Origin: an uncultured Candidatus Binatia bacterium
GTDB lineage: Bacteria; Desulfobacterota; Binatia; Bin18
Direction of reading: 5' to 3'
Assembly: GCA_965207575.1 (NCBI GenBank)
Contig: OZ242288.1
Location: 3,929,879 to 3,993,878, forward strand
DNA: 64,000 nt
The notes under the pieces are model-generated. The model saw nothing but the letters and a program-made list of their open reading frames with translations. It was not told the origin of the DNA and made no database searches. Positions 1-64,000 of this stretch are shown piece after piece (positions within the stretch are counted from its first letter, which is position 1; each line of letters begins with the position of its first letter). A program made the position numbers and the translations under genes.

Positions 1-70
1 TCGTGCCACAGCTCACCAGATATTCTTGTGTGGATGCCATCGTCTTCCCTCCTTTACGGCAAGACCTTCG

Positions 71-1834
71 TTACCAACCCACGGCGTACGACGCCCGGCG
101 CGGGTCGGCGCCGCCGGCCAGCACACCGGTTGTTGACTCAACGTGAATGCAGCATACGGCACCAGCCCGCCACACCCAGTCCGGCCACCGGTGCACCTGG
201 TGACCACGCTCGGATAACAGCGCTCCGGTCTCCTCGTCGACACGGCCCTCGATATTCAGCCGACCGGGATGGTAGGCGTGCGGTTCAAAGGAATCCGGGA
301 AGCTGTAGCTGGCAAAGCGTGGCGCTTCGACCGCTTCCTGGGCCTCCATGCCAAAGACCACAGTGTTGAGCAAGGTCTGCAACATGGCCTGAGGCTGAAC
401 ATCACCGCCGGGAGAGCCCAACACCAGAAAGGGGCGTCCGTCGTGCAGGACCAAGGCCGGGTTGGGGGTCAGGCGGGGCCGTTTTCCAGGGGCAACACAG
501 GAAGCATGCTTCGGGTCGGCCCAGGACTGCGAACCGCGTGATGACGGACACACGCCCGTCCCCGGCACGACCGGCATATCAGACGAGGTATCGCTCGGAG
601 TGGCGGAGAAAGCGTTGCCATGCCGGTCTATGACGCAGACGTATGAGGTGTCCAGGCCGGGCTGGGCCGTCTCGTTCGGCGCTGAACTGAGCTCGGCGTC
701 AACCGCCGCCCGGCCGCGCTTGGGGTCGCCGGCCGGTGGCATCTCGGGCCAGGCTTCATTCTCCCGAATCAGGGAACGGCGTTGCTCGGCATAGTCCTTG
801 GACAACAGCTCCTCGATGGGCACCTCAACGAAGCGCGGGTCGCCGTAGTAGCGGTCCCGGTCGGCAAACGCCAGTTTGAGCGCTTCGGTCACCGTGTGAA
901 TATACTGGGGCGAATTGTGGCCCTGGGCCGCAAGATCGTAGCCTTCCAGGAGATTCAACGCTTGCTGCAAGACCGGCCCCTGACACCACGGGCCACAGGC
1001 GTAGACTTCAAGGTCCTGGAATGTCGTCCGCGTTGGGGGCTCTACAGCGACCCGAAACTCGGCCAGGTCTTTGGCGGTCAGCAGCCCGTCATTCTCCGCG
1101 TGAAACTTGACAATCGCCGCGGCAATATCGCCCTGGTAGAAAGCGGCCCGGGCCGCCTGGAGTCCAGCTTCCCGTCCCCGGCTCTGGGCCTGCGCCTCTT
1201 CGTCGGCCATATACTGCAAGGTTCCGGCCAAGTCGGTTTGTTTGAAGATGTCGCCCGGCTGTGGGGCCTGACCGCCGGGCAGATAGATGGCCGCGTTCGA
1301 TGGCCAGCGCCGATACTTGTCGGCATTCGCCTTGATGATGCCTGCGGTAAAAGCATGGATGGGAAATCCGTCGCGCGCAAAACGGATCGCGGCCGCCGCG
1401 ACCTCACCAAACCCCATGGTTCCGTACCGCTCCAGCGCGGTAATCCAGGCGTCGGGCGCGCTGGGTACCACGGTGCGGAGAATACCCGCGGGAATATGGC
1501 CAGCGTGCTTATGCTGAAACATCTCCACCGAGGCGGCCTGCGGCCAGCAACCCAGGCCGCTGATCGTCGTCACCTCACGCCGGTCGGCCAGATACAGGAT
1601 GATTGGGGCCACACCGGCCACATTCACCAGATCACTCTGCAAGACACCCAGAGCGATACCGGCAGCAACACCCGCGTCAACCGCATTGCCACCGGCCTCA
1701 AGAATATGAAAGCCGGCGTGCGCCGCCAAATAGTGACCGGCCGCGACCATGTGGCGGGTGCCCCGGATGGTCGGTCGATGGGCAGCGACGGTTCGTGTTT
1801 CAGTTCCAGCGTCAGACAGACTGTCGATTGACAT
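71..1834 (-). CDS. ggt: gamma-glutamyltransferase (GGT family)
   Basis: 587 aa; GGNAVDAGVAAGIALGV, TSYVCVIDRHGNAFSATPS and GSPGG motifs typical of GGT; last gene of a 5-gene minus-strand operon. Confidence 0.8.
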   Translation of the reverse strand: MSIDSLSDAGTETRTVAAHRPTIRGTRHMVAAGHYLAAHAGFHILEAGGNAVDAGVAAGIALGVLQSDLVNVAGVAPIILYLADRREVTTISGLGCWPQAASVEMFQHKHAGHIPAGILRTVVPSAPDAWITALERYGTMGFGEVAAAAIRFARDGFPIHAFTAGIIKANADKYRRWPSNAAIYLPGGQAPQPGDIFKQTDLAGTLQYMADEEAQAQSRGREAGLQAARAAFYQGDIAAAIVKFHAENDGLLTAKDLAEFRVAVEPPTRTTFQDLEVYACGPWCQGPVLQQALNLLEGYDLAAQGHNSPQYIHTVTEALKLAFADRDRYYGDPRFVEVPIEELLSKDYAEQRRSLIRENEAWPEMPPAGDPKRGRAAVDAELSSAPNETAQPGLDTSYVCVIDRHGNAFSATPSDTSSDMPVVPGTGVCPSSRGSQSWADPKHASCVAPGKRPRLTPNPALVLHDGRPFLVLGSPGGDVQPQAMLQTLLNTVVFGMEAQEAVEAPRFASYSFPDSFEPHAYHPGRLNIEGRVDEETGALLSERGHQVHRWPDWVWRAGAVCCIHVESTTGVLAGGADPRRASYAVGW

Positions 1835-1862
1835 GAGAGATCCCTTCTTCAGCGACGCTTGC

Positions 1863-3317
1863 TCATCCCCACCGTTCTACAACCACCTTCTTTTCCGTAT
1901 AAAAATCGATGGCATCGCGCCCCTGGCCATGCAGATCGCCAAAAAAGCTGTCTTTCCAGCCGCTAAAAGGAAAGAAGGCCATGGGCGCGGCAACGCCGAC
2001 GTTAATCCCCAGGTTGCCCACCTGAGCTTCGTATCGAAATTTTCGGGCCGCCGCCCCGCTCTGGGTAAAGAGACAGGCCATATTGCCGTAGTGCTGGCCG
2101 TTCACCAGGCTGAGCGCGGCGTCAACATCTTTTGCCGACATCACACTCAGGACTGGCCCAAATATCTCAGTGGTTGCGATCTGGCTCCTCGGCTGCACCT
2201 CGGTCAGGATGGTCGGCTTGACGAAATAGCCCTGTTCATAGCTGGCGACCTCGGCCCGGCGGCCGTCAACGATGGCCTGTGCCCCGTCGTCGAGACCGGT
2301 TTGGATAAGCTGTTCAATGCGCGCTTTACTCTCGGCTCGGATCACCGGCCCCATTTCCACTCCGGCGTCCAGCCCGTAGCCCACGTTTCGCCGTATGGCT
2401 ACGTCGGCCATGGCCTCCACAAATGGCTGTTTCGCGTCACCGACCGTGATGGCCAGCGAGGCCGCCAGGCAGCGTTGACCGGCACAGCCAAAGGCCGACT
2501 CGGCCGCGACCTGGGCCACCTCTTCAATATCAGCGTCAGGCAGAACGATAATGGGATTTTTTGCACCGCCCTGACATTGCGCGCGTTTGCCGTTTGCTGT
2601 GGCGCGGGCGTACACCGCCCTGGCAACCGGCGTGGAACCAACCAGGCTGATGGCCCGCACCTCGGGATGATCGACCAAGGCGTCTACGGTTTCCTTTACG
2701 CCGTTCACCAGATTGGCCACGCCTTTGGGCAAACCGGTTTGCTCCAACAGGGCAAAGATCTTTTGGGCGGTGAGGGGCGTTTTGTCCGACGGCTTGAGAA
2801 TAAAGGTGTTCCCACACGCAATGGCATACGGCAGAAACCATAGCGGAATCATCCCCGGAAAATTAAACGGCGTAATCGCCGCCACCACGCCGACCGGCTG
2901 CCGGATCATGGTCTCATCAATACCGCGCGCAATATCCTCGCTGTACAGACCCTGGAGTAAACTGGGGATGCCACAGGCAACCTCGACATTCTCAATGCCG
3001 CGCCGCATTTCTCCAGCCGCTTCGGTATACGTCTTGCCGCATTCATTGGTAATGGTTTGGGCCAAGTCGTCGAGGTGTTCCTCCAACAGCGTCTTGAATG
3101 TGAACAAAAACTGCACCCGCTCACCCGCCGGTGTGCGCCGCCACTCAGGAAAGGCACGGGTGGCCGCCCGGACCGCGGCATCGACATCAGGAGCCGGAGA
3201 GACGGGCAGGCTGGCGATTGCCTGGGCCGTCGCCGGATTCGGAATGGTCAGCGATTCCGTTGCGCTCGAATGACACCACTCACCGTCCAAAAAATTAAGG
3301 AGCTGCGTCGTACTCAT
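1863..3317 (-). CDS. mmsA: CoA-acylating methylmalonate-semialdehyde dehydrogenase-like aldehyde dehydrogenase
   Basis: 484 aa ALDH; C-terminal [35 protein letters not shown] is the MMSDH/IolA signature; GGAGG RBS; 2-nt gap to upstream gene. Confidence 0.7.
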
Positions 3318-3319
3318 CC

Positions 3320-3892
3320 CTATTTTTCCTCCGATTTGCCCATATTGCTTTGAATGACTTGAGCGACTGCCGGCCAGGCAATATCACCCAACTCAACCCG
3401 AGGATGTTCTATCTGACAGGCGGGACAGACGCGCAGTGCAGGGTCGGTATTGAACTGCTGAACCGCTTGCCAATAGGCCGTCTGGGGGATTTCAGCCTGG
3501 GTATCAATAGACTGCCAATGCACGACAGCCCGGCAGTCGGGGCAGTACCACACGACTGCTTCTCTGCCTGGGGTCTCGGCTTTGAAGCGGACCTGCAAAC
3601 TCGGGGTATGGGTTATCACCCGACTGGGAATACCGGCCGGAATATAGACACTGTCCCCCACCGCAAGCTGCCATTGCTCCGGCCGCTCCCCCCCGACCCA
3701 CACCTCTCCCTCTCCGGTCAGGTTGATCAAGGTCTGGTCTTGGTCGCTCACCAGAAAGAACGGCTGCGAGATCGTATTCCGACTGAGATGCGGCATGGGA
3801 TCAATGCCAGGCGGCAGAGCGGGGAAATCATCGAACGACCCCCAGAGGTGCTCGGCCGCCTCAAAGAGCTGCACCATGCGTCTGCGTTCCAT
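3320..3892 (-). CDS. 3-hydroxyanthranilate-3,4-dioxygenase-like cupin with C-terminal Cys4 rubredoxin-like tail; lacks N-terminal GGPN region and His ligands
   Basis: start moved to internal ATG (MERRRMVQ) with GGGGGAG RBS; cupin core [12 protein letters not shown]; C-terminal WYCPDC...RVCPACQ resembles the HAO Cys4 site. Confidence 0.45.
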
Positions 3893-3903
3893 AACCGCTC
3901 CCC

Positions 3904-4584
3904 CTACCCGTCGCGCGCGGCGCGCTGCTCGCTTGCTGTCCGGGCGCGGTTGGCAACCGCAACCTGCTGAGCGTAGCGTCGCCAGCCAAGCTGCTCGGCA
4001 GGAAAGGGCGCCTGTATATGACCGCACTTGGGACACGCCCGAGCCGAAGCGTTGAACGCCTCAACCGCATCGGCATAGAAACCGAGCGCATAGAACTCCG
4101 GGTAATACGGCCGCTCCGGCCCGCGCTTGATATTGGTCTCGCGCCGATAGACGACCTCGTTGCACTGCTCGCATCGAATCACAAATCCCTCGTTTTGATT
4201 GTCCTGGGAGTTCATGCGAATGGTAATCAGCACGACCATATAAGCGTGTTCGTTCGCCAGGTCTTTCAAGAAATTGTTCACCCCGTGCATATTGGGCAGC
4301 ACCATCATCTGGCCCGCCTGGAGCGCACTGTCTTCGCCCGCGAGACAGAGGAGTACTTCAGGGACGACGTTCTCGTGAAAAAACTGGAACTTTCTGGCGT
4401 TCGGCCCGCCGATTGAGACACTCAGACACGGCACGATCGCCCCATCATCAAGATAAGGAAAAACCGGTACAAGCTCCAAGGTACCGGTCGCGTGCACGAC
4501 TTCCTCAAACAGGTTTTTCTTGACCGGCCTTTTGCCCGGCACGAGCGGCGGCCCAAACCAGACTTCCTGAGCGGCGGCTGTCAT
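3904..4584 (-). CDS. 3-hydroxyanthranilate 3,4-dioxygenase-like cupin (full length, GGPN motif, C-terminal CxxC..CxxC)
   Basis: 226 aa; SVSIGGPNARKFQFFHENVVPE parallels the HAO N-terminal metal region; MMVLPNMHG; RCEQCNEVV...ACPKCGH Cys4; AGGAG RBS; overlaps upstream LLM stop by 4 nt. Confidence 0.5.
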   Translation of the reverse strand: MTAAAQEVWFGPPLVPGKRPVKKNLFEEVVHATGTLELVPVFPYLDDGAIVPCLSVSIGGPNARKFQFFHENVVPEVLLCLAGEDSALQAGQMMVLPNMHGVNNFLKDLANEHAYMVVLITIRMNSQDNQNEGFVIRCEQCNEVVYRRETNIKRGPERPYYPEFYALGFYADAVEAFNASARACPKCGHIQAPFPAEQLGWRRYAQQVAVANRARTASEQRAARDG

Positions 4585-5678
4585 ATCCGCTCCTGTACGC
4601 TCTGTCCGTTGACCATCGGAATGCGGGCTTCAACCGCCGGAAACGCCGGCATGACTTCCTCGGCAAACAACCGCATGGAGTTCTGGATTTGCGCCTGACT
4701 GAGACTGCCGTAGGCAAAAAAGAGAATCATATACCGGAGGTCTGGCAAAAACTCCTGATGGCGCTGAATCAACCGCACACAGGTTTCCGGGCTGCCGATC
4801 AGGAGCATACCCAGGTCTATGAGTTCAGTCAGGTCGCCTCTGGCCGCGGCATCAAATGTTCCCTTGAGATAGGCGTAGGAAGACGACTGTGCCATTTCAG
4901 CCGGTTTGGCGAGCTTGAGGAGTTGCTGCCAACGCGTGGCGAGCGTCGGGAGGACCTCCGCTTTTGCCTGCTCATCCGTAGCAGCCAGATACACGTGCCG
5001 TGTCGGCACTAAACCCACATGATCAATCCTGTGGCCATGCCGGGCATTTTCCTCCTGGTATATCTCCCAGTGCTGCTGCATGGTCGGGAGTAGGGTATAC
5101 ACCTCCATACACGGATAGTTATGTTTCGCCGCCCAGCGGACGGACGGTTCGGATAGGCCCGCGGTCCAGACCGGGGGATGGGGTTTTTGGACCGGTCGGA
5201 GTTCCAGGCTCGTCTCAGGAATATCAATAAATCGGCCGCTGTAAGAAAAGGTGGGCTGCGTCCAGGCACGAATGACGGCTTCGTGGGTTTCGTCAAAAAT
5301 CTCACGACTCTGGTTATGGTCCACCTTCCAGGGGATAAATTCTCCGGGCTGGATGCCCCGGCCTATGCCCCACAGCAAGCGGCCGTTACTCATCATATCC
5401 AGCATGGCCCCCTCTTCGGCCAAACGGAGCGGATGATGAAACGGCAGGACATTCACCGCCGGGCCGAGCTTGATGCGACTGGTCCGCTGAGCGGCCGAAG
5501 CCACCATCAGGTTGGGCGAGGCAATCATGCTGTAAGTGGAAAAGTGGTGTTCGGCAAACCAAAAACTGTCATAGCCGAGCTGTTCGGCGTACACGACTTG
5601 TTCCAGGTTTTCCTGGAATAGCTGCTGGACACTGCGCTCGTCGGCTTTTGTTACGGTAGAAAAAATCCCGAATTTCAC
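4581..5678 (-). CDS. LLM-class flavin-dependent oxidoreductase (luciferase-like monooxygenase)
   Basis: 365 aa; N-terminal MKFGIF...AEQLGYDSFWFAEHH typical LLM; GTG start with GGGAGG RBS; first gene of the minus-strand operon. Confidence 0.8.
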   Translation of the reverse strand: MKFGIFSTVTKADERSVQQLFQENLEQVVYAEQLGYDSFWFAEHHFSTYSMIASPNLMVASAAQRTSRIKLGPAVNVLPFHHPLRLAEEGAMLDMMSNGRLLWGIGRGIQPGEFIPWKVDHNQSREIFDETHEAVIRAWTQPTFSYSGRFIDIPETSLELRPVQKPHPPVWTAGLSEPSVRWAAKHNYPCMEVYTLLPTMQQHWEIYQEENARHGHRIDHVGLVPTRHVYLAATDEQAKAEVLPTLATRWQQLLKLAKPAEMAQSSSYAYLKGTFDAAARGDLTELIDLGMLLIGSPETCVRLIQRHQEFLPDLRYMILFFAYGSLSQAQIQNSMRLFAEEVMPAFPAVEARIPMVNGQSVQERI

Positions 5679-5834
5679 CGAGCCCTCCCTTTTCCAGAAC
5701 CGTTTTCCTCTCTACGCCCTTTTCCCCCCTATTGGCAAGACACGTAGTTTCGAGCACCTGAAACTATTTTTTCATTGACACCAAGTCTGAGATGGACTAG
5801 AGCGATTTCATGTCCTTTGCATGAAAGGCGCGCC

Positions 5835-8108
5835 ATGACTCTTTCCACCCAAGAGACGACAGCCGTCAGGCCCGTCATATGTTGTAGCTGTTCTCAGCAG
5901 TGTGGCGTGCTTGCCCACGTGACGGACGGGCGCATTACCGAGATCAGCGGCGATGCGGCGCATCCGATCAGCCAGGGGTTTGTCTGTATCAAGGGCCGCC
6001 GGGCCGCCGAACTGCACTATCAGGAGGGACGCGTCCACTGGCCACTCAAACGCACCGGGCAACGGGGAGAGGGAGCCTGGCAGCAGGTCAGCTGGGACGA
6101 CGCCCTGGACGATATTGCCGCACGACTCCAAACCCTGAAGCACCAGCACGGTCCTGAGAGTGTTGCCGTCACCTTCGGCACGTTTCATGGCGCGGACTGG
6201 GGCCTTGGCGAGCGCTTTCTGAACCTTTTCGGCAGCCCCAACAGCGCCGGACAGGATAAAATCTGCTCCGGCCCAACAACCATGGCCGAGGCCCTGACCT
6301 ATGGCTATGGCCCGACCGCGCATACTTCTCCCGTCCCCGGCCTGACGAAATGCATAGTGCTGTGGGGGATGCGGCCGAGTGCTTCGGTGCCCCTCCTGTG
6401 GAAGCAGATCGTCAAAGCCCACCGCCGGGGAGCCACACTCATTGTGGTTGACCCCCACTACACGACCGAGGCAAAGCGGGCCGATCTATGGTTGCAGCTC
6501 CGTCCAGGGACGGATGGGGCCTTAGCCTTGGGCTGGCTCTCGGTTCTGATTGAAGAAGGTCTGTACGACCGGGAGTTTGTCGAGCAGTACACCACCGGGT
6601 TCGACGCCTTGCAGCAACACGTGGCCGCCTATTCGCCGCAGCGGGCTGCCGAACTCACCTGGGTCCCAAAAGAACTCCTGGTCAAAGCCGCCCGGCTGTT
6701 TGCCCGCAACCGGCCAGGCATCATCAATAGTGGCAACGGGGTGTGCCAGCTCGGCCCGGCGAGCCTCCAGGCTGCACGGGCAATTGCCTGTCTGGTGGCC
6801 ATCAGCGGCAATCTGGATCGGGAGGGCGGCCACTCCCTGTCCGGCCCTCCCCGGCAGGTCGTGGCAAACGGGGATGTGATGCTGATGGACCGACTGCCCG
6901 AAGAACAGTGGCGCAAGCGACTGGGGATCGATCGCTTTCGTCTTCTGGGCGACGGGTATAAACAGCTTGATGCGGCCATGGCACCGGCCTGGCACGGCAA
7001 GCACCACCTGCTGAGTTGGACGGCTTCGGCCCATGAGCCCAGCCTGTGGCAGGCGATTACCCAGGGCGAGCCGTACCCGGTCAAGGGGCTGTTTGTCCAG
7101 CACCATAATCCGCTGGGTGGGAGTGGCAATGCCAGGCGGGTCGAGCAAGCGCTGCGGAGTGCCAACCTGGAACTGCTGGTGGTCCACGACCTGTTTCTGT
7201 CTCCGACCGCGCAGTTGGCCGACTACGTCCTGCCAGCCAGCCACTGGCTCGAGAAGCCGTCCTTCTCCACCGGCCTCGGCTATATGGGCACCGCCGGCGA
7301 TTACGCCGCGGCGAGCCACGCAGCCATCGAGCCCGAGTATGGTCACCGGAACGATTATGAGCTGTGGAGAGACCTCGGGCGGCGGCTGGGTCAGGAGGCC
7401 GACTGGCCGGAAACCGTTGAGGAGTTCTGGGATACCTGTCTGCGACCGGCCGGCCTCAGCTTTCACACCCTTGCTCAGCAGAGCGGGCCGTGGATGTCCG
7501 CTACGCCACGCTACGGAAAATTCGTTGATCGGTCGGCCCAGGACGATGAACCGCGCTTTGGAACCCCATCCGGGCGGGTGGAGTTACGCTCAGCCATCCT
7601 GACCGACCTCGACTACCCGGCCCTGCCCGTCTACGAGGAACCGGAAATCTTTACGCGCTGGTCGACCGACTATCCGCTGGTGCTGACAACCGGAGGGCGG
7701 GTGATCGAAGGCTTTCACCAGAACAGTCAGCAGATGCCCTGGTTCCGTAAGAAGTATCCCCACCCGGTGGTTCAGCTTCACCCGCACGCCGCGGCGGAAC
7801 TCGGCATTGAGGACGGAATGTGGATCACCATCGAGACCCCAATCGGCAGCGTGCGGCACGTCGCCCGCCTGGATGACACCCTCCATCCGCGCGTCGTCCA
7901 GGCCGACCGCTGGTGGTATCCCGAGCGTCCGGGACAGGCCCCGGAGCTGTACGGTCTGTGGGAAACTAATATCAATGTGTGTACCGACGATGACCCGGCG
8001 CAGTGTGACCCCATGATGGGCACCTGGCTGCTGCGCGGCCTCCCCTGCCGTCTGGTCAAGGCGGAGCCGGCCACCGCCATCGGGTCTTCAGAAACAACGA
8101 GGCAATAA
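5835..8108 (+). CDS. molybdopterin (MopB superfamily) oxidoreductase, formate-dehydrogenase-like, cytoplasmic
   Basis: start moved to MTLSTQE; N-terminal CCSCSQQCGV...ISQGFVCIKG 4Fe-4S cysteine motif of molybdopterin oxidoreductases; ~758 aa; no twin-arginine signal. Confidence 0.7.
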   Translation: MTLSTQETTAVRPVICCSCSQQCGVLAHVTDGRITEISGDAAHPISQGFVCIKGRRAAELHYQEGRVHWPLKRTGQRGEGAWQQVSWDDALDDIAARLQTLKHQHGPESVAVTFGTFHGADWGLGERFLNLFGSPNSAGQDKICSGPTTMAEALTYGYGPTAHTSPVPGLTKCIVLWGMRPSASVPLLWKQIVKAHRRGATLIVVDPHYTTEAKRADLWLQLRPGTDGALALGWLSVLIEEGLYDREFVEQYTTGFDALQQHVAAYSPQRAAELTWVPKELLVKAARLFARNRPGIINSGNGVCQLGPASLQAARAIACLVAISGNLDREGGHSLSGPPRQVVANGDVMLMDRLPEEQWRKRLGIDRFRLLGDGYKQLDAAMAPAWHGKHHLLSWTASAHEPSLWQAITQGEPYPVKGLFVQHHNPLGGSGNARRVEQALRSANLELLVVHDLFLSPTAQLADYVLPASHWLEKPSFSTGLGYMGTAGDYAAASHAAIEPEYGHRNDYELWRDLGRRLGQEADWPETVEEFWDTCLRPAGLSFHTLAQQSGPWMSATPRYGKFVDRSAQDDEPRFGTPSGRVELRSAILTDLDYPALPVYEEPEIFTRWSTDYPLVLTTGGRVIEGFHQNSQQMPWFRKKYPHPVVQLHPHAAAELGIEDGMWITIETPIGSVRHVARLDDTLHPRVVQADRWWYPERPGQAPELYGLWETNINVCTDDDPAQCDPMMGTWLLRGLPCRLVKAEPATAIGSSETTRQ

Positions 8109-8150
8109 CATCTCAACCATCTCACCCATCTAACAAAGGAGGGAGCAGAC

Positions 8151-8621
8151 ATGAACGCTGACGATCTCGCCCAACGCATTCAAACCCTGGAGAGCATTGA
8201 AGCCATCAAAAAGCTCAAAGCTCGCTACTGTGCCTTCTGCGACAATCAATACGACGCGGACGGCATTGCCGAACTGTTTACCGAGGACGCGGTCTGGGAC
8301 GGCGGAAAATTTGGCAAGCACGAAGGCCGTGAGGCCATCCGCACCTTCTTTCAGGGCGCGTCTGAAATTTTTCCTTTTGCGGTCCACAACGTCATGAACC
8401 CCATTATTGAGGTAGACACGGACACCGCCACGGGCCAGTGGTACCTGTTTCAGCCCTGCACCCTGGCCGAGGACAACCAGGCCGCCTGGCTGACCGGTCG
8501 CTACGAAGAGCGCTACGAGAAGCGGGACGGCGAGTGGAAATTCAAACACCTCAGCGTGACGCCCTTCTTCTTTACGCCATACGGCGACGGCTGGGTGAAA
8601 ACACCTTTCCTCGGCCAGTAG
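8151..8621 (+). CDS. SnoaL-like / NTF2-fold protein
   Basis: 156 aa; AIKKLKARYCAFCDNQYDADGIAELFTEDAVWDGG pattern of SnoaL_4/NTF2; AAGGAGGG RBS; paralog of 52974..53411. Confidence 0.65.
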   Translation: MNADDLAQRIQTLESIEAIKKLKARYCAFCDNQYDADGIAELFTEDAVWDGGKFGKHEGREAIRTFFQGASEIFPFAVHNVMNPIIEVDTDTATGQWYLFQPCTLAEDNQAAWLTGRYEERYEKRDGEWKFKHLSVTPFFFTPYGDGWVKTPFLGQ

Positions 8622-8642
8622 TAAGAGCGAAGAGGAGCGTCC

Positions 8643-9443
8643 ATGCCATTCGTTGAAAGGGAGCACGGGATACGCGTGCATTACGACGATTATGGGCAGG
8701 GTCGGCCGCTCGTTTTTCTGCACGGGTATTCCTGCAACGCCTGGATATGGACCTACCAGGTCCCGCTCCTGGCCCACCGCTATCGCTGCATCGTGATCGA
8801 AGCTCGGGGCCACGGACGTTCGAGCAAGCCGCTGAGCGGGTATTCCATTCAGGAGATGGCGGCCGACGATGCCGCCGTGCTGGCCGCCTTGGGTATTGAC
8901 CGTGCGATTCTGGTTGGCAATTCCATGGGCGGCATGCGGGCCATGCAGATATGCCTGGACAACCCGGACCTCGTCGCCGGCAATCTGATTATCAGCAGCG
9001 CGACGAATCTGACCCGGTTTGTGGATTCGACCGATCTGCTGAGAGACTTGCGGACCAAATACGAAGAGATGACCGACGAGTTTGTGCGGCGGTGTTTTTC
9101 GCAGCGGACGCGGCACGAGCGGCCCGAGATCTGTCGCCTACTCAAAAACAACCTACTCGATCCTGTCGCCTTTCCGCGGCGCGTGGCCTGCGCCCTCGTC
9201 GAACATCCAGACGGCGTGTGGAATTGGGATATTACGCCCAGGCTCGCGGAGATTACTCAGCCCACGCTGATCGTAGTGGGCGAAGAGGACGAGGCCACGC
9301 CGGTTGAAGCCAACCAGATTCTGGCCGAGCACATGCCCAACGCGGACTTGCAGATCGTCACCGACGTTGCCCATATGTACCAGATTGAGCAGCCGCTGGC
9401 ATTCAACCAGACCCTGGAGACCTTTGTGACCCAACGCGGATGA
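8643..9443 (+). CDS. alpha/beta-fold hydrolase
   Basis: 266 aa; VFLHGYSCNAWIW...GHGRS and nucleophile elbow GNSMGG. Confidence 0.8.
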   Translation: MPFVEREHGIRVHYDDYGQGRPLVFLHGYSCNAWIWTYQVPLLAHRYRCIVIEARGHGRSSKPLSGYSIQEMAADDAAVLAALGIDRAILVGNSMGGMRAMQICLDNPDLVAGNLIISSATNLTRFVDSTDLLRDLRTKYEEMTDEFVRRCFSQRTRHERPEICRLLKNNLLDPVAFPRRVACALVEHPDGVWNWDITPRLAEITQPTLIVVGEEDEATPVEANQILAEHMPNADLQIVTDVAHMYQIEQPLAFNQTLETFVTQRG

Positions 9444-9453
9444 GGACCCACCT

Positions 9454-10024
<571 letters not shown>

Positions 10025-10064
10025 AAAGAATGAGCAATACGCCCAGGCAAATAAGGAGGGATTC

Positions 10065-11102
10065 ATGCGCTTTGGGTTTTTCGATCAGTTGCCATGCGCG
10101 CCCACACAATCAGAGCGCCAGCGCTACCACGATATTCTGGCCCAGATTCGCCTGGGCGATGCGGTCGGCTTTGATACCGTCTGGCTGGGCGAACTGCACT
10201 TTGGGCCGAGCACCTCGATTATGGCCTCGCCACTGATGGTGCTGGCAACCGCGGCCCAGCATACCGAGCGTATCCGTCTGGGCACCGCCGTCACCCTTCT
10301 GCCGCTGCACAGCCCGATGAAAATGGCGGAAGAAGCGGCCACCGCCGATATTCTGAGCGGCGGACGGCTGGAGTTCGGCGTCGGACGCGGCACCGCGCCG
10401 GTGCATTACCAAGGTTATAACGTGCCTATGGAAGAGAGTCGGGAGCGCTTTGCGGAAGCCCTCGACGTGATTCGCACCGCCTGGACAACGGACCGCCTGT
10501 CCTATCAGGGCAAATACTTCCAGGCCGAGGACCTGCCGGTCGTGCCGCGCCCCATTCAGCAGCCCTACCCTCCGATACGCATGGCGGCAAACAGCCCGGA
10601 CACCTTTGCTTTAGCCGGTCAACTCGGCCTGTCGATCTTTGCCTCTCCGCTGATTAACCCGCCCGACAAACTGCGCGGCTATATCGCGGAGTATCAGAGC
10701 AATCTAAATCCCGGCGTCCGGCCCGATGTCGCGCTGATGTTTCCCGTCCACGTTGCCGACAGCCGGGCCAAAGCCCGAGAAGAATACGAACCAAGCCTGG
10801 TGAATTTTTTTCGCGCTGCGGGAGAACGGCTCCGTCCGCTCGGCAAAACCACCATCAAAAGCTACGAAGCCTTTCAACAGATAGTGGAGCGCTTGGAGCG
10901 GGTCAACTATGAGGGATTGGACGACAAGATGGGTGCCTTCGGCGATCCGGATTACTGCATCGAACGCATTCGGCACTTCAAGCAGGAATTTCCGATGACC
11001 GAGTTTATTGGCTATTTCAACCAGGGCGGGCTGGTCGATCACACTATCGTCAAACGCTCGATGGAGCGTTTTGCCAAGGAAGTCATTCCGCACTGTCGGT
11101 AA
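10065..11102 (+). CDS. LLM-class flavin-dependent oxidoreductase
   Basis: 345 aa; MRFGFF...GFDTVWLGELHF; AAGGAGGG RBS. Confidence 0.8.
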   Translation: MRFGFFDQLPCAPTQSERQRYHDILAQIRLGDAVGFDTVWLGELHFGPSTSIMASPLMVLATAAQHTERIRLGTAVTLLPLHSPMKMAEEAATADILSGGRLEFGVGRGTAPVHYQGYNVPMEESRERFAEALDVIRTAWTTDRLSYQGKYFQAEDLPVVPRPIQQPYPPIRMAANSPDTFALAGQLGLSIFASPLINPPDKLRGYIAEYQSNLNPGVRPDVALMFPVHVADSRAKAREEYEPSLVNFFRAAGERLRPLGKTTIKSYEAFQQIVERLERVNYEGLDDKMGAFGDPDYCIERIRHFKQEFPMTEFIGYFNQGGLVDHTIVKRSMERFAKEVIPHCR

Positions 11103-11110
11103 GCCTACGG

Positions 11111-11544
11111 TTAGATAACTTCCAGTGAGAACTTTCGAAATTGCTGGATGAGCCGAAAGTCCTCCTCGTTCCGAGTGACGACCGTTGCTCCGATAGAACG
11201 CCCACTCAAAGCAATAAGAATATCGTTCAGGAATCCACGCGAGAGCTATCACGGAGCCGGGGCGCTTGGTCCGCTATCGTTGCGACAACTGTCCCGGTTT
11301 CTTTCCATATACGATGACTGGGGGTAATAATTCGGCGCACGCGCTCGAAGGGTTCATACAGGGCAGCCGCCTGTCTTCGATGCCGTAGCGTTCGAACTCC
11401 AGCAAGAAGTTCTTCTACCACGACAGAGCTACAGTATGTGAGCGGCAGCCCGCGGAGATAACGGGGTCGAAATTCTCTCGCAAAATTTTCATCACGCAGA
11501 ATCGGAATATACACACTCGTGTCAAACAGCAGGGCGGACATCAA
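11111..11544 (-). pseudogene. vapC: PIN-domain VapC toxin, frameshifted
   Basis: N-terminal 105-aa ORF (11227..11544) ends at TGA; the typical VapC C-terminus LNDILIALSGRSIGATVVTRNEEDFRLIQQFRKFSLEVI* is encoded in the +2 frame from ~11220 down to the stop at 11111..11113. Confidence 0.6.
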
Positions 11545-11741
11545 TCTTCTTCCCAGATATCCCTGAAATCCGGCGCTTTTCCCGCCACCCGATCAAAGCC
11601 GCACAGGACCTCGCTACGGAAAGCCACAAGATTGAGCGCTTCCCGGATAGTCTCTGACTCGCTCTTTTTTCCCAATATCTTCTGAGCGCGTTTCAGCGCC
11701 TGAGGATCGAGAAAGATATTCTTCCGAACCAGCTTCTGCAT
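11541..11741 (-). CDS. vapB: VapB-family (DUF2191/RHH-like) antitoxin
   Basis: 66 aa; NIFLDPQALKRAQKILGKKSESETIREALNLV pattern of VapB antitoxins; 4-nt overlap with the vapC start. Confidence 0.6.
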   Translation of the reverse strand: MQKLVRKNIFLDPQALKRAQKILGKKSESETIREALNLVAFRSEVLCGFDRVAGKAPDFRDIWEED

Positions 11742-11849
11742 CGCTTTTTCTCCACCAGATGTATTATTCTGTAAAACATACGTAACGAGGATTGAGGATC
11801 AAGGGCGATGGGCACTTTTCTTTTTGCCTAACCACCCCAAAGAGAATGC

Positions 11850-11878
11850 TTGACAGTCAAACACCCCCCTACAATAAT
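11850..11878 (+). promoter_or_regulatory. candidate sigma70-like promoter (TTGACA-17-AATAAT) upstream of the CoA-transferase gene
   Basis: TTGACA at 11850..11855, 17-nt spacer, AATAAT at 11873..11878 in the divergent intergenic region. Confidence 0.3.
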
Positions 11879-11959
11879 CGCCTGCCAGTGCGGGGAAGCG
11901 GGTTGAGTGGGATGAGCATCAGGTGCTGTGGTATCATTGACGTATAGAGGAGGTAGCGC

Positions 11960-13195
11960 ATGCCTTTCCAATTACGCTACAGCATAGACGGCGAAGAGAT
12001 TACCGTTGTTGCCATTGGGCTGTTTGTCGCCCCGAACAAGATGCTGCTCGAATTGATGCGCCTCGGCGTGCGCGTCATTCTGGTCGAGCCCATTATGGGG
12101 GCGCACCACGGCCGCGGCCTGCCCGACCGGGATCGTGGCCCCCTGAATCGGGCCGGTGTCAGCATCCCCTGGCAGATGCTGCACCGCGGCATGCAGGCGG
12201 TTGCCATCGACTTTCGCCAGGAGGCGGGTAAACGGCTCGTCCTCGACCTTATTCGAGAAACTCATGTGCTAATCAGCAATTGGCCCCCGCGCATGGCGCC
12301 CTGGCTCGACTACACTCATCTGGTCGAGCACTGCGGCCCGTCCGTCATTAAAATCCAGTTCGACGGCGGGCACGACGGGCGGGCAGCCAACGATTACTCC
12401 ATGCAGGGGGCGACCGGCTTAGCCCACGCCACCGGTGAGCCGCACGGCAGACCGCTCACTATTCCGGTGGCGTTTTTCGATATGCTCACCGGCCTGCACG
12501 GCCTGAACGCCTTCCACGTCGCCCTGCGCCGTCTGGCGGAAACCGGGCGGGGCGACTGCTATCAGATCGCGCTGGAACAGGTCGCCTTCCAAACCCTGGC
12601 GGAGTTGGGCTGGTACGCCCAAGCCGAGACAACGGGCGAGGGCCGGGAACCGATCGGCGACAATCTGTTGGACGCCGTCCATGGTCATTACTGCGCCCGT
12701 GACGGGAAGTTCATCACCCTGAACCTGATTGGCGATTCGGTCCTCCGTCGGCTGCGCGAAGCGACCGGCCTGCGCGACCTCGCTCTCGACGAGCAGGGTC
12801 ACGAGATTCACGGCGACCACGCCCGCTATGAGCGGGTCGATACGATTAAGCAGCAAATTGCCGACTGGATTGCGGCCCGACCGCAGGAAGAAGTGCTCAC
12901 GACCCTGGGCCAGGCCGGGCTGGTGGTCGAGCCGTGTCGGGACAGTATCGAAGCGGAACAGCACGCTCGGGCTCTGCCCTGTTTCCATCACGTTGACGAC
13001 CCTGATCTCGGGTCGATCTGGGTGCCCGGCCCGGTGATCGAAGCCCGCGACCTGGAACCTTCCGACCTGCCCAGCGCCCCCCATCCCGGTGAACACACTC
13101 ACCTTGTCCTCAAGGAAGTTCTGGGACTGGCTTCCGAGGAACTGGCGGACTTGGAAAGCCAAAAAATTATCGCCGGTCCGCCACCGGAGGATTAA
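11960..13195 (+). CDS. CoA-transferase family III (CaiB/BaiF/Frc-like) protein
   Basis: 411 aa; LGVRVILVEP and FFDMLTGLHGLNAFHVAL resemble family III CoA-transferase core with the Asp; GAGGAGG RBS. Confidence 0.7.
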   Translation: MPFQLRYSIDGEEITVVAIGLFVAPNKMLLELMRLGVRVILVEPIMGAHHGRGLPDRDRGPLNRAGVSIPWQMLHRGMQAVAIDFRQEAGKRLVLDLIRETHVLISNWPPRMAPWLDYTHLVEHCGPSVIKIQFDGGHDGRAANDYSMQGATGLAHATGEPHGRPLTIPVAFFDMLTGLHGLNAFHVALRRLAETGRGDCYQIALEQVAFQTLAELGWYAQAETTGEGREPIGDNLLDAVHGHYCARDGKFITLNLIGDSVLRRLREATGLRDLALDEQGHEIHGDHARYERVDTIKQQIADWIAARPQEEVLTTLGQAGLVVEPCRDSIEAEQHARALPCFHHVDDPDLGSIWVPGPVIEARDLEPSDLPSAPHPGEHTHLVLKEVLGLASEELADLESQKIIAGPPPED

Positions 13196-13233
13196 GGGAA
13201 GATATTCTCACTCTGACCCAGCGCAGTCCCGTT

Positions 13234-14268
13234 TTAATCGGCTTCCTCATCCGGCCACGGCCGGATGCCAAACGGCAGACGGGTGCGGCGCAGAGAGAGG
13301 CCCTGCTTAATCTGTCGGACGCGGCGGTTGATTACGCTCTGAGCCAGGATATTCTTGGCGTCGAGCAGTTTTTCAAAGGCGGCCAGCCAGCTCTCATAAT
13401 AGATTGGTCTTGTCTCGGTCGGCTGCCGGTCCGCACTGGTAATCTCGGCAATCAATCGCTCCTGAAACTCGGGCCAGGCATAATGACCCTGTTCGCATAG
13501 GGCGACCCCCAGGGCAAACGCAATGCCTTCCCACGGGTCCTGGAACTGGAGTTCGCCGCTCCGCCGGGGCAGAGCGGCAGGACCCTGCATGTCAGAGACG
13601 TGTCTCTGGGAAAGGCCGGGCTGTTGCTGTTTCTCAGGCTCGACCCGCGCCACTCCAATCATCGCGTCCCGCGTGACAATAGCCGTGAGCTCATCGAGCG
13701 TCATCTGCTCCGTACCGGCCGGTCGCTCCGGCAGGACCATATAGCGGGTCTGGAAAGTACTGTTCCAGACCTGAATCTGGATGTTTTCGTCCAGCTCAAG
13801 CCCGAACTCCCGAAGCACCTCGCGCGGCCGGCCGGTGACTCTGGAGCGATACGACTGGCTCTTATACCAGAACGGCGGCAGACCCAGGACCGGCCAGGGG
13901 TAGCATGAGCATAAGGCACAGACGATCACGTTATGCGTCTGGGGCGTATTCTCGACCACGACCAGATGCTCGCCCTGCAAGCCGCCAAGGCCCAGCTCGG
14001 CTATGGCGGCGGTGCCATTCTCGAGCAGACGGACCTTATAGGCGAGGTCCGTCCAGGCCCGGGCAACCACCCGGCAGCCGTTCAGCGGCCCGATATCGTT
14101 TTCATACGAGTCCAGAACGGTATCGAGCAGTGCGCTGGAAACGAAAGTTTTCTCGGTCAGCAGGGCTTCGGTCGCCTTGACCCGAATCTCGCGTTCGCGG
14201 TTCTGGTCGGGCGTCAACTGACGCTGCTGAAAGGCCGCGCCGGTATCATGTTCGTGAGCATCACTCAT
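13234..14268 (-). CDS. nitrile hydratase alpha subunit fused to the N-terminal domain of the beta subunit (NHase/thiocyanate-hydrolase-like)
   Basis: 344 aa; VIVCALCSCYPWPVLGLPPFWYKSQSYRSRV is the NHase alpha metal-binding CxLCSC signature; residues ~215-344 (FQDPWEGIAFALGVAL...EFQERLIAEI...IYYESWLAAFEKLLDAKNIL) match the NHase beta N-terminal domain; GAGGAGG RBS. Confidence 0.7.
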   Translation of the reverse strand: MSDAHEHDTGAAFQQRQLTPDQNREREIRVKATEALLTEKTFVSSALLDTVLDSYENDIGPLNGCRVVARAWTDLAYKVRLLENGTAAIAELGLGGLQGEHLVVVENTPQTHNVIVCALCSCYPWPVLGLPPFWYKSQSYRSRVTGRPREVLREFGLELDENIQIQVWNSTFQTRYMVLPERPAGTEQMTLDELTAIVTRDAMIGVARVEPEKQQQPGLSQRHVSDMQGPAALPRRSGELQFQDPWEGIAFALGVALCEQGHYAWPEFQERLIAEITSADRQPTETRPIYYESWLAAFEKLLDAKNILAQSVINRRVRQIKQGLSLRRTRLPFGIRPWPDEEAD

Positions 14269-14407
14269 CGCGCGCGTCCTCCTCAGTCTGGGGACAGCGT
14301 TTCTCCTGGGAGCATCCTACCGCCATTTTGCGCACGACAAAAAGGGTGGCCTCACGACCACCCTCTCCGTCTACAAACACAAACGACACCCAGCCCGTAT
14401 GTGCGAC

Positions 14408-15742
14408 CTAGCCGGCCATGCCCAAGGCGGCCAGGGGTTCGCGGTCCACAACCGGGTCACGCGTCACCCCGTTGCGATAGGCTACCGAGCCTGGGGTGCG
14501 TTCAAACGGATCGACCAGGTCGATTTCCTTGGCGTATTCCCGCAGTCGCGGGGTTAACTCCTGGGCAATCAAGCGCATGCTCGTTTTGCGGTCCTCGTCA
14601 CCGACCGGTCCCTGGATGTTGAAGAAGACAAAAATGCTCGGCCGCAGCACTCGCAGCAGAGTCTTGGCTTTGGGCAGGACGGACTCCGGTGTGCCGATGA
14701 GGAGTTGGAGATTCTTCTGCGCCTTACCGTAGCCCTTGAGCAGTTTCTGACGGACGGTATCAAAGTCGGTGGTGTCGGGCCGACCACCGTCCGAGTGGGC
14801 GCGCAGCTTCTCGGGGCTGACGCCCAGCCAGCTCCCCCCCGGATGTTTGGCCAGCATGCGGATCGCTCCCTTGGAGTTATAGCCTGGCGGCAGGGTATGC
14901 TCGGGGCGGGAGAAGGCGTTCTGACCACCGCCGAACACAAAGTTCTTGCCGATTTCCTGGGCCTTTTCCTCCGTCTCGGCCAGAAAGGTTGGAATCAGAT
15001 AGCCAAAGTTTTCCGGGCCGGCCTGATAGCCGTGCTTGGCGGCTTCATCGGCGTAGAAGTCCCACAGATCACAGGTCGGTCCCAGGGCCGTGCCCAGCCC
15101 CAGATAAGGGTAACGATGTTCCGCGCACCAGCGGGCCGTCTCCGGGCTCAACACACCGGGAATCCACATCGGCGGATGTGGTTTTTGGTAAGGAAGCGCC
15201 CACGGGTTGACGTGCCGATAGTGAAAATGCTTGCCCTCGTAGCGCCACGGGCCGGGCTTGGTCCAGGCCTGCACGATAAAGTCGTGGGCTTCGTTGAACA
15301 TCTCCCGGTTATAGGCCGGGTTGGCATTATTAAAGAACTGCTCACTGCCCGCGCCGCGCACCCAACCGGTCACGAGGCGCCCGCGCGAGATCAGATCGAT
15401 TTCCGCCAGCTCTTCGGCCATCCGCAACGGATGCTTCAGCACCGGCAACGGATTGCCGATCAGAACAATGCGGACTTTATTGGTAATCCGCGCCAGGATG
15501 GAAGCTTCGACATTCATGACGCTGCCCATGCAGAAGGGATTGCCGTGGTGCTCGTTGAGCGCAACGGCATCGAAACCGAGCTCTTCGGCATAGCAGTATT
15601 CGTCCAGATAATAATTGTAATCGTTGGCCGCCTGCTCGCGGTCGAACAGGGCGTTGGGCACGGCGAAGTAGGCTTTGTTCTTGAGTATCTCGTCCTCGTC
15701 GAGGCCACGATAGGGCCGTTCGGTGAAATATGAGATTTGCAT
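14408..15742 (-). CDS. LLM-class flavin-dependent oxidoreductase (long form)
   Basis: start moved to MQISYFTERPY with AAGGAG RBS; ALNEHHGNPF...LIGNPLPVLKHPLRMAEE LLM core. Confidence 0.75.
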   Translation of the reverse strand: MQISYFTERPYRGLDEDEILKNKAYFAVPNALFDREQAANDYNYYLDEYCYAEELGFDAVALNEHHGNPFCMGSVMNVEASILARITNKVRIVLIGNPLPVLKHPLRMAEELAEIDLISRGRLVTGWVRGAGSEQFFNNANPAYNREMFNEAHDFIVQAWTKPGPWRYEGKHFHYRHVNPWALPYQKPHPPMWIPGVLSPETARWCAEHRYPYLGLGTALGPTCDLWDFYADEAAKHGYQAGPENFGYLIPTFLAETEEKAQEIGKNFVFGGGQNAFSRPEHTLPPGYNSKGAIRMLAKHPGGSWLGVSPEKLRAHSDGGRPDTTDFDTVRQKLLKGYGKAQKNLQLLIGTPESVLPKAKTLLRVLRPSIFVFFNIQGPVGDEDRKTSMRLIAQELTPRLREYAKEIDLVDPFERTPGSVAYRNGVTRDPVVDREPLAALGMAG

Positions 15743-15832
15743 AAGGCATTCTCCTTCGGACGAACTTGTCCCACGCAATTACGACGCAAAGAGTAAACGT
15801 GTCAACATCTACCTGTCTATTGGGGGACACGT

Positions 15833-16639
15833 TTACTCTTTCAGGAAGTCTTGCACGATTTTGACAAATTCGGCCGAATTTTCGATTTCCGGACGATGGC
15901 CGACATTGGCGATTTCCACGGCCCGGGCTCCGTCAACGGCTTTGGTATAGGCGGCAATGCAGCCCGCTGGCACGATCCGGTCTTCGGACCCGCGAACCAG
16001 CAGGGTGGGGACATTTTTCACGCCGCGCAACAGATAGGGCAGGCTCGGATTATGCATATACGGCTCCCAGCCGATACGCGCGCTTTCCGCCCGGGCATCT
16101 TCGAACGCCTCAAATTGCTCCGGCGTCATCTCGCCGCCGTAAATACTTCCGAACTCGGCGGTCCCTGGGTCGGCAACGGTTGCCCGTAAATGGGTCCGGA
16201 TCGTCACCGGGAAGATGTCCCAAATTTCGCCCTTCTCGGGCTTGAGCCCCATCGGACCCACCAGAATCAGGTGATCAAAAATCTTGGGGTCGGCCGCGAC
16301 CATCTCGGCAGCGATAAATCCACCGGCTGAGAACGCAATAACGTCAACCGGGTCGAGCCCCATTTCTCTGACCGCCATGCTATACAGACCGGCCAAGTCA
16401 CGGAAACTCCGAATCCACTCCAGGCGCGGGGTTTTGCCATAACCGGGCTGGAGCGGAATCACGAATGCGCGCTCTGCTGCCAGCTCGTCATTCCACTTCA
16501 TCCATCCGGGGAATCCCAGCTCATCATGCAGCATTAACAAGGGTTTACCTGCTCCGCCCTTAATGAGCGTTAATTCAGCTTCGTCTATATGAGCCTTCTG
16601 TTCAGTCCAGTTTGCCAAGAATCTTTCCTCCTTACGCAA
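15833..16639 (-). CDS. alpha/beta-fold hydrolase
   Basis: 268 aa; FSAGGFIAAEM nucleophile elbow; a TTG at 16618 preceded by AGGAGG is the likelier true start. Confidence 0.7.
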   Translation of the reverse strand: MRKEERFLANWTEQKAHIDEAELTLIKGGAGKPLLMLHDELGFPGWMKWNDELAAERAFVIPLQPGYGKTPRLEWIRSFRDLAGLYSMAVREMGLDPVDVIAFSAGGFIAAEMVAADPKIFDHLILVGPMGLKPEKGEIWDIFPVTIRTHLRATVADPGTAEFGSIYGGEMTPEQFEAFEDARAESARIGWEPYMHNPSLPYLLRGVKNVPTLLVRGSEDRIVPAGCIAAYTKAVDGARAVEIANVGHRPEIENSAEFVKIVQDFLKE

Positions 16640-16775
16640 GGTTTTCGCACTCGGACGCCCTTCCCCTCCACAACCGGGCTACTTAATCAGGCCCGACCCA
16701 AATTGTCCACACGTTCTTAATGCCCCGGATTTATAGATGAGGGCGCATTGAATGCGTTGAAAAGCGCCTGGCACA

Positions 16776-17099
16776 GTGCATTTCCATTATCACCCGCATC
16801 GAAGATGCAGAGGTCGGGACGAATCAAGACGACATGCACTTTATTCGTGTCGAACCATTTGGTTATCGTGCCGTCTGGATCGCGGAGATCTTTCCCAAGC
16901 CGAGCAACTGTTTCCAGGAATGATGGCGACTATATTCCCGGACGAGCCAGGTATAGGTATGCATAGCTCAGCGACGATCGACTTTGGCTATGTGGTGTCT
17001 GGGCGCTGTGTCCTTGAACTCGACGACGGCCCGAAAACCGAACTCGGTCCTGGGGACGGCATCGTTCAGAGTGGAACTGCGCATCGTTGGTCCACATAA
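16776..17099 (+). pseudogene. decayed cupin-domain gene fragment
   Basis: C-terminal IDFGYVVSGRCVLELDDGPKTELGPGDGIVQSGTAHRW is a cupin beta-barrel segment; upstream frames contain cupin-like pieces (MHFIRVEPFGY) in different frames and no intact N-terminus. Confidence 0.3.
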
Positions 17100-17286
17100 G
17101 GAACTGGGAGACCGCCCAAAAATGGAGTAGTCTGTGTTTGCAGCCGCAGGTGTTGAGCTATGAACCCATTCCGGGCTGCGGGATTGGAGGGATGGCGTGG
17201 GCTGGCAACTGAGTCAGGACGTTGACCGGAAATATCCGAGCACCAGGTTTTTTTATAGAAAGACCATCCAACAAGGAGGATTCGAT

Positions 17287-17808
17287 ATGTCACACAAGGG
17301 TTTCTCCCACATCGGACTGTCAACACTGGACCTGGACAAAACGTGCGACTTCTACGAAAACGTACTGGGGTTCAAGCCGGTGCGCTGTGATATTCTCAGG
17401 ATCAAGGAAGGCGGGCAGATTCGGCATGTGTTCTTTCATATCGGCCGCGATCAGCTCTTGGCCTTTATGGAAGCGCAAGGAGTTCCGGGGATTCCTGCGG
17501 AGTACGATGCGGGCATCAATCGAGGTCTGGGGGTGCCGAGCGCGTTTTATCATTTTGCCTTTGAAGCCGGGTCGGTCGCAGCCCTGGAAGCGAAGCGTAC
17601 GGAGCTCCTGGCAAAAGGGGTGCAGGTCTCGGACATCGTGCATCACGATGCCGCTCAATCCATCTACTTCAGAGACCCCAATAATATTTCCCTGGAGTAT
17701 TGCTGCATGACCCGAGACATGGGGACGGAGGATGATATTCGGCTGCAGGAGCGCTTTACATTATCTCTAGGCGATTTTCAGGGCGGAGTGGGGGATAGAC
17801 CAGTCTGA
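17287..17808 (+). CDS. VOC-family protein (glyoxalase/bleomycin-resistance/dioxygenase fold)
   Basis: start moved to MSHKGFSHIGLSTLDLDKTCDFYENVLGF with AAGGAGG RBS; tandem VOC modules. Confidence 0.7.
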   Translation: MSHKGFSHIGLSTLDLDKTCDFYENVLGFKPVRCDILRIKEGGQIRHVFFHIGRDQLLAFMEAQGVPGIPAEYDAGINRGLGVPSAFYHFAFEAGSVAALEAKRTELLAKGVQVSDIVHHDAAQSIYFRDPNNISLEYCCMTRDMGTEDDIRLQERFTLSLGDFQGGVGDRPV

Positions 17809-18025
17809 CCTGCAGCAATACAGAACTGCTCCAGTGCTGCTCGTCGGCGCTGGAGTCGTGGGCGCCCCAGTTGGAAACTGATTGCCTTCGACCGTTTTGA
17901 ACAGGTGCTGCGAATTCTCTTATACTCATGGAAACTTTCGGGAATGTCTTGAGGGTTGTTGATTGTCTGAGTGTTGCAGAGAATGCCCCGCATGTTGAGG
18001 ACATAATCGACGAACGGGAGTAGCA

Positions 18026-19438
18026 GTGAGCACGAACTATTGGACACCCGGCCCACACAGGAGGCCTGAAGTCTCCGCGTCGCCTGACGCAGCAGACAGT
18101 TCGCTCGCAACCACCGCGGACCGCAGCGTTACGGACTTCGACATCGCCATCGTTGGCGGTGGCTTTGCCGGCGCGACAGCGGCACGCGAACTTGGTCAGG
18201 CAGGCTTGCGCGTAGTTCTACTCGAAGCGCGCGATCGACTCGGCGGGCGTACGTACACCGCGGAGTTTGCGGGTCGGCCGGTCGAACTTGGTGGCGCGTG
18301 GGTGCACTGGCTGCAACCGCACGTGTGGGCGGAAATGCGCCGCTACGGTCTTGGTGTGATCGAAGATCCGTTTACCGGCCTCGACGAGACCCGCGTGATG
18401 GGTAACAACGGCGTGACAAGTGTTGTTCCACCGGATCAATTCCTCAGGGACATTCGCGACGGTTTTGAGAAATTCTGCCATGACGTGTGGGAGCTGTTTC
18501 CGCGGCCGTACGAGCCGCTCTATAACCCGAAGGTCTTGGAACTCGACGAACTCTCGTGCGCCGATCGCATCGCGGAACTGGATCTCACCGATACGCAGCG
18601 TATCCAACTCAATTCCTTCATGGCTTTATATGGCGGTGATGTCACCTCAAAATTTGGCCTGCCCGGCATGCTCAAGCTCTACGCCGCCGGTGGCTGGAAT
18701 TACGACGCCTTCGCCGATGCCGAAACCCACTATCGCATAGAATCTGGCACCCTTGGTCTCATCACCTGCCTCATCGAGGATAGCGGCTGCGAGGTTCGCC
18801 TGAACGCAGCCGTTGAACGCATCGAGCACAACACTGGTGCGGTTCGCCTTCATACCCGAGACGGAAACACGGTAAGTGCCAAAGCTGCCGTCATTACTTT
18901 ACCACTCAATTGCTATGCCGACGTTGATTTCGATCCCGTCCTCTCGCTCGCGAAGCAAAACTGGATCAACCAGGGCATGATCTCGAAGGGGGCGAAGTTG
19001 TTCGTGCACTTGCGCGAGAACCTGGGCCGCGTATTTGCGTTCTGCGACGAAGCACGGCCGTTGAACTGGGTGCAAACGTTCGCTTACGGCGATGACGTCG
19101 GCACGATTCTCTCTATCACCGTGGCCCGCGCATCGACCATCGATGTGGACGACGAGGCGCAAATCACCACTGAAGTGCGTCGCCTGTTCGGCGACGTCGA
19201 CGTGATCGACACACGCGGCTACGACTGGGCAGCAGATCCTTTTGCGCGCGGCGCATGGCCCGCGTACAGCGTTGGACAACTCAGCCGCTTGCCGGACCTG
19301 CAGCAGCCTGAAGGCCGTCTCTTCTTCGGGGGCTCACTCACCGCCAACGGCTGGCACGAGTTTATCGACGGCGCGATAGAGAGTGGCCTACGCACCGCGC
19401 GCGAGGTGCAGATATTTCTCGGCGGTGACGGCTCATGA
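18026..19438 (+). CDS. flavin-containing amine oxidase (FAD-dependent, MAO-like)
   Basis: 470 aa; DFDIAIVGGGFAGATAARELGQAGLRVVLLEARDRLGGR dinucleotide-binding motif; GTG start; local composition and RBS usage differ from neighbours. Confidence 0.8.
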   Translation: MSTNYWTPGPHRRPEVSASPDAADSSLATTADRSVTDFDIAIVGGGFAGATAARELGQAGLRVVLLEARDRLGGRTYTAEFAGRPVELGGAWVHWLQPHVWAEMRRYGLGVIEDPFTGLDETRVMGNNGVTSVVPPDQFLRDIRDGFEKFCHDVWELFPRPYEPLYNPKVLELDELSCADRIAELDLTDTQRIQLNSFMALYGGDVTSKFGLPGMLKLYAAGGWNYDAFADAETHYRIESGTLGLITCLIEDSGCEVRLNAAVERIEHNTGAVRLHTRDGNTVSAKAAVITLPLNCYADVDFDPVLSLAKQNWINQGMISKGAKLFVHLRENLGRVFAFCDEARPLNWVQTFAYGDDVGTILSITVARASTIDVDDEAQITTEVRRLFGDVDVIDTRGYDWAADPFARGAWPAYSVGQLSRLPDLQQPEGRLFFGGSLTANGWHEFIDGAIESGLRTAREVQIFLGGDGS

Positions 19439-19938
19439 GCGAGCGCCCGTGCGCGCATGCGACGACCCACAAAAGAATGATGCGGTGCGGCTAATTGCAC
19501 CTTGGGTGCGTTAGGTGTGTCGAAGGGATTTAAAGCAGCGCATATGGCGTCCTCGTTCGCGGGTGGGGTTGATGGGAGACTTCGGCCCGATTGTTAGCGT
19601 ACCGTGTAGTGCAGTGAGGTATCGACGGGAGGGAGGAGCCACTTGGCTCATCATGTCGAGGACAGCAACGCCGACATCGACACTCGCAGTGGTATCGCTA
19701 TACCGACGTGTAGCAATCCGGTCTGCCCCGCGCTTAAAGCCCTGGACGACTCCGGGGCTTATCGCCCCACACAGAGAGGACTACGCGGGACTCTCGCCTT
19801 GATTTTTTGGTGCTGACTCCAAGACAACTCCGAAACCGTAACTTTCCGCGCAAATCCTCCCGCTGGTCCTTTCTCTTGATCTCTGCCTGCTTCAAGGGAT
19901 AGGAGTACTGGTGTCCAAGAAGCAAGGAGGGTCTGAGT

Positions 19939-20814
19939 GTGGACGCATTCGAGTACGCTGCTCCGCAGAATCTACAAGACGCCGTGACGTTGCTGGCCGA
20001 GGCGAGTGGTGAGGCGCGACCCCTGGCGGGCGGAACCGATCTCATTGCCCAAATGAAGGAGAAGCGCCGGAGCCCGGCTCTGGTCGTTGACCTTAAAAAA
20101 ATCCCCGAGCTCAATGTCCTCTCCTACGAGGCCGGGCTCCACATTGGTGCGGCCGTGTCGTGTACGCAGATCGCCGAGTTCGAGCCGGTACGTGTGCACT
20201 ACCCGGCCCTGGCCGAGGCCTGCGCCCTGATCGGCTCGTATCAAATACAGAACCGCGCCGCGCTGGGCGGCAACTTTTGCAACGCTGCCCCCTCTGCAGA
20301 TGCCGTTCCACCGGCTGTATCGTACGGCGCGACGCTGGTGATTGCCGGGCCGGGCGGACAGCGGGAGATTTCGTCAGAAGATTTTTTTGTCGGACCGGGC
20401 CAGACCGTACTGGAAAAAGGTGAGGTCCTGGTCGAGATTGTGATGCCGCCACCGCCACCCCATTCCGGGGCGGCCTATCTACGCTTTATCCCGCGCGAAG
20501 AGATGGACATTGCGGTGGCTGGGGTGGGCTCGTTTGTCCAACTCAGCCCGGACGCTCGCACCTGCGAGCAGGCCCGTATCGTACTCGTCGCGGTTGCGCC
20601 CACTCCCGTCCGGGCAAAAGAGGCCGAGGCGTTTTTAACGGGCAAGGCGCTAGACGACACAACGATTGCCCAGACCGGGGAGCTAGCCTCCCAGGCCGCC
20701 AGTCCGATCTCCGACGTACGCGGCTCGGCGGCCTATCGGATTGAATTGGTAAAAGTGCTGACGCGACGCACGCTGGGCAAGGCGCTGGAGAGAGCCAGGG
20801 GGGAGGCATCATGA
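19939..20814 (+). CDS. molybdenum hydroxylase FAD-binding medium subunit (CoxM/XdhB-like)
   Basis: 291 aa; LAGGTDLIAQMK...AALGGNFCNA motifs; GTG start with AGGAGGG RBS. Confidence 0.8.
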   Translation: MDAFEYAAPQNLQDAVTLLAEASGEARPLAGGTDLIAQMKEKRRSPALVVDLKKIPELNVLSYEAGLHIGAAVSCTQIAEFEPVRVHYPALAEACALIGSYQIQNRAALGGNFCNAAPSADAVPPAVSYGATLVIAGPGGQREISSEDFFVGPGQTVLEKGEVLVEIVMPPPPPHSGAAYLRFIPREEMDIAVAGVGSFVQLSPDARTCEQARIVLVAVAPTPVRAKEAEAFLTGKALDDTTIAQTGELASQAASPISDVRGSAAYRIELVKVLTRRTLGKALERARGEAS

Positions 20815-21287
20815 AGCAGGCGATTGAACTGAACGTCAACGGCGAGCCGCACGCCGCGCTGGTCGATACCCGCGAAACGCTGCTGGACACCCTGCGCTAT
20901 AAGCTGGGCCACATGGGGCCCAAGGAAGGCTGCGGCAATGGCAACTGCGGGGCGTGTACGGTCGTCCTGAACGGCGCCGTCGTCAATGCTTGCCTCGTGT
21001 TCGCCGTAGAAGCCGCAGGTGCGGACGTGACCACGGTCGAAGGGGTTGCGGCTGAGGGCAACCTCCACCCCGTGCAGCAGGCTTTTATTGAACACGGGGC
21101 CTTGCAGTGCGGGTTTTGTACGCCGGGCTTTATCATGTCGGCCAAGGCATTATTGGAACGCAACCCCAACCCGAGCGAACCGGAGATTCGTCTGGCGATT
21201 TCCGGCAACCTGTGCCGCTGCACGGGGTATGACAAAATCGTTCGCGCCATTCAGGCTGCGTCGCAGGCGCTCTCACAAACTGCCTAA
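20811..21287 (+). CDS. molybdenum hydroxylase [2Fe-2S] small subunit (CoxS-like)
   Basis: 158 aa; GCGNGNCGACTV and CGFCTPG...CRCTGY cysteine motifs; ATGA overlap with upstream gene. Confidence 0.85.
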   Translation: MKQAIELNVNGEPHAALVDTRETLLDTLRYKLGHMGPKEGCGNGNCGACTVVLNGAVVNACLVFAVEAAGADVTTVEGVAAEGNLHPVQQAFIEHGALQCGFCTPGFIMSAKALLERNPNPSEPEIRLAISGNLCRCTGYDKIVRAIQAASQALSQTA

Positions 21288-21298
21288 GGAGGGACAGC

Positions 21299-23599
21299 AT
21301 GGCTGAGTATAGTGTGATTGGAACGTCTTTGGCCAAGGTTGATGCCCCGGAACGGGTCACGGGCAAGGCGACCTATGGGGCCGACCTCGATCTGCCCGGC
21401 ATGCTGTGGGCGAAACTCGTTCGTAGCCCGTATGCCCACGCTCGTATCAAGCGTATTGATACCAGCCGGGCCAAAGCGCTGCCCGGCGTGAAAGCCGTCA
21501 TTACCGCGAACGATCTGCCCTCCCTGCCAAAAGGCGCCACCGCTCCCCTGGTGGGAGAAGTCAGCATCGACATGAGCGCCATCCGTGAGATCGTCATGGC
21601 CTCGGATAAAGTGCGCTACCACGGTCAGGTCGTGGCCGCCGTGGCCGCCACCGACCCGTTTATTGCCGAGGAAGCGGCCGGACTGGTTGACGTTGACTAC
21701 GAACCCCTGCCGGTCGTGGAAGACGTCCTCCGGGCCATGCAGCCGGACGCCCCGCTCGTTCACGAAGACCTGCACACGCTCGAAGAGGCGACCCAGGAAA
21801 AGTCCGACCAGCCGAGTAATATTTCCACCCATATGGTCTATACCAGGGGCGATGTTGAGGCCGGGTTCGCCGCGGCCGACGCGGTTATTGAGAAAACGTA
21901 TACGACCCAGATGGTCCACCAGGGCTATCTGGAACCCCAGGCCTGCGCCGCGCGGGTCGAGCCCAACGGCCGGGTCACCTTGTGGACCTCGGCCCAGGGG
22001 CATTTCACCGTCCGGACCCAACTCGTGACCCTGCTCGGCCTCCCCGCCAGTCAACTCAAGGTCGTCCCCATGGAGATCGGAGGCGGATTTGGCGGCAAAG
22101 CCCTGGCGCTGTTTGAGCCCACCGCCATTGTGCTGGCCCAAAAGACCAGCCGGCCGGTCAAACTCGTGGTCTCCCGGGAAGAGGTGCTGCGCGCAACCGG
22201 CCCCGGGGCGCCCGCGGTCATCACCGTGAAAGCCGGCGCCACAAAGGACGGGAAGATTACCGCGCTGACGACAGCCATGCGCTACGATGCCGGCGCCTTT
22301 CCCGGCTCGCCGGTCGCCCGCGGCCTGCTGGTGGGTTTAGCCCCGTATAAGCTGGACAATATGGTCGCCGAAGGGTTTGACGTGCTAACCAACAAGCCCC
22401 GTGTTCAAGCCTACCGCGCCCCTGGCGGCACGCCGGCGGCCTTTGCGGTTGAAGCGCTGATGGATGCCCTGGCGGATGAGATTGGCGTCGACCCGCTGGC
22501 GTTTCGGCAGAAAAACGCCGCCGAAGAAGGCGATACTTTGCCCCTGGGCATGCCGCTCAACCGCATCGGCCTGACCGAGATGCTGAAACAGATTGAGGCG
22601 CATCCGTGCTGGACTACGCCGCTGGAGGGTCCCCACCGCGGCCGAGGACTGGCCCTGGGTTACTGGATCGGTGGCTCCTTCACCTCAAGCGCCGAGGTCA
22701 AGATCAACCCGGACGCCACCGCCTCCATCTTTGTGGGGACCGTGGACCTGACCGGCACCCGGACCACGATTTCCCAGATGGTGGCCGATGAACTCCAGCT
22801 TGATCCCCAAGACATCACCATCACAGTGGGTGATACCGACAGCGCTCCCTTTGCCGACCTGAGCGGCGGCAGCCGGATTACCTACACGATGAGTGCCGCA
22901 GCTCATCAGGCCAGTCAGGACGTGTTGACCCAACTCAAGGAGCGGGCCGCGGAAAAGCTCAAGGTGCCCGTCGCTGAGGTCGAGTATCAGGCCAAACGGT
23001 TCTGGGCCAAGGGTGATACCCGGAACGAAGTCAGCCTGGCCGAGCTGGCCCGCGAGAGTGTGGCCTGGGGCAGCGGGCCGATCATCGGCAAGGGCAGCAC
23101 CACCCGGATGCAGCCGGCCCACGCCTATGCCGCCCATGTCGCGGATGTCGAGATTGATCCGGAAACGGGCAAAGTGACCATCCTGCGCTATACCTGCTTC
23201 CAGGATGTTGGCAAGGCCATCAATCCGACCCAGGTTGAAGGTCAGATCCAGGGAGGGGCCGTGCAGGGCATCGGCTGGGCCCTGAATGAGGAGTATATCT
23301 TTGATAACGGCGAGCTGAAAAACGCCAGCCTGCTGGACTATCGCTGTCCGGTGGCGCTGGACCTGCCCATGATCGAAACCGTCCTGACCGAAGTCCCGGC
23401 CTCCGAAGGTCCCTACGGTCTGCGCGGCGTCGGCGAGGTGCCCATCGTGCCACCGGGCGCAGCCCTGGCTAATGCGATCTACCGCGCCACCGGTACCCGG
23501 CTGTACGAGTTGCCCATGAATCCCGAGCGGATTTTCTGGGCCACGCGCGGCAATGGAGCCAACGGGGCCAACGGGGCCAACGGGTCAGGCGGAGCGTAG
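21299..23599 (+). CDS. molybdenum hydroxylase molybdopterin-binding large subunit (xanthine dehydrogenase/aldehyde oxidase family, CoxL-like)
   Basis: 766 aa; AAGGAGGG RBS; active-site loop reads QAYRAPGG (neither form I AYXCSFR nor form II AYRGAGR); unusual C-terminal NGANGANGANGSGGA tail. Confidence 0.85.
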   Translation: MAEYSVIGTSLAKVDAPERVTGKATYGADLDLPGMLWAKLVRSPYAHARIKRIDTSRAKALPGVKAVITANDLPSLPKGATAPLVGEVSIDMSAIREIVMASDKVRYHGQVVAAVAATDPFIAEEAAGLVDVDYEPLPVVEDVLRAMQPDAPLVHEDLHTLEEATQEKSDQPSNISTHMVYTRGDVEAGFAAADAVIEKTYTTQMVHQGYLEPQACAARVEPNGRVTLWTSAQGHFTVRTQLVTLLGLPASQLKVVPMEIGGGFGGKALALFEPTAIVLAQKTSRPVKLVVSREEVLRATGPGAPAVITVKAGATKDGKITALTTAMRYDAGAFPGSPVARGLLVGLAPYKLDNMVAEGFDVLTNKPRVQAYRAPGGTPAAFAVEALMDALADEIGVDPLAFRQKNAAEEGDTLPLGMPLNRIGLTEMLKQIEAHPCWTTPLEGPHRGRGLALGYWIGGSFTSSAEVKINPDATASIFVGTVDLTGTRTTISQMVADELQLDPQDITITVGDTDSAPFADLSGGSRITYTMSAAAHQASQDVLTQLKERAAEKLKVPVAEVEYQAKRFWAKGDTRNEVSLAELARESVAWGSGPIIGKGSTTRMQPAHAYAAHVADVEIDPETGKVTILRYTCFQDVGKAINPTQVEGQIQGGAVQGIGWALNEEYIFDNGELKNASLLDYRCPVALDLPMIETVLTEVPASEGPYGLRGVGEVPIVPPGAALANAIYRATGTRLYELPMNPERIFWATRGNGANGANGANGSGGA
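23419..23599 (+). repeat. direct repeat copy A (3' end of the coxL-like gene), duplicated at 24274..24453
   Basis: ~180 bp, ~90% identical to 24274..24453 including the GCCAACGGG triplet repeat. Confidence 0.75.
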
Positions 23600-23635
23600 C
23601 CGGGCGCGAGGTTTTTTTGGAATTGTCAATTTTGG

Positions 23636-23986
23636 CTACTCGTCGGTAGGGGCGGCGGTTTCCCGAGCCAGTTTCTGGGCCACCAAGGCGTTCATACTAA
23701 TACCGGCTCGCCCGGCCTCCATCGCGAGCCGTCGATGCAGGCGTTTATCAATTCGGACGTTAAATTGGCCGCTATACGTTTTCCGGGCAGGAGCGACCGG
23801 CACGGGCTCGTCATGCGCCCGGTAGCTTTCCTTGGCCGCCTCCCAAGCCGTAGCCAACTCCGCCACTGCTTTGACCGGCGTATCGGCAAAGGCCGAAATG
23901 CCAGGCATTTCTACCAGATGCGCCAACCAATCGCCGTCTTCATCCTGGAAGAGATTGACCGAGAAGCCGTCAAAATCATCCTTCAT
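23636..23986 (-). CDS. hicB: HicB-family antitoxin (RNase-H-like N-terminus plus RHH C-terminus)
   Basis: MKDDFDGFSVNLFQDEDGDWLAHLVEMPGISAFADT...SGQFNVRIDKRLHRRLAMEAGRAGISMNALVAQKL; overlaps the hicA end. Confidence 0.65.
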   Translation of the reverse strand: MKDDFDGFSVNLFQDEDGDWLAHLVEMPGISAFADTPVKAVAELATAWEAAKESYRAHDEPVPVAPARKTYSGQFNVRIDKRLHRRLAMEAGRAGISMNALVAQKLARETAAPTDE

Positions 23987-24233
23987 CGCTACGTTCCTCC
24001 TCATAGTACTTTAAAAATTGCTCGACTTGATAACCTTTGGCTCGCTTGCCCTTAGCCTGTACTGACAAGCGCCTCCCTTGGGGCGAATACCAGATGCGGT
24101 GCGAGCCTCGTTGTCGGTCAAAGGTCCAGCCGCACTGTCTAAGCAAGGTTTCAAATTCGTCGAAGCGCAACCCACGGGCATTGCGGATTGCTTTGTCTAG
24201 CAGCTTGGGTTGCTTAGCCATTCTTGTAACCAT
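23976..24233 (-). CDS. hicA: HicA-family toxin (mRNA interferase)
   Basis: 85 aa; ...LRQCGWTFDRQRGSHRIWYSPQGRRLSV typical HicA GSH motif. Confidence 0.65.
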   Translation of the reverse strand: MVTRMAKQPKLLDKAIRNARGLRFDEFETLLRQCGWTFDRQRGSHRIWYSPQGRRLSVQAKGKRAKGYQVEQFLKYYEEERSDEG

Positions 24234-24273
24234 ATACAGTTACGAAGAACGCTGTCCATGGGCTATCCTATAA

Positions 24274-24453
24274 TCTGCGTGGCGTCGGCGAGGTGCCCAT
24301 CGTGCCGCCGGGCGCGGCCCTGGCCAATGCGATCTACCGCGCCACCGGCACTCGGCTGTACGAACTGCCCATGAATCCCGAGCGGATTTTCTGGGCCACG
24401 CGCGGCAATGGAGCCAACGGGTCAAACGGGGCCAACGGATCAGGTGAGGTGTA
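24274..24453 (+). repeat. direct repeat copy B: displaced duplicate of the coxL 3' end (ends in its own stop)
   Basis: would encode ...LRGVGEVPIVPPGAALANAIYRATGTRLYELPMNPERIFWATRGNGANGSNGANGSGEV*; no upstream gene body. Confidence 0.75.
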
Positions 24454-24509
24454 GAAGGCCGCAGGGTTTCTTTAGGAAGGACGGTCCGAGGGGGATCGTC
24501 CTTCCGGTC

Positions 24510-25856
24510 CTACTCTGCTCCGTTCGTCTCCCCGGTAAAGACGATATAGCCGGCTTCCTCCTGGTCCTGAATTCTCTCTTCCAGGTAGGCCGGCAGGACA
24601 AGGTCGCGCTCCTTGGGAAACTTGCCGCGATGGAGTTGGGGCCGGAGGAAAAACTCCTCCGGCAAACTGATACCGGCTTGTGTCTTGAGCGGTGCCGGGA
24701 ACCAGGTGCGGCGCATAAAGTCCGGATTAAAGAACACGTCCTTATCCTCTTGCGACCAGTCCCGGAGTTGCATGGCGTCGTGGATGCCGTATGAGTAAAA
24801 GTCCTGCTGCGGGTCCCACCACAGGGTAATCAGGTTATGATAGCCGCGCTCCTTGAGGCGCGGGTTCATCAGCTTGGCTACGCGCTCCTCTATCATAATG
24901 GGCTCGCCATTCCTGCCGTAGATTTCGGTCCGCAACGGATAGAAATAGTGCTGGTCCGCCCAGAACAGAATCCGGGGTGCGTAGTAATCGGGCAGCCAGT
25001 CTTGCTTGGCGGCGGCCTCGACCAGATAGCATTTGACTCCGTTATCCTCGGTGTAAAACGGATAGTCGTCCCCCATCAGTTTGATGGCGCTGGCCGGGAC
25101 ATCCTGAAAAGTCCCGTCCTCGGTCTGGAGCGTGATCGACTGGCGCGTCTTTGGGAAACGCGCGGTTTTGTAGAGCACATCGGTGCCGAGAATACGCCAG
25201 GAGAACTCCCAGGCGTCGCGGCCCAAAAAATCGTCATAGGCCATGGGGGCGTTTGGAAATTTTTCCTGCCGCCGCGGCTGGGGAAAACGGCGCACCCGGC
25301 GCATGCTCAGAGAATACCCAAACAGGTCCGCTTTTTTGGTCAGGTGTTGATCGGTCCGGAACGTACTGAAGAGCATCTGGTTGCCATAGTTTTCCGGGGG
25401 AGCGACATCCTGGGTGAGCCAGCGCGAGTAGACTTCCCCTGGCTTGGCCAGAATCTGGCCCATCAGCCCTTCCGGATCGCGATAGTGTACCAAGGCAATA
25501 ATCTGTTGGACGAAGAGATAACCGGTCGGGGTGAGCGTTCCCGTATCTTCAATCTGAACACAGTTCCAGCGGGGCATATGCGGGAACTCCATGATCCGAT
25601 AGCCGACCTCTTCGGGCGTGTAGGGCGGCTCGAAGGGATAGGCTTCCGCCGGCATATACGGGATGTCTGCGTGGCGGGGCGTGGTGGTTGAAAAATCGAA
25701 GCGGGCGAGTTCTTCTTCGGAAAGTTCATCTATTGTCCGCCAGGTCCGGCTCTCGTTGTCCTCGGCCGAGACCGGTGTCCCCCCCAGCCAGCAAGCCAAG
25801 ACGAGTATTCCCCAGAGCCAGCGCATGAAGCTCACAGCAGCCTGTCCTCTCGACAT
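24510..25856 (-). CDS. secreted aromatic-rich protein of unknown function (possibly DUF1329-like)
   Basis: 448 aa; GGGAGG RBS; N-terminal signal peptide MRWLWGILVLACWLGGTPVSA-ED; Trp/Tyr/Phe-rich; no catalytic motif recognised. Confidence 0.45.
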   Translation of the reverse strand: MSRGQAAVSFMRWLWGILVLACWLGGTPVSAEDNESRTWRTIDELSEEELARFDFSTTTPRHADIPYMPAEAYPFEPPYTPEEVGYRIMEFPHMPRWNCVQIEDTGTLTPTGYLFVQQIIALVHYRDPEGLMGQILAKPGEVYSRWLTQDVAPPENYGNQMLFSTFRTDQHLTKKADLFGYSLSMRRVRRFPQPRRQEKFPNAPMAYDDFLGRDAWEFSWRILGTDVLYKTARFPKTRQSITLQTEDGTFQDVPASAIKLMGDDYPFYTEDNGVKCYLVEAAAKQDWLPDYYAPRILFWADQHYFYPLRTEIYGRNGEPIMIEERVAKLMNPRLKERGYHNLITLWWDPQQDFYSYGIHDAMQLRDWSQEDKDVFFNPDFMRRTWFPAPLKTQAGISLPEEFFLRPQLHRGKFPKERDLVLPAYLEERIQDQEEAGYIVFTGETNGAE

Positions 25857-25929
25857 ACGTCCCTCCCTTGCAGAGCAGCTAGCCTTACCACACTCGGTCC
25901 GAGAAGGGGAGAGGCCGCAGAGAACGTTC

Positions 25930-26496
25930 TTATGCAGCCGGAAATGCGTGGTGCGTCATGAAAACGTCAGCGTCCTGCTGGGCAAAAAACACCAGACGGA
26001 CTTCCGTGATAGTCGCGTCGATAGCCAAGAAGTCGGCAATGGCCCGCGAGGCAACTGCCGCGGCCTCCTCACGCGGATAGCCGTACACGCCGGTCGAGAT
26101 GGCCGGGAAGGCAAGCGTCGTCAGTTTATGCTGTCCGGCAAGCGAGAGGGAGTTGCGGTAACAGGCGGTGAGCAGAGCGGCCGCTCGCTCTCCGGCCGCA
26201 CCATAGACCGGCCCGACCGTGTGAATCACATGCCGGGCCGGCAGGCGTCCGGCTGTGGTGAGGACGGCTTCCCCCGTGGGCAGCCCGTCAGGATAACGGG
26301 TTCGCCGCAGTTCCTGACAAGCCACGAGGATATCCGGCCCGCCCGCCCGATGAATGGCGCCATCCACGCCCCCACCACCCAGCAGGCTTGCGTTGGCCGC
26401 ATTCACCACCGCAGCGACCCGCTGTTGGGTAATGTCACCCACCAGGACGGAAACGCGACCGTTGAGAAATATGTGCGGCGTTGCGGTTTGTGACAT
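25930..26496 (-). CDS. ymdB: macro-domain protein (O-acetyl-ADP-ribose deacetylase, YmdB-like)
   Basis: 188 aa; VVNAANASLLGGGGVDGAIHRAGG macro-domain signature. Confidence 0.8.
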   Translation of the reverse strand: MSQTATPHIFLNGRVSVLVGDITQQRVAAVVNAANASLLGGGGVDGAIHRAGGPDILVACQELRRTRYPDGLPTGEAVLTTAGRLPARHVIHTVGPVYGAAGERAAALLTACYRNSLSLAGQHKLTTLAFPAISTGVYGYPREEAAAVASRAIADFLAIDATITEVRLVFFAQQDADVFMTHHAFPAA

Positions 26497-26530
26497 ACAA
26501 ACAGCCGCAGAAAAACGGCCCTATCCCGAT

Positions 26531-26713
26531 TTAATCTTCCTGTACGCTCAGCGCCCCTGACGGGCATTTGGCAACAACGGCCCGCACCTCGTCCTCTGAC
26601 GCCGCGCTGGGATCAATCACGAATTCCCCGCCTTCAACCTTGAAGACTTGCGGCAGGCTCTTCACACAATTTGCCGAATGCGTGCAGACTTCCTCGTCCC
26701 AGTTCACTTTCAT
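26531..26713 (-). CDS. small ferredoxin (3 Cys, [3Fe-4S]/[4Fe-4S] single-cluster type)
   Basis: 60 aa MKVNWDEEVCTHSANCVKSLPQVF...AKCPSGALSV; start moved to internal ATG with GGGAGGG RBS. Confidence 0.6.
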   Translation of the reverse strand: MKVNWDEEVCTHSANCVKSLPQVFKVEGGEFVIDPSAASEDEVRAVVAKCPSGALSVQED

Positions 26714-26933
26714 ACTACGCCCTCCCGTATGGTGTTGGTTTCCATAACCTAGCGCTTTCCCTGGGCGGTCGGCAAGCCGGCTTTGGGGCAGCATGCTGTT
26801 TGTGTCATCCCTCGCCCCAGGAGCAGATAACAACGGTCGGTCTGCTGAGGCCGGTTGTTGTTCTGGATCGCCTGACTTTTGTGGCATTCTTTGGACGAAT
26901 CTGTTAGGGAAAGTGCAGGAGGGACAACACCGT

Positions 26934-27425
26934 ATGAAACAATTACGCGTGATTACCGAGAAGTGTACGAGCTGCGTGCAGTGCGAGTTGGCTTGTGCCT
27001 TTGTCCAAACCGGGACCTTTCAGCCATCCCGTTCCGTTATTCGCGTCCATATCTTCGACGAGCAGGCCGTCTATGCGCCCTATACCTGCTTTCAGTGCGA
27101 TGAGGCCTGGTGCCTGACGGCCTGTCCGGTGAATGCGATCGGCATTGACCCGGACACGAACGCCAAGGTCGTGCTGGACGATGTGTGTGTCGGCTGTGCG
27201 GTCTGCACGGTAGCCTGCCCATACGGCACCATGTTCTACAATCCAGATAGCCACAAAGCCTTCAAGTGCGACCTGTGTGGCGGTGATCCGGCGTGCGTCA
27301 AGTCATGCCCAACCGGCGCACTCGAATACGTGGATATGGATCAGCCGGACTGGCTGGCCAGTTGGGCGGACAAAGTCAACCAGGGCTTTCAACATATGCA
27401 GGACGAAGAAGGAGGCAACGCATGA
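26934..27425 (+). CDS. aorA: poly-ferredoxin electron-transfer subunit of aldehyde:ferredoxin oxidoreductase (AorA-like)
   Basis: start moved to MKQLRV with AGGAGGG RBS; four CxxCxxC...CP motifs; directly precedes and overlaps (ATGA) the AOR gene. Confidence 0.75.
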   Translation: MKQLRVITEKCTSCVQCELACAFVQTGTFQPSRSVIRVHIFDEQAVYAPYTCFQCDEAWCLTACPVNAIGIDPDTNAKVVLDDVCVGCAVCTVACPYGTMFYNPDSHKAFKCDLCGGDPACVKSCPTGALEYVDMDQPDWLASWADKVNQGFQHMQDEEGGNA

Positions 27426-29281
27426 GCGCGACCAACACAATGCACGGCTGGACCGGGACTGTCCTGCGCGTCAATCTGACCACCGGCACTATCACCAAGG
27501 AGCCGCTGAACGCCGAATGGGCCAGAGACTATGTCGGCGGCCGCGGGCTCGGCGTCAAATATCTCTACGAAGAGATGGACCCCAGCGTCGATCCGCTCAG
27601 TCCGGAAAATAAGATGATCTTTGCCACCGGACCGCTGACCGGCACCAACGCATCCTGTGGCTCGCGCTATATGGTCGTTACCAAGGGCGCGCTGACCAAC
27701 GCCATTACCACCTCGAATTCCGGCGGCTTCTGGGGGCCGGAGATGAAATTCGCCGGCTACGACATGATCATCCTGGAGGGCAAGGCCGCCCGGCCGTCCT
27801 ACCTGTGGATCTATGACGACCGGGTGGAACTGCGCGATGCGACCCATCTGTGGGGCAAGACGGTCTGGCAGACCGAAGAGGCCCTGCGCGCCGAAATCGG
27901 CGTGCCGGACAGCATCATCGCCAGTATCGGCCCGGCCGGAGAAAACCTGGTGCGCTTTGCCTGCATCATGAACGACCTGCACCGGGCCGCGGGCCGGTCC
28001 GGCGTAGGGGCGGTGATGGGCTCCAAAAATCTCAAGGCCATTGCTCTGCGCGGCACCGGCGGCGTCTCTCTGGCCGACCCACAGGCATATATGGAAGGCC
28101 AATGGGCAATGAAGGAAAAGCTGCGGCAGTCGCCCGTGACCGCCGAGGGCCTGCCCATGTACGGCACCGAAGTGCTGGTCAACGTGATCAACGAGCACGG
28201 CGCCCTGCCGACGCGCAACCACCAGCAGACTGTCTTTGATGAAGCCGAAAACATCAGCGGCGAAACCCTGACCGAAACCCGCCTGGTCGCCAATAAAGCC
28301 TGTTTTTCCTGCACCATCGCCTGTGGGCGGGTCAGCACCCTGCCGGGCGAAGCTTCCTCGAAATACTCGGTCACCACCAATCCGCAGAACTGGAAAATCG
28401 CCGGGGAAGGCCCCGAATACGAAGCGGCCTGGGCCATGGGCTCGGAGTGCGGCGTGGGCGACCTGGACGCGCTGATCAAGGCTAACTGGCTGTGCAACGA
28501 CCTGGGTATGGATTCCATCAGCTTTGGGGCCAGCGTGGCCGCGGCCATGGAGTTGTTCGAGAAGGGCGCGGTCGGCCAGGACCAGACCGAGATTCCGTTG
28601 GAGTTCGGTAGTGCCGAAGCCCTCATCGCCATGGCCGAGAAGACCGCCTACCGGCAGGGCTTTGGTGATGCCGTGGCCGAAGGCTCCAAACGCATGACCG
28701 AAAATTTCGGTCGTCCAGAGTTCTTCATGGGCGTTCGCGGTCAGGAGTTTGCCGCATATGAAGCTCGTGCCATTCAGGGCATGGGCCTGGGCTATGCGAC
28801 CTCCAACCGCGGGGCGTGTCACTTGAAAGCCTATACGGTGGCGGCCGAAATTCTGGGCCTGCCGCGTCAGATGGACCCGCGCGCCACAGAAGAGAAGGCA
28901 GAGATTACCAAAATCTTCCAGGACGCGACCTCGACCGTTGACGCCACCGGCCTGTGTCAATTCCTCACCTTTGGGGTTGGTCTTGAAGAAATGCTGCCCC
29001 AACTGTCGGCCGCCACAGGCGTAACGTATACGCAGGAAGAACTGGTCCACATTGGGGAGCGTATCTGGAACCTGGAGCGGCTGTGGAACGAACGGGCGGG
29101 CTTCACCGGCAAGGACGACACCCTGCCCAAACGGATTCTGGAAGAGCCCATCCCATCCGGCCCGGCCAAAGGCGAGGTCAACCGTCTGGGGGAAATGCTG
29201 CCCGAGTACTACGAGCTGCGAGGCTGGGAGAAGGACGGCAAAATCTCCGAGGCAAAGAAGAAAGAGTTGGGGCTGGAGTAA
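27422..29281 (+). CDS. aorB: tungsten-type aldehyde:ferredoxin oxidoreductase, catalytic subunit (AOR family)
   Basis: ~620 aa; N-terminal GWTGTVLRVNLTTGTI...YVGGRGLGVKYLYEE... and ...ASIGPAGENLVRFACIMND...RAAGRSGVGAVMGSKNLKAI are AOR family hallmarks. Confidence 0.85.
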   Translation: MSATNTMHGWTGTVLRVNLTTGTITKEPLNAEWARDYVGGRGLGVKYLYEEMDPSVDPLSPENKMIFATGPLTGTNASCGSRYMVVTKGALTNAITTSNSGGFWGPEMKFAGYDMIILEGKAARPSYLWIYDDRVELRDATHLWGKTVWQTEEALRAEIGVPDSIIASIGPAGENLVRFACIMNDLHRAAGRSGVGAVMGSKNLKAIALRGTGGVSLADPQAYMEGQWAMKEKLRQSPVTAEGLPMYGTEVLVNVINEHGALPTRNHQQTVFDEAENISGETLTETRLVANKACFSCTIACGRVSTLPGEASSKYSVTTNPQNWKIAGEGPEYEAAWAMGSECGVGDLDALIKANWLCNDLGMDSISFGASVAAAMELFEKGAVGQDQTEIPLEFGSAEALIAMAEKTAYRQGFGDAVAEGSKRMTENFGRPEFFMGVRGQEFAAYEARAIQGMGLGYATSNRGACHLKAYTVAAEILGLPRQMDPRATEEKAEITKIFQDATSTVDATGLCQFLTFGVGLEEMLPQLSAATGVTYTQEELVHIGERIWNLERLWNERAGFTGKDDTLPKRILEEPIPSGPAKGEVNRLGEMLPEYYELRGWEKDGKISEAKKKELGLE

Positions 29282-29286
29282 AGGAG

Positions 29287-29422
29287 GTCTATTGAGTCAT
29301 TGGGTCTATTGAGTCATTGGGTCTATTGAGTCATTGGGTCTATTGAGTCATTGGGTCTATTGAGTCATTGGGTCTGTTGAGTCATTGGGTCTGTTGAGTC
29401 ATTGGGTCTGTTGAGTCGATTG
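29287..29422. repeat. tandem array A: 17-bp unit GTCT(A/G)TTGAGTCATTGG x ~7.5 (palindromic TGAGTCA core)
   Basis: read directly; five units with A then three with G at position 5; last unit degenerate; 17-nt period excludes coding. Confidence 0.9.
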
Positions 29423-29440
29423 AGTCTTTGAGACCCAAAG

Positions 29441-29530
29441 GACCCTAAAGACCCAAGAGACCCTAAAGACCCAAGAGACCCTAAAGACCCAAGAGACCCT
29501 AAAGACCCAAGAGACCCTAAAGACCCAAGA
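29441..29530. repeat. tandem array B: 18-bp unit AGACCCTAAAGACCCAAG x 5, approximately the reverse complement of array A
   Basis: read directly; AGACCC recurs every 9 bp on the top strand and is the complement of the GGGTCT recurring in array A. Confidence 0.9.
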
Positions 29531-29551
29531 GACCTACAAGGAACACACGTC

Positions 29552-30982
29552 ATGGCACACCACATCATTATTGGAGGGGGACCGGCCGGGGTGGCCGCAG
29601 CGGAAACGATCCGGGCGACAGCAGGCTCCGAAGCGCAGATCACGCTCATCTCCAATGAGCCCGCCTACTCGCGCATGGTCCTGCCCTACTATCTGGCGAA
29701 CGATATTCCGGAGCGGCATGTGCTGACCGGAGACGCGGCCTATTTCGAACAACACGGCATTACGTCCGTGTCGGGCCAGGTCGAAAAAGTCGATGCCCAG
29801 GCGCGCACGGTTACACTCGGTGACGGCTCAAGCCACACGTTTGATACCCTGCTCATCGCGACCGGCTCTTCGGCCCAACGTCCTCCTATTGCCGGCATTG
29901 ACCAGGAAGGCGTGTACACCTTCTGGACGCTCGAAGACGCAAAACAGGTCATGGCGAAAGCGCAGGGAACGCCCAGGGCGGTGCTCATTGGGGCCGGCTT
30001 TATTGGCTTCATCGTCTTGAACGCCATGGCCAAGCTGGACTGGAATCTCTCGGTGGTTGAAACCGAGGCACAGGTCTTGCCGCGCATGCTCGACGCCACT
30101 GGCGCGCAAGCGGTCGAAGGCTGGCTGACCAGCCAGAATGTAGCCGTTCATACCGGCGCGCAGGTCCAAAGCATTAGCCGTGAAGGTGAGGCACTCAACC
30201 TGTCGCTGAGCAATGGAGCAAACCTAAGCGCGGATATTGTCATTTTGGCTACGGGTATTCAGCCCAACCTGGGCTTTCTCAACGGCTCCGGTATCCACGT
30301 TGACGACGGCATCGTGGTTGACGACCGCATGCAGACCAATATTCCCGGCATCTATGCGGCCGGTGATGTTGCCGCCGGCCCGGACCTGCTGAATGGCTCG
30401 CCCGCGGTGCATGCGATTCAGCCAACGGCCGTGGACCACGGTCGGATTGCCGGCGCCAACATGGCCGGCCAGGAGACACACTATCCGGGCAGCCTGCTGC
30501 TCAACGTGTTGGATGTCATCAATCTGCACTGCGCCAGCTTTGGCCAGTGGCGGACAGATGCGAAGGAGTCGATCACCACCGTCTGGAACCCAACGCGCCC
30601 GATTTATCGTAAATACGTCTGGGACGGCGACCGCATGGTCGGGGCGCTGTTTGTCGGACCGATAGATGACGTCACCATGCTGAACGACGTCGGTATGGTC
30701 AAAGGACTCATTCAGACACAACAGGCCCTGGGAAACTGGGCAGACTACGTCAAAGAGAACCCGACCGATGTGCGCCGCGCCTATGTCGCTACCGGGACCG
30801 CGCAGAAACTGGTCAGTCATACCCTCTTGGGCGCACCCGCTACAGCGCGCGCCTACCGGGTAGACGGGAAGACACCCTCGGCCTGGCAAAAAGGCTCGCA
30901 CGGCCCGCTTATCGGCTCTCGCCCGGACGCGCTGGATACGCTTCCACGGACACCGACACCAGGCATTGAAAAGGGTGAATAA
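29552..30982 (+). CDS. aorC: FAD-dependent pyridine-nucleotide-disulfide oxidoreductase (AorC-like NAD(P)-linked subunit)
   Basis: 476 aa; HHIIIGGGPAGVAAAE and LIGAGFIGF dinucleotide folds; IYAAGDVA motif. Confidence 0.75.
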   Translation: MAHHIIIGGGPAGVAAAETIRATAGSEAQITLISNEPAYSRMVLPYYLANDIPERHVLTGDAAYFEQHGITSVSGQVEKVDAQARTVTLGDGSSHTFDTLLIATGSSAQRPPIAGIDQEGVYTFWTLEDAKQVMAKAQGTPRAVLIGAGFIGFIVLNAMAKLDWNLSVVETEAQVLPRMLDATGAQAVEGWLTSQNVAVHTGAQVQSISREGEALNLSLSNGANLSADIVILATGIQPNLGFLNGSGIHVDDGIVVDDRMQTNIPGIYAAGDVAAGPDLLNGSPAVHAIQPTAVDHGRIAGANMAGQETHYPGSLLLNVLDVINLHCASFGQWRTDAKESITTVWNPTRPIYRKYVWDGDRMVGALFVGPIDDVTMLNDVGMVKGLIQTQQALGNWADYVKENPTDVRRAYVATGTAQKLVSHTLLGAPATARAYRVDGKTPSAWQKGSHGPLIGSRPDALDTLPRTPTPGIEKGE

Positions 30983-30985
30983 TCG

Positions 30986-31231
30986 ATGCAGGTCAGTATC
31001 AAGCTCTTTGCCAATCTTCGGAAAAAGCTACCCAAAGGCTCTCTGGGGAAAGCGACGCTTGATCTCGCAGATCAGGCAACGATCAACGATCTGATTCACC
31101 AACTCGACATTCCTCTCGACCTGGCCCAGATGGTCCTGGTCAACGGCGAGCAGACCCGGGAGTTCGGCCAGGCGCTTGCGGACGGAGACCAGGTCAGCAT
31201 CTTCCCGCCGGTGGCCGGCGGGAGCGAATGA
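30986..31231 (+). CDS. MoaD/ThiS-family sulfur-carrier-like protein (C-terminal GG followed by two extra residues)
   Basis: 81 aa, ends ...IFPPVAGGSE; beta-grasp size; immediately follows aorC. Confidence 0.55.
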   Translation: MQVSIKLFANLRKKLPKGSLGKATLDLADQATINDLIHQLDIPLDLAQMVLVNGEQTREFGQALADGDQVSIFPPVAGGSE

Positions 31232-31245
31232 AACGTCCGTGACGT

Positions 31246-31282
31246 AAAAAGGCGGTCAAACCGTTTCTATAACCCGCCTTTT
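31246..31282. terminator. bidirectional rho-independent terminator hairpin between convergent moaD-like and cocE-like genes
   Basis: AAAAAGGCGG-loop-CCGCCTTTT perfect inverted repeat with A/T runs on both sides. Confidence 0.4.
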
Positions 31283-31314
31283 CACTGTCCGCCTTCCTTC
31301 AGCCAGTACACCCC

Positions 31315-33054
31315 TCAGCGGGGAATAATCGGCAGCACCACATGCGAGGGATGGGCCTCATCATGAAAGACACGCTGGAGGGCCGGCTCCAAGCGACTGG
31401 CCTCACCGCTGGCCTCGCCGGTTTGCGGGTTGCGGTCAAAACGCGGAAAATTTGAACTGGCAATTTCGAGCCGAATACAATGCCCGGCCTTGAAGACATT
31501 GCTGGTTGCCCACACGTCTATCGTAAACTCGTAGACCTCACCGGGCTGGAGGAGCGTGGCCTGAGCTTTCGAGGTCCGATAGCGGCCACGGATGATCCCG
31601 TCCGTCAGGTTCTGAGCGTACCCTTCGGGATGCACGTCCACCAGCTTGGCTGTAAAATCCGTATCAACCGCGCTGGTCGCCGCATACAGGGTCACCGTGA
31701 CAGGTCCGGTGACCTCGACATCCTGCTCAAGGACGGGGGTGGTGTACACCAGAACGTCTTCCCGCTCTTCCACGGAGCGTTGATCGAACGCCCCGCCGGG
31801 AACGGCCGCCGGCCAGCAGCATAACCCGCCACCTTTGGTTGGAACGGGGTGACGCGGGTCGGAGACGAAGACGTCCGCCGGTTCGCTACGTGGAGCCTCG
31901 GGGCTCAGGCTACCGTCGCCGTTCAGGCCGTTCGCCTTGCCGGCGCTGTGCAAGTAGTATGGCGTGTACTCCGTCCGAGCCAGCGGCCATTCGTTCTCAT
32001 CCCGCCACACATTCTCGCCCATGACGAAAATACGCACCGGCGGCTCTTCCAACAGGCCGTTCGCTTTGCCTTTGAGCCAGTAGTCAAACCAGCGCAGGTG
32101 CAGCCCGTCCAGGCCCGCGGCCAGTTGCGTCGTTGAGAGTCCAAAATTCGCCTCACCAACAACGTTGTTCAGCGGCAGCGCATGGTGCCACGGACCGATA
32201 ATGAGTTTTTGACCGTCGCGGGCCTCCGGCGTAGCACCGCGTTCGCGCATACCCAGATAATTGCGAATCGTGCCGCCCAGGAAGATGTCGTACCAGCCGC
32301 CGACATTACAGGCCGGAACGGGAATCGTGTCATGCCGGCTTTCGATATTGAGTTGCGCCCAGTAGTCGTCGTCGTCAGGATGGGCCAGCCAGTCGTAAAA
32401 ATAGGACGCGGACTGATGAAAGAACGGAAAATCTTTGAGCGGCAGGTGACGAAACGCCTCACACATATCGTCGATCCCGGACAGGAGTTGTCCGACCTCA
32501 TCCCGCAGTTCGGGCCGGTCTTTCGCCAGCCGCATGGCCGTATCGGGCGCCAGGCCGGTCATGGTCCAGCTTGCATTAAAGCCCAGCGCAAAGGCTCCGC
32601 CCTGATACGTCCAGCCCTCGTGGTAATCGGACGCCGTAATCAGCGGGAAGATCGCTTTCAAATGGGGCGGCCGGCTCAGCGCGGCCAGCCACTGGGTGGC
32701 CCCAACGTAGGACGCGCCATACATGCCCACGTTGCCGTCCGACCACGGCTGCACGCCACACCATTCAACCGTGTCATAGCCGTCGGCCATATCGTCGCGA
32801 AAGGTGTAAAACTCTCCGTCCGAGGCGTAGCGGCCACGCGAGTCCTGGACGACAACGGCATAGCCCTCACTGGCGGTTCGGATAATATCAAGCATGAGCA
32901 TGGAAATCGTCGTCAGCCCCTTGTCGTACGGGGTCCGCTGCAAGATCACCGGATGCCTGCCCGTTGCCGGACGATAGACATCGGCACGCAGCAGTGTGCC
33001 GTCCCGCATGGGGATGGCCACATCTCTTTCAACCGTCAGGGTGGACTCGCTCAT
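31315..33054 (-). CDS. CocE/NonD-family hydrolase (X-Pro dipeptidyl-peptidase S15-like)
   Basis: start moved to MSESTLTVERDVAIPMRDG with AAGGAGG RBS; VVVQDSRGRYASDGEF and GASYVG serine motif. Confidence 0.75.
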   Translation of the reverse strand: MSESTLTVERDVAIPMRDGTLLRADVYRPATGRHPVILQRTPYDKGLTTISMLMLDIIRTASEGYAVVVQDSRGRYASDGEFYTFRDDMADGYDTVEWCGVQPWSDGNVGMYGASYVGATQWLAALSRPPHLKAIFPLITASDYHEGWTYQGGAFALGFNASWTMTGLAPDTAMRLAKDRPELRDEVGQLLSGIDDMCEAFRHLPLKDFPFFHQSASYFYDWLAHPDDDDYWAQLNIESRHDTIPVPACNVGGWYDIFLGGTIRNYLGMRERGATPEARDGQKLIIGPWHHALPLNNVVGEANFGLSTTQLAAGLDGLHLRWFDYWLKGKANGLLEEPPVRIFVMGENVWRDENEWPLARTEYTPYYLHSAGKANGLNGDGSLSPEAPRSEPADVFVSDPRHPVPTKGGGLCCWPAAVPGGAFDQRSVEEREDVLVYTTPVLEQDVEVTGPVTVTLYAATSAVDTDFTAKLVDVHPEGYAQNLTDGIIRGRYRTSKAQATLLQPGEVYEFTIDVWATSNVFKAGHCIRLEIASSNFPRFDRNPQTGEASGEASRLEPALQRVFHDEAHPSHVVLPIIPR

Positions 33055-33064
33055 AAGGGCCTCC

Positions 33065-34006
33065 TTAATTTCCCGACACGCAATCGACCTGCCCGAACAG
33101 TGCGGCCAGCCGCTCACAGTCTGCCAACGGCAACGGTTCTTTGAGCAGCGCGGCAATATTCTCTTTGAGATGCTCGACACTGCCGGTACCAGTCAGGACG
33201 CTGTCCATTCCGGGCTCATACCGGCAGTAGCGATAGGCCGCCTCGGGAAGAGTCTCGGCTTTCCCCGTGTCAGTCAGAAAGCCGAGCACGTCCGGTGTCT
33301 CACACAGGGCGGGATCGATTTGGTTTTTATCTCTGAGTTCAGTCAGAATTTTTTTCAGATGGGCCGGGCGGCTGAGCGCGTTCCGCACGGCGAACATGCC
33401 CATGGTTCCAATGTTCCTGGCCTGGGTGTGCGGAAACACCCGTCGGCGGGCGGACTGGTTGAGCAGATTGAAGCCAACCATCACCACGTCCCAGCAGTCG
33501 TCTTCCAGCGCCCGTTTGAGCATGGCGTGCTGCGGGTCGGGAATAAACGCCTCGGTCACGCCGAGAAAGCGAACCTTGCCCTCCTCGCGTAGTTGGGCCA
33601 GCACGGGAGCAAGCCTGTCGTACGCATACTGGTACTGCTGGGGCCGCACCCCGTGGAGATAGAACACGTCCACATAGTCGGTCTGTAGGCGTTTGAGGCT
33701 CTGTTCCACGCCACGCCGCAGCTCTCCGCTTGGGTCGTCACCCTCAGGGTCCGGACACAGCTTTTTAGTGGAAATCACGACCTGGTCGCGGCCAACGTCC
33801 TGTATCGCCTTACCGACAATGCGCTCTGTCCCATACGCCTCGGCGGTATCGATGAGGTTGATGCCTAAATCTAACGCCTGCCGCACAACGCCAATGGATT
33901 CCGGTTCGGTTTTGCCGGTTTTCTGTCCCAGCCGGCTGTGGCCGCCGCACCCAAGGCCGGCCACGCTGACCCTGAGGCCGGTCCGTCCGAGGGTCGTGTG
34001 TTGCAT
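33065..34006 (-). CDS. aldo/keto reductase
   Basis: MQHTTLGRTGLRVS...LGCGGHSRLG...IDTAEAYG AKR signatures. Confidence 0.8.
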   Translation of the reverse strand: MQHTTLGRTGLRVSVAGLGCGGHSRLGQKTGKTEPESIGVVRQALDLGINLIDTAEAYGTERIVGKAIQDVGRDQVVISTKKLCPDPEGDDPSGELRRGVEQSLKRLQTDYVDVFYLHGVRPQQYQYAYDRLAPVLAQLREEGKVRFLGVTEAFIPDPQHAMLKRALEDDCWDVVMVGFNLLNQSARRRVFPHTQARNIGTMGMFAVRNALSRPAHLKKILTELRDKNQIDPALCETPDVLGFLTDTGKAETLPEAAYRYCRYEPGMDSVLTGTGSVEHLKENIAALLKEPLPLADCERLAALFGQVDCVSGN

Positions 34007-34196
34007 ATATTCCCCGCGCCGTGAGGCCATATGGCCTGAGACCCAGAATCATCAAACCATATGCCCCTTCCCCTCTTTTCTGCAAGCTATGCAATCCAGA
34101 CGTTTGGTAGCGGGAAAAGAGCGCCTTGCTTTTCATACGGTCTGGCGTTATGGCCAAAGAGAAGATTTACACACTCATCATAGGAGGGAACATACC

Positions 34197-34619
34197 ATGG
34201 CGAACAAAGATTTTGAGGTGAAGCAAATCCTCAAGGCATATCGGCAGGGGCTGATCTCGGACGAACTCTTTGCCGAACAGATGCAGGAAATCGGAGGGAA
34301 CGGCGCATCCGGCGGGCTTGACGTCGCCAACGTCTTTGACCACCGGGGGAGTGAGGTTGCCAAGCTCCAGGAGACCGATTTGAGCCAGACGGTCGCCTTC
34401 ACCCTGCCGGCCGGCTATAGCAACGACGAAGAGAACACCCACAAGGGCGACCAGATCATTTATGTCGTCGAAGGCTGTGCCACCGCCAGAGTGTCCGGCA
34501 AAGAGCAGGACATCAAGGCCGGCGATGTGCTGATGATTCCGGCCGGCGCGCCACATACGCTTCGGACCGGAAACGAATCGTTCTTTGGCTTTACGATCCT
34601 GGCGCCGCCGGAACTGTAG
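34197..34619 (+). CDS. cupin-domain protein
   Basis: 140 aa; AGGAGGG RBS; IIYVVEGCATARVSGKEQDIKAGDVLMIPAGAPHTL cupin barrel. Confidence 0.6.
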   Translation: MANKDFEVKQILKAYRQGLISDELFAEQMQEIGGNGASGGLDVANVFDHRGSEVAKLQETDLSQTVAFTLPAGYSNDEENTHKGDQIIYVVEGCATARVSGKEQDIKAGDVLMIPAGAPHTLRTGNESFFGFTILAPPEL

Positions 34620-34685
34620 CAACCCGTTCCGGTTCAGACGTCCTCATTCGGCAATACCAATGCAGGGGTGCAGCAGGCTGCGCCC

Positions 34686-35309
34686 CTACGCCAACGCCCG
34701 GATCACCTCATCCGACGTACACACGGTAGTGAGCCCTCCTAGCGCTGCGCCTAGAATGACCCCATGGGCCTCCTCGGTCGTGGCAGCACAGCAATCTTCA
34801 GGAATGAAGATATGATAACCACGGTCAGTGCCGTCCCGAGCCGTGCCTTCGACAACGCCATCCGTGGCTATCCCTGTCAGCACCAGGTGGGTGCGCCCCT
34901 GGGAATTGAGAATAGCTTCCAAAGGACTGGCGTAAAAGGAACTCACCCGCGTTTTGGTAATCACCAGGTCTTCCGGTTCGGGGGTGAGGTCGGCATGGAT
35001 CTCAGCTCCCCACGTCCCGTCCTGCAAGGCTTCCATTTGCTTGATCACCTGAAAGACCTTCACGTGCTCCAGTAAGTCGGAGTAATCCGGCCGGTAGGCA
35101 TGTCGCACATGGATGATCGGCACGTGAGCCGTCCTCCCCGCGGCAGCCAGGGCGCTGATATTACCCAGGATGTTCTTTTCCTGAATGAGCCTGGGCATGG
35201 CCCCGCCAGTCAGGTGCCCGCCAAATTTCCCGTCTTCATGCACAATATCGTTCTGGCAGTCCATCACCAGAATGGCGGTTTTCTCTTTTGGCAATGTGAG
35301 ATCACTCAT
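34686..35309 (-). CDS. isochorismatase-family cysteine hydrolase
   Basis: 207 aa; KTAILVMDCQNDIV and LVLTGIATDGVV motifs; GGAGGA RBS. Confidence 0.75.
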   Translation of the reverse strand: MSDLTLPKEKTAILVMDCQNDIVHEDGKFGGHLTGGAMPRLIQEKNILGNISALAAAGRTAHVPIIHVRHAYRPDYSDLLEHVKVFQVIKQMEALQDGTWGAEIHADLTPEPEDLVITKTRVSSFYASPLEAILNSQGRTHLVLTGIATDGVVEGTARDGTDRGYHIFIPEDCCAATTEEAHGVILGAALGGLTTVCTSDEVIRALA

Positions 35310-35426
35310 GCGACTCTCCTCCTTTTTGCGCCCTATCGTGTATCCGGCGCGCTCACTTTCACTTCATACCAATATCACATCGTTTCAGATTGACAGACCA
35401 GGACATCCTCTATCTAATCGCGGCTG

Positions 35427-36728
35427 ATGAAAGAGCCAGATTCCTTGGACGACCTCAAGCGCGAGGACGAGAGCGCGGACCGCGGCGAAGGCATCTTCTA
35501 TGGCTGGCTGATTGTCGGCGTTCTGTTCTTTATCTCCATCATCGACGGAGGGTTCACCTATACCTTCTCGACGTTTCTGAAACCACTCACCCAGGAATTC
35601 GGCTGGTCACGAGCCGAGACCGCCACGGCATTCTCTCTGTATTTGCTGGTTGCCGGCCTGGTTCTGCCCGCCTGGGGCTGGCTCATTGACCACGTTGGTG
35701 CTCGCTGGGTCTTTCTGCTGAGTGCCCTGATTGACGGCGTCGCCCTGCTCCTGCTCAGCGCCGTCAGCAGCCTGCCCGGCTTCTACGCCCTCTACCTGTT
35801 TTTGGGCGTCGGGCTGGCGGGCATCGGACCCATGCCGGTGGGGAAGGTCATTACCCAGTGGTTTGTGGACAAACGGGGTCTGGCGATGGGCATCGCCCTG
35901 GTCGGCGCGAGTGGTGGGGGACTGGTGCTCGTCCCGCTGTGCGGTTTTCTGATCGCCGAGTTCAGTTGGCGGGTGGGCTATCAGGTCTTGGCCGGCCTGT
36001 CCCTCTTCGGCATGCTGCCTCTGGTCTGGTTCTTTGTCGTTAACTCACCGCAGGAAAAGGGCCTCAAGCCCTTGGGACAGGATTATTCGAAAGTGCGTCA
36101 CACCCTGCTGGGACCCGAGCCGGAGCAGGACGTGCGGGACTGGACCCTCAGGCAGGCGCTGTCCACGTCAACCTTTTGGCGTTTAGGGGCCGCATTCTGC
36201 CTGGGGCTGATGGCGGGAGGGGCTGTACATGCCCATCAGGTCGCCTTTTTTCAGGATGCCGGGTATAGCCTCGAGTTGGCTTCAACCATTACCGGCATCT
36301 CTTTGGGTATGAGTATGGCCGGGCGATTTCTGGCAGGCTGGGTCAGCGAACACATCCGCCACCCCCACGCCATCCTGGCCGGGTGTCTGTGCATGCAGGC
36401 GGCCGGCATCGGAGTGTTACTCTTTTTGGAGAGTCTCGGGTTTTGGGCGCTCACGCTCTTTGTATCGCTCTTTGGACTCGGCTATGGCGGTATGATTGTG
36501 CTGTGGCCCTTGATCGTCGGACACGATTTCGGCCGACAGGCTTTTGGGGCCATTGCCGGTGTACTGGGGACGTTGGGACTGAGTATCGGCGGCGCGCTGG
36601 GACCCGTCATTGCCGGTGTGTTGTACGATAACACCGGCAGTTATGACTGGGCATTCCTATCTTGCGTCGGCGCATTTTTGGCGGGTGCAGGGGCCGCGGT
36701 CGTGGCACCGGAACCACAGGCGGTGTAG
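35427..36728 (+). CDS. MFS transporter
   Basis: 433 aa, ~12 predicted TM segments; no clear RBS. Confidence 0.7.
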   Translation: MKEPDSLDDLKREDESADRGEGIFYGWLIVGVLFFISIIDGGFTYTFSTFLKPLTQEFGWSRAETATAFSLYLLVAGLVLPAWGWLIDHVGARWVFLLSALIDGVALLLLSAVSSLPGFYALYLFLGVGLAGIGPMPVGKVITQWFVDKRGLAMGIALVGASGGGLVLVPLCGFLIAEFSWRVGYQVLAGLSLFGMLPLVWFFVVNSPQEKGLKPLGQDYSKVRHTLLGPEPEQDVRDWTLRQALSTSTFWRLGAAFCLGLMAGGAVHAHQVAFFQDAGYSLELASTITGISLGMSMAGRFLAGWVSEHIRHPHAILAGCLCMQAAGIGVLLFLESLGFWALTLFVSLFGLGYGGMIVLWPLIVGHDFGRQAFGAIAGVLGTLGLSIGGALGPVIAGVLYDNTGSYDWAFLSCVGAFLAGAGAAVVAPEPQAV

Positions 36729-36834
36729 AGCGGTTTGCGGTTGTGTAGGGCTCCAGACAAGAGGCGCCCCCACCCTCGCCCTTGTATGTTGACGTAGTAG
36801 GGGAAGGGGTAGGGTCAAAAATCAGAACTTCCGG

Positions 36835-37272
36835 TTAGGTTACAACACCAAGATACACATACAAGATTGACGCGGCAAAGCTTGAAACGCTGCGGACGGC
36901 ATGAAGTCGGCCCCACTTCTCAAGCAGCACTTGGGTTTCTTCTGAGGTGCGGTCGCGCTCTGGGTCAAGCAGCCGCTTGTTCGTCGGCATGATGCCTAAG
37001 AAAGTGAACGGCACGACGCTGAAGATGAGGCAAGCCCCCACGAACCATAGTCCCGCCCCTCCATTTATCGCTACCGCAACGCCTGCCAGTGCTGCGAGAA
37101 GCGCGAGAGAAGCTTGCATGGCTGCGGCGCGCTTATAGCTCGGTCCAAAAACAGTAGCGGCGAGTTCCGTTCCACAGGCGAGGCGGGCCGGATGCTCCAC
37201 CACAGTAATGTAAATCGCCGCACCAGCAAAAATCGAGCATGCGAGGATGGCGATAATTTCTAGAATTTCCAT
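36835..37272 (-). CDS. DUF1772-like small membrane protein
   Basis: 145 aa, 4 hydrophobic segments; downstream of aminoacylase on the same strand. Confidence 0.5.
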   Translation of the reverse strand: MEILEIIAILACSIFAGAAIYITVVEHPARLACGTELAATVFGPSYKRAAAMQASLALLAALAGVAVAINGGAGLWFVGACLIFSVVPFTFLGIMPTNKRLLDPERDRTSEETQVLLEKWGRLHAVRSVSSFAASILYVYLGVVT

Positions 37273-37310
37273 ACTCGTCTCGCAAAACGGCCTCCCGGTC
37301 CTGTCAGGTT

Positions 37311-39020
37311 TTAACCGGTGGCCCGCGGCCCCCGCAGCAACCGACCGGGCAGCGCGCCCGTGTGTTCGTTGTGACGCAAGACCGTCTCGCCGTTCACAAC
37401 TGTGGCGAGAAAGCCGTTCGCCTGTTGCTTGAGTCGCCGCGCGCCAGCCGGCAGATCATGGACGACTTCCGGCAACTGCGGCGTCACGGTCTGGGGATCA
37501 AAGATCACTACATCGGCGTTCCAGCCCTCACGCAGCAATCCTCGCCCTCTCAGACCCCAGTGAGAGGCCGGAACGAAACTCAACTGTCGCACCGCCTCTT
37601 CCAACGTCAGCGCCTGCTTCTCCCGAACCCAATGACCGAGGACATGGGTTTGGAGCGACGAGTCCATGATCTGGGAGACGTGCGCACCGGAGTCGGAGAA
37701 AGTGATGACCGAGCGCGGGTGCCGCATCATCTCCAGCACATGATCTTGATTGTGGTTGACGAGCGGTTGCAGGAAAAACCGTTTCAGGCTCTTCTCCAAG
37801 GCCAGATCAATAAACACTTCGACCGGGTCTTGATTGCGCTCATCGGCAATCTCGGCGATTGAACGATACGGGGGAGTGGCAGAGTCCATGACAAACAACC
37901 ACTTGAAATTCGCCGCGCGCGGCTCCGCACCAACCCCCTTGTTCTGACCGCGCGGCCGTTGGTGGACGGCTTCAACCAGCTTCTGACGTGTTTCCGGATT
38001 ACGCAGCGCGGCTTCTTGGGCGGCTAATGGGCGTTTTCTGACATCCTCCCATATGGGTAATGTATCAAACGGCGTAGCCGTCTCGAATGACAGCACCACG
38101 TTCAGCGGGCGACTATGCACCTGGATGAACATCCGTCCGCCCGCCTCGGCGGTCTCATCGGCCAGGGCAAAGAACGGCTGCCACATATTTGGTGCCTGAC
38201 GGCTGCTGAACATGCCAAACGTGACCGGCACGCCAGTGTCAACGGCGAGCGCTTTGAGGCGACCAAGATACTCATCAATCCGTTCAGGGTCGAACCGGGC
38301 ATCTTCGTTGGCAATTTCAAACACACCGGCATTCAGCTCGCCCATGACGCCAACCAGTTGGCGTACTTCCTGCCAGGTCGCCAAGCGGCTGGCGACCGGT
38401 TGACCGTCCGGCGTCTGATGGTTGTGGGTCCGCGAGGTGCTCAGTCCAATCGCGCCCGCCTGAATCGCGGCCCGCACTTCGCGCTGCATGGCTTCCAGGT
38501 CCGTCGGGCTCGCTTCCTGCGTAAATGCACGCTCCCCCATGACGTGGGTCCGCAGCGCGGAGTGCCCGATATAGGCGGCATAGTTAATACCCTTCGGGAG
38601 CGCATCGACCGCATCCAGGTACTCCGGGTAGGTGGTCCAACTCCACGGAATACCTGCCTCCATTGCTTCCGGAGCAATATCTTCTGCCCGTTCAAGATTG
38701 CGCATCACCAGCAGTTTGTCCTGCTCGGCGCACGGAGCGAGCGAAAAACCGCAATTCCCCATCACCACACTGGTGATACCATGCCAACAGGAGCACGTTC
38801 CCAGCGGGTCCCAGAACACCTGGGCGTCCATATGGGTGTGCGCATCGACAAACCCTGGAGCGACTACATGGCCCTCGGCATCAATCACCTCCCGAGCACT
38901 GTCGCGGATTCTGCCGATGGTCGCGATTTTTCCGTGGCTGATACCGACGTCAGCCTGGAAACTGGGCAGCCCGGAGCCGTCAATAACCGTACCGTTTTTC
39001 AGAATCAGATCGTATTGCAT
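37311..39020 (-). CDS. N-acyl-D-amino-acid deacylase (D-aminoacylase) family amidohydrolase
   Basis: start moved to MQYDLILKNGTVIDGSG...APGFVDAHTHMD...MGNCGFSLAP signature. Confidence 0.75.
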   Translation of the reverse strand: MQYDLILKNGTVIDGSGLPSFQADVGISHGKIATIGRIRDSAREVIDAEGHVVAPGFVDAHTHMDAQVFWDPLGTCSCWHGITSVVMGNCGFSLAPCAEQDKLLVMRNLERAEDIAPEAMEAGIPWSWTTYPEYLDAVDALPKGINYAAYIGHSALRTHVMGERAFTQEASPTDLEAMQREVRAAIQAGAIGLSTSRTHNHQTPDGQPVASRLATWQEVRQLVGVMGELNAGVFEIANEDARFDPERIDEYLGRLKALAVDTGVPVTFGMFSSRQAPNMWQPFFALADETAEAGGRMFIQVHSRPLNVVLSFETATPFDTLPIWEDVRKRPLAAQEAALRNPETRQKLVEAVHQRPRGQNKGVGAEPRAANFKWLFVMDSATPPYRSIAEIADERNQDPVEVFIDLALEKSLKRFFLQPLVNHNQDHVLEMMRHPRSVITFSDSGAHVSQIMDSSLQTHVLGHWVREKQALTLEEAVRQLSFVPASHWGLRGRGLLREGWNADVVIFDPQTVTPQLPEVVHDLPAGARRLKQQANGFLATVVNGETVLRHNEHTGALPGRLLRGPRATG

Positions 39021-39127
39021 GCCCCCTCTATAAACGATGCGAGAGAGCGAAAGCAAGCCATAGCAACCTGGTCGAATCTGACGTAGAGTACGGACAATGA
39101 AGCGCAATCGGTAAGGAGGGAGAGCTC

Positions 39128-40240
39128 ATGTCGGAGTATACACTCATTTCAGCAGACTCGCATTTTGTTGAGCCGCCTAATATGTGGGCCGAGCGGATAG
39201 ATAAGAAATTTCGTGACCGTGCCCCGCACACCGTCAAGGGGCTGAACGGGCGCGCCGGGGAGTGGTTCGTGTGTGAGAATATCACCCCCATGTCCGTCGC
39301 CGGCTTTTTTGGGGCTGGTGTGCCGTCGCCGGAACTTCCCGAGCACAATAAAAAAGGCTTTGATGAAGCGCCCAAGAGCGTCTGGGACCCCGCCTATCGG
39401 ATCGCGGACCAGGATCGTGACGGCGTCCGGGCAGAGGTTATTTATACCTCCATGGGGATGCCGCTGTTCGGTCTGGACGATGCGGAATTGCGCTATTCCT
39501 GCTTTCGGGCCTTTAACGACTGGGCGACCGAGTATTGCAGTTATGACCCGAAGCGCCTCGTTCCGTTGGGTCTGATCACGCTGGAAGACATTCCACTGGC
39601 CGTGGACGAACTGCAACGCATCGCCAAGCAGGGCATGCGGGGCGCAATGATTTGGGCAGAACCGCCGGACGACCGTCCCTATAGTCATCCCGACTATGAG
39701 CCGTTTTGGGCCGCGGCCCAGGACCTGAATATGCCGCTCTCACTCCACATTCTCACCGCCCGGAGTGGCACGGGCGCAAACCAGGCCAGCGGCAAGGGTT
39801 TTCTCCTGTCCCTGGCGACCCTCCATCACCAGATCGAGCGCTCGATTTCCGAGATGGTCTATGGCGGCGTGCTGGAGAAGTTTCCCGGTCTGAAAATCGT
39901 TTCCGCGGAAAACGACGTCGGCTGGATGGCCTACCTCATGTACCGGCTCGACATCGTGCAGCGTCGCTTGGGGGCACTTGGGAATATGGACCTGCCGAAG
40001 CGCGCCAGCGACTATGTCAAACGTCAGGTGTATGCGACCTTTATCGCCGACCCGGTGTTTGTGGACTCGCTCCATCGCTACGGTCCGGACAACACCATGT
40101 GGTCATCCGACTATCCACATACCGCGGCGACCTTTCCGCGCTCGCGGGAGATCGTCAACAAGCGGCTGGGCATGCTACCCGACGAGGAGTTGCGGAAGAT
40201 CGTCCATGACACCGCCGCTCGCGTGTACGGCCTGGAGTAA
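39128..40240 (+). CDS. amidohydrolase-2 family (ACMSD-like metal-dependent hydrolase/decarboxylase)
   Basis: 370 aa; ISADSHFVEP...WSSDYPH motifs; AAGGAGGG RBS; paralog of 50971..52089. Confidence 0.75.
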   Translation: MSEYTLISADSHFVEPPNMWAERIDKKFRDRAPHTVKGLNGRAGEWFVCENITPMSVAGFFGAGVPSPELPEHNKKGFDEAPKSVWDPAYRIADQDRDGVRAEVIYTSMGMPLFGLDDAELRYSCFRAFNDWATEYCSYDPKRLVPLGLITLEDIPLAVDELQRIAKQGMRGAMIWAEPPDDRPYSHPDYEPFWAAAQDLNMPLSLHILTARSGTGANQASGKGFLLSLATLHHQIERSISEMVYGGVLEKFPGLKIVSAENDVGWMAYLMYRLDIVQRRLGALGNMDLPKRASDYVKRQVYATFIADPVFVDSLHRYGPDNTMWSSDYPHTAATFPRSREIVNKRLGMLPDEELRKIVHDTAARVYGLE

Positions 40241-40319
40241 AACAGCGCCGCTATTGATACCTGCCATAGAGAGCCAGGCCGAGGGCACGCTCTCGGCCTG
40301 GCTGTAGAAAGAAGATGAT

Positions 40320-40871
40320 ATGAAACTCTCACAGCCCCGTATCACCCCACTCACACCGGACGAATGGACGGACGAGCAGCGAGAGGCCCTGGAGTCCCGC
40401 TCTCGTGAGGGCCGCGTCTATAATGTGGTTGGTACCCTGGCGCGACATTGGGAAGCCGCGAAAAAATTCCAGGTCTGGGCCTACCACATCATGGGCGAGA
40501 CCTCGACTCTGGTCCCCAGAGAGCGCGAGCTATTGATATTGCGTATCGGCTGGCTGTGTCAGGCCGAATACGAATGGGGCCAGCACGTGATTTTCGGCAG
40601 AGAAGCCGGGCTGACGGATGAAGAAATAGCGCGAATCAAAGAGGGCCCAAACGCGGACGGCTGGGACCCTTTTGACGCCACCCTGCTGCGCGCCGCCGAC
40701 GAACTGCACGCAGACGCGTTTATCAGCGACGCCACCTGGGCGGCCCTGAGCGAGCGCTACACGACCCAGCAACTCATGGACGTGGTCTTCACCGTCGGCC
40801 AATACAATATGGTGTCCATGGCGCTCAACTCCTTCGGTGTGCAACTGGACAGCGGCGTCGCCGGCTTCTGA
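40320..40871 (+). CDS. carboxymuconolactone decarboxylase (CMD/AhpD-like) family protein
   Basis: 183 aa; CQAEYEWGQH motif region. Confidence 0.65.
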   Translation: MKLSQPRITPLTPDEWTDEQREALESRSREGRVYNVVGTLARHWEAAKKFQVWAYHIMGETSTLVPRERELLILRIGWLCQAEYEWGQHVIFGREAGLTDEEIARIKEGPNADGWDPFDATLLRAADELHADAFISDATWAALSERYTTQQLMDVVFTVGQYNMVSMALNSFGVQLDSGVAGF

Positions 40872-40986
40872 CGCTTGCCCTGTCCTTTATAGATATATTT
40901 AGCCACGCCGCACGGCTCTGACCTCCCGCTCTATGTCTACGGGTGCGACCATCTCCGGACCGTTTTGAGAGGAGCGGATCCACTCA

Positions 40987-42735
40987 TCAAGAGCCAGCCG
41001 ACTCCACACGGACCGTAACCACATCGGTGTCGTGGAATTGCTGATGGCGTACGGACGTCGCGTGGTGTTGGAGCAGGCGCAAGGAAAGCTCATCTTCATT
41101 GGGTATCTTAGCGGCCTGTTCACTGAGGACTGTCATTTGATCCTCTAAGTTGGCCTTGTTGGCAGACACAATAAACTCCAAATCGATTGCTCTGCCATTC
41201 TTTCGTGCAATGAGGAGCATTTGGCGCTCTTCCCGCGCTTTCTCATCGCCTTTCTGTTGAATAAACGTCAGTAAGGCTTCTTCTCCGACTGCTCGGAGTT
41301 GCTCCGCCCATTCCGGGCCACAGCGTTTGCGGGCGGCAAATTCAGACAAAAAGGTGTCAATTTTCGGGAGTGCCTCGAGATGGACGGCAGTCTTGAAACG
41401 TTGCGGTCGTGAGCCCGTCAGGCGAAGGAATAAGGTCAGGACGATCACCATGCCGCAGCCGGTCGTTACCCCGTTCTCTAATAATTCCCCCAGCGTTCCG
41501 TGGAGATACTCAGGAAATATCCAGCCAAATTGCATGGCAATTCCAATCCAGAACGAGAATCCGACAATCACCCCCTTTTGATAGTCGAGTCCGTCCTGGA
41601 CAAGAACGCGAATACCCATCACAAAGAGGACGGACGCGATTACAATGAGGTATGATGCCGTCACTGGACTCGGGATGGCCAACACCACCGCGATCAGTTT
41701 GGGCAGGAAGGCAATCACCACGAACAGTCCTCCCACGCACACGCCAACCGCCCGCGATGCCACTCTGGTGATTTCGGCAATCGCGATACTTGCCGCATAG
41801 GTCGTGTTCGGCACCGTGCCAGCAAGCCCGGAGAGCAGGTTGCCCAGACCGTCGGCATTGAGCGAGCCTTGAATCGAGCGAAAGTCCACGGCCCGTGGTC
41901 TGCGCCACGAGGCGCGTTGTATTGCGATGGTATCCCCAATCGTATCGAGCGCCCCCACAAAGGTTACCATCACGAACGCCGGCAGCAGCGCCCAGAAGTG
42001 AGGACCAAAGCTCAAATCAAATCCAGGCCATACTACAGCGGGCGTTCCAATCCAGGTTGCTTCAAAAATACGCGTGGTGTCGTAGATACCGAAAAAGGCC
42101 CCCGTGATACTGCCTGCACCCATGCCGATGATGGGCGCCCACAAGCGCAACATTCCCGAACCGCGAATCGCCACAACGACCATCGCGAGGACGGTTACGG
42201 CCGCCGTTGCCGGTGCGGCCGCAGGAGAAGCCCACTCTGGCACGTCTACCAACTTCTTCATAATAAGCGGCCCGAGCATGACGGGAATCAGGAGCATCGC
42301 GGTCCCGGCCACGGTTGGCGTGAATATCTGCCGCAGGAGCGATAACTTCCCGGCCATGATGAACTGGAAGAAGGAGGAAATGACGATCAGGCTTGCCAGC
42401 AGACCCGGTCCTCCCTGCTCCAGTGCGGAGACGCAGACGGGCAGGAAGGCACTCGTACTGCCCATGAGCAGAATATAGCCCGAACCAAATCGCCCAAACC
42501 GGATCACTTGAATGAGCGTCGTGATCCCGCCGATCACCAGCGCCGAAAAGACCGCCCAGGACAGATACGCCTCGCTACCTTGCGCTAATTGGATCATCAT
42601 GGCGGGGATAATCATGATGCTCGCCATAGCAATCACGGCATACTGAAGTCCAAGCCCGAGGAGGAGCGGGCGCGGGGGACGCTCATCGGGTTCGTAGCGA
42701 ATGTCTTGGTGGGATTGGGTGGATTGATCCGCCAT
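40987..42735 (-). CDS. UraA-fold (NCS2/xanthine-uracil permease-like) transporter with ~140-aa cytoplasmic C-terminal extension
   Basis: 582 aa; LLGLGLQYAVIAMASIM and MGSTSAFLPV resemble NCS2 signatures; extra C-terminal soluble domain. Confidence 0.55.
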   Translation of the reverse strand: MADQSTQSHQDIRYEPDERPPRPLLLGLGLQYAVIAMASIMIIPAMMIQLAQGSEAYLSWAVFSALVIGGITTLIQVIRFGRFGSGYILLMGSTSAFLPVCVSALEQGGPGLLASLIVISSFFQFIMAGKLSLLRQIFTPTVAGTAMLLIPVMLGPLIMKKLVDVPEWASPAAAPATAAVTVLAMVVVAIRGSGMLRLWAPIIGMGAGSITGAFFGIYDTTRIFEATWIGTPAVVWPGFDLSFGPHFWALLPAFVMVTFVGALDTIGDTIAIQRASWRRPRAVDFRSIQGSLNADGLGNLLSGLAGTVPNTTYAASIAIAEITRVASRAVGVCVGGLFVVIAFLPKLIAVVLAIPSPVTASYLIVIASVLFVMGIRVLVQDGLDYQKGVIVGFSFWIGIAMQFGWIFPEYLHGTLGELLENGVTTGCGMVIVLTLFLRLTGSRPQRFKTAVHLEALPKIDTFLSEFAARKRCGPEWAEQLRAVGEEALLTFIQQKGDEKAREERQMLLIARKNGRAIDLEFIVSANKANLEDQMTVLSEQAAKIPNEDELSLRLLQHHATSVRHQQFHDTDVVTVRVESAGS

Positions 42736-42972
42736 TATTCACTTTCTCCTAGTGGAGCCCCGTGGTTCCAACCTTCCTACCCTGACGAAGAGACACCTAT
42801 AGAACCCAAAGGCTTCGAGACCAGCGTACTCCCGCAGCCTTTCGTGCCTGCCACAGCTTTGAAAACCCGATAGGCGAATTTCCTCACAGTCTGTTGAGAA
42901 GGAAAAAAGAGGCCGAGGCACTGCCACGCGTCACCATCGCGCTTCTTGAACGGTACAATGTTGCTCAGCCTT

Positions 42973-43986
42973 TCAGCTTTCATCAATATGCACGCGCAGT
43001 GCCGGCAGCACCCGCTCGCCCAGTAATTGCAGGCCCTGTGCGGTTGTGAGACCGTGGGGGGTACCGAACTCGACCCGTCGGGCACCTGCTTCAAACAGCG
43101 CCGCGGCTTGGTTGGCTACCTGGTCCGGCGTTCCGGCAAAAGCCAACCGCTGGAGTAAATCGTCAGAGATATAGCTCCCGGCCCGCTCAAAATCATAGGC
43201 GTCAGTCGCCTCCTTGAGGCGCGCCAACAACTCCGGCTCAATGACCAGGCTGGGGTCCAGCGTGGCGATAATTGGTAGATAGAGCGCGGCTTCTCGCCGC
43301 GCCAGATCACGAGCGGCCTTGCCGTCCGTATCAACCACCGTGACCGCTCCAACCACGAGGCCAATTTCGTCGGCCTGCCTTCGGGCCTGCATAGCGCCCT
43401 CCGCTATAGCGGCACGCATCTGAGACACTGCGGTCGGATTCGTTGTTCCGCCGAGTTTGACCTCAGCAATCTCTTCAATACACGCGGCCAGCGTCTTCTG
43501 CCCCCACGTCCCCAACAGAAAAGGCAGCTCTGACCGGTGTATCTTCCAGCGCAGGGCCGCACCGCCCGCTAAGGAAAACACCTCTCCCCGGTAGGGTTCG
43601 GTCGATTGGCTGAGCAGATGTCGAATGCACCCAAACGCCTCACGGAGTGCGGTGATGGGCCGCGGCGGGTACAGACCGACAAAATCCAGCCACCCCCCAC
43701 GTGCCAAGCCCAAGTACGCCCGCCCGTGCGAGGCTTCGTCCAGAAGCGCGATATCGCCAGCGATATTGATGGGGTGACAGGTAAACGGATTGACCGCCGC
43801 GGGACCGATCCGGACGCGGGTCGTGTGTCGCGCGATTTCCAGCAAGGGCAGCCAGGCGGGCTGATACAGCATGTCATTATAGACGCTCACGCCGGCAAAG
43901 CCGTAGTCTTCAACGATTTGCGCCAGCGGCCCGTAGGCTGAAACAGGCTTATCCGTCTGAAAGGCAATGCTGACTGAACGGGTCAT
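42973..43986 (-). CDS. LLM-class F420-dependent oxidoreductase (Mer-like)
   Basis: 337 aa LLM-type TIM barrel. Confidence 0.7.
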   Translation of the reverse strand: MTRSVSIAFQTDKPVSAYGPLAQIVEDYGFAGVSVYNDMLYQPAWLPLLEIARHTTRVRIGPAAVNPFTCHPINIAGDIALLDEASHGRAYLGLARGGWLDFVGLYPPRPITALREAFGCIRHLLSQSTEPYRGEVFSLAGGAALRWKIHRSELPFLLGTWGQKTLAACIEEIAEVKLGGTTNPTAVSQMRAAIAEGAMQARRQADEIGLVVGAVTVVDTDGKAARDLARREAALYLPIIATLDPSLVIEPELLARLKEATDAYDFERAGSYISDDLLQRLAFAGTPDQVANQAAALFEAGARRVEFGTPHGLTTAQGLQLLGERVLPALRVHIDES

Positions 43987-44047
43987 CGCGAGTGTATGAC
44001 ACAGCGGCCAGGGACGTGGCCGCTGCCGCGGGTGACTTCACCGTTCC

Positions 44048-44926
44048 CTACGCGCCAGGCGCAAAGGCTTCGACCGCGCGCATATCGGGCAGGGATTCGT
44101 CGTCTGCCTTAACCGGCAAAAAGCAGACGTGCGTGGCACCGGCTTTGAGATGGGCGTCGATACGGTCTTGAATCTGCTCTTCACTGCCCCAGGCAACAAT
44201 GGCGTCCACCAGGGCATCGCTGCACCCGTCTTCAAAGTCTGCGTCTTTCCAGCCCAGGTTTTTCAGGTTGTTGGTATAATTGGGCAGGCGAGGAACATAG
44301 GTCTTCATATACTGCCGCGCGGCGGCACGGGCCTTGGTCGCATCCTTTTCAAGGATGACCGCCTGGGCGGCGCAGATCCAGGCGTCGGGGCCGATCTGCT
44401 CACGCACCTTGGCCGTATGTTCCGGCGGTACGAAATAGGTATGCGTGCCCTGGGCCTGTTCGGCGGACAGGGCCAGCATCTTGGGGTGCAGGGCGGCAAT
44501 CACGATGGGAGCCGGCTCTTGAGGTTTCGGTGCTTGGTAAAAGACATCTTTCAGCTTCGGCAGATACTCCTTCATATAGCTATACGGCTTGTTGTAGTCG
44601 TGGCCACGCAGATTGGACACAATCGGCTTGTGACTGACGCCAATGCCGAGCACAAACCGACCGCCCGACAGCTCGGCCACCGTATTGGTTGCCGTGGCCA
44701 TGGTATAGGCATCCCGCGCCCAGATATTGGCAATCCCGGTTGCAATAGACAACTGCTCGGTATTGCTCAACAGATAGGCCGCATGGGCAAACGGCTCACG
44801 CCCGACAGCCTCCGGAATCCACAAGGTCTGATAGCCGGATTTCTCAACGGTCCGGGCGAACTGGGCACTTTCAGGAGCCGTCATTCCATCCAGAAAAAAC
44901 CAGACTCCCACTTTACCGATATCCAT
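44048..44926 (-). CDS. LLM-class F420-dependent oxidoreductase
   Basis: start moved to MDIGKVGVWFF with GAGGAGG RBS; typical small F420-LLM. Confidence 0.7.
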   Translation of the reverse strand: MDIGKVGVWFFLDGMTAPESAQFARTVEKSGYQTLWIPEAVGREPFAHAAYLLSNTEQLSIATGIANIWARDAYTMATATNTVAELSGGRFVLGIGVSHKPIVSNLRGHDYNKPYSYMKEYLPKLKDVFYQAPKPQEPAPIVIAALHPKMLALSAEQAQGTHTYFVPPEHTAKVREQIGPDAWICAAQAVILEKDATKARAAARQYMKTYVPRLPNYTNNLKNLGWKDADFEDGCSDALVDAIVAWGSEEQIQDRIDAHLKAGATHVCFLPVKADDESLPDMRAVEAFAPGA

Positions 44927-45086
44927 AGAAAACCTCCTCATTCAGCAGTCTCGTCGTTGTGACGAACCCGCACCATATGCCGCGCATTATTGGGCTGTCA
45001 ATCTTGAGCCAGGGTTGAGGGCCGCGCTCCCTCGCCAAGACCGGCGGGGATGTGGTATAGCAGCTTTCGAGAAAGGATCGATTCCC

Positions 45087-45980
45087 ATGTCCCTGACATT
45101 CCGCAAACTTCACCCCCATTTCGCGGCCGAGGTCAGCCCCATTGATCTCCGCCAGGTAACTGACTCCGAGGCGCTGCTGGAGATTCGCGCCGGCATGGAC
45201 GAGTACGCCCTGCTCGTCTTCCGTAACCAGCACTTCACGGACGAGGAGCACCTGGCCTTCGCCCAACGCCTGGACGGCCAGTTACACACCAAGACCGGCA
45301 TCAGCGCCCTCCAGAAGAACCGACTGGGCAACGAGGCATTGGCCGATGTCTCCAACCTCAACGCGAACGGGGAGGTCTATCAGGCCGATGACCGCAAGCG
45401 CATGTACGGCCTGGGCAATCGGCTGTGGCACACGGACGCCTCTTTCCAGGACCCGCCCGGACGCTACTCCATGCTCTTTGCCAGAGTCGTCCCGCCCGTC
45501 AGCGCGGACACGGAATATGCCGACATGCGGGCGGCCTATGACCGCTTATCGGACGCAATGAAGGCCCGGCTTGAGGGGCTGCGCGTGCATCACTCCATCG
45601 CTCACTCGCGCCACGTTCTGGGTTTCGAGTTTTCCCAAACGGAGCAGGAGATTCTCAAGGGCGCGATTCATCCCCTGATCCGCGCCCTGCCGCGCACGGG
45701 TCGCAAGTCGCTCTACATCGCGGCGCACGCCTCCAAAATCATCGACTGGCCGATTCCCGAAGGCCGCCTGCTGCTGCTCGAACTGATTGAGCACGCCACC
45801 CGACCGGAGTGTGTCTACCGGCACTCCTGGCAGGTCGGAGACCTCGTGATCTACGATAACCGGGCGACCATGCACCGGGCTCGGCCGTATGCAGACACGA
45901 CATACCGGCGTGAACTGCGGCGGGTGACCTCGCTGGATGTCGAGTACGGTATCGAGCAGGCGGGCGCGGCACCCCATTGA
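45087..45980 (+). CDS. TauD/TfdA-family Fe(II)/2-oxoglutarate dioxygenase
   Basis: start at internal ATG; WHTDASF...(HxD) and IYDNRATMHRA motifs; paralog of 55028..55891. Confidence 0.75.
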   Translation: MSLTFRKLHPHFAAEVSPIDLRQVTDSEALLEIRAGMDEYALLVFRNQHFTDEEHLAFAQRLDGQLHTKTGISALQKNRLGNEALADVSNLNANGEVYQADDRKRMYGLGNRLWHTDASFQDPPGRYSMLFARVVPPVSADTEYADMRAAYDRLSDAMKARLEGLRVHHSIAHSRHVLGFEFSQTEQEILKGAIHPLIRALPRTGRKSLYIAAHASKIIDWPIPEGRLLLLELIEHATRPECVYRHSWQVGDLVIYDNRATMHRARPYADTTYRRELRRVTSLDVEYGIEQAGAAPH

Positions 45981-46016
45981 GACGGGAAGCAAGGAGAGAG
46001 GAAAGGAGACTCCCCC

Positions 46017-46988
46017 ATGGCAAATGTCCAGACAGTACTCGGCGACCGTTCCACCGACGATTTGGGATTCACCCTGATCCACGAGCATTTAACCGTCGGT
46101 TTCCCTGGCTATGAATGGGATAACACCAGTTTTGACCGCAAAAAGGAAATCGCCGGCGCCGTGGAAAAGCTCAAAGAGATCAAAGAACTCGGCGTCACCT
46201 CGTTTGTTGACCCCTGTCCGATGGAATTGGGTCGCGACCCGGAATTTGCCGCGGAATGCGCGGACAAATCCGGCCTGAATGTCGTGGTCGCCACCGGTCT
46301 GTACAACGAAGCGCTCGGTATTCCGCCCCACTTCCGGAGTCTGCCCGCGGACGATATCGCCGAAATCTATGTGCGGGAGATTACGGACGGCATTGATAAA
46401 ACGGGCATCAAAGCCGGCCTCATCAAAACCGCGACCGGCGGGATTCCGGGCATGACCGAGACCGCCAAAACGATCGGCACGCACGAAGAAACCTGTCTGC
46501 GCGCGGCGGCCCGCGCCCATAAGGCCACGGGTGTTCCCATCCTGTGTCACAACGACGAGTTGGGCCCATTTGGCCGCGAGACCCTGGACGTGTTTGAAGA
46601 TGAAGGCGTGGATTTCAATCGGGTGCTCATCGGCCACGCCTGTGGTGTGGGCGATATGCGTTATTATTTTGACGTTTTAGACCGCGGCGCGTGGATCGGG
46701 TTTGACCGCTTCGGTATTGACATCATTGCTCCGGATAAAATGCGCCTGGCCTCGCTGATTGGCCTGCTGGCCGTCGGCTATGACCGGATTATGCTCTCGC
46801 ATGATGCCGTCCATTGTCTGATGGGCCGACCCAGTAAAGCCTGGGAGCAGTTTGTCGAAGCCTGTCCGAACAGTAATTACTCTCATATTCTGAAAAACAT
46901 TATTCCAACCCTGGCCAAGGCCGGTGTGAGTGAGGGAACCATTCACACCTTGATGGTCGAAAATCCCAAGAGCTATTTTGGCGGGTAA
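46017..46988 (+). CDS. phosphotriesterase-family (PTE/PLL lactonase-like) hydrolase
   Basis: 323 aa; FTLIHEHL HxH metal motif and PTE TIM-barrel pattern. Confidence 0.8.
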   Translation: MANVQTVLGDRSTDDLGFTLIHEHLTVGFPGYEWDNTSFDRKKEIAGAVEKLKEIKELGVTSFVDPCPMELGRDPEFAAECADKSGLNVVVATGLYNEALGIPPHFRSLPADDIAEIYVREITDGIDKTGIKAGLIKTATGGIPGMTETAKTIGTHEETCLRAAARAHKATGVPILCHNDELGPFGRETLDVFEDEGVDFNRVLIGHACGVGDMRYYFDVLDRGAWIGFDRFGIDIIAPDKMRLASLIGLLAVGYDRIMLSHDAVHCLMGRPSKAWEQFVEACPNSNYSHILKNIIPTLAKAGVSEGTIHTLMVENPKSYFGG

Positions 46989-47065
46989 GTCTTGCTCTGG
47001 GCGGTGGCGCTGCAACCGCCCAGCCCGCCGTTCCGCATAGCAGGCCCGGAGAGCACCCCTCACCC

Positions 47066-48151
47066 ATGTCTTCCCAGCCAAGTAGTGATCTCGATCAGGT
47101 CCGCGCCTACTTCCGCAACTTCGGTCTGAAACAGGCACCGGAAAACGGCTCGCCCCTGTACCACGCCTTATCGGTAGGCGTGCTGGACGACCCCGACATG
47201 CTGCGCTTTGCCGCAAGCTGTCCGCCCTCGCAACCGTCGGCAAATCTGCTGTTCGGCGCAGTGCATTATCTCCTCCTGGGTGGAGTCCGCCATCCCTTGC
47301 GCGCCTTCTACCCGGACGTGGTTGCTTCAGAAAAGGCACCGCGTCCGTCCTCCCAGGAGACCTATCCACTGTTTCAAGACTTTGTGTGGCATCACACCGA
47401 GACAATCAGGCAGCTCATCACAACCCGTTTGGTCCAAACCAACGTCGTCCGCCGCACGACCTGTCTTCTGCCGGTCTTTGCTCAGCTTGCACGAGAGTCC
47501 GGGAATCAGCCCCTCTCGATGATTGAGGTCGGAAGCAGCGCCGGACTGAACCTCCATTGGGATCGTTATTACCATCGCTATGAGTATCCGTCCGGGACAA
47601 GCAGAACGTGGGGCGCCAAGAACGCAGCCGTCCGGCTTTCAACCCAGGTCAGAGGGACCGTCCCCCTCCCGCCCCTACCCGAAGAATTCCGTATTGCCTG
47701 GCGCGCGGGGATCGACATCAACCCGATTGACGTGACGGACGCGGATGCCATGCGCTGGCTGCGTGCGCTCATCTTTCCCGAGCACCTGGAGCGGCACCAG
47801 GAGACTGAAGCCGCTGCCCGCATCGCCCGCGATCATCCGGTGCCGATTGTGACAGGCGACGCGCTCATCCATTTGCCCGACCTGTTAGCCCAGGCCCCAC
47901 AGGACTCACACCTGTGTCTCTACGCTTCCATGGTCCTCTACCAATTCTCGCCTGAAGCCCGCAAGGATTTGTGGAAACTGTTGGCCGCATTCTCAGCAAC
48001 CCGGCCCGTCTCCGTCATCATTCTGGATGGCGTCCCACAAGGCTGGGCACAGCTTCTTATCAGGGATTTCAGAAGCGGCGACTATACCAAGCGACACCTA
48101 GCCGCAGCCCATGCCCACGGGCGTTGGCTGGAATGGCGGGAGATCGCATGA
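47066..48151 (+). CDS. DUF2332-like protein of unknown function
   Basis: 361 aa soluble; resemblance to DUF2332 called from memory only. Confidence 0.4.
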   Translation: MSSQPSSDLDQVRAYFRNFGLKQAPENGSPLYHALSVGVLDDPDMLRFAASCPPSQPSANLLFGAVHYLLLGGVRHPLRAFYPDVVASEKAPRPSSQETYPLFQDFVWHHTETIRQLITTRLVQTNVVRRTTCLLPVFAQLARESGNQPLSMIEVGSSAGLNLHWDRYYHRYEYPSGTSRTWGAKNAAVRLSTQVRGTVPLPPLPEEFRIAWRAGIDINPIDVTDADAMRWLRALIFPEHLERHQETEAAARIARDHPVPIVTGDALIHLPDLLAQAPQDSHLCLYASMVLYQFSPEARKDLWKLLAAFSATRPVSVIILDGVPQGWAQLLIRDFRSGDYTKRHLAAAHAHGRWLEWREIA

Positions 48152-48215
48152 AGCAGGAAAGAGTGCCAGAGGGAGTCAAAAAGGTGATTTTCGTTCCTTA
48201 AAATACATCCTTCTC

Positions 48216-48437
48216 CTAAGCGACTTCTTGCATTGGACGTATTTTAGGTTTTGGAAGAGCCCGTCCCGAGGCTTGGAGTGCGGTTAAGACCTCATCCACG
48301 ACTTGGCAGAGGTCTTTATAGAGCGCAATCGGATCGTTGCCGTGAATCCCGGTAATAACGTCGGGACAGTGGCCCAAGTAAACACTGTCCTCCTCGCTCC
48401 ACTCAATCCACTTGTGGTATTGATCACTCGGTTTCAT
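48216..48437 (-). CDS. hicB: HicB-family antitoxin (short form)
   Basis: MKPSDQYHKWIEWSEEDSVYLGHCPDVITGIHGNDPIALYKDLCQVVDEVL typical HicB_like N-domain; overlaps the hicA end. Confidence 0.55.
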   Translation of the reverse strand: MKPSDQYHKWIEWSEEDSVYLGHCPDVITGIHGNDPIALYKDLCQVVDEVLTALQASGRALPKPKIRPMQEVA

Positions 48438-48636
48438 TGCCCACCTCTTCGAGAGCACGCCGGATTTGTCTTTCCTGGTACGGCTTTGCATCGTCGCCAA
48501 GTTTTCCACTGACAGTCACTGCGCCGGAGAAATTTCGATGTAAAAACTTTCGATGAGAGCCTTTCCCACCACCTTTGAGTTCCGTGAATCCCGCTGATTT
48601 CAAGGCTGCTATAAGTTGTCTCACTTTCTGTGGCAC
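48424..48636 (-). CDS. hicA: HicA-family toxin
   Basis: 70 aa; ...LKGGGKGSHRKFLH HicA motif; low-GC islet. Confidence 0.6.
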   Translation of the reverse strand: MPQKVRQLIAALKSAGFTELKGGGKGSHRKFLHRNFSGAVTVSGKLGDDAKPYQERQIRRALEEVGNETE

Positions 48637-48762
48637 AAGTCCGCTCCGCTTCCCATCTCCATACAGTGCGTCAATACTACCTCCTATAAAGCGTACAGAA
48701 CAAGCTGCTCTCTTGGCCCCAACGACTCAAGATGCTATGGCCCAAGAAAAAGGAGGACACTT

Positions 48763-49143
48763 ATGAGCGCATCTGACGCGCGGGCGGCAACGAGTTCCTA
48801 TACCGAAGCCGACCCGCAACTGTACGCCTTTCTCGACTGGATGGAGCAGCAGGACCCCGACTATGCCAAGGCATTCCGCGCCTATGGCGAGAAGGGCACC
48901 GGGGAGGGCCAGGCCCTTCCGGTCAAATATCGTGAAATGGTCATGACCGCCATTCTGGTGTTTGCGGGCCGGAAGGAGGGAGCCGTGGCCCATCTCAAAC
49001 GGGCAATCGAACATGGAGCCACAAAGCGCGAGCTGTTCGAGGCCGGCCAATCCGCGGCTATTCCCGGCGGCGGGATCACCTTGGGCTTATGGATGCAGAT
49101 CCTCACCCAACTCGATAGCGAAGGCGCTTTTATCAACGGCTAG
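48763..49143 (+). CDS. carboxymuconolactone decarboxylase-family protein
   Basis: start at internal ATG with AAAGGAGG RBS; 126 aa CMD fold. Confidence 0.6.
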   Translation: MSASDARAATSSYTEADPQLYAFLDWMEQQDPDYAKAFRAYGEKGTGEGQALPVKYREMVMTAILVFAGRKEGAVAHLKRAIEHGATKRELFEAGQSAAIPGGGITLGLWMQILTQLDSEGAFING

Positions 49144-49160
49144 AGAAGGAGGGAGTTGCT

Positions 49161-49676
49161 ATGGCACAAGCAGCGACAGCGTCGTCCGAGCCGATTCACC
49201 CTCAAACCTGCATTGGTCACATTCATCTGACGGTAACCGACCTGGAGCGCTCATTAGCCTTTTACCGCGACCTGTTGGGCTTTGAGGAGACCATGCGCTA
49301 CAAGGATTCGGCCGTGTTTCTGTCCGCCGGCGGCTACCATCACCACCTGGCACTGAATACCTGGGCCGGACCGGAGGCCAGCCCGCCCCCACCCGGACAT
49401 ACCGGGCTGTATCACTTTGCCATTCTCTACCCCAGCCGTCGGGAACTGGCCCGGGCGGTGAAGGCGCTGCGGCGGGCCGACTACCCGTTGCAGGGCACCT
49501 CCGACCACGGCGTGTCCGAGTCCGTCTACCTGGCTGACCCGGACGGCAACGGGGTGGAACTGTCGGTTGACCGGCCGCCCGAGACCTGGTCCCGCGACGC
49601 GCAGGGCAATATTCAGGCTGGCCGCGGGAAGGTGGACCTGGACGAGCTCCTGGCCGAGTTGGAGGAAAGGGCCTAG
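49161..49676 (+). CDS. VOC-family protein (glyoxalase/extradiol-dioxygenase fold)
   Basis: 171 aa; IGHIHLTVTDLERSLAFYRDLLGF; GAAGGAGGG RBS. Confidence 0.7.
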   Translation: MAQAATASSEPIHPQTCIGHIHLTVTDLERSLAFYRDLLGFEETMRYKDSAVFLSAGGYHHHLALNTWAGPEASPPPPGHTGLYHFAILYPSRRELARAVKALRRADYPLQGTSDHGVSESVYLADPDGNGVELSVDRPPETWSRDAQGNIQAGRGKVDLDELLAELEERA

Positions 49677-49678
49677 GC

Positions 49679-50863
49679 ATGGATTTCAAATTCAGCCCGG
49701 AAGACGAAGCCTTTCGGCGGGAGTTCAGAAGCTGGCTCGAACACCATATTCCCCGCGACTGGCGAGACGACGAATTGCACGACCCCGACACCCTGGAAGA
49801 GTTCGAGCGGCGGCGTGCCTGGCACCGCCAGTTGTACGACGGAGGCTGGATGTGCATCCACTGGCCCCAGGAATATGGTGGCCGAGGTGCGAGCCTAGTC
49901 CAGCAGGTCATCTACCATCAGGAACTCGACCGCGCCAAGGCTCCGCCGACGGTCAATTTTCAGGGCATCGCGCGGGTGGGACCGACGCTGATGCAATGGG
50001 GTACGCCGGAACAGAAACAGCGCTATATCCCCAGGATTCCGCCGGCCGAGGAGATCTGGTGTCAGGGTCTGTCAGAGCCCGACCACGGCTCCGACCTGGC
50101 CGCGGTTGAGACGCGGGCCGTTGACCGGGGCGACCACTTCCTGGTCAACGGTTCCAAGGTCTGGACCTCCAACGCCCACCGCGCCGACTTCACGACCCTG
50201 CTGTGTCGGACCGACCCCGATGCGCCCAAGCATAAAGGCCTCAGCTATCTGCTGGTCGATATGAAAAGCCCCGGCATCACCGTGCGGCCGCTGGTCCAGA
50301 TGACCGGGGAGAGTGGATTCAACCAGGTATTTTTTGATGATGTCCAGGTTCCCCTGGCCAACCTTGTTGGAGAGAAGAACCGCGGCTGGATGGTCGCCAT
50401 GACCAATATGATGTTCGAGCGCACGATTCACGGCGGGCGCACCGACATGATGGTCGAGGTCAGACAGCTCACCGAATTGGCCAAAAAAGTAGACCGGGGC
50501 GGTCGCCCGGCCTGGGAGGATAGCTATGTGCGGCAACGCCTGGCCGGCTTCGCCTGCGAGGCCGCGGCGCTCAAATACACCAGTTTTCGGCAGCTCACCA
50601 GCCAACTCAAAGGGCTGCCGCCCGGGCCGGAGGGCTCGATGATGAAGCTCGGTACGAGCGGCCTGAACCTGCGCATGCAGGACTTTGCCATGGAGCTGCT
50701 GGGTCCCTATAGCCAGTTTGAATATCAGGCCAGCGGGGCGATTGACCGCGGCAAATGGTCGCATCGCATGCTGGCGGCGCGGCGTGGCACCATTGCGGCC
50801 GGGACCAACGAGATTCAGCACAACATCATCGGCGAGCGAGTCCTCGGGCTGCCCAAGGGCTGA
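49679..50863 (+). CDS. acyl-CoA dehydrogenase family protein
   Basis: 394 aa; GLSEPDHGSDLAA and ACAD C-terminal helices. Confidence 0.8.
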   Translation: MDFKFSPEDEAFRREFRSWLEHHIPRDWRDDELHDPDTLEEFERRRAWHRQLYDGGWMCIHWPQEYGGRGASLVQQVIYHQELDRAKAPPTVNFQGIARVGPTLMQWGTPEQKQRYIPRIPPAEEIWCQGLSEPDHGSDLAAVETRAVDRGDHFLVNGSKVWTSNAHRADFTTLLCRTDPDAPKHKGLSYLLVDMKSPGITVRPLVQMTGESGFNQVFFDDVQVPLANLVGEKNRGWMVAMTNMMFERTIHGGRTDMMVEVRQLTELAKKVDRGGRPAWEDSYVRQRLAGFACEAAALKYTSFRQLTSQLKGLPPGPEGSMMKLGTSGLNLRMQDFAMELLGPYSQFEYQASGAIDRGKWSHRMLAARRGTIAAGTNEIQHNIIGERVLGLPKG

Positions 50864-50970
50864 TCGGCCCTCTATTCTTGTGATAACAGAGGTCCCGTGA
50901 CGACAGAGGTGATACCAAACAACGGCCCGAGCGGCTATGAATAAGCAGCACAAAGCGGAGGGAGCTGACC

Positions 50971-52089
50971 ATGCGTGACGGATTCAAAATTGTCGATACC
51001 GATTCTCATATGATGGAGCCGGACTGGCTGTGGGAACGGCATATGGAGGACGCGTATAAGGCCGAAGCGCCCCGGATGGGCGAGGCACCGGGGTCGGGAC
51101 GCCGCACCTTTCTGGTCGAAGGCGAGTCGTTTACCCGTGAAAAGGGCAAATACCCGATGGCGGCCAAGGCGTTTCTCAAGGCCGCGTATAAGGCCATGGA
51201 CCGCTTTGAGCGAGCCAAAGAAACCGGCTTTAGCGCCAAAAGCCGACTCATGGACATGGACGAGCAAGGCGTGGATGTCCAGATTCTCTACCCGACCTAT
51301 ACCGGCCAGATGCTCGGTCGCGAGTTCCGCGACACCAAACTGCTGGCGGCCTGCTGCCGGGCCTACAACAACTGGGCCGCCGACTACACCTCCGAAGCGC
51401 CCGAACGGCTGCGCTGGGCCGCAGCTCTGCCCATGCAGGAACCGGAGGAAGCGATCAAAGAGGCTGAACGCGCCGCGGCAAACGGCTGCGTGAGTTATTA
51501 TATGCGGCCCAACCCGGTCGGCGGCCGGACGCTGTGGCATGAGGACTATCATCCGCTGTGGGCAACCATCGAAAAGCTGGGCAAGCCTATCTCAACCCAT
51601 GACTCGGCTTCGGCCTCGGTGCCCTCGTTTGGCGACCGCATGGACACGCATACCAGCGGCCATATTTTATCCCATCCGTTTGAGGCCATGGCCGCCATGG
51701 CCGGCCTGATCTGGTTCGGTATCTTTGAAAAATTCCCCCAGCTCAAGGTCATCCACGTCGAGGGCGACGGCGGCTGGACCCCGTACTGGCTGCAACGTAT
51801 GGAGCAACACTGGCAGTTCAGCGGCAATGCCGAACATGAATATCTCACCCGGCCGCCGACGGAGTATTTTCGTAGCAATGTGTGCGTGGGCTTTCGGGGT
51901 GACGAGCCCACCATGAAAGCTGCGGTGGAGTTGGTGGGTGACGATAATTTCACCTGGGACTCCGACTATCCGCATCCGGACGGCACCTATCCGTGGGGCG
52001 TGCAATCTATGCTCGATCAGCCCATTCCCGAAGAGTCGAAACGCAAGCTGTTCTGGGATAACGGGGCGCGTATTTTCAATCTGGAGTAG
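50971..52089 (+). CDS. amidohydrolase-2 family (ACMSD-like) protein
   Basis: 372 aa; IVDTDSHMMEP ... WDSDYPHPDG. Confidence 0.75.
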   Translation: MRDGFKIVDTDSHMMEPDWLWERHMEDAYKAEAPRMGEAPGSGRRTFLVEGESFTREKGKYPMAAKAFLKAAYKAMDRFERAKETGFSAKSRLMDMDEQGVDVQILYPTYTGQMLGREFRDTKLLAACCRAYNNWAADYTSEAPERLRWAAALPMQEPEEAIKEAERAAANGCVSYYMRPNPVGGRTLWHEDYHPLWATIEKLGKPISTHDSASASVPSFGDRMDTHTSGHILSHPFEAMAAMAGLIWFGIFEKFPQLKVIHVEGDGGWTPYWLQRMEQHWQFSGNAEHEYLTRPPTEYFRSNVCVGFRGDEPTMKAAVELVGDDNFTWDSDYPHPDGTYPWGVQSMLDQPIPEESKRKLFWDNGARIFNLE

Positions 52090-52112
52090 TCGCGGTTGCT
52101 GAGGAGACATAT

Positions 52113-52913
52113 ATGGATTTTAGCGGCAAAGTCGGCTTGGTAACGGGCGCAGCCTCGGGCATCGGCCGGGCGACCGCCCTGGGGTTTGCCCAGCGCGGCG
52201 GGGCGGTTGCGGTTGCTGACATCAACGCGGAGAACGCGAACGCGGTGGTCGCCGAGATCACGGCAGCGGGCGGAAACGCCATTACGGTGCTCGCCGATGT
52301 GACCCGGCAGGCCGACATTGACCGCATGATTGCGACCACGACGGACACCTTTGGCCGACTCGATTTTCTGCACAATAATGCCTTCGGGCTGCCCGCGGCT
52401 CGGCCTGACAGTCCGGTCATGGCCCGCACCGCCGACCTGGAAGACGCCGTCTGGGATAATATGATCGACTTGGGTTTGTCGTCGGTCTTTCACGCCATGA
52501 AAAAGGCGATTCCGATCATGCGCCAGAACGGCGGCGGGGCCATCGTCAACACCGCCTCCATTTCGGGTCTACGGGCCGATTACGGCATTGCCGCGTATAA
52601 CGCCGCCAAGGCCGGCGTGATCAATCTCACCCGGGTGGTGGCCGTGGAGTATGCCCGCGCCGGCATTCGGGCCAACTGCATCTGTCCGGGTGCCATCGAC
52701 ACGCCGCTGATCGCACCCGCCCTGGAGCAGCCGGGGTTTGCCGAGAAATTCGATGAGGTCATCCCCATGGGACGGCTGGGCAGGCCGGAAGAAATGGCCA
52801 ATGTCATCCTGTTTCTGGCCTCCGATCTGGCCTCGTTTGTGACTGGTGCGGCCTTTGTCGCCGACGGCGGCCAAACCGCCAAAACGGGCAGCCCGTCGTT
52901 TCTGCCGGAGTGA
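52113..52913 (+). CDS. SDR-family oxidoreductase
   Basis: GLVTGAASGIGRA Rossmann motif, YNAAK catalytic motif. Confidence 0.85.
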   Translation: MDFSGKVGLVTGAASGIGRATALGFAQRGGAVAVADINAENANAVVAEITAAGGNAITVLADVTRQADIDRMIATTTDTFGRLDFLHNNAFGLPAARPDSPVMARTADLEDAVWDNMIDLGLSSVFHAMKKAIPIMRQNGGGAIVNTASISGLRADYGIAAYNAAKAGVINLTRVVAVEYARAGIRANCICPGAIDTPLIAPALEQPGFAEKFDEVIPMGRLGRPEEMANVILFLASDLASFVTGAAFVADGGQTAKTGSPSFLPE

Positions 52914-52973
52914 TGACAACACCTTGTCCATTTCTCAGAGGGAAGAAACAGGGGAACAAAAAAGGAGGACAGC

Positions 52974-53411
52974 ATGGCAGACAAGAGTCTTGAGACGCAG
53001 ATGCAGGAAATGGTTGACCGCGAGGCGATCCGCAACCTGCCTTTGCAGTACTGTCACTGCGTGTGGCAACAGGACCTGGACGGATACGTCAACCTCTTTA
53101 CCGAAGACGGCTCGTTCTCGACCGACGACCCCAGCCTGCCGGGCGCACAGGGACACGACGGCTTGCGCACCATGATCAAGGGTGGCCTGGCGATGCAGCC
53201 TCGGCCTTTTATTCATAACCACGTCATTGAGCTGAGCGGGCCGGACCAAGCCACGGGGACGTGTTATGTGGAAGTCCACATGAACCGCGAGGGCAAAAAG
53301 TGGGAGATGAAGGGCTGGTATAACGACGAGTACGCCAAAGTTGACGGCGAGTGGAAGTTCAAATCGCGCCGGATTACAACCGATTCCTTTGGCCCCAAGG
53401 ACGCAGCTTAA
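52974..53411 (+). CDS. SnoaL-like / NTF2-fold protein
   Basis: 145 aa; paralog of 8151..8621 (…YC.C…LFTEDG… pattern). Confidence 0.6.
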   Translation: MADKSLETQMQEMVDREAIRNLPLQYCHCVWQQDLDGYVNLFTEDGSFSTDDPSLPGAQGHDGLRTMIKGGLAMQPRPFIHNHVIELSGPDQATGTCYVEVHMNREGKKWEMKGWYNDEYAKVDGEWKFKSRRITTDSFGPKDAA

Positions 53412-53424
53412 CGGAATCGGCAGC

Positions 53425-54258
53425 TCAGTCCCTGGGCACCTCGGCATACACGCGCTGCATGGTGTCCAGATGGCCCTGCGCATCCAGACCACCCCCGAGC
53501 GTGCGTAAACACACGTGGCTGAGGCCGGCTCGTCGCCAGCCGGCCACCCGGTCGCGCCATTCCGCCTCGCGGGGACCGACCACGGCTATACCGGCTTCGG
53601 TGCCGATATCCTGTGGGCTCCGGCCGGCCGTTTCGGCGGCGCGTAGAATATCAGCCTGTATGGCCGGGAACTCTTCCGGCGTACACAGCACGAACCAGCC
53701 GTCGGCCAGGCGTCCGACCCGGCGCCGAATGCGCGGGATGGGAACACTCTGCGCGCCTATCCAGAGTGGGATCGGCCGTTGGACCGGCAGCGGATTCAGA
53801 CCGGCCCCAGATACCTCGTCCCAGCGTCCGTCAAATTCAACCGTGAGCTGCGTCCAGAGCTGTTTGAGGAGGACCATCTGTTCCTCGCAGCGATCCCCCC
53901 GCGTCTGGAAGTCCGCACCCAGGGCGCGGTATTCCTCAGCGCTGGGACCAACACCGATGCCGAGCCGCAGGCGGCCGCCGGACAGCACGTCCAACTCCGC
54001 GGCCTGCTTAGCGACCAGCACGGTCTGGCGCGAGGGCAGGACAATGACCGAAGGCACCAGTTCTATCTTTCGCGTGATTGCGGCCACATAGGCCAGCAGC
54101 GTCAGCGGCTCGTGCACATAGCCGCTATCGGGTCGGAGAACCTGGTCCGGGACGCGCAAATGCGTATAGCCCAACTCGTCGGCCGTTTGGGCAAACGCCC
54201 GGATGGCTCCCAGATCGCCCTGAAGCTCTCTTACCGGCAGCGAAATCCCGATTCTCAT
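53425..54258 (-). CDS. LLM-class F420-dependent oxidoreductase
   Basis: start moved to MRIGISLP with AGGAG RBS. Confidence 0.7.
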   Translation of the reverse strand: MRIGISLPVRELQGDLGAIRAFAQTADELGYTHLRVPDQVLRPDSGYVHEPLTLLAYVAAITRKIELVPSVIVLPSRQTVLVAKQAAELDVLSGGRLRLGIGVGPSAEEYRALGADFQTRGDRCEEQMVLLKQLWTQLTVEFDGRWDEVSGAGLNPLPVQRPIPLWIGAQSVPIPRIRRRVGRLADGWFVLCTPEEFPAIQADILRAAETAGRSPQDIGTEAGIAVVGPREAEWRDRVAGWRRAGLSHVCLRTLGGGLDAQGHLDTMQRVYAEVPRD

Positions 54259-54323
54259 AAATTTTCTCCTACTCATTCAGCCCCTTTTCGTAGATGAAAG
54301 AGGCTCCTAAAGCTGTGTCGCAC

Positions 54324-54956
54324 TCAGAATTTCAACACCGCTTTCGCCGCCGCGCGTTGGCGGTACGCGGCGTCCCAGCGTGTGAGATGCGGATAGTCTC
54401 CAATGAGATCAAACTTGGCAAAGCGCATGAACTGCAAGGCCGCCTGAAGGGTGCAGTCGGCAACCGATACGCGATCGCCTAAGAGCAGTGCGCGACCGTC
54501 GGCTAAAACGTTCTCAAAGTACTGAAATGCAACCGGCAGGGTTTGCTTGGCCTGGGCCGCAGACACAGGATTAGGGGGAAGTCCGATAGGCGATTTCGTG
54601 GCGTGGACATAACGCCCGATTTGAATCAGCACACGGAGGTCGGCGATCCGTTCCAGCTCACGTGCGCGTATCCGTTCGCGCGTTCCATTCCCCCACATCG
54701 CCGGTTGGGGAAAGCACTCTTCCAAATACTCAATAATCGCCAGAGATTCGACAATATAATCCTTGTCCGCAACCTCCAGCACCGGCAGACTCCCAAACGG
54801 ATTGCGCGCCAGATGATCTGCACTCCTTTGCTCATTTTTGAGCGCGTTGACAAGGACCTGTTCGACACCCATCTCAGTCCCGGCGGCCGTTTTCTCGGCA
54901 ATATACAGCATCACTTTCGTGGGGTTTGGTGCGGCAGGAACCATATAGAGTTTCAT
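54324..54956 (-). CDS. glutathione S-transferase
   Basis: 210 aa; N-terminal thioredoxin-like region plus helical GST C-domain. Confidence 0.75.
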   Translation of the reverse strand: MKLYMVPAAPNPTKVMLYIAEKTAAGTEMGVEQVLVNALKNEQRSADHLARNPFGSLPVLEVADKDYIVESLAIIEYLEECFPQPAMWGNGTRERIRARELERIADLRVLIQIGRYVHATKSPIGLPPNPVSAAQAKQTLPVAFQYFENVLADGRALLLGDRVSVADCTLQAALQFMRFAKFDLIGDYPHLTRWDAAYRQRAAAKAVLKF

Positions 54957-55027
54957 TGTGCCTCCTGTGGGCTCGGACTATAGCGCTCGCATGCCAAAGA
55001 GACAAAGGGAGGCTGGGGAGAGACTAT

Positions 55028-55891
55028 TCACACCCGGATGTCTTCGACCGTGCTCCGGCGCAACTCTCGTCGCCGGGAAAGATCGTAGCGGCGGCCACGA
55101 TGCAGGACAGCGCGATTGTCCCAGATCACCAAGTCGCCCGGACGCCAGGTATGGCGGTACACAAACCGACGTTGCGTCGCGTGCTCTAAGAGCTCGGCGA
55201 GCAGGAGCCGCCCTTCCGGGACGGGCCAGCCCACAATATGCGTGGCATGCGCCCCGATAAAGAGCGTCTTACGCTGGGAGCCCGGATGGGTACGGACGAT
55301 AGGCCATGCCACAGTTGGGTATTTGGCCAGATCTTCCGGCGTGTACTGCTGGTCGCCGAGCTGGATACGCGAATGAAAGGCGGAGTGTTCGGCCACCAGC
55401 CCCTCGATCTCCGCCTTGAGCGTGTCCGGCAGCGCCTTGTAGGCTGCACGCATATCCGCGAACTCGGTTTCCCCTCCCGGCTCGGGCACAATGCAGGCCA
55501 GCAGCAGGGAATACTTGGCCGGCGGTTGCTTGAACGAGCTATCGCTGTGCCAGAGTTGGTTGGCCAGCATGGTAATCAGGCGTGGGTCGTCCCGCGCCAG
55601 AATCTGACTTTCGAGATCGACGTTGGAGATGTCGATCATTCCGGCCTCCTTGAACCGGCTCCGCCGCTGCAACACCTTGAGCAACCCCATATCAACGGGA
55701 CCGAGTGCGCGGGTAAACGCCATCTGCCGGGATTCGTCCAGAACCTGGTCGCGGAAGACCAGCACGGCGAACTCATCCAGAGCCGCCTCAATCTCGGCTG
55801 CTAAATCTGCATCAATTGGCCGCCGCAGATCAATCCCTTGGACCTCGGCAACGAACACGGGATGCAATGGAGACAGGGTGAGGGTGTGCAT
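55028..55891 (-). CDS. TauD/TfdA-family Fe(II)/2-oxoglutarate dioxygenase
   Basis: start moved to MHTLTL with AGGAGGG RBS; WHSDSSF and IWDNRAVLHRG motifs. Confidence 0.75.
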   Translation of the reverse strand: MHTLTLSPLHPVFVAEVQGIDLRRPIDADLAAEIEAALDEFAVLVFRDQVLDESRQMAFTRALGPVDMGLLKVLQRRSRFKEAGMIDISNVDLESQILARDDPRLITMLANQLWHSDSSFKQPPAKYSLLLACIVPEPGGETEFADMRAAYKALPDTLKAEIEGLVAEHSAFHSRIQLGDQQYTPEDLAKYPTVAWPIVRTHPGSQRKTLFIGAHATHIVGWPVPEGRLLLAELLEHATQRRFVYRHTWRPGDLVIWDNRAVLHRGRRYDLSRRRELRRSTVEDIRV

Positions 55892-56226
55892 GGGGTCTCC
55901 CTCCTGAGGCACGCATGGCCCTTCCAGGTTGAGTTCGGGTCCGCCTTTTACCCGATCAGGTCGAGTATGCCCGCCCGAGATCGATTTGGGAAGCGGTCCC
56001 GTAGGACCCGAGCAGGGCGATGTCGGCGTCGCCCCTACTGGACGATAAAATTCTGACTATATCTGCTGCCACGCCAATATGGTCCTCACTCCCAGGCGCT
56101 GCCAGTCGGGCCACGCCTACCCGGCGGAACGCATTGATTCTTCCCGCCTCAGCGTTTACGATTCGGAGACGTTTTCCTGCGGTCGTCCGGTCTGTGAGTA
56201 GAACCGTTTCGTAAAGGAGTGCACCC

Positions 56227-58152
56227 ATGGCAACGGCCAGTAAGATTGATGCCATCCCCCTGCCGCCCACGGAGGCAGCGTTCGACCCCATCACTTTCAG
56301 TGTGATCCGTAACCGCTTTGAAGCCATCGGTCAGGAGATGACCCTGGCCATGGAGCAGACGGCCTGGACCTCGGTCATTGCCCTGGCCCGCGACTACTCG
56401 TGCATGATCTACGACGCCCACTCCAGCGGGCCGCGTCAGGTCACCATGGCCGATTGCCTGCCCATTCACTGCAACAGCATTCGGACCCTGCTGATGGAAA
56501 TCGTCTCCGTGTTTGGGGACGATATCCACGACGGCGACGTGTATATGTCGAACGACCCCTACCGGGGCAACACCCATATCCCGGACCTGGTGACGGCCCA
56601 GCCGGTCTTTGTGGACGGCAAGCAGGTGTTCTGGACCGTGGCGCGCGGCCATCAGCTCGATACCGGCGCTATCGAAGCGTCGAGTATCGTGCCCGCGGCC
56701 AAGACCATCTTCCAGGAGGGCATTGTCATTCCGCCGACCAAGCTGGTCGACCGCGGGGTCGAACGCCACGATATTGTCGAGCTGTATCTGGCCAACGTGC
56801 GCTATCGGGACGCCCTGCACGGCGACCTGCGCGCTCAGCTCGGGGCCTGCGGTGTGGCCCGCAAGGGCCTGATCGAGCTGTGCGAGCAGTACGGTCGCGA
56901 CGAGGTAGTGCGCTATAGCGACGGGCTCATGGACTACGCCGACCAGCGCGCGTCAGAGGAGTTCTGCTCGATTCCCGACGGCATCTACCACGGCGAGACC
57001 TGGACCGATACCGACGGCAATGGGGCGATCGATATTCCGATTCGGGCCACCATCACCAAGAAGGGCGCGGATATCCACGTCCACTACAGCGGGGGGCCAC
57101 CGTCCACCGGCTCGTTCAACGCGACCTATGCGGTCATGATGGCGACTTCGACGATCCCGTTTCTATACTATATTGACTCCGACATTCCGCATAACCACGG
57201 CGTGCTGCAACACATCAGCGCCGACGCCGACGACAACACCATCTGCCTGGCCAAGTGGCCAGCCGCGGTGGCCGGGGCAACCCAGAATCCGGCCGACCCC
57301 ATGCACGAGGTGATCAATATCGCCATGGCCGAGGCCATCCCCGAGCGCGTGCCCGCGGGCGGAGCGCACACCGCCCACGTCCCGAATTTTAACGGGGTTG
57401 ATTCGAGAACCGGCAAGGAGTGGGGCTGCATGCTGTTCAACAGCGGAGGCGGCCAGGGCGCGGCAAAGGACGCCGATGGGTGGCCGGTCCTGTGCACCAT
57501 CGCCGGCATGGGCGGGCTGACCTCGGCCTCGATCGAGCAGTTGGAGTTGCTGTATCCGATCCGCGTCGAGCAGAACGAGATTGAGACCGATGCCATAGGT
57601 ATGGGCCAGTGGGTCGGCGGACCTGGACTGCGCACCCGCTATCGGCCGATTGCCGGCGACATGGAGTGTGTCGGCTTTGGTGAGGGCCTGAAGAACCCGC
57701 CGCACGGGGTGAACGGCGGTACCATGAGCCCAGGCGGCGGTATTTATATCGAGCACGCGGATGGCAGCCGGACGTTCACCTCCTCTGCGGGACAACTGCT
57801 GATTCGCGAAGGCGAGACCTGGAATGGGGTGTCCGCGGGCGGTGGCGGCTGGGGCAATCCGCTTGACCGCGACCCGGAACAGGTGCGCCGCGACCTGCGG
57901 GACGAGTGGATCAGCGAAGACACGGCTCGCAACGTGTTTGGGGTGGTGGTCAAGGACGATCTTGAGCGCAGCCTCGACGTTGCCGCGACCGAAAAGCTCC
58001 GGGCCGAACTGCGTAAGCACGAGCGCCCGATGATCGAGCCCACCACCCCGGCTGCCGGCACGTGGACGCAGCAGAATATGCGTTCCGGTGATCGCTATCT
58101 CGAAGCCCCGACCATCGCCCGGAACTTCAGCGCTCCGCCGCAGGAGACGTAA
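56227..58152 (+). CDS. hyuB: hydantoinase B / oxoprolinase-family protein
   Basis: 641 aa HyuB-type; AAAGGAG RBS. Confidence 0.8.
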   Translation: MATASKIDAIPLPPTEAAFDPITFSVIRNRFEAIGQEMTLAMEQTAWTSVIALARDYSCMIYDAHSSGPRQVTMADCLPIHCNSIRTLLMEIVSVFGDDIHDGDVYMSNDPYRGNTHIPDLVTAQPVFVDGKQVFWTVARGHQLDTGAIEASSIVPAAKTIFQEGIVIPPTKLVDRGVERHDIVELYLANVRYRDALHGDLRAQLGACGVARKGLIELCEQYGRDEVVRYSDGLMDYADQRASEEFCSIPDGIYHGETWTDTDGNGAIDIPIRATITKKGADIHVHYSGGPPSTGSFNATYAVMMATSTIPFLYYIDSDIPHNHGVLQHISADADDNTICLAKWPAAVAGATQNPADPMHEVINIAMAEAIPERVPAGGAHTAHVPNFNGVDSRTGKEWGCMLFNSGGGQGAAKDADGWPVLCTIAGMGGLTSASIEQLELLYPIRVEQNEIETDAIGMGQWVGGPGLRTRYRPIAGDMECVGFGEGLKNPPHGVNGGTMSPGGGIYIEHADGSRTFTSSAGQLLIREGETWNGVSAGGGGWGNPLDRDPEQVRRDLRDEWISEDTARNVFGVVVKDDLERSLDVAATEKLRAELRKHERPMIEPTTPAAGTWTQQNMRSGDRYLEAPTIARNFSAPPQET

Positions 58153-58154
58153 AC

Positions 58155-60221
58155 ATGGGGCATCGAGTCGGTATCGATATCGGCGGCACCTTCACCGATG
58201 TGGTCCTGCTGCGCGACGACGGCAGATTCCACGTCTACAAAGAAGACTCGACTCCTGACCAACCGCTGCTGGCGATCACGCGGGGTCTCGCCGGCATGGC
58301 CGAGGAAGCCGGAACCACGGTCGCAGAACTGCTGCGTGAGACGGAATTTCTGGTTCACGGCCAGACCATGGCGACCAACGCCCTGATCCAGCGCAACGGT
58401 CCGGTCATTGGCCTGCTGTGCACCCAGGGACTCCGGGACATCATGTATCTGGGCCGGGGCGGGAAGCCCGAGCGATTCAACATCCACCTCCAGAAGCCCG
58501 AGGACTTTATTCCGCGCTATTTGCGTCTGGGCATTCCCGAGCGTACTGGCGCGGACGGGTCCGAGGTCCTGCCGCTCGACGAAGAGGCGGTCCGCATCGC
58601 GGCCCAGCGACTCGGCGCCCACGGCGTCAAAGCGGTGGCGGTGGCCTATCTGTGGTCCATTGTCGATCCGAGCCACGAAAAACGAACTGCCGAGATCGTG
58701 CGCGAGGAGCTGCCCGGCGTCGATGTGCTGTGCTCTTCCGATGTCCTGCCGGAGATTCGCGAGTGGGAGCGCACCTCGGCAACCGTGCTGTCGGCCTATA
58801 TCGCGCCTATTATCGGCGACTATCTGCGCGCCTTTGAGAAAGAGATGGCGACCGGCGGCCTGCCCCATCCGCCCCAGATCATGCAGGTCAACGGCGGCTG
58901 TGCATCCGTGCCGGACCTTTTGGCTCGACCTGTCAATGCAGTGGCCTCGGGCCCCGCGGCCGGGCCGGCCGCGGGTGCGCACTACGCCTCGGATACCAAA
59001 GCGCCCGACCGGCTGATCATTATCGACATGGGCGGGACCAGCTTCGATGTCTGCATGCTGCGCGACAGCGAACCCGTCATGTCGACCGATATCAAGGTCG
59101 CCCACCAGCCCATCGGGGTGAACGGGGTCGAAGTGCTGTCGATCGGCGCCGGCGGCGGCTCGATTGCCTGGCTCGACAGCGGCAAGGCGCTACGGGTTGG
59201 GCCGCAGAGCGCGGGTTCCCAGCCGGGTCCGGCCTGTTACGGCCGGGGTGGCCGTGCGCCCGCGGTCACCGACGCTAACCTGGCCGTTGGGCGGATGTCG
59301 CCCGGTGCGTTTCTGGGCGGACGGCGTTCTCTCGACGAGAGCCTCGCGCAGCGGGCCATTGCCGAACATATTGCCACGCCGTTGGGGCTGTCCGTCCGCG
59401 AGGCCGCGGCCGGCATCCTGACCATCGTGAACTCGAATATGGCCTCGGCCATACGAGCGGTCTCGATTGAGCGCGGCATCGATCCTCGCGACTATGTCAT
59501 GGTCGCGGGCGGCGGCGCGGGTGGCCTGCACGCGGCCGAACTGGCCCGCATGCTTGAGATCGGCGAGGTGCTGATTCCGCGCTCCGCGGGTGGGCTGTGC
59601 GCGTTCGGTATGGCGGTCACACCGGTGCGGCACGACTATGTGCGCCTCCACCACTGCTATACGAATCAGTCAGGCGCGGCCACGGACATCGCCCGGGTGT
59701 TTGACGACTTGATCGCCGAGGGCGGCGCTCATCTTGAGGAGGAGGGCTTTCAGCCCGAAGAGGTTCGGTTTGCCCGACACCTGGAGGGACGCTATCCGGG
59801 CCAGGTTCACAACCTGACCGTACCGCTGCCCGAAGGACCGATTGACACGGGCCTCCTGCGGCGACTCGAAGCCGACTTTCATGACGAGCACGAGCGGCGA
59901 TTTACCTATTCGATGCGCGACCAGCCCATCGAGTGCCTGCACTGGCGGATCGCCGCCACGGGCAACCGCTCCGCCCCCGAGGGACGGCTGGCCACACAGT
60001 CCGCGGGCCGGCCACAACCGACCAGCCGACGCATGGCCTATATGGCCGGGGTCAATGCCGAGGTGGAAACCGATATTTATCAGGGCGACGCGCTGGCGGC
60101 GGGTGACCAGCTCACCGGCCCGGCCATCGTTGAGTTCGCCACGACCACGGTGGTCGTCAACCCGGATGACCGGCTGACCGTCCAGGCCGACGGCAGTTCT
60201 CTGCTGACGATTGCCCTCTAA
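58155..60221 (+). CDS. hyuA: hydantoinase A / oxoprolinase-family protein
   Basis: 688 aa; VGIDIGGTFTD ATPase-fold N-terminus; 2-nt spacing after hyuB. Confidence 0.8.
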   Translation: MGHRVGIDIGGTFTDVVLLRDDGRFHVYKEDSTPDQPLLAITRGLAGMAEEAGTTVAELLRETEFLVHGQTMATNALIQRNGPVIGLLCTQGLRDIMYLGRGGKPERFNIHLQKPEDFIPRYLRLGIPERTGADGSEVLPLDEEAVRIAAQRLGAHGVKAVAVAYLWSIVDPSHEKRTAEIVREELPGVDVLCSSDVLPEIREWERTSATVLSAYIAPIIGDYLRAFEKEMATGGLPHPPQIMQVNGGCASVPDLLARPVNAVASGPAAGPAAGAHYASDTKAPDRLIIIDMGGTSFDVCMLRDSEPVMSTDIKVAHQPIGVNGVEVLSIGAGGGSIAWLDSGKALRVGPQSAGSQPGPACYGRGGRAPAVTDANLAVGRMSPGAFLGGRRSLDESLAQRAIAEHIATPLGLSVREAAAGILTIVNSNMASAIRAVSIERGIDPRDYVMVAGGGAGGLHAAELARMLEIGEVLIPRSAGGLCAFGMAVTPVRHDYVRLHHCYTNQSGAATDIARVFDDLIAEGGAHLEEEGFQPEEVRFARHLEGRYPGQVHNLTVPLPEGPIDTGLLRRLEADFHDEHERRFTYSMRDQPIECLHWRIAATGNRSAPEGRLATQSAGRPQPTSRRMAYMAGVNAEVETDIYQGDALAAGDQLTGPAIVEFATTTVVVNPDDRLTVQADGSSLLTIAL

Positions 60222-60236
60222 AAAAGGAGATCATTC

Positions 60237-60983
60237 ATGTCGGGTGTCATGATCGTGACGGGAGGAAGTCGCGGCATTGGAGCCGCTATTTCACGGCGGG
60301 CGGCGCGGGCCGGGTTTGACGTGTGCGTCAATTATGCGCGGGCCAAGGACCGGGCCGAAGAGGTGGTCCACGCCGTGACCCAGGCCGGGCAACGGGCGAT
60401 TGCCGTGCAGGCCGATGTGGGAACGGAAGAGGGTGTTGTTGAGTTGTTTCGCCGGACCGATGCCGAACTTGGTCCGGTCACCGCCCTGGTGAATAATGCC
60501 GCGATCGACTATGAGACGGCGGTCGTCGACGCCAAGCTGGAGCGTATCCAGGGAGTTTATAACCTCAATATCTTCGGCGTGTTCGTAAGCGCCCGCGAGG
60601 CAATTAAACGCATGTCCACCAAACGTGGTGGCGCCGGAGGTGTGATCGTCAACGTCGGTTCCGTTTCCTCGCGGTACGGCGGGCTGCCGGGTGATGTGGT
60701 CTACGCCTCCAGTAAAGGCGCGCTTGATTCCTTTACCATGGGCCTGTCCAGGGAAGTCGGGCCCGAGGGAATTCGGGTTTGTTGCGTGCGGCCCGGAATT
60801 ACCCGGACGGAAATTTTTGAAGCGAGTATCGGCATTGAGCGGGCCGAAGCCATTGCCAAAGCGCAGACGGTCCTGGGGCGCATTTGCGAGCCTGAAGAGG
60901 TGGCCAATCTGGTGGTGTGGATCTGTACGGATGAGGCCTCGTATGTCACTACGACGATCTACGATATTTCAGGTGGACGCTGA
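60237..60983 (+). CDS. SDR-family oxidoreductase
   Basis: IVTGGSRGIGAA Rossmann motif; YASSK catalytic motif. Confidence 0.85.
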   Translation: MSGVMIVTGGSRGIGAAISRRAARAGFDVCVNYARAKDRAEEVVHAVTQAGQRAIAVQADVGTEEGVVELFRRTDAELGPVTALVNNAAIDYETAVVDAKLERIQGVYNLNIFGVFVSAREAIKRMSTKRGGAGGVIVNVGSVSSRYGGLPGDVVYASSKGALDSFTMGLSREVGPEGIRVCCVRPGITRTEIFEASIGIERAEAIAKAQTVLGRICEPEEVANLVVWICTDEASYVTTTIYDISGGR

Positions 60984-61024
60984 ACAGGTCGCCCTGACGG
61001 CACGTGAATAAAGGAGAAACCAGC

Positions 61025-62974
61025 ATGACCAGCGCCATACAGGACATACGGCAAGACGACGTGCAGATTGTCCCCACGCATCCCTTGGAGCCGCTGAGCC
61101 GGAGTGAGATTGAGCGCGGGGTGGCCATACTGAAAAGCTCGGGCGAGCTGAGCGGCCAGGTCGCCTTCTCCAGCGTCAGCCTCGTGGAGCCGCCCAAAGA
61201 TGAGGTCAAGACCTTTGCCCCAGGCGTGCCTTTTGCTCGGGTGCTCCGCTTTCTGGGGGTGGATGAGTATGCCAACGGCAGGCAGGCGGGCAGTTTTGCG
61301 GCGCGGGTCAATATCACGACGGGAGAACTGCTTGAGGTGCAGCGCCTCAGCAGCGGACAGGTGCCGTTTGGGGGACTGGACCTCATGCAATCGATCAAGG
61401 TCACCAAAGCCGACCCCGACTGGCAGGCCGCGGTGAGACGGCGCGGCGTCGAGGATATGCGCCGGGTGCAAATCGATATGTGGCCGGGCAGTGGTCCCCT
61501 CCCCGATGGCGTGGACCCGACCCATCGCCTGGCCCGGACGATTGCCTTTGTGCGTGAAGACAAAACCGACAACGGCTATGCCCGTCCGCTCCAGGGCCTG
61601 ATTGCCCACGTGGACCTGACCGCGGGCCGGGTGGTCCATCTGGAAGACCACGGCGCGGTCGCCCTGCCGCCGGAGAGTGGGCGGTACGAGGCCAGCCATC
61701 AGCCTTCACTGCGGACCGACCTGAAACCTCTTTCCATTACCCAGCCCGAGGGGCCGAGTTTCCGCGTCGATGGGTACGCGGTGGAATGGCAGAAATGGTC
61801 GTTCCGAGTCGGTATGCACCCCCAGCACGGCCTGGTTCTACACACGCTGAGTTATGACGATGCCGGGGAGCGGCGGTCCATTCTGTATCGGGCGTCGCTG
61901 GCGGACATGGTGGTACCCTATGGCGACCGCGACCCCATGCACACCTGGAAACACGTGCTTGATGCCAGCGAAGCGAGTGTGGGCAATCTGGCCAATTCGC
62001 TCACCCTGGGCTGCGACTGTCTGGGCGAAATCCATTACTTTGATATGCCCACGCTGCTGGCCGACGGGTCTGTCTATACGATCGAAAACGCCATCTGCAT
62101 GCACGAAGAAGATTACGGCGTGCTGTGGAAGCACCGGGACCTGCTATCCGCGACCACGGAAGTTCGGCGCTCGCGACGTTTGGTGGTCAGCTCGTTCTTC
62201 ACGGTCGGGAATTATGAGTATGGCTTCTTCTGGTATTTATACCTGGACGGGACGATTCAGATGGAGGTCAAGCTGACCGGTATCGTCGGTGTCAGCGCGG
62301 TTGAAACCGGGGCCGAGCAGCCCGAGTTCGCTCCGCTGATTGCGCCCAACCTGGCCTCCCCGATTCACCAGCATCTGTTCTGTTTCCGGCTCGATTTTGA
62401 TGTGGACGGCGAGCACAACTCGGTCTACGAGGTCGATGTCGAACCCGCGCCGTACGGGCCGGACAATCCGCACGGGACGCAGTTCCGCGCGAAGACGACG
62501 CTCTTAGCATCCGAGGATGAGGCGCGGCGGGATATTGACCCGCGGTCCAGCCGGAGTTGGAAAATCGTCAACCCGCAGCGGACAAACCGGCTGGGGATGC
62601 CGGTCGGCTATAAGCTGCTTGCCGGCGCAACGCCGACGCTGTTTGCCCAGGCGGACTCCTATGTAGGGCAGCGGGCCGGGTTTGCCCAGCATAATCTGTG
62701 GGTCACCGCGTTTACGCCGAATGAGCTCAGCGCGGCCGGCGACATCACGCTCCAGAGCCCCGGCGGTGAGGGCCTGCTGCGCTATTCACGCGAGCGTAAT
62801 ATCGAGAACACCGATATCGTTGTCTGGCATACCTTTGGCCTCACCCATATTCCGCGCCCCGAAGATTGGCCGGTCATGCCGGTCGAGTATGCCGGCTTCA
62901 GCCTGATGCCGGTGGGCTTTTTTGAACGCAGCCCCGCCCTGGACGTGCCGCCGAGTCCGCACGCATGCAAATAG
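61025..62974 (+). CDS. copper-containing (topaquinone) primary-amine oxidase
   Basis: TVGNYEYG TPQ consensus; Cu ligands HQH and downstream His; start moved to ATG with AAAGGAG RBS. Confidence 0.85.
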   Translation: MTSAIQDIRQDDVQIVPTHPLEPLSRSEIERGVAILKSSGELSGQVAFSSVSLVEPPKDEVKTFAPGVPFARVLRFLGVDEYANGRQAGSFAARVNITTGELLEVQRLSSGQVPFGGLDLMQSIKVTKADPDWQAAVRRRGVEDMRRVQIDMWPGSGPLPDGVDPTHRLARTIAFVREDKTDNGYARPLQGLIAHVDLTAGRVVHLEDHGAVALPPESGRYEASHQPSLRTDLKPLSITQPEGPSFRVDGYAVEWQKWSFRVGMHPQHGLVLHTLSYDDAGERRSILYRASLADMVVPYGDRDPMHTWKHVLDASEASVGNLANSLTLGCDCLGEIHYFDMPTLLADGSVYTIENAICMHEEDYGVLWKHRDLLSATTEVRRSRRLVVSSFFTVGNYEYGFFWYLYLDGTIQMEVKLTGIVGVSAVETGAEQPEFAPLIAPNLASPIHQHLFCFRLDFDVDGEHNSVYEVDVEPAPYGPDNPHGTQFRAKTTLLASEDEARRDIDPRSSRSWKIVNPQRTNRLGMPVGYKLLAGATPTLFAQADSYVGQRAGFAQHNLWVTAFTPNELSAAGDITLQSPGGEGLLRYSRERNIENTDIVVWHTFGLTHIPRPEDWPVMPVEYAGFSLMPVGFFERSPALDVPPSPHACK

Positions 62975-63003
62975 AGTGAGTGTTGAGGTAATAAGGAGGC
63001 GGC

Positions 63004-63477
63004 ATGATTTCACTGACCGTGAACGGAACGGAACACAGCGTTGATGTCAGCTCGGATATGCGGCTGCTGTGGGTTTTGCGCGATATCCTGGGGCTGACCG
63101 GGGCGAAATTCGGCTGTGGCATGTCCCTGTGTGGAGCCTGCACCGTCCATCTGGATGGTGAACCGGTGCGCTCGTGCGTCATACCGGTCTCCATTGCCGC
63201 GGGCAAGAAGATTACGACCATAGAAGGGCTCTCCACAGATGGCCGCCACCCCTTGCAGCAGGCGTGGATTGCGCATCAAGTGCCGCAGTGCGGGTATTGT
63301 CAGACCGGTATGATTATGTCAGCCGCGGCGCTGCTGAAGAAAAAGCCCCAGCCAACCGACGCTGATATCAACGAAGCCGTGACGAATATCTGCCGCTGCG
63401 GAACGTATACGCGTATTCGGGCCGCCATTCATACGGCCGCCAAAAAATCCGGTTCGAACAACGGGATGAAGGGATGA
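63004..63477 (+). CDS. [2Fe-2S]-binding small subunit of an Ior/aldehyde-oxidoreductase-type molybdenum hydroxylase (IorA-like)
   Basis: 157 aa; [12 protein letters not shown] and CGYCQTG...CRCGTY cysteine motifs; AAGGAGG RBS. Confidence 0.85.
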
Positions 63478-63487
63478 GGACGCACCG

Positions 63488-64000
63488 ATGAAACAGATAT
63501 CGAACATATCCCGGCGTTCGTTTTTGTTACGCTCGGCCGCGGTCGGGGGCGGACTGCTCCTGGAAGTGACGCTTCCCAAGTCTTCTGTGGCCGAGGCGGA
63601 GCAGGCGAGTTCTCAAGCGGAAACCAGTCCCGAGGTGACCGCCTGGGTCCTGATTCGGCCGGATGACACCATCATCATTCGCGTCGCGCGGGTGGAAATG
63701 GGCCAGGGTAATTTTACCGGCCTGCCCATGCTGGTGGCCGAAGAGCTGGCCTGTGACTGGGGCAAGGTCCAGGCCGAGTATGCGTCAACGAGCGAGCATC
63801 TGCGGCGCAATCGGATTTTTCGTACCATGCTTACCGGCGGCAGCCGGTCGATCCGGGACAGCCAGGATTATCTGCGTACCGCCGGGGCTGCGGCCCGGCT
63901 GATGCTGACCACCGCGGCCGCGCGGCGCTGGGGTGTGCCGGTTACGGAATGTGTCGCCGCGCACAGCCTCATCACCCATACCCCAACCCAGCGACAATTC
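63488..64000 (+). CDS. molybdopterin-binding beta subunit (IorB-like), N-terminal part only (runs off window), with twin-arginine-like leader
   Basis: MKQISNISRRSFLLRSAAVGGGLLL leader followed by conserved Mo-hydroxylase beta-subunit N-terminus; no stop before the window end. Confidence 0.65.
   Translation, partial: MKQISNISRRSFLLRSAAVGGGLLLEVTLPKSSVAEAEQASSQAETSPEVTAWVLIRPDDTIIIRVARVEMGQGNFTGLPMLVAEELACDWGKVQAEYASTSEHLRRNRIFRTMLTGGSRSIRDSQDYLRTAGAAARLMLTTAAARRWGVPVTECVAAHSLITHTPTQRQF

What the first reader, a model, noticed from the sequence alone, without database searches (positions are those of the whole stretch)
23419..24453. hicAB toxin-antitoxin cassette inserted at the 3' end of the coxL-like gene, flanked by a ~180-bp diverged direct duplication of that 3' end
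The last ~180 bp of the Mo-hydroxylase large-subunit gene (23419..23599) are repeated at 24274..24453 with ~90% identity. The downstream copy ends in its own stop and even retains a variant of the GCCAACGGG triplet repeat, encoding NGANGSNGANGSGEV instead of NGANGANGANGSGGA. Between the copies lies a ~675-bp low-GC segment encoding only HicA and HicB on the opposite strand. This looks like an integration that regenerated the target gene's 3' end, as tRNA or gene-3'-end-targeting integrative elements do. It could also be a recombination footprint of a miniature element that lacks its own integrase. The ~10% divergence between the copies argues the two copies have different origins, with one brought in by the element.
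Basis: seen in the sequence. Interest (0 to 1): 0.75.

Follow-up and report, generated by a model that had tools for sequence, protein, structure and literature searches.

The report
Displaced gene tail beside hicAB cassette
A small toxin-antitoxin gene pair arrived in this Binatia genome together with a foreign copy of the neighbouring enzyme gene's last 180 bases, pushing the original gene tail downstream as a silent relic; this is a recombination footprint at a toxin-antitoxin insertion hotspot, not the work of a self-integrating element.

Summary
Bases 23419-23599, the last 59 codons plus stop of a xanthine-dehydrogenase-family large-subunit gene, recur at 24274-24454 (165/180 identical), flanking an intact hicA-hicB pair on the minus strand. 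In the 46-codon conserved core all 8 differences are synonymous, so the copies diverged inside working genes. About 40 related Candidatus Binatia loci settle the polarity. At least ten genomes have an empty site (gene stop, ~50 nt with a 13-bp hairpin, then the convergent LolA-like gene). Copy B plus its downstream hairpin matches that native arrangement. Copy A's post-stop spacer matches genomes where hicAB follows the gene directly. So copy A came in with hicAB and copy B is the displaced native tail. The same junction occurs in an independent 3.6-Mb contig (L049). A separate event in L005 (PIN toxin cargo, ~93-nt duplication, 10/10 synonymous differences) has a different junction. No insert encodes a recombinase, has terminal repeats or shows a fixed crossover point. 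hicAB relatives at eight other loci lack flanking duplications. Best reading: recombination anchored in gene homology with an illegitimate far junction (homology-facilitated illegitimate recombination, or a single crossover with a circle), as in Rhs/T6SS "C-terminal displacement". The site is a toxin-antitoxin accretion-and-decay hotspot. Interest is moderate to low.

The parts
21299..23599 (+). Xanthine-dehydrogenase-family molybdenum hydroxylase large subunit (the 'coxL-like' gene), 766 aa, intact. It follows the small Fe-S subunit (20811-21287) and the FAD subunit (19939-20814).
   Evidence: Pfam Ald_Xan_dh_C, MoCoBD_1 and MoCoBD_2. 28 orthologous Binatia loci at 80-99% aa identity.
23419..23599 (+). 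Copy A: the current 3' end of the gene (59 codons plus TAG). Inferred to have been imported together with hicAB. Includes a perfect 3x GCCAACGGG repeat at 23558-23584.
   Evidence: Repeat. Its post-stop spacer matches the hicAB-bearing genomes L002, L045 and L049, not the empty sites. The SGGA* tail is shared with copy A of L049.
23600..23635 (.). 36-nt spacer between the gene stop and the convergent hicB stop (..GAGGTTTTTTTGGAA|TTGTCAATTTTGG). Its first ~24 nt are a diverged version of the native post-stop sequence. It ends at the same GGAA|TTG point where the unrelated hicAB-2 cassette begins in L005 and L049.
23636..23986 (-). hicB antitoxin (116 aa from the ATG at 23986; the longest ORF starts at 24004).
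   Evidence: Pfam HicB PF05534, E=3e-14. 665 homologues, most 113-116 aa, the closest 95% identical.
23976..24221 (-). hicA toxin (81 aa from the ATG at 24221; an alternative ATG lies at 24233). Overlaps the hicB start by 11 nt.
   Evidence: Pfam HicA_toxin PF07927, E=2e-11. The 81-aa form is called in L002, L050 and L052.
24222..24274 (-). hicAB upstream region: a promoter-like site (-35 TGGACA 24258-24253, -10 TATGGT 24234-24229) and a GTAAC-N8-GTTAC palindrome (24226-24243; possible operator, inferred). The inserted segment ends at ..CCTATAAT (24274).
   Evidence: Conserved in L002 and L049. Homology to hicAB at unrelated loci ends near 24250.
24274..24454 (+). Copy B: the displaced native 3' end of the gene (59 codons plus TAG). 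A promoterless, startless relic.
   Evidence: Contiguous with the native post-stop sequence and hairpin, exactly as in the empty sites L007, L003 and L001. The SGEV* tail is shared with copy B of L049, which shows non-synonymous decay.
24455..24509 (.). Native intergenic spacer with a 13-bp GC-rich hairpin (24475-24505) between the convergent genes. Putative bidirectional terminator, but it lacks a U-run.
   Evidence: RNA fold -31.1 kcal/mol, z=-2.9. Present at the empty sites, one copy per locus, not a dispersed repeat.
24510..25856 (-). Convergent downstream gene, LolA_like/DUF1329 family, 448 aa. This is the right-hand conserved flank of the hotspot.
   Evidence: Pfam. Conserved at 89-96% nt identity in related loci.

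Best explanation
This is a '3'-end displacement' footprint. DNA from a related Binatia lineage, in which hicAB already lay directly downstream of the orthologous gene (an L002-like allele), recombined into a chromosome with an unoccupied or differently occupied site. The left join was ordinary homologous recombination somewhere inside the gene. The right join was illegitimate: it linked the end of the hicAB promoter region (..CCTATAAT) to codon 708 of the resident gene instead of to the intergenic spacer. The incoming 855 nt (donor gene tail, 36-nt spacer, hicB, hicA, promoter) therefore supplies the gene's working 3' end (copy A). The resident tail (copy B) with its hairpin was pushed 855 nt downstream as a silent relic. 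The enzymology is either homology-facilitated illegitimate recombination of a linear fragment or a RecA-dependent single crossover with a small circle carrying 'gene fragment + cassette'. The two leave the same footprint. What is shown: the insertion polarity, the foreign origin of one copy, the recurrence of such events, and the absence of element-encoded machinery. What is inferred: the donor type, the recombination pathway, and that hicAB is a functional RNase-toxin/antitoxin addiction module whose selfish retention helps such inserts persist.
For: (1) Empty sites: L001, L003, L004, L006, L007, L009, L010, L011, L017 and L027 have 47-55 nt between the convergent stops. (2) Copy B plus 24455-24509 is collinear with those empty sites (L007..GGTGAGGCGTAG|AAGGCCGCAGGATTTCTTTAGGAAGGACGG..), whereas copy A's spacer matches the hicAB-bearing L002, L045 and L049. 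(3) All 8 core differences between A and B are synonymous. The probability is 4e-5 to 1e-4 if all changes fell on a neutral copy, and below 0.01 even if only half did. (4) The same architecture with the identical ..CATAAT|C junction occurs in an independent long-read contig, L049, about 7% diverged. Tail signatures show A-A and B-B orthology, and L049's copy B carries non-synonymous changes. This rules out an assembly artefact and shows copy B is the non-functional one. (5) An independent second event in L005: the gene with a new, truncated tail, then an antitoxin and a PIN toxin, then a ~93-nt duplicate of the gene tail with 10/10 synonymous differences, then the native post-stop sequence. 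Its junction lies at a different codon. (6) No recombinase, terminal inverted repeats or RNA/att-like structure in any insert. The largest insert is 1.5 kb of toxin-antitoxin genes only. (7) hicAB relatives at 87-90% aa identity at 8 unrelated loci share only the ORFs plus ~30 nt upstream and have no flanking duplications. (8) The window's gene is a mosaic of population alleles, which shows frequent homologous exchange in this group. (9) Published precedent for this pattern and both mechanisms: PMC5361080, PMC2935791, PMC2884548, PMC3240628.
Against: The left crossover could not be located. The polymorphic sites in the repeat are shared across the population, so neither copy is phylogenetically closer to a particular lineage. 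No sampled genome is a near-identical donor: L002's hicAB is only 93% identical. The junction has at most 1 nt of microhomology (T), which is less than the 3-10 nt that, from my own knowledge, is typical of experimental HFIR joints. Two unrelated cassettes start at the same GGAA|TTG point at the foot of the hairpin. That could hint at some site preference, although replacement of one cassette by another within inherited boundaries explains it too. Outside the first four codons, the differences between the window's and L049's B copies are also all third-position (4/4). That is unexpected for a long-neutral relic and needs the extra assumption that copy B has itself been refreshed by recombination with functional alleles. 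Competence, conjugation and end-joining capacity in Binatia were not examined.
Confidence: 0.8

Rival explanations
1. Site-specific integration. A miniature integrative element (CIME-like, mobilised in trans by a recombinase encoded elsewhere) carries an attP that includes the gene's last 180 nt. It integrates by a crossover at the left edge of the repeat (TCTGCG) and regenerates the gene tail, as tRNA- and gene-3'-end-targeting islands do.
For: Diverged direct repeats flank a lower-GC insert, with one repeat restoring the reading frame. The differences are spread over the whole repeat, which fits a crossover at one extreme edge. Two unrelated cassettes share a left boundary at the hairpin foot. 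The genome outside the 64-kb window could not be searched for a recombinase.
Against: No recombinase in any of about 12 occupied alleles, and no integrase-bearing relative at this site in 28 or more genomes. The second event (L005) has its junction 64 nt away. There are no inverted repeats or conserved core at the junctions. The same hicAB family at other loci has no repeats and no conserved ends. A 180-nt att duplication is far longer than usual (my own knowledge). No viral contig carries the cassette or the gene fragment.
Confidence: 0.07
2. In-place origin. A local tandem duplication or template-switch of the gene's own 3' end occurred in this lineage, hicAB inserted between the copies, and the redundant copy then diverged.
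For: Tandem direct repeats are the commonest outcome of replication slippage. The hairpin could stall replication forks.
Against: 8/8 (window) and 10/10 (L005) differences are synonymous, whereas about 28-30% would be expected for a neutral copy. The two copies carry different post-stop sequences that match two different population alleles. No genome shows the duplication without a cassette.
Confidence: 0.03
3. Copy B is the last remnant of a second, paralogous Mo-hydroxylase operon that once lay downstream and was almost wholly deleted, with hicAB occupying the deletion scar.
For: Bacterial genomes often carry several paralogues of this enzyme family, and the two copies are 8% diverged.
Against: The left edge of copy B is sharp and abuts the hicA promoter. 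Copy B and its flank are collinear with the single-copy orthologous tail in at least 10 genomes. No relative has a second operon here. The only other hit is a 48%-identical Caulobacteraceae homologue.
Confidence: 0.02
4. Assembly artefact: two co-assembled strain haplotypes, one with hicAB and one without, were concatenated.
For: The relatives are metagenome-assembled genomes, and strain mixtures with 5-10% divergence are evidently present.
Against: The identical junction is present in an independent sample and assembly (L049, a 3.6-Mb long-read contig at 21x), and an analogous structure sits on a complete chromosome (L005, OX638322.1). There is no sequence overlap at the junction that an assembler could have used.
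Confidence: 0.01

Closest known systems
C-terminal (3'-end) displacement at Rhs, CDI and T6SS effector-immunity loci (Jackson et al. 2009, PMC2935791; Kirchberger et al. 2017, PMC5361080)
   Same: Incoming DNA is anchored by homology to the conserved upstream part of a gene and brings a new 3' end plus a small linked module. The old 3' end is shunted downstream as a silent fragment together with a variable length of repeated 'core' sequence. Successive events build arrays. No integrase is involved. Circular single-crossover and HFIR mechanisms have both been proposed.
   Different: Here the host gene is a metabolic enzyme, not a polymorphic toxin. The new tail encodes the same protein sequence (synonymous differences only in the core), so the displacement brings no functional novelty to the gene. 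The cargo is a type II toxin-antitoxin pair on the opposite strand, not an immunity gene. Only one relic per event is seen, not long arrays.
Homology-facilitated illegitimate recombination (de Vries & Wackernagel 2002; Prudhomme et al. 2002; Meier & Wackernagel 2003, cited in PMC5361080; shown in E. coli conjugation, PMC3240628; invoked for small variable segments, PMC2884548)
   Same: One homologous anchor, one illegitimate joint, and capture of a short foreign segment next to a conserved gene. It explains recombinase-free insertion and variable junctions.
   Different: The process was not observed here, only its inferred product. Microhomology at the joint is at most 1 nt. From my own knowledge, experimental HFIR usually deletes recipient DNA, whereas here the illegitimate joint lies upstream of the recipient's gene end and so leaves a duplication.
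hicAB type II toxin-antitoxin cassettes (Pfam PF07927 and PF05534), originally named for their position in hypervariable junctions of pilus gene clusters
   Same: Two small overlapping genes, toxin first, with their own promoter. They are scattered among unrelated loci in different genomes. One database source still names a relative 'encoded in hypervariable junctions of pilus gene clusters'.
   Different: Nothing unusual about the genes themselves. The notable feature is the footprint left by their arrival, not the cassette.
Integrative elements that target gene or tRNA 3' ends and their integrase-less derivatives (CIMEs)
   Same: The insert is bounded by direct repeats, one of which reconstitutes the target gene's 3' end.
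   Different: There is no integrase, no related integrase-bearing element at the site, no fixed crossover point and no conserved element ends. The repeat is 180 nt and 8% diverged.

Membership tests
HicAB type II toxin-antitoxin system | A HicA-family toxin domain and a HicB-family antitoxin domain above Pfam's curated thresholds | tested here: met
   HicA_toxin 44.3 bits (cut-off 27) and HicB 53.1 bits (cut-off 21).
HicAB type II toxin-antitoxin system | Bicistronic toxin-then-antitoxin arrangement with full-length genes and its own promoter | tested here: met
   hicA (81 aa) overlaps hicB (116 aa) by 11 nt. Lengths equal those of homologues. A promoter-like site lies at 24258-24229 on the minus strand (a consensus match only).
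HicAB type II toxin-antitoxin system | Toxin RNase activity neutralised by the antitoxin | not testable with these tools
   Needs expression and neutralisation assays.
3'-end / C-terminal displacement (Rhs/T6SS-type footprint) | An intact gene followed downstream by a startless fragment repeating its 3' region | tested here: met
   Copy B, 24274-24454, with a sharp left edge and no start or promoter context.
3'-end / C-terminal displacement (Rhs/T6SS-type footprint) | The attached and displaced ends have different evolutionary origins (not an in-place duplication) | tested here: met
   Synonymous-only divergence. The two copies carry distinct post-stop alleles that match different population haplotypes.
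3'-end / C-terminal displacement (Rhs/T6SS-type footprint) | Recurrent independent events at the same gene, with repeated core fragments of variable length | tested here: met
   Window and L049: 180 nt with hicAB. L005: ~93-117 nt with an antitoxin and a PIN toxin.
3'-end / C-terminal displacement (Rhs/T6SS-type footprint) | The new end confers a different C-terminal function (toxin domain exchange) | tested here: not met
   Copies A and B encode identical residues over 46 codons and differ only in the low-complexity tail. So this works like displacement but does not belong to the polymorphic-toxin systems.
Homology-facilitated illegitimate recombination product | One flank joined through extended homology, the other at a non-homologous or microhomologous joint | tested here: inconclusive
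   The right joint is non-homologous (1 nt shared). The left crossover could not be mapped because the population is mosaic. A circular single crossover gives the same product.
Site-specific integrative element / CIME | A cognate integrase in the element, or a related integrase-bearing element using the same att sites | tested here: not met
   No recombinase in any occupied allele among about 40 loci. The rest of the genome could not be searched.
Site-specific integrative element / CIME | The same crossover position in independent integrations | tested here: not met
   The junction is at codon -59 in the window and L049, and at about codon -38 in L005.
IS / MITE-type transposable element | Terminal inverted repeats and a short target-site duplication | tested here: not met
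   No terminal inverted repeats. The duplication is 180 nt and diverged.
Integron gene cassette | An attC-like imperfect palindrome at the cassette end, with an integron integrase and attI nearby | tested here: not met
   No structured element in 23000-25000 (Rfam; repeats). The flanks are conserved housekeeping-type genes in all relatives.

The most novel reading that the evidence does not exclude
Integrase-less toxin-antitoxin cassettes in Binatia may circulate as small pieces of DNA, linear or circular, that carry a fragment of a conserved host gene's 3' end as a built-in 'homing arm'. Host RecA would then insert them repeatedly at that gene while always regenerating it. That would be a population-level pool of 'TA tips', analogous to the proposed episomal Rhs tips. 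The displaced relic (copy B) would in turn serve as a new homology arm for the next exchange. This would be a general, recombinase-free route for toxin-antitoxin mobility, with the hairpin between convergent genes acting as the preferred breakpoint.
Probability: 0.12. Interest if true: 0.65.

Novelty: new member of a known kind. Interest (0 to 1): 0.33.

Why it matters
How chromosomal toxin-antitoxin pairs move without any mobility genes is rarely caught in the act. This locus offers a natural series: an empty site, a clean insertion, an insertion with a displaced gene tail (twice, with different cargo), stacked cassettes, toxin-deleted orphans and scars. The series shows that host recombination anchored in a conserved neighbouring gene is enough. 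It also gives a practical diagnostic. A short diverged repeat of a gene's 3' end whose differences are purely synonymous marks imported DNA, not a local duplication or an attachment site, so annotators should not call such islets integrative elements. It does not reveal a new kind of system.

Tried and rejected
- **Exact-sequence look-ups** of the window's large-subunit and HicB proteins found nothing on record.
- **Assigning copy A or B to a lineage** by identity or by the 8 informative sites failed. The variants are shared polymorphisms, with 3-6 matches to either copy in every genome.
- **Locating the left crossover** with a sliding-window identity scan gave only a suggestive switch from L001-like to L002/L007-like near 22,750-22,800. 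The scan mostly showed pervasive mosaicism.
- **The metagenome scan with HicB** returned only relatives at 75% identity or less on short contigs, none at this gene.
- **Viral contigs** hold no relative of the cassette and no copy of the gene fragment.
- **The census of relics** using the 53-aa relic peptide returned only 5 short proteins. The two inspected (L062, L063) look like the tail ORF of a gene split in two on a small contig, probably by a frameshift, but their DNA was not examined.
- **The 36-nt spacing** between the hicB stop and the neighbouring gene's stop recurs at a dCTP-deaminase locus (L052), but the sequences are unrelated, so it is a coincidence.
- **The native hairpin** is not a dispersed REP-like repeat.
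- **Rfam** found nothing in 23000-25000.
- **Terminator scan:** neither the hairpin nor the T-run after copy A scored as a canonical intrinsic terminator.


Full report
**1. The observation**

The repeat is real and is not a chance match.
- The repeat finder reports a 207-nt direct repeat, 23412-23618 / 24267-24473, 88% identical and 855 nt apart. It is the only long dispersed direct repeat in the window.
- In the reading frame of the upstream gene, 23420-23599 and 24275-24454 are 165/180 identical. Both end in TAG, and the tails read NGANGANGANGSGGA* and NGANGSNGANGSGEV*.
- The left edge is sharp at T23419/T24274. On the right, similarity fades about 20 nt past the stop.
- The upstream gene (21299-23599) has the three domains of a molybdenum hydroxylase large subunit and follows genes for Fe-S and FAD subunits. 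Its active-site loop is QAYRAPGG. From my own knowledge this is neither CO-dehydrogenase signature, so 'xanthine-dehydrogenase-family' is a safer label than coxL.
- Between the copies lie only hicB (23636-23986) and hicA (23976-24221) on the minus strand, with a promoter-like site at 24258-24229.
- The 674-nt non-repeat insert has 54.7% GC against 60.2% for the window, the 5th percentile.

**2. The substitution pattern**

In the 46 conserved codons, copies A and B differ at 8 sites and all 8 are synonymous. A random substitution in this sequence is synonymous with probability of about 0.28-0.31. The chance of 8/8 is therefore 4e-5 to 1e-4, and it stays below 0.01 even if only half of the changes fell on a neutral copy. 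The two copies diverged while each was part of a working gene. This excludes a local duplication followed by decay.

**3. The empty-site test**

A scan of species-representative genomes with the large-subunit protein gave 28 orthologous loci in Candidatus Binatia MAGs.
- **Empty sites.** Ten loci (L001, L003, L004, L006, L007, L009, L010, L011, L017, L027) have only 47-55 nt between the gene's stop and the stop of a convergent LolA_like/DUF1329 gene. That spacer contains a GC-rich hairpin. In the window it has a 13-bp stem at 24475-24505, folds at -31 kcal/mol with z = -2.9, and is not repeated elsewhere.
- **Copy B is native.** Copy B together with 24455-24509 is collinear with this empty-site arrangement and nearly identical to L007.
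- **Copy A is linked to hicAB.** The 36 nt after copy A (..GAGGTTTTTTTGGAATTGTCAATTTTGG) match the genomes in which hicAB follows the gene: L002, L045-48 and L049.
- **Conclusion.** Copy B is the displaced native tail. Copy A arrived with hicAB.

**4. Not an artefact and not unique**

- **L049.** This locus lies on a 3.6-Mb long-read contig from another sample, found through a 90%-identical HicB. It matches window 23000-24478 continuously at about 93% identity and has the same ..CATAAT|C junction. The A copies share the SGGA* tail and the B copies share SGEV*. L049's copy B has non-synonymous changes (LRGV to PRRA, G to R), as expected of a relic. In L049 copy B is followed by a second, unrelated hicAB pair instead of the hairpin.
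- **L005.** This locus, on a complete chromosome, records an independent event. The gene carries a new, slightly truncated tail, followed by a 78-aa antitoxin candidate and a PIN-domain toxin. Then comes a duplicate of the gene's tail: 117 nt in all, of which ~93 nt also remain in the upstream copy. The native post-stop sequence follows it. The two L005 copies differ at 10 sites, all synonymous, and the junction lies 64 nt further into the gene than in the window.

**5. The site is a toxin-antitoxin hotspot with visible decay**

The module map gives these states:

| State | Loci |
|---|---|
| Empty site | L001, L007 and eight others |
| Clean hicAB-1 insertion, no duplication | L002 |
| hicAB-1 with displaced tail | window |
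| hicAB-1 + relic + hicAB-2 | L049 |
| PIN module + relic + hicAB-2 | L005 |
| hicB-1 intact, hicA-1 fused by deletion to an hicA-2 remnant | L045-48 |
| Orphan hicB-2 after precise loss of hicA-2, with scraps of hicB-1 | L008, L028 |
| 125-nt scar of hicAB-2 | L024 |
| RelB/Phd-like, MazE-like and fragmented PIN genes (more distant lineage) | L013, L015 |

- In these decayed alleles the toxin gene is the one lost or truncated, while the antitoxin survives.
- hicAB-1 and hicAB-2 both begin after the same ..GGAA|TTG point at the foot of the hairpin. L002's right end matches the right end of the hicAB-2 alleles. I therefore infer that hicAB-1 replaced hicAB-2 within inherited boundaries. A breakage preference at the hairpin is not excluded.

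**6. Mechanism**

- Nothing in any insert encodes a recombinase, and the largest insert is 1.5 kb of toxin-antitoxin genes.
- There are no terminal inverted repeats and no structured RNA or att-like element.
- The two independent events have different junctions.
- Relatives of this hicAB at 87-90% protein identity sit at unrelated loci, beside genes for dCTP deaminase, an amidohydrolase or an acetyltransferase. They share only the ORFs and about 30 nt upstream with the window and have no flanking duplications at eight loci tested. The duplication therefore belongs to events at this gene, not to the cassette.
- The window's gene is itself a mosaic of population alleles, so homologous exchange is frequent in this group.

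The simplest account runs as follows. A fragment from an L002-like donor was anchored by homology inside the gene. Its far end was joined illegitimately, with 1 nt of shared sequence, to codon 708 of the resident gene. A single crossover with an 855-nt circle would give the same product.

Both routes have been proposed for the analogous 'C-terminal displacement' at Rhs loci (circular intermediates; PMC2935791) and at T6SS effector-immunity loci (HFIR; PMC5361080). HFIR has also been invoked for small variable segments in general (PMC2884548) and shown in E. coli conjugation (PMC3240628).

**7. What remains open**

- The left crossover and the true donor were not identified.
- Outside the first four codons, the B copies of the window and L049 differ only at third positions (4/4). 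I read this as refreshment of the relic by recombination with functional alleles. The different sequences downstream of copy B in the two genomes require such an exchange anyway. The numbers are small, and selection on copy B cannot be excluded.
- No vector was found in viral contigs.

**8. Comparison and verdict**

- The genes are ordinary HicAB family members.
- The architecture works like Rhs/T6SS 3'-end displacement but is not a polymorphic-toxin system. The new tail encodes the same protein, and the cargo is a toxin-antitoxin pair.
- It fails the defining tests for a site-specific integrative element or CIME, for an IS/MITE and for an integron cassette.
The inference of 'different origins, one brought in' is right, with copy A the import. 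The integrative-element analogy is not supported.
- This is a clear, well-documented example of a known kind of recombination footprint at a toxin-antitoxin hotspot: useful, but not surprising to a specialist.

Noticed in passing
window 29269-29561: Two adjacent tandem arrays in the stretch just upstream of ORF 29552-30982 (+). The first has a 17-nt unit (GGTCTATTGAGTCATTG) repeated about 9 times. The second has a 9/18-nt unit (AGACCCAAGAGACCCTAA) repeated about 6-12 times.
   Followed up: no
window 18300-19800 (amine-oxidase gene 18026-19438 and the spacer before the FAD-subunit gene): A second variable segment. This region aligns at 90-100% identity with L001, L002, L003 and L009, but only partly or not at all with many other otherwise collinear Binatia loci. 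The gene content upstream of the operon therefore also differs between genomes.
   Followed up: no
window 23558-23584 and the equivalent tails in L001-L028: The C-terminal tail of the enzyme is a low-complexity NG(A/T)NGS repeat that varies in length and sequence between genomes; it is 6-7 aa shorter in L004, L005 and L028. Only the window's copy A has three perfect GCCAACGGG units, which suggests recent slippage or homogenisation.
   Followed up: partly
L008 12302-12858; L028 12284-13148; L045 3697-4000; L024 12302-12426: Toxin-first decay of the cassettes. hicA-2 is precisely deleted, leaving orphan hicB-2 (L008, L028). hicA-1 is truncated and fused to an hicA-2 remnant while hicB-1 stays intact (L045-48). 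L024 retains only a 125-nt scar of hicAB-2.
   Followed up: partly
L028 about 12330-12400; L012 about 12404-12449: A short palindromic element (..GGGTTAGCCGTAGGCGTAACCC..) replaces the 3' part of hicB-1 in L028. It has an 85%-identical inverted 48-nt match in the L012 insert, so it may be a small dispersed repeat.
   Followed up: no
L007, L014, L015 (record titles): Loci 90-98% identical in protein to the Binatia gene are labelled 'Thermodesulfobacteriota bacterium' (L007) and 'uncultured Enterobacteriaceae bacterium' (L014, L015) in their public records. These are probably taxonomic mislabels of Binatia MAGs.
   Followed up: no
window 58172-58217 and 59021-59066: A 46-nt direct repeat, 76% identical, inside ORF 58155-60221. 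It is probably an internal duplication of a ..DIGGTFTD..-type motif within one protein.
   Followed up: no
window 24293-24454 (+); L049 3533-3694: The relic copy B is an open 53-codon frame from a GTG, and a gene caller annotated the equivalent as a 53-aa gene in L049. Such relics are likely to be mis-annotated as small hypothetical proteins.
   Followed up: partly

Follow-up and report, generated by a model that had tools for sequence, protein, structure and literature searches.

Does the gene cluster at positions 26934-31231 of the window (the whole 64,000-nucleotide stretch analysed, from an uncultured Candidatus Binatia lineage represented by a metagenome-assembled genome) encode the NAD-linked aldehyde oxidoreductase (AOR) of three subunits that a preliminary description had proposed, and if so, to which class does it belong and what might it do in its host? 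Judged from its sequence, the locus is an intact, well-kept example of an operon type already known, AorABC, which encodes a three-subunit AOR linked to NAD, and it includes a small ThiS/MoaD-like accessory gene. The proposal of such an operon, as opposed to a ferredoxin-only form, was upheld by the domains, the matches to the structure of the Aromatoleum aromaticum enzyme (PDB 8C0Z), the ligands and the gene order, and the profile searches that it had recommended recovered the Fer4, AFOR_N/AFOR_C, Pyr_redox_2 and ThiS families of Pfam.

Organization and conservation of the locus

The plus strand holds four co-directional open reading frames, which are listed here with the features that flank or separate them.

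26531..26713, minus strand: Fer4_19 mono-cluster ferredoxin, 60 aa, 3 Cys, Pfam 4e-17
26934..27425, plus strand: aorA (WorS), 163-aa poly-ferredoxin, Pfam Fer4 families
27422..29281, plus strand: aorB (WorL), 619-aa catalytic pterin-cofactor subunit, AFOR_N and AFOR_C
29282..29551, plus strand: intercistronic spacer, 270 bp, two mutually complementary tandem arrays (TRF)
29552..30982, plus strand: aorC (WorN), 476-aa FAD/NAD(P)-binding flavoprotein, Pyr_redox_2
30986..31231, plus strand: aorD/worX-like gene, 81-aa beta-grasp (ThiS/MoaD family) protein
31247..31282, no strand assigned: terminator-like hairpin, AAAAGGCGG-N18-CCGCCTTTT, from sequence and fold

A GGAGGG ribosome-binding site lies 5' of aorA, the aorB start codon overlaps the aorA stop codon as ATGA with GGAGG 6 nt before the ATG, and the MoaD-like gene begins 3 nt past aorC. 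The four genes are not chance reading frames, because dN/dS values against orthologues were 0.02-0.17 (0.03-0.08 for aorB and 0.05-0.17 for the MoaD-like gene), as expected under purifying selection. Among 80 related loci from uncultured bacteria of approximately seven phyla, the A-B-C order was kept in every untruncated locus, the MoaD-like gene followed aorC in at least 53, and the best 120 homologues all came from uncultured organisms.

The spacer between aorB and aorC is the most unusual feature that we met, and the preliminary description did not mention it. A 17-bp unit repeated 8.6 times (29286-29432) is followed by an 18-bp unit repeated 5.8 times (29431-29534), inverted repeats were detected, and the two arrays jointly form a single long, imperfect hairpin, for which the RNA fold gave -113.8 kcal/mol and a z of -5.9. 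This palindromic tandem-repeat hairpin is hypervariable and site-specific, as close relatives have spacers of 85 to 270 bp and the repeat motif was found only at the aorB-aorC site. The terminator-like hairpin (-17.2 kcal/mol), located between the MoaD-like gene and a convergent S15 hydrolase gene, escaped the pattern scan because its loop exceeds 8 nt.

The catalytic subunit

The reading frame of approximately 620 aa that had been assigned to the AOR family was confirmed in its identity (AFOR_N 6e-86, AFOR_C 1.4e-144), with the small correction that it starts at the ATG at 27422 and encodes 619 aa. Residue mapping located the conserved [4Fe-4S] ligands Cys294, Cys297, Cys301 and Cys512 and the conserved second-shell residues Thr249, Glu334, Tyr446 and His467, all of them named in PMC12096430 and PMC13328260. 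The best match in the PDB was 8c0z_A (752.9 bits), tied by the large subunit of the bifurcating WOR1 of Acetomicrobium mobile (WorABCSL, PDB 9MQX, Class IV) at 752 bits. AorB was 57.8% identical to A. aromaticum AorB, 56.6% to the 9MQX WorL and 53.4% to the AOR of Pyrococcus furiosus (PDB 1AOR, Class I), which has the same cofactor ligands, and the three enzymes fall within a single published clade (87). Clustering with the FOR, GAPOR or WOR5 families, which would have spoken against the AorB assignment, was not observed, as the scores were 331 bits for FOR, 208 for WOR5, 200 for BamB and 34 for the NCBIfam GAPOR model. The comparison with A. aromaticum AorB that had been suggested was made with a sparse neighbor-joining tree, in which the window AorB grouped with environmental sequences, in a clade sister to A. 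aromaticum AorB plus the 9MQX WorL, and was not nested with A. aromaticum AorB itself, a point against the assignment.

Electron transfer subunits and class of the enzyme

Since AorB alone is nearly equidistant from three clade-87 enzymes, the class was assigned from AorC, from the tail of AorA and from an insertion of approximately 15 aa in AorB, which is common to A. aromaticum AorB and is missing in the 9MQX WorL and in P. furiosus AOR. AorA (Fer4_11, Fer4_7 and related families, E 9e-14) has 16 cysteines, all conserved, in four C-x2-C-x2-5-C-x3-C motifs, which suffice for four [4Fe-4S] clusters. Its best PDB match was 8c0z_C (178 bits, 53% identity), with an alignment extending through the C-terminal helix, which mediates filament formation in the known enzyme (PMC10413684). 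The motif of this "filament" helix, DWLASWADKVN, is kept across phyla in all related loci that still have aorA. The next match, the 9MQX WorS, which is homologous and nanowire-forming, reached only 108 bits, and its alignment ended short of the helix. AorC (Pyr_redox_2 1.4e-54) has GxGxxG motifs at residues 8 (GGGPAG) and 147 (GAGFIG), and its best match was 8c0z_E (290.8 bits, 40.6% identity), followed by a match of 158 bits.

In NCBIfam, the top matches were PadI for AorA (91 bits) and PadH for AorC (264 bits), which raised the question of whether the two are parts of a PadEFGHI-type phenylglyoxylate:NAD+ oxidoreductase instead of an AOR. This is effectively refuted: the scores fall far short of the curated cut-offs (700 and 475), the AorA and AorC subunits of 8C0Z give the two proteins higher scores, aorA is translationally coupled to aorB, and no 2-oxoacid:ferredoxin oxidoreductase genes are nearby. 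Classes IV and V can be ruled out, because AorA has neither a Tat signal nor a transmembrane segment and no Bfu-type WorABC genes are present in the neighbourhood.

The locus therefore very probably encodes, on the evidence of its sequence, a cytoplasmic Class III (N-type) tungsten-family AOR of clade 87, with one pterin-maturation accessory (AorD/WorX). AorABC(DE) of A. aromaticum EbN1, which belongs to the same class, type and clade, shares the cytoplasmic location, the A-B-C order followed by a MoaD-like gene, the four clusters and C-terminal helix motif of AorA, the cluster ligands, pterin ligands, second-shell residues and insertion of AorB, and the FAD and NAD motifs of AorC. In contrast, identities to that enzyme are only 53% (AorA), 58% (AorB) and 41% (AorC), the window has one MoaD-like gene instead of two (aorD and aorE), its AorC is extended at the C-terminus by approximately 55 aa, and the hairpin spacer separates aorB from aorC. 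P. furiosus AOR lacks AorA and AorC; it is a homodimer of a single subunit that depends on ferredoxin and is extremely sensitive to O2.

Cofactor maturation and the metal

The gene adjacent to aorC is the already known WorX, a ThiS-like accessory gene found beside many WOR genes (PMC13328260). Like other WorX proteins, its product (ThiS 3e-12; NCBIfam moaD_arch 6e-11, under the curated cut-off) is small, belongs to the ThiS/MoaD family, has a Gly-Gly motif and is encoded in or beside a WOR operon; it differs in carrying the two further residues that had been noted previously (C-terminus ...FPPVAGG-SE). This tail is hypervariable among related loci (0-17 aa), and the protein may act as a sulfur-carrier-like factor for cofactor maturation, with the non-conserved residues past Gly-Gly presumably removed or irrelevant. 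The preliminary description had regarded a lack of cofactor biosynthesis genes as an argument against the assignment; two further pterin enzymes, of the Mo type, are encoded in the window, implying that the pterin-cofactor pathway is present in the genome. No moeA, moeB/thiF or JAMM protease genes were found in the window or related loci, and a search for a Moco/Wco riboswitch found none.

By family membership, the metal of AorB is most probably tungsten. That the same architecture holds Mo in place of W, as proposed for E. coli YdhV, is unlikely but has several points in its favor. The host is aerobic and probably lives in the sea or in association with sponges, habitats in which molybdate vastly exceeds tungstate, as seawater contains far more Mo than W. 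The two Mo-type enzymes sharing the window are bona fide, and neither the window nor 1.6 Mb of sequence from related loci showed any tup, wtp or mod transporter genes, tupABC and wtpABC included; in WOR clade 41, where some members use W and others Mo, the two are told apart by whether TupABC is present (PMC13328260). However, the window covers only approximately 64 kb of a genome of 4-5 Mb, so the absence of tup from it means little. In addition, nearly all microbes that have WORs of Classes I-IV possess TupABC (PMC13328260), all characterised clade-87 enzymes are W-dependent (PMC12096430, PMC13328260), and the pterin-binding and second-shell residues of AorB match those of W enzymes.

The divergent ferredoxin

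The small divergent ferredoxin that had been suggested as an electron partner of the AOR does exist, but it probably does not belong to the AOR system. A dedicated partnership might be suspected from its position, divergent from and adjoining the operon in the window and in the related loci L001-L025. This adjacency is limited to close relatives, whose AorB is at least 88% identical and in which it is part of general synteny, and it is lost from all relatives with AorB identity of 85% or less, in which aorABC stays. The gene instead heads its own co-directional string with macro-domain and LolA-like genes, and AorABC has a predicted built-in exit to NAD+ via AorC, which leaves the partner role highly improbable.

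Host context and proposed physiological role

The description of the genome as high in GC and of aerobic type agrees with a GC content of 55-66%, with a window rich in O2-dependent enzymes, and with the aerobic respiratory chain reported in the literature for all Binatota. The LLM-type and O2-dependent neighbours that had been listed are present: six luciferase-like monooxygenases and the genes below, in addition to flavin amine oxidase and anthrone oxygenase genes.

45015-45980 and 55028-55912: TauD genes
61004-62974: copper amine oxidase gene

The surprise that the preliminary description implied at such a setting was overstated, because Arndt et al. 2019 (PMC6365974) had already described three-subunit AORs in aerobes; these bacterial enzymes are known from mesophiles, both aerobic and denitrifying, and tolerate O2 comparatively well, a property that the window enzyme may share by homology. 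A. aromaticum is itself a denitrifying betaproteobacterium, in contrast to the aerobic-type Binatia host. A precedent for a WOR-family AOR in an obligate aerobe is BmWOR of Brevibacillus massiliensis (clade 83, Class I; PMC9424855), which differs in that it is a monomer of another clade and depends on ferredoxin; among solved structures of clade 83, the closest one, H. volcanii WOR83 (9Q1T), scored only 460 bits against the window AorB.

By homology to the A. aromaticum enzyme, the bis-pyranopterin metal centre of AorB would oxidize a broad range of aldehydes to carboxylic acids, and the electrons would pass to the AorB [4Fe-4S] cluster and on to the four AorA clusters. The C-terminal helix may let AorA oligomerise into a nanowire of the form Aor(AB)n, capped by a single AorC whose FAD would pass the electrons on to NAD+.

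Alternatively, the enzyme might work in a reductive or hydrogenase-like direction, converting acids to aldehydes or reducing NAD+ with H2, since the A. aromaticum AOR reduces acids and NAD+ using H2 in vitro (PMC9295118), Binatota encode O2-tolerant uptake hydrogenases (PMC8262859), and close relatives have an aldo/keto reductase gene 2 kb downstream. We consider this very unlikely as the physiological direction, given that acid reduction is slow and requires very low-potential donors (PMC6365974), that the NAD(H) potential is too positive for driving it, that the aldo/keto reductase linkage is gone beyond close relatives, and that aldehyde-generating oxidases and oxygenases are abundant in the window.

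The locus is not a novel kind of system; it is a known enzyme class now extended to further phyla. In an aerobic heterotroph, the likely role of this oxidative AOR would be the scavenging or detoxification of aldehydes, with a gain of NADH, and the amine oxidases, TauD dioxygenases and monooxygenases encoded in the window may be the sources of these aldehydes.

Operon structure and the encoded subunits

The four open reading frames that the preliminary description had read as an aldehyde oxidoreductase (AOR) operon were all found on the forward strand, and HMM searches bore out its domain assignments, with AFOR_N/AFOR_C, Fer4-type, Pyr_redox_2 and ThiS domains all matched.

Features of the operon and other pterin enzymes of the window
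5775-8108, bis-MGD molybdopterin oxidoreductase, one of two further pterin enzymes in the window
19939-23599, CoxMSL-type Mo hydroxylase, the other of the two, whose genes keep their synteny with the aor operon among close relatives
26934-27425, + strand, aorA, 163 aa, matching 4Fe-4S dicluster families (Fer4_11, 9e-14)
From ATG 27422, + strand, aorB, matching Pfam AFOR_N (6e-86) and AFOR_C (1.4e-144), both over the full length
29282-29551, spacer of 270 nt, a 17-mer repeated 8.6 times followed by an 18-mer repeated 5.8 times
29552-30982, + strand, aorC, matching Pyr_redox_2 (1.4e-54)
30986-31231, + strand, ThiS/MoaD-family beta-grasp gene (ThiS, 3e-12; moaD_arch, 6e-11)
31247-31282, hairpin AAAAGGCGG-N18-CCGCCTTTT, 3' of the moaD-like gene

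The start codon of aorB and the stop codon of aorA overlap (ATGA), and a GGAGG lies 6 nt ahead of the former, which argues for translational coupling of the two genes. The gap between aorC and the moaD-like gene is 3 nt, and that between aorB and aorC is 270 bp and is filled with tandem repeats. For all four genes, dN/dS against orthologues was 0.02-0.17 (dS up to ~1.7), indicating purifying selection and therefore that the genes are real and functional. A scan for sigma-70 promoters and terminators gave nothing beyond the shuffle expectation, and no promoter was found 5' of aorA; the terminator after the moaD-like gene was recognised by eye and by folding.

AorA, whose gene lies immediately upstream of aorB, has 16 Cys in four C-x2-C-x(2-5)-C-x3-C motifs, as predicted for four [4Fe-4S] clusters, and its N-terminus (MKQLRVITEKCTSC) is without a signal peptide. 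In AorB, the ligands of the proximal [4Fe-4S] cluster (C-x2-C-x3-C...C) are present as Cys294/297/301/512, the second-shell residues Thr249/Glu334/Tyr446/His467 are intact (T243/E313/Y427/H448 in the Pyrococcus furiosus AOR), and the motifs HRAAGR, CNDLGMD and VDATGLC are found. AorC, the FAD/NAD-binding type flavoprotein of the operon, has the motifs GGGPAG (residue 8) and GAGFIG (residue 147). It also carries a C-terminal extension of ~55 aa (residues ~420-476, window 30800-30982) that is missing in Aromatoleum aromaticum AorC; this extension is partly conserved across phyla, and in Binatia and Methylomirabilota it ends in LPRTPTPGIxK.

Assignment to the NAD-linked class

For all three subunits, the best match among solved structures is to a single entry, 8C0Z (AorABC of A. 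aromaticum). AorA scored 178 bits against it (next match, 108 bits) and AorC 290.8 bits against 8c0z_E (next match, 158 bits), and, compared with their A. aromaticum counterparts, AorA is 53%, AorB 58% and AorC 41% identical. For AorB, the scores were 752.9 bits against 8C0Z, 752.2 against 9MQX (the bifurcating WOR of Acetomicrobium mobile) and 679 against 1AOR (P. furiosus AOR), with 56.6% identity to the A. mobile WorL and 53.4% to the P. furiosus enzyme. This near-tie is explained by the fact that all three belong to one clade, 87, within which the class is set by subunit composition (PMC13328260, PMC12318220). The other branches of the family are far behind, at 331 bits for FOR, 208 for WOR5, 200 for BamB and 34 for NCBIfam GAPOR, which argues against the placement of AorB nearer FOR, GAPOR or WOR5 that would have spoken against the preliminary description. 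In a neighbour-joining tree with only three references, the AorB of the window joined a large environmental clade whose sister group is formed by the A. aromaticum and A. mobile proteins. The best 120 matches from a broad homology search were all uncultured, at identities of at least 81%, and thus offered no cultured anchors for phylogeny.

The class is indicated by the composition and fine structure of the subunits. An AorC homologue is collinear with aorAB in the window and, among the 80 related loci from other genomes (L001-L080), in all those that extend past aorB. The alignment of AorA to 8c0z_C passes through the C-terminal helix region (LASWADKVN versus MQAWAAKAN), whereas the alignments to 9MQX WorS, the AorA counterpart, and to the WOR5 Fe-S subunit end at the ferredoxin fold. 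The tail motif D-W-[LV]-x-x-W-[AG]-[DE]-K-V-N is kept in all related loci retaining aorA. It has been reported that this C-terminal helix of ~20 aa is confined to the AOR_Aa subclade and is necessary for filament formation (PMC10413684). In addition, AorB residues 310-327 form an insertion that is common to A. aromaticum AorB and missing in 9MQX and 1AOR. The collinear AorC, the AorA helix and the AorB insertion, together with the best match of all subunits to 8C0Z, uphold the AorABC-type, NAD-linked reading. As far as sequence can tell, they point to a Class III (N-type) AOR operon, for which NAD+-dependent aldehyde oxidation, an Aor(AB)nC filament and relative O2 tolerance are predicted.

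Other assignments were considered. No BfuABC-type WorABC genes were found within 15 kb on either side of the operon, and AorA has neither a Tat signal nor a transmembrane segment, so that Classes IV and V are excluded. A reading of AorA and AorC as PadHI (phenylglyoxylate dehydrogenase) was ruled out by the NCBIfam curated cut-offs and by the context.

The MoaD-like protein

As the preliminary description had stated, two residues, Ser-Glu, follow the Gly-Gly of the MoaD-like protein (...FPPVAGGSE). Among orthologues this tail ranges from none to 17 unrelated residues, which fits a dispensable or cleaved tail; no JAMM protease gene was found in the window or among the conserved neighbours in related loci. 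The protein has the features of the AorD/AorE/WorX type, namely a ThiS-family beta-grasp match, a Gly-Gly near the C-terminus and a gene within the operon, and its moaD_arch score of 42.7 bits is under the cut-off of 49.5. A bona fide MoaD, the small subunit of MPT synthase, was rejected, since the scores stayed below the cut-offs, at 29 bits (cut-off 66) for TIGR01682 and 21 bits (cut-off 94) for PRK11130, and no moaE is present in the window or among the conserved neighbours in related loci.

A. aromaticum carries aorD plus aorE (PMC6365974). In some related loci (L039, L040, L063, L066, L067-L078), a second beta-grasp ORF of ~90 aa ending in ...HGARGYPGG lies between aorB and aorC, and the GARGYPGG and FPPVAGG types are probably an aorD/aorE pair. 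The GARGYPGG gene is missing from the window, and no second MoaD-like gene, of cluster 24 or 51, turned up elsewhere in it.

Cofactor supply and the proposed ferredoxin partner

Since the window encodes two further pterin enzymes, a pterin pathway must exist in the genome. No tup/wtp/mod transporter, moeA or thiF/moeB genes were found in the window or among the conserved neighbours of the 80 loci. The recurrent neighbours, by sequence reading, resemble acyl-CoA dehydrogenase, luciferase-like monooxygenase (LLM), rhodanese, methyltransferase and outer-membrane protein genes, none of them cofactor-related. With respect to a Moco/Wco riboswitch, no Rfam family reached its gathering score in the window, and a permissive scan of the leader and the spacer returned only a spurious match to MIR856 (42 bits versus a gathering score of 297), due to the long hairpin in the spacer.

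It had also been suggested that a small ferredoxin encoded next to the operon could be its electron partner. The Fer4_19 gene (26531-26713) is real, but it adjoins the operon only where AorB is at least 88% identical. It precedes macro-domain and LolA-like genes on the minus strand, and all three stay together beside the operon in those relatives. The adjacency is thus ordinary synteny and no evidence of partnership, and AorABC has an NAD+ exit of its own.

The aorB-aorC spacer

Both arrays of the spacer are assembled from 9-mer subunits, TTGGGTCT / AGACCCAA. One array is complementary to the other, and folding of the entire spacer gives a single hairpin (-113.8 kcal/mol, z -5.9). In close relatives, spacers of 85-150 nt follow this design, and the copy number differs between near-identical genomes (85-270 nt). 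The 9-mer array has no other occurrence in the window or in the 1.6 Mb of loci, and is thus a lineage-specific, hypervariable insertion. Other close relatives have an unrelated REP-like hairpin, CCCTCTCCC...GGGAGAGGG, in the aorB-aorC spacer (L002, L007 and L015-L018, around 11885-11907), and this hairpin recurs at unrelated intergenic sites (L006:9421, L012:12403, L015:9358, L019:386, L025:19529, L026:6994, L035:16623 and L039:3651). In L006, the hairpin is replaced at the aorB-aorC junction by an ORF of 379 aa (11872-13011), the N-terminus of which is lipoprotein-like (…LLLMAGC). A hairpin is not a universal feature of this junction, as the spacers of the next Binatia tier (L020-23, L031-33) are 16-23 nt long.

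The enzyme has been described as an Aor(AB)n filament with a single AorC cap (PMC10413684), which makes a role of the spacer in AorAB:AorC stoichiometry attractive, if speculative. The hairpin might guard the 3' end of aorAB or attenuate read-through into aorC, which would give a high AorAB:AorC ratio; this ratio could in turn determine how long the Aor(AB)nC nanowire is, and changes in copy number would then produce strain-level variation. By extension, an O2-exposed N-type AOR nanowire might be a trait common to Binatia, Latescibacterota, Gemmatimonadota and Dehalococcoidia, as sponge-type symbionts. We regard this combined proposal, of a tunable element setting nanowire length and of a nanowire shared by sponge-symbiont phyla, as a long shot.

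Host, gene context and distribution

The window encodes six luciferase-like monooxygenases, two TauD dioxygenases and one anthrone oxygenase, along with a flavin amine oxidase, a copper amine oxidase and an NAD-dependent aldehyde dehydrogenase. Murphy et al. found an aerobic respiratory chain encoded in every Binatota genome that they analysed (PMC8262859). The O2-dependent enzymes and this chain bear out the earlier view of an aerobic-type genome. Two other loci of the window may be mentioned. A HicA/HicB toxin-antitoxin pair (23636-24233) lies between coxL and the LolA-like gene; HicA was detected among the 80 related loci in L002 only, which suggests a recent mobile insertion. A 344-aa ORF on the minus strand (13234-14268) has a full nitrile hydratase alpha domain (3.7e-81) and an NHase beta N-terminal domain, and seems to encode an alpha-beta fusion of nitrile hydratase.

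Homologues of AorB are abundant: at least 7,996 of 8,000 scored candidates had E <= 1e-100, and the 90% cluster of the nearest database match alone holds 278 sequences. Many metagenome-assembled genomes (MAGs) of Candidatus Binatia have genes with 94-99% identity to AorB, and the identity is 65-74% to MAG genes of Latescibacterota, Gemmatimonadota, Dehalococcoidia, Methylomirabilota, Myxococcales and Planctomycetota. Among the 80 loci, this inter-phylum identity of 65-74% is unusually high for orthologues, which suggests that the operon has spread horizontally. From their appearance, we infer that the UUID-named long-read MAGs with related loci resemble those released with sponge genome notes, one of which reports symbionts belonging to Binatia, Latescibacteria and Chloroflexota (PMC12648040).

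Additional copies of aor genes occur in sister lineages. In 27 loci (L043-L065, L067-L077), from Latescibacterota/Gemmatimonadota-type and Dehalococcoidia MAGs, a tandem second aorB, ~59% identical to the AorB of the window, is located between aorB and aorC (~11950-13800), implying that one AorA wire may bear a mixed AorB decoration. In Binatia loci L026-L028 and L031-L033 (~4900-7900), there is an extra upstream aorA-aorB pair with no aorC, followed by a small ORF ending in Gly-Gly (...VGIAGG). The AorB of this pair is the most divergent branch of the tree, and the pair looks like a Class II-like paralogue.

Relation to known enzymes and significance

To our knowledge, a single tungsten-family AOR of Class III (NAD-linked, nanowire-forming) has been characterised to date, and production in an obligate aerobe has been demonstrated, as far as we know, for just one AOR-family enzyme. 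The aorABCDE operon and its relative O2 tolerance had already been described by Arndt et al. (2019), who also noted that bacterial AORs with three subunits occur in mesophiles that are aerobic or denitrifying (PMC6365974), and a 2026 classification names Class III and the ThiS-like accessory WorX (PMC13328260). The kind of enzyme is thus known, whereas the phyla considered here have not previously been discussed for AorABC. In contrast to A. aromaticum AorABC, the locus of the window has one MoaD-like gene, an AorC C-terminal extension and a hairpin spacer, and sister lineages have tandem aorB duplications; these four differences from the known system are minor. Our results are an extension of existing knowledge and no surprise, given that aerobic and denitrifying hosts of the clade were noted in the 2019 description. 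They do reveal that uncultured lineages of aerobic type, among them Binatia, Methylomirabilota, Latescibacterota, Gemmatimonadota and Dehalococcoidia, commonly carry an AorABC operon that is intact and under strong constraint. This raises the question of what source of tungsten such organisms have, or whether molybdenum serves them instead, and makes the AorABC operons of these lineages candidates for O2-tolerant acid/aldehyde biocatalysts.

Follow-up and report, generated by a model that had tools for sequence, protein, structure and literature searches.

The spacer between the aorB and aorC cistrons in the 64,000-nucleotide stretch of DNA analysed here (the window) contains an element of 251 nt (29285-29535), composed of two inverted arrays of one short unit, TTGRGTCT(N), which is repeated 17 times in the 5' arm and 12 times in the 3' arm. 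This spacer is probably occupied by one copy of a dispersed, STRR-like foldback with an unstable copy number, which would loop out in the mRNA and likely act there as an RNase III or stability site. Any effect on expression would seem to be a by-product or an exaptation of a generic element, and not the action of a dedicated regulator. For the aor locus the reading is deflationary, with a generic, unstable repeat having landed in an operon spacer in place of a purpose-built regulatory device. The genes of the operon and the parts of the element are the following, in coordinates of the window.

26934..27425, + strand: aorA-like polyferredoxin subunit, 163 aa (Pfam Fer4_11/Fer4_7)
27422..29281, + strand: aorB, tungsten aldehyde:ferredoxin-oxidoreductase catalytic subunit, 619 aa (AFOR_N 6.9e-86, AFOR_C 1.7e-144)
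29285..29427, + strand: 5' arm (array A), 17 units TTGRGTCT(N), G/T-rich (Tandem Repeats Finder; cores at 8/9-nt spacing)
29428..29430, + strand: apical loop TTG, symmetry centre of the foldback (sequence reading, MFE structures)
29431..29535, + strand: 3' arm (array B), 12 units AGACCC(T/A)A(A/G), A/C-rich (Tandem Repeats Finder; inverted-repeat pairs I1-I25)
29538..29543, + strand: ribosome-binding site of aorC, AAGGAA (read from the sequence)
29552..30982, + strand: aorC, FAD/NAD-binding subunit, 476 aa (Pyr_redox_2 1.4e-54)
30986..31231, + strand: aorD-like MoaD/ThiS protein, 81 aa (ThiS 3.2e-12)

The genes that bound the spacer are those named in the earlier note on this DNA, upstream an AFOR_N/AFOR_C gene whose TAA stop codon (29279-29281) ends at 29281, and downstream a Pyr_redox_2 gene whose start is at 29552. 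The start codon of the aorA-like gene is that of the gene call in a 98%-identical locus (L081), and the aorD-like gene has an identical gene order in all the relatives compared. The exact AorB protein is on record from 3 contigs and the exact AorC protein from a 4.71-Mb contig, the closest relatives of AorB being Binatia MAG proteins with 84-89% identity. Other neighbours in the window include a Macro-domain gene and a peptidase, and neither a plasmid iteron array, iterons having been suggested, nor a centromere-like array fits these surroundings of aor genes with no adjacent rep or par gene.

The arrays are real and inverted, as had been read from the sequence. Tandem Repeats Finder places array A at 29286-29432, with 8.6 copies of a 17-nt period (96% matches), and array B at 29431-29534, with 5.8 copies of an 18-nt period (97% matches) or 11.6 copies of a 9-nt one. 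The unit counts far exceed chance, with 13 matches to the array A 17-mer at <=3 mismatches (0.11 expected) and 5 to the array B 18-mer (0.05 expected) in the 64-kb window, where neither unit has a second site. The periods of 17 and 18 nt were thus both recovered, but they are two-unit compounds of the single 8/9-nt unit TTGRGTCT(N), which is non-palindromic. In the 5' arm, a degenerate first unit (AGGTC) is followed by GGGTCT(A/G)TT (9 nt) alternating with GAGTCATT (8 nt), and the 3' arm ends in a degenerate unit (GACCT) that pairs with the AGGTC at 29285; successive cores in the window are 9 nt apart 18 times and 8 nt apart 7 times. Some details of the earlier reading need adjustment: AGACCC does recur ten times, but exact GGGTCT occurs seven times and not eight, the eighth copy being AGGTCT at 29285, and in TGAGTCA, the supposedly perfect palindrome, the central G is unpaired and only the bases around it are symmetric. 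The units are contiguous, without spacers, and the dismissal of a CRISPR array therefore holds. The arrays are also non-coding, as claimed, since a start codon is lacking and every frame of array A contains stops; however, the stops do not extend to array B, which is open in two of its three + frames and reads (DPKDPR)n in the frame of aorC. On the minus strand, a 96-aa ORF at 29365-29655 was rejected as a translation of the repeat, (GSL)n.

The arms of the two arrays are 77-81% complementary, and the long imperfect hairpin previously proposed is supported by folding of both RNA strands, with -116 kcal/mol (z = -6.0) for the + strand and -123 kcal/mol (z = -7.0) for the - strand, and of the element as DNA (-61 kcal/mol, z = -6.9). 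In the MFE structures 29285-29427 is paired with 29431-29535, and the TTG loop is closed by the pairing of GTCT (29424-29427) with AGAC (29431-29434). An imperfect hairpin of about 110 bp is predicted for either strand. The ribosome-binding site of aorC, which is kept as GAAGGA or GAGGA in array-free relatives, starts 2 nt beyond the base of this hairpin and is unpaired in the MFE structure. The cores of the two arms are complementary, whereas the inter-core spacer positions are not, the arms not being fine-tuned for pairing. An intrinsic terminator was rejected, since the hairpin is followed by ACAAGGAACAC and no U-tract; a promoter and terminator scan returned nothing in the aorB-aorC spacer, and an Rfam scan gave no match at the gathering threshold, with only generic matches of long hairpins to miRNA precursors (e.g., 42 bits, the threshold being 297).

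The element recurs at identical borders, starting with GTCT after AAGGAG and ending with AGACC before TACAAGGAAC, in four independent assemblies, same-species and sister ones (L081-L084), which removes the suspicion of an assembly artefact. One of them (L081) has an identical AorB and flanks that are 98.3-99.5% identical, and in the other three the flanks are 91-94% identical, one being a 'ptg'-named, possibly long-read, contig. These assemblies carry 5+4 or 6+4 units (9-10), against 29 in the window, in agreement with the idea of an array prone to contraction and expansion, and the length of the arms evidently changes by slippage. Element lengths are expected to vary in long-read assemblies, and short-read assemblies are expected to break or collapse there. 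At a greater distance (L073-L080, AorB 85-89% identical), the aorB-aorC spacers are 46-89 nt long and lack arrays, and a conserved intercistronic stem was rejected for these relatives, as their small hairpins behave like shuffled sequences (z = -0.65 to +0.5). The arrival or origin of the element at the aorB-aorC site is confined to the narrow clade of the window. As regards the target-site duplication that marks a MITE, the string AAGGA is found on both sides of the window element, the right-hand copy being the ribosome-binding site of aorC, and no duplication was seen at other foldbacks.

Outside this site, the two-unit pattern occurs at 72 loci in genome contigs of other genomes, where about 1 would be expected according to an estimate that assumes a uniform base composition. 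Eleven Binatia assemblies (MAGs) account for 29 of the 72, with up to 5 strict-pattern loci per genome, and the non-Binatia loci belong to Desulfobacterota, Aerophobetes, Latescibacterota, and further groups. The unit, 7 of whose 9 positions are conserved across phyla, evidently builds both solitary (unpaired) arrays, which are common among the loci of the family, and identical foldbacks at many intergenic sites of Binatia and other phyla. Adjacent +/- foldbacks are present at 14 loci at least, representing some 8-10 independent sites, and in all of these the G/T-rich arm is placed 5', the opposite order never being seen. Moreover, at orthologous sites across Binatia species the foldback is kept and its unit variants and copy number differ. 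The earlier note considered an operon-specific device, while granting that the same arrays at many intergenic sites would make the element a generic one; the latter is what was found in related genomes, with 72 loci in all and several per Binatia genome. Solitary arrays between co-directional genes have the A/C-rich strand in sense 16 times and in antisense 7 times, an asymmetry to which no weight is given because the ORF-based gene call was crude and some of the loci are orthologous. Viral contigs yielded 7 matches, a few of them arrays, without a PF05635 gene, and do not indicate carriage by phages, and a literature search with the repeat strings returned primer matches only.

The same arms are also found around genes of PF05635, the 23S-rRNA-intervening-sequence or four-helix-bundle protein family, for which no catalytic activity is known. 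TTGRGTC and GACYCAA arms bracket PF05635 genes located between glmU and glmS (L006 and L178), next to a downstream asnB (L025 and L063), and between rmlC and an rmlB-like gene (L181-L186); these genes are inserted between cistrons of conserved operons, and their arms have the polarity seen in the window, G/T-rich upstream and A/C-rich downstream. In a survey of the flanks of about 80 metagenomic PF05635 genes, in which a 7-9-nt tandem array was sought within 150 nt, arrays were present upstream in 62 of 76 and downstream in 59 of 67 (about 85% overall, mostly inverted), and tandem-repeat bases made up 29% of these flanks, versus 3.1% elsewhere and 0.5% inside the ORF. Among the 45 cassettes with arrays on both sides, the arms are inverted in 32 and direct in 8, and 22 of the 26 clearly polarised cassettes are G/T-rich upstream and A/C-rich downstream. 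The unit types include AGTGCTG, GAGTTCATA, and AAAGTCTAT, and the similarity of the flanks correlates with the identity of the PF05635 proteins (Mantel r = 0.23, a value reached by 0 of 2000 permutations). The arms differ between two PF05635 paralogues located on the same contig (L025), and ORF-less arrays share the unit of a PF05635 gene on the same contig in 42% of cases, versus 12% in controls. A search by regex for repeat-derived peptides in the tails of PF05635 proteins gave partial support in 25 of 60, and direct inspection of loci was used instead. In Xanthomonas, a PF05635 gene of the XCC0516 type is located between accB and accC and bracketed by the published GGGAATC heptamers. The 64-kb window itself gave no tblastn match to PF05635 at E<0.01, and there is no ORF between the arms.

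Most of the PF05635 genes sampled, in many phyla, thus have inverted 7-9-nt arrays, G/T-rich upstream and A/C-rich downstream, and gene-less copies share their unit. The window element would correspond to an ORF-less form of such a cassette, just as MITEs correspond to IS elements and REPINs to RAYT genes, and this derivation of the ORF-less foldbacks is proposed because unit and polarity are shared. As a more tentative step, which we regard as possible and no firmer than that, PF05635 proteins and 7-9-nt arrays might constitute one widespread two-part system, in which each protein subfamily travels with its own unit and acts on it as RNA or DNA, the ORF-less arrays being dispersed cis-sites comparable to those of RAYT/REPIN. 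If this were true, a single mechanism would account for STRRs, IVS ORFs, and the Xanthomonas GGGAATC repeats. No published statement of a link between PF05635 and short arrays was found in the literature searched, although one may exist elsewhere. Xanthomonas campestris XCC0516, whose structure has been solved, offers a tractable test case, given its accB/accC site and the presence of the heptamer at about 186 other sites.

Cyanobacterial STRRs were first described in 1990, and the type is reportedly that of the heptanucleotide tandem repeats of Mazel et al. from that year. The earlier reading, in which no described repeat family was recognised, is not supported, since the architecture of the arrays corresponds to that of STRR hairpins (PMC2670836) and of the Xanthomonas GGGAATC pairs (PMC4692102), although unit length and host differ. 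In Nostoc/Anabaena, an STRR hairpin lies between hupS and hupL, where a role in transcript stability or translational coupling has been proposed (PMC2670836). As with STRRs, the family is scattered through intergenic regions as arrays whose unit is very short, and inverted pairs can form a hairpin between the cistrons of a multi-subunit redox enzyme; however, the STRR unit has 7 nt and its hosts are heterocystous cyanobacteria, whereas the unit in the window, TTGRGTCT(N), has 8/9 nt and a member of the Binatia is the most likely host. An STRR in the strict sense was thus rejected. STRRs have many dispersed, mostly intergenic copies per genome, and related Binatia genomes likewise have several, with up to 5 strict-pattern loci each, the 64-kb window having one copy.

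Xanthomonas genomes contain about 186 intergenic GGGAATC arrays each, 70 of which are convergent inverted pairs (Rehm et al. 2015, PMC4692102), and these keep their position between species and their single or paired type, their length being variable (PMC4692102). The window element is likewise a convergent pair with a conserved position and a variable length, as seen in L081-L084 and in the orthologous Binatia foldbacks. Unit length and sequence differ, G-quadruplex formation is favoured for Xanthomonas, and PMC4692102 makes no mention of a PF05635 gene. The architecture found around PF05635 genes links the STRRs of cyanobacteria, the intervening sequences of rRNA, and the heptamers of Xanthomonas. 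IVS ORFs were first described in 1993, and PF05635/S23p ORFs occur in the 23S rRNA IVSs of Leptospira and Coxiella, ORF-less IVSs also being present. In Coxiella, the IVS comprises a PF05635 ORF, heptamers that vary in copy number, and a terminal stem of 28 bp; RNase III cleaves it in vitro, and RACE was used to map the termini (PMC4990558). The likeness to the window element resides in terminal inverted repeats that form a long stem and loop the insert out of its host transcript, and in tandem heptamers of strain-variable number within the stem beside the ORF. However, IVSs are inserted in rRNA helices, whereas the window element lies in an mRNA spacer between protein-coding genes, is ORF-less, and has arms made entirely of tandem units (about 110 bp versus 28 bp).

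Two further systems are alike in some respects. REP/REPIN sequences are dispersed intergenic hairpin repeats, with a gene flanked by its inverted cognate repeat and many gene-less copies, and the functions of REPs include intra-operon mRNA stabilisation (malE-malF). Nevertheless, a REP is an imperfect palindrome of 20-40 nt and RAYT is a tyrosine transposase, and assignment to REP/REPIN was rejected because the unit of the present family is a non-palindromic tandem 8/9-mer and the flanked gene is PF05635 and not a transposase; no RAYT gene came to notice beside any array. The foldback (FB) transposons of Drosophila have long inverted arms that vary in length, are built from short tandem subrepeats and in some cases abut; they are eukaryotic, have far longer arms and come with evidence of transposition, and the likeness is one of form only.

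In the aorABCD transcript, the 251-nt insert would fold into a quasi-continuous imperfect double-stranded RNA of about 110 bp, and looping out would bring the stop codon of aorB (29279-29281) to about 10 nt from the ribosome-binding site of aorC (29538-29543), across the base of the stem. Such a hairpin could be processed by RNase III and/or hold up 3'-exonucleases, which by analogy is its most likely role; RNase III is proposed because IVS stems associated with the same gene family are cut by this enzyme. Cleavage or a barrier would make the stability of aorC-aorD independent of that of the aorAB segment. In Aromatoleum, the enzyme forms a filament, Aor(AB)nC, with one AorC as its cap (PMC10413684), and this single cap makes unequal expression at the aorB/aorC boundary plausible; an effect on AorAB:AorC expression as a by-product is possible. 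If long intercistronic stems of this type were RNase III substrates, they would represent a widespread and unappreciated form of operon mRNA processing in uncultured bacteria. Nevertheless, the hairpin cannot be the only mode of action of the family, since solitary arrays are common and 8 of 45 cassettes are direct-armed, and the conservation of 7 of 9 unit positions across phyla exceeds what a hairpin needs, which counts against the present reading.

These same observations give some room to a different, though unlikely, explanation, in which the units are candidate DNA or RNA binding sites for a sequence-specific protein, the pentameric PF05635 four-helix-bundle protein, the genes of which they flank, being the obvious candidate; the arrays would serve as a platform loaded with protein, and the hairpin would be secondary. 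The conserved unit positions, spacer positions of the arms that do not co-vary, and the existence of solitary arrays and direct-arm cassettes would suit such binding, as would a unit type that follows the phylogeny of the PF05635 proteins, the different arms of the two L025 paralogues, and the match of ORF-less arrays to the local PF05635 unit. The XCC0516-type gene is flanked by GGGAATC, the heptamer of about 186 other Xanthomonas sites (PMC4692102), in a layout that parallels RAYT genes with their own REPs on the flanks. However, the co-variation fits equally an ORF and arms inherited or moved as one cassette, the 64-kb window contains no PF05635 gene, and the 8/9-bp period is out of step with the helical repeat of DNA.

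The main idea of the earlier note, an attenuator or stability element within the operon that is dedicated to setting the AorAB:AorC stoichiometry, now appears improbable. The location of the element right at the boundary of aorB and aorC, where its base adjoins the stop codon and the ribosome-binding site, the strong predicted hairpin, and the excess of AorAB expected for a filament with a single AorC cap (PMC10413684) all speak for it. Nevertheless, a device dedicated to aorB and aorC is hard to reconcile with its absence from the spacer of relatives at 85-89% AorB identity, where the small hairpins do not depart from shuffles, with the TTGRGTCT(N) repeat at dozens of unrelated sites, and with a three-fold range of copy number inside one species-level clade.

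A functionless minisatellite, grown in place by slippage from a chance seed, with the other arrays being convergent, is already disfavoured and seems very improbable. Perfect 17- and 18-nt iterations do imply recent slippage, copy number is polymorphic, and the different periods of the two arms point to independent expansions, but chance growth would not explain a unit with 7 of 9 positions conserved that recurs across many genomes and phyla, the invariant polarity of the foldbacks, the orthologous sites kept across Binatia species, or the specific association with PF05635 genes.

A G-quadruplex-forming repeat whose action on replication or transcription is exerted on the DNA itself, a proposal made for the heptamers of Xanthomonas and Nostoc, is scarcely credible here: although the minus strand of array B, (GGGTCTCTTGGGTCTTTA)n, is G3N6 x11 and fits the G3+N1-7 rule, and G4 formation by GGGAATC repeats was studied by Rehm et al. 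(PMC4692102), array A has GGG only once per 17 nt, array B is C-rich on its mRNA strand, and G-tracts are missing from most of the unit types around PF05635 genes, so that G4 potential is not a property of the class.

A dispersed repeat occupies the aorB-aorC spacer (29285-29535) in the form of a foldback, a pair of adjacent inverted arrays able to pair as a hairpin. The genes around it form an AorABC-type operon, and the nearest relatives of its AorB are found in Candidatus Binatia MAGs (84-89% identical), which makes a Binatia genome the most likely source. As the earlier note had described, the 270-nt gap between the aorB stop codon (TAA, 29279-29281) and the aorC ATG at 29552 is almost wholly made up of two tandem arrays, which Tandem Repeats Finder also reports:

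26934-27425, aorA-like gene, polyferredoxin
27422-29281, aorB, AFOR_N/AFOR_C catalytic subunit
29286-29432, array A (Tandem Repeats Finder), period 17, 8.6 copies, 96% matches
29285-29427, 5' arm, 17 units, degenerate end unit included
29428-29430, loop TTG at the junction of the two arms
29431-29534, array B (Tandem Repeats Finder), period 18, 5.8 copies, 97% matches; also period 9, 11.6 copies
29431-29535, 3' arm, 12 units in the opposite orientation, degenerate end unit included
29552-30982, aorC, Pyr_redox_2 FAD/NAD-binding subunit
30986-31231, aorD-like gene, MoaD/ThiS protein

The 17- and 18-mer units greatly exceed their frequency in shuffled sequence, and the rest of the 64-kb window contains no further copy of either. 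Both arrays reduce to a single unit, TTGRGTCT(N), composed of TT, the core GRGTC, T and one variable base, with cores spaced by 8 or 9 nt. The arms are 77-81% complementary, and their degenerate end units, AGGTC (29285) and GACCT (29531), pair mutually. The long hairpin that had been proposed is exceptionally stable on either strand, single-strand folding giving -116 kcal/mol for the + strand RNA (z = -6.0), -123 kcal/mol for the - strand RNA (z = -7.0) and -61 kcal/mol for the + strand DNA (z = -6.9). Some details need correction: GGGTCT is present seven times rather than the eight claimed, TGAGTCA is not a perfect palindrome, and coding in array B is opposed by the lack of a start codon rather than by stops, two + frames being open, that of aorC among them. 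aorB and aorC share a reading frame, in which array B is open as (DPKDPR)n into the aorC start (29431-29551) and in which changes by whole 9-nt units would keep the frame; this open frame is probably meaningless, since it has no start codon. A scan of the spacer found neither promoter-like nor terminator-like sites. The aorC RBS sits just beyond the stem and is the right-hand copy of an AAGGA that flanks the foldback on both sides (29282-29286 and 29538-29542); the pair could be a 5-bp target-site duplication, left when the element entered a spacer that was at first very short, or chance, and no similar duplication is found at the other foldbacks.

The element is present at the same borders (AAGGAG/GTCT ... 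AGACC/TACAAGGAAC, slashes marking the borders) in four independent assemblies, one of them with a 'ptg'-named, possibly long-read contig among L082-L084. In the first, L081, AorB is identical to that of the window and the flanks are 98.3-99.5% identical, and the spacer has 96 nt with 5+4 units; in L082-L084, with flanks 91-94% identical, it has 106 nt with 6+4 units. L081 was considered as a collapsed form of the window allele and rejected, its first unit being GGTCTGTT and that of the window GGTCTATT. An assembly artefact is thereby rejected, and both arms have grown about three-fold in the window's lineage, in keeping with the copy-number instability that had been suspected: the arms slip. 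In the more distant operon homologues L073-L080 (AorB 89% identical in L073, about 85% in L074-L080), the aorB-aorC spacers measure 46-89 nt and lack the arrays. Their small stem-loops fold no better than shuffled sequence, so nothing is concluded from them.

A search for two adjacent units in one representative genome per species returned 72 loci, against about one expected by chance (an estimate assuming uniform base composition). Binatia account for 29 of these, in 11 assemblies and with at most five per genome; other hosts include Desulfobacterota, Syntrophobacterales, Aerophobetes, Latescibacterota, Hydrogenedentota and Anaerolineae. The earlier note had proposed, among other possibilities, an operon-specific element setting AorB:AorC stoichiometry; such a dedicated device is disfavoured, as these loci make it the generic repetitive element that the same note had named as the alternative. 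Overall its observation is confirmed and its interpretation partly supported: the arrays are real, inverted, hairpin-forming and prone to slip, and the operon-specific reading is not supported. Unit-level scanning of the 72 loci resolved 100 arrays. At least 14 loci, roughly 8-10 independent sites, share the window's architecture, a GRGTC array followed 2-3 nt on by a GACYC array, and the reverse order never occurs among the scanned loci. At orthologous sites across Binatia species the foldback is kept, with differing unit variants and copy numbers, as in L028, L040 and L062, where it immediately follows the stop of a luciferase-like monooxygenase. In several short-read MAGs arrays lie at extreme contig ends (L007, L039, L049 and L065, positions 1-150); they are assembly break points, and short-read copy numbers are therefore lower bounds. 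A few IMG/VR 'viral' contigs also carry TTGRGTC arrays (L172, 87-223 and 1587-1666; L175-L177), including two foldbacks with the polarity seen elsewhere; the examined stretches contain no PF05635 gene.

PF05635, the family of four-helix-bundle proteins of 23S rRNA intervening sequences (IVSs), is where the same units recur in a regular position. In a Binatia locus (L006), eight TTGGGTCTA units, a PF05635 gene and ten GACCCCAAG-type units precede the glmS start codon; Syntrophorhabdus (L025) has the same layout before asnB, and in Desulfobacterales (L063) 27 units lie between asnB and the PF05635 gene. A protein 95% identical to that of L006 belongs to a glmU-[cassette]-glmS arrangement (L178), and others, 71% identical, to rmlC-[cassette]-rmlB-like arrangements (L181-L186). 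One PF05635 subfamily thus has TTGRGTC / GACYCAA as its regular arms, and it inserts between cistrons of conserved operons. In L025, two paralogues about 34% identical (1529-2058 and 4060-4560) share one contig and have different arms, GAGTC/GACCC-type and GGAGGC/GCCTCC-type; thus, the repeat unit tracks the cassette and not the genome. In Binatia-type genomes the cassette lies between glmU and glmS, and its ORF runs into the downstream array (L006, 7309-7908; L178, 1460-2003), which yields repeat-encoded tails, TQPTQ... or DPTDPT...; called homologues have 111-186 aa, the domain itself about 120 aa.

The association extends beyond this subfamily. Among 80 metagenomic loci retrieved with an alignment of five PF05635 proteins, 7-, 8- or 9-nt tandem arrays are present no more than 150 nt from the gene, upstream in 62 of 76 and downstream in 59 of 67, and tandem repeats make up 29% of the flanks, 3.1% of the remaining locus and 0.5% of the ORF. 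The unit varies by lineage (GCAATGA, AGTGCTG, GAGTTAGG, GTTCATAAA and others), and the more alike the proteins, the more alike their flanks (Mantel r = 0.23, reached by none of 2000 permutations). Of the arrays without an ORF, 42% carry the unit of a PF05635 gene on the same contig, compared with 12% in controls. The arms of 45 two-sided cassettes are inverted in 32, direct in eight and unrelated in five; among the 26 inverted cassettes with clear polarity, 22 have a G/T-rich arm upstream and an A/C-rich one downstream, on the coding strand, and ORF-less foldbacks have the identical polarity. In direct-arm cassettes (L063, 1224-1860; L097, L099, L110, L135, L139) the A/C-rich strand is the coding one on both sides, and in L063 the 27 units are upstream of the gene.

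Known systems provide close parallels. Cyanobacterial STRR elements ('short tandemly repeated repetitive') consist of 7-nt arrays forming hairpins, notably between hupS and hupL, with proposed roles in transcript stability or translational coupling (PMC2670836). The window element adds a member to this STRR-like kind, with a unit new to it, a period of 8/9 nt and a further phylum. For Xanthomonas campestris, Rehm et al. reported about 186 arrays of GGGAATC, 70 of them convergent inverted pairs, conserved in position and variable in length between species, and did not mention the PF05635 gene (PMC4692102). In this cultured species a homologue of XCC0516 (PDB 2gsc) lies between accB and accC, and genes of this type are flanked by 4.4 copies of GGGAATC upstream and 4.3 of its complement downstream (L165, 1921-2376; likewise L166-L170). 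The PDB construct, with 128 aa against 109 aa in the gene call, probably has its start within the upstream array. Beyond accC, on its downstream side, L165 also has an unrelated tandem repeat of 97 bp (3858-4327; 4.9 copies, 90% matches). The Coxiella 23S rRNA IVS combines a PF05635 ORF with a terminal stem of 28 bp and with tandem heptamers of strain-variable number; it is cut by RNase III in vitro, its termini having been mapped by RACE (PMC4990558). PF05635 genes have also been reported within cas operons (PMC3936711). No paper found in the searchable library states the general association with arrays.

We consider it fairly probable that the window element is an STRR-like dispersed foldback, looped out in the transcript as dsRNA and likely a site of RNase III action or of mRNA stability, with incidental effects. 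The insert of 251 nt would loop out of the aor mRNA as about 110 bp of quasi-continuous dsRNA, bringing the aorB stop codon near the aorC RBS. By analogy with IVSs of the same cassette family, the stem could be an RNase III substrate, a step less assured than the reading as a whole, and it may also be a barrier to 3'-exonucleases; either cleavage or blockage would uncouple aorAB from aorC-aorD mRNA. Such effects are taken to be incidental to a generic element. In Aromatoleum the enzyme is a filament, Aor(AB)nC, that carries a single AorC as its cap (PMC10413684), so the cell would tolerate, or even profit from, reduced expression of AorC.

The rival that survives best, although unlikely, is recognition of the units by a protein, for which the pentameric PF05635 protein would be the simplest candidate, in a layout parallel to RAYT/REPIN. 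Of the nine positions in a unit, seven are conserved across phyla, while the arms are non-complementary at their spacer positions; solitary arrays are common, and some cassettes have direct arms, which the hairpin model does not explain. Foldback polarity is, moreover, invariant, and transcription direction cannot account for it, since the two strands of a foldback read alike. The broader form, in which PF05635 proteins and short tandem arrays are 'one system', is somewhat more plausible but tentative. An in-situ neutral minisatellite and a G-quadruplex are both disfavoured. As an operon feature the element is ordinary; its value lies in giving entry to a cross-phylum link between short tandem-repeat foldbacks and PF05635 genes, an association that opens two long-standing puzzles to experiment. 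In some Binatia relatives, in addition, a second gene of the AFOR family precedes aorABCD by a few kb (L075 and L078, both 1-1806).
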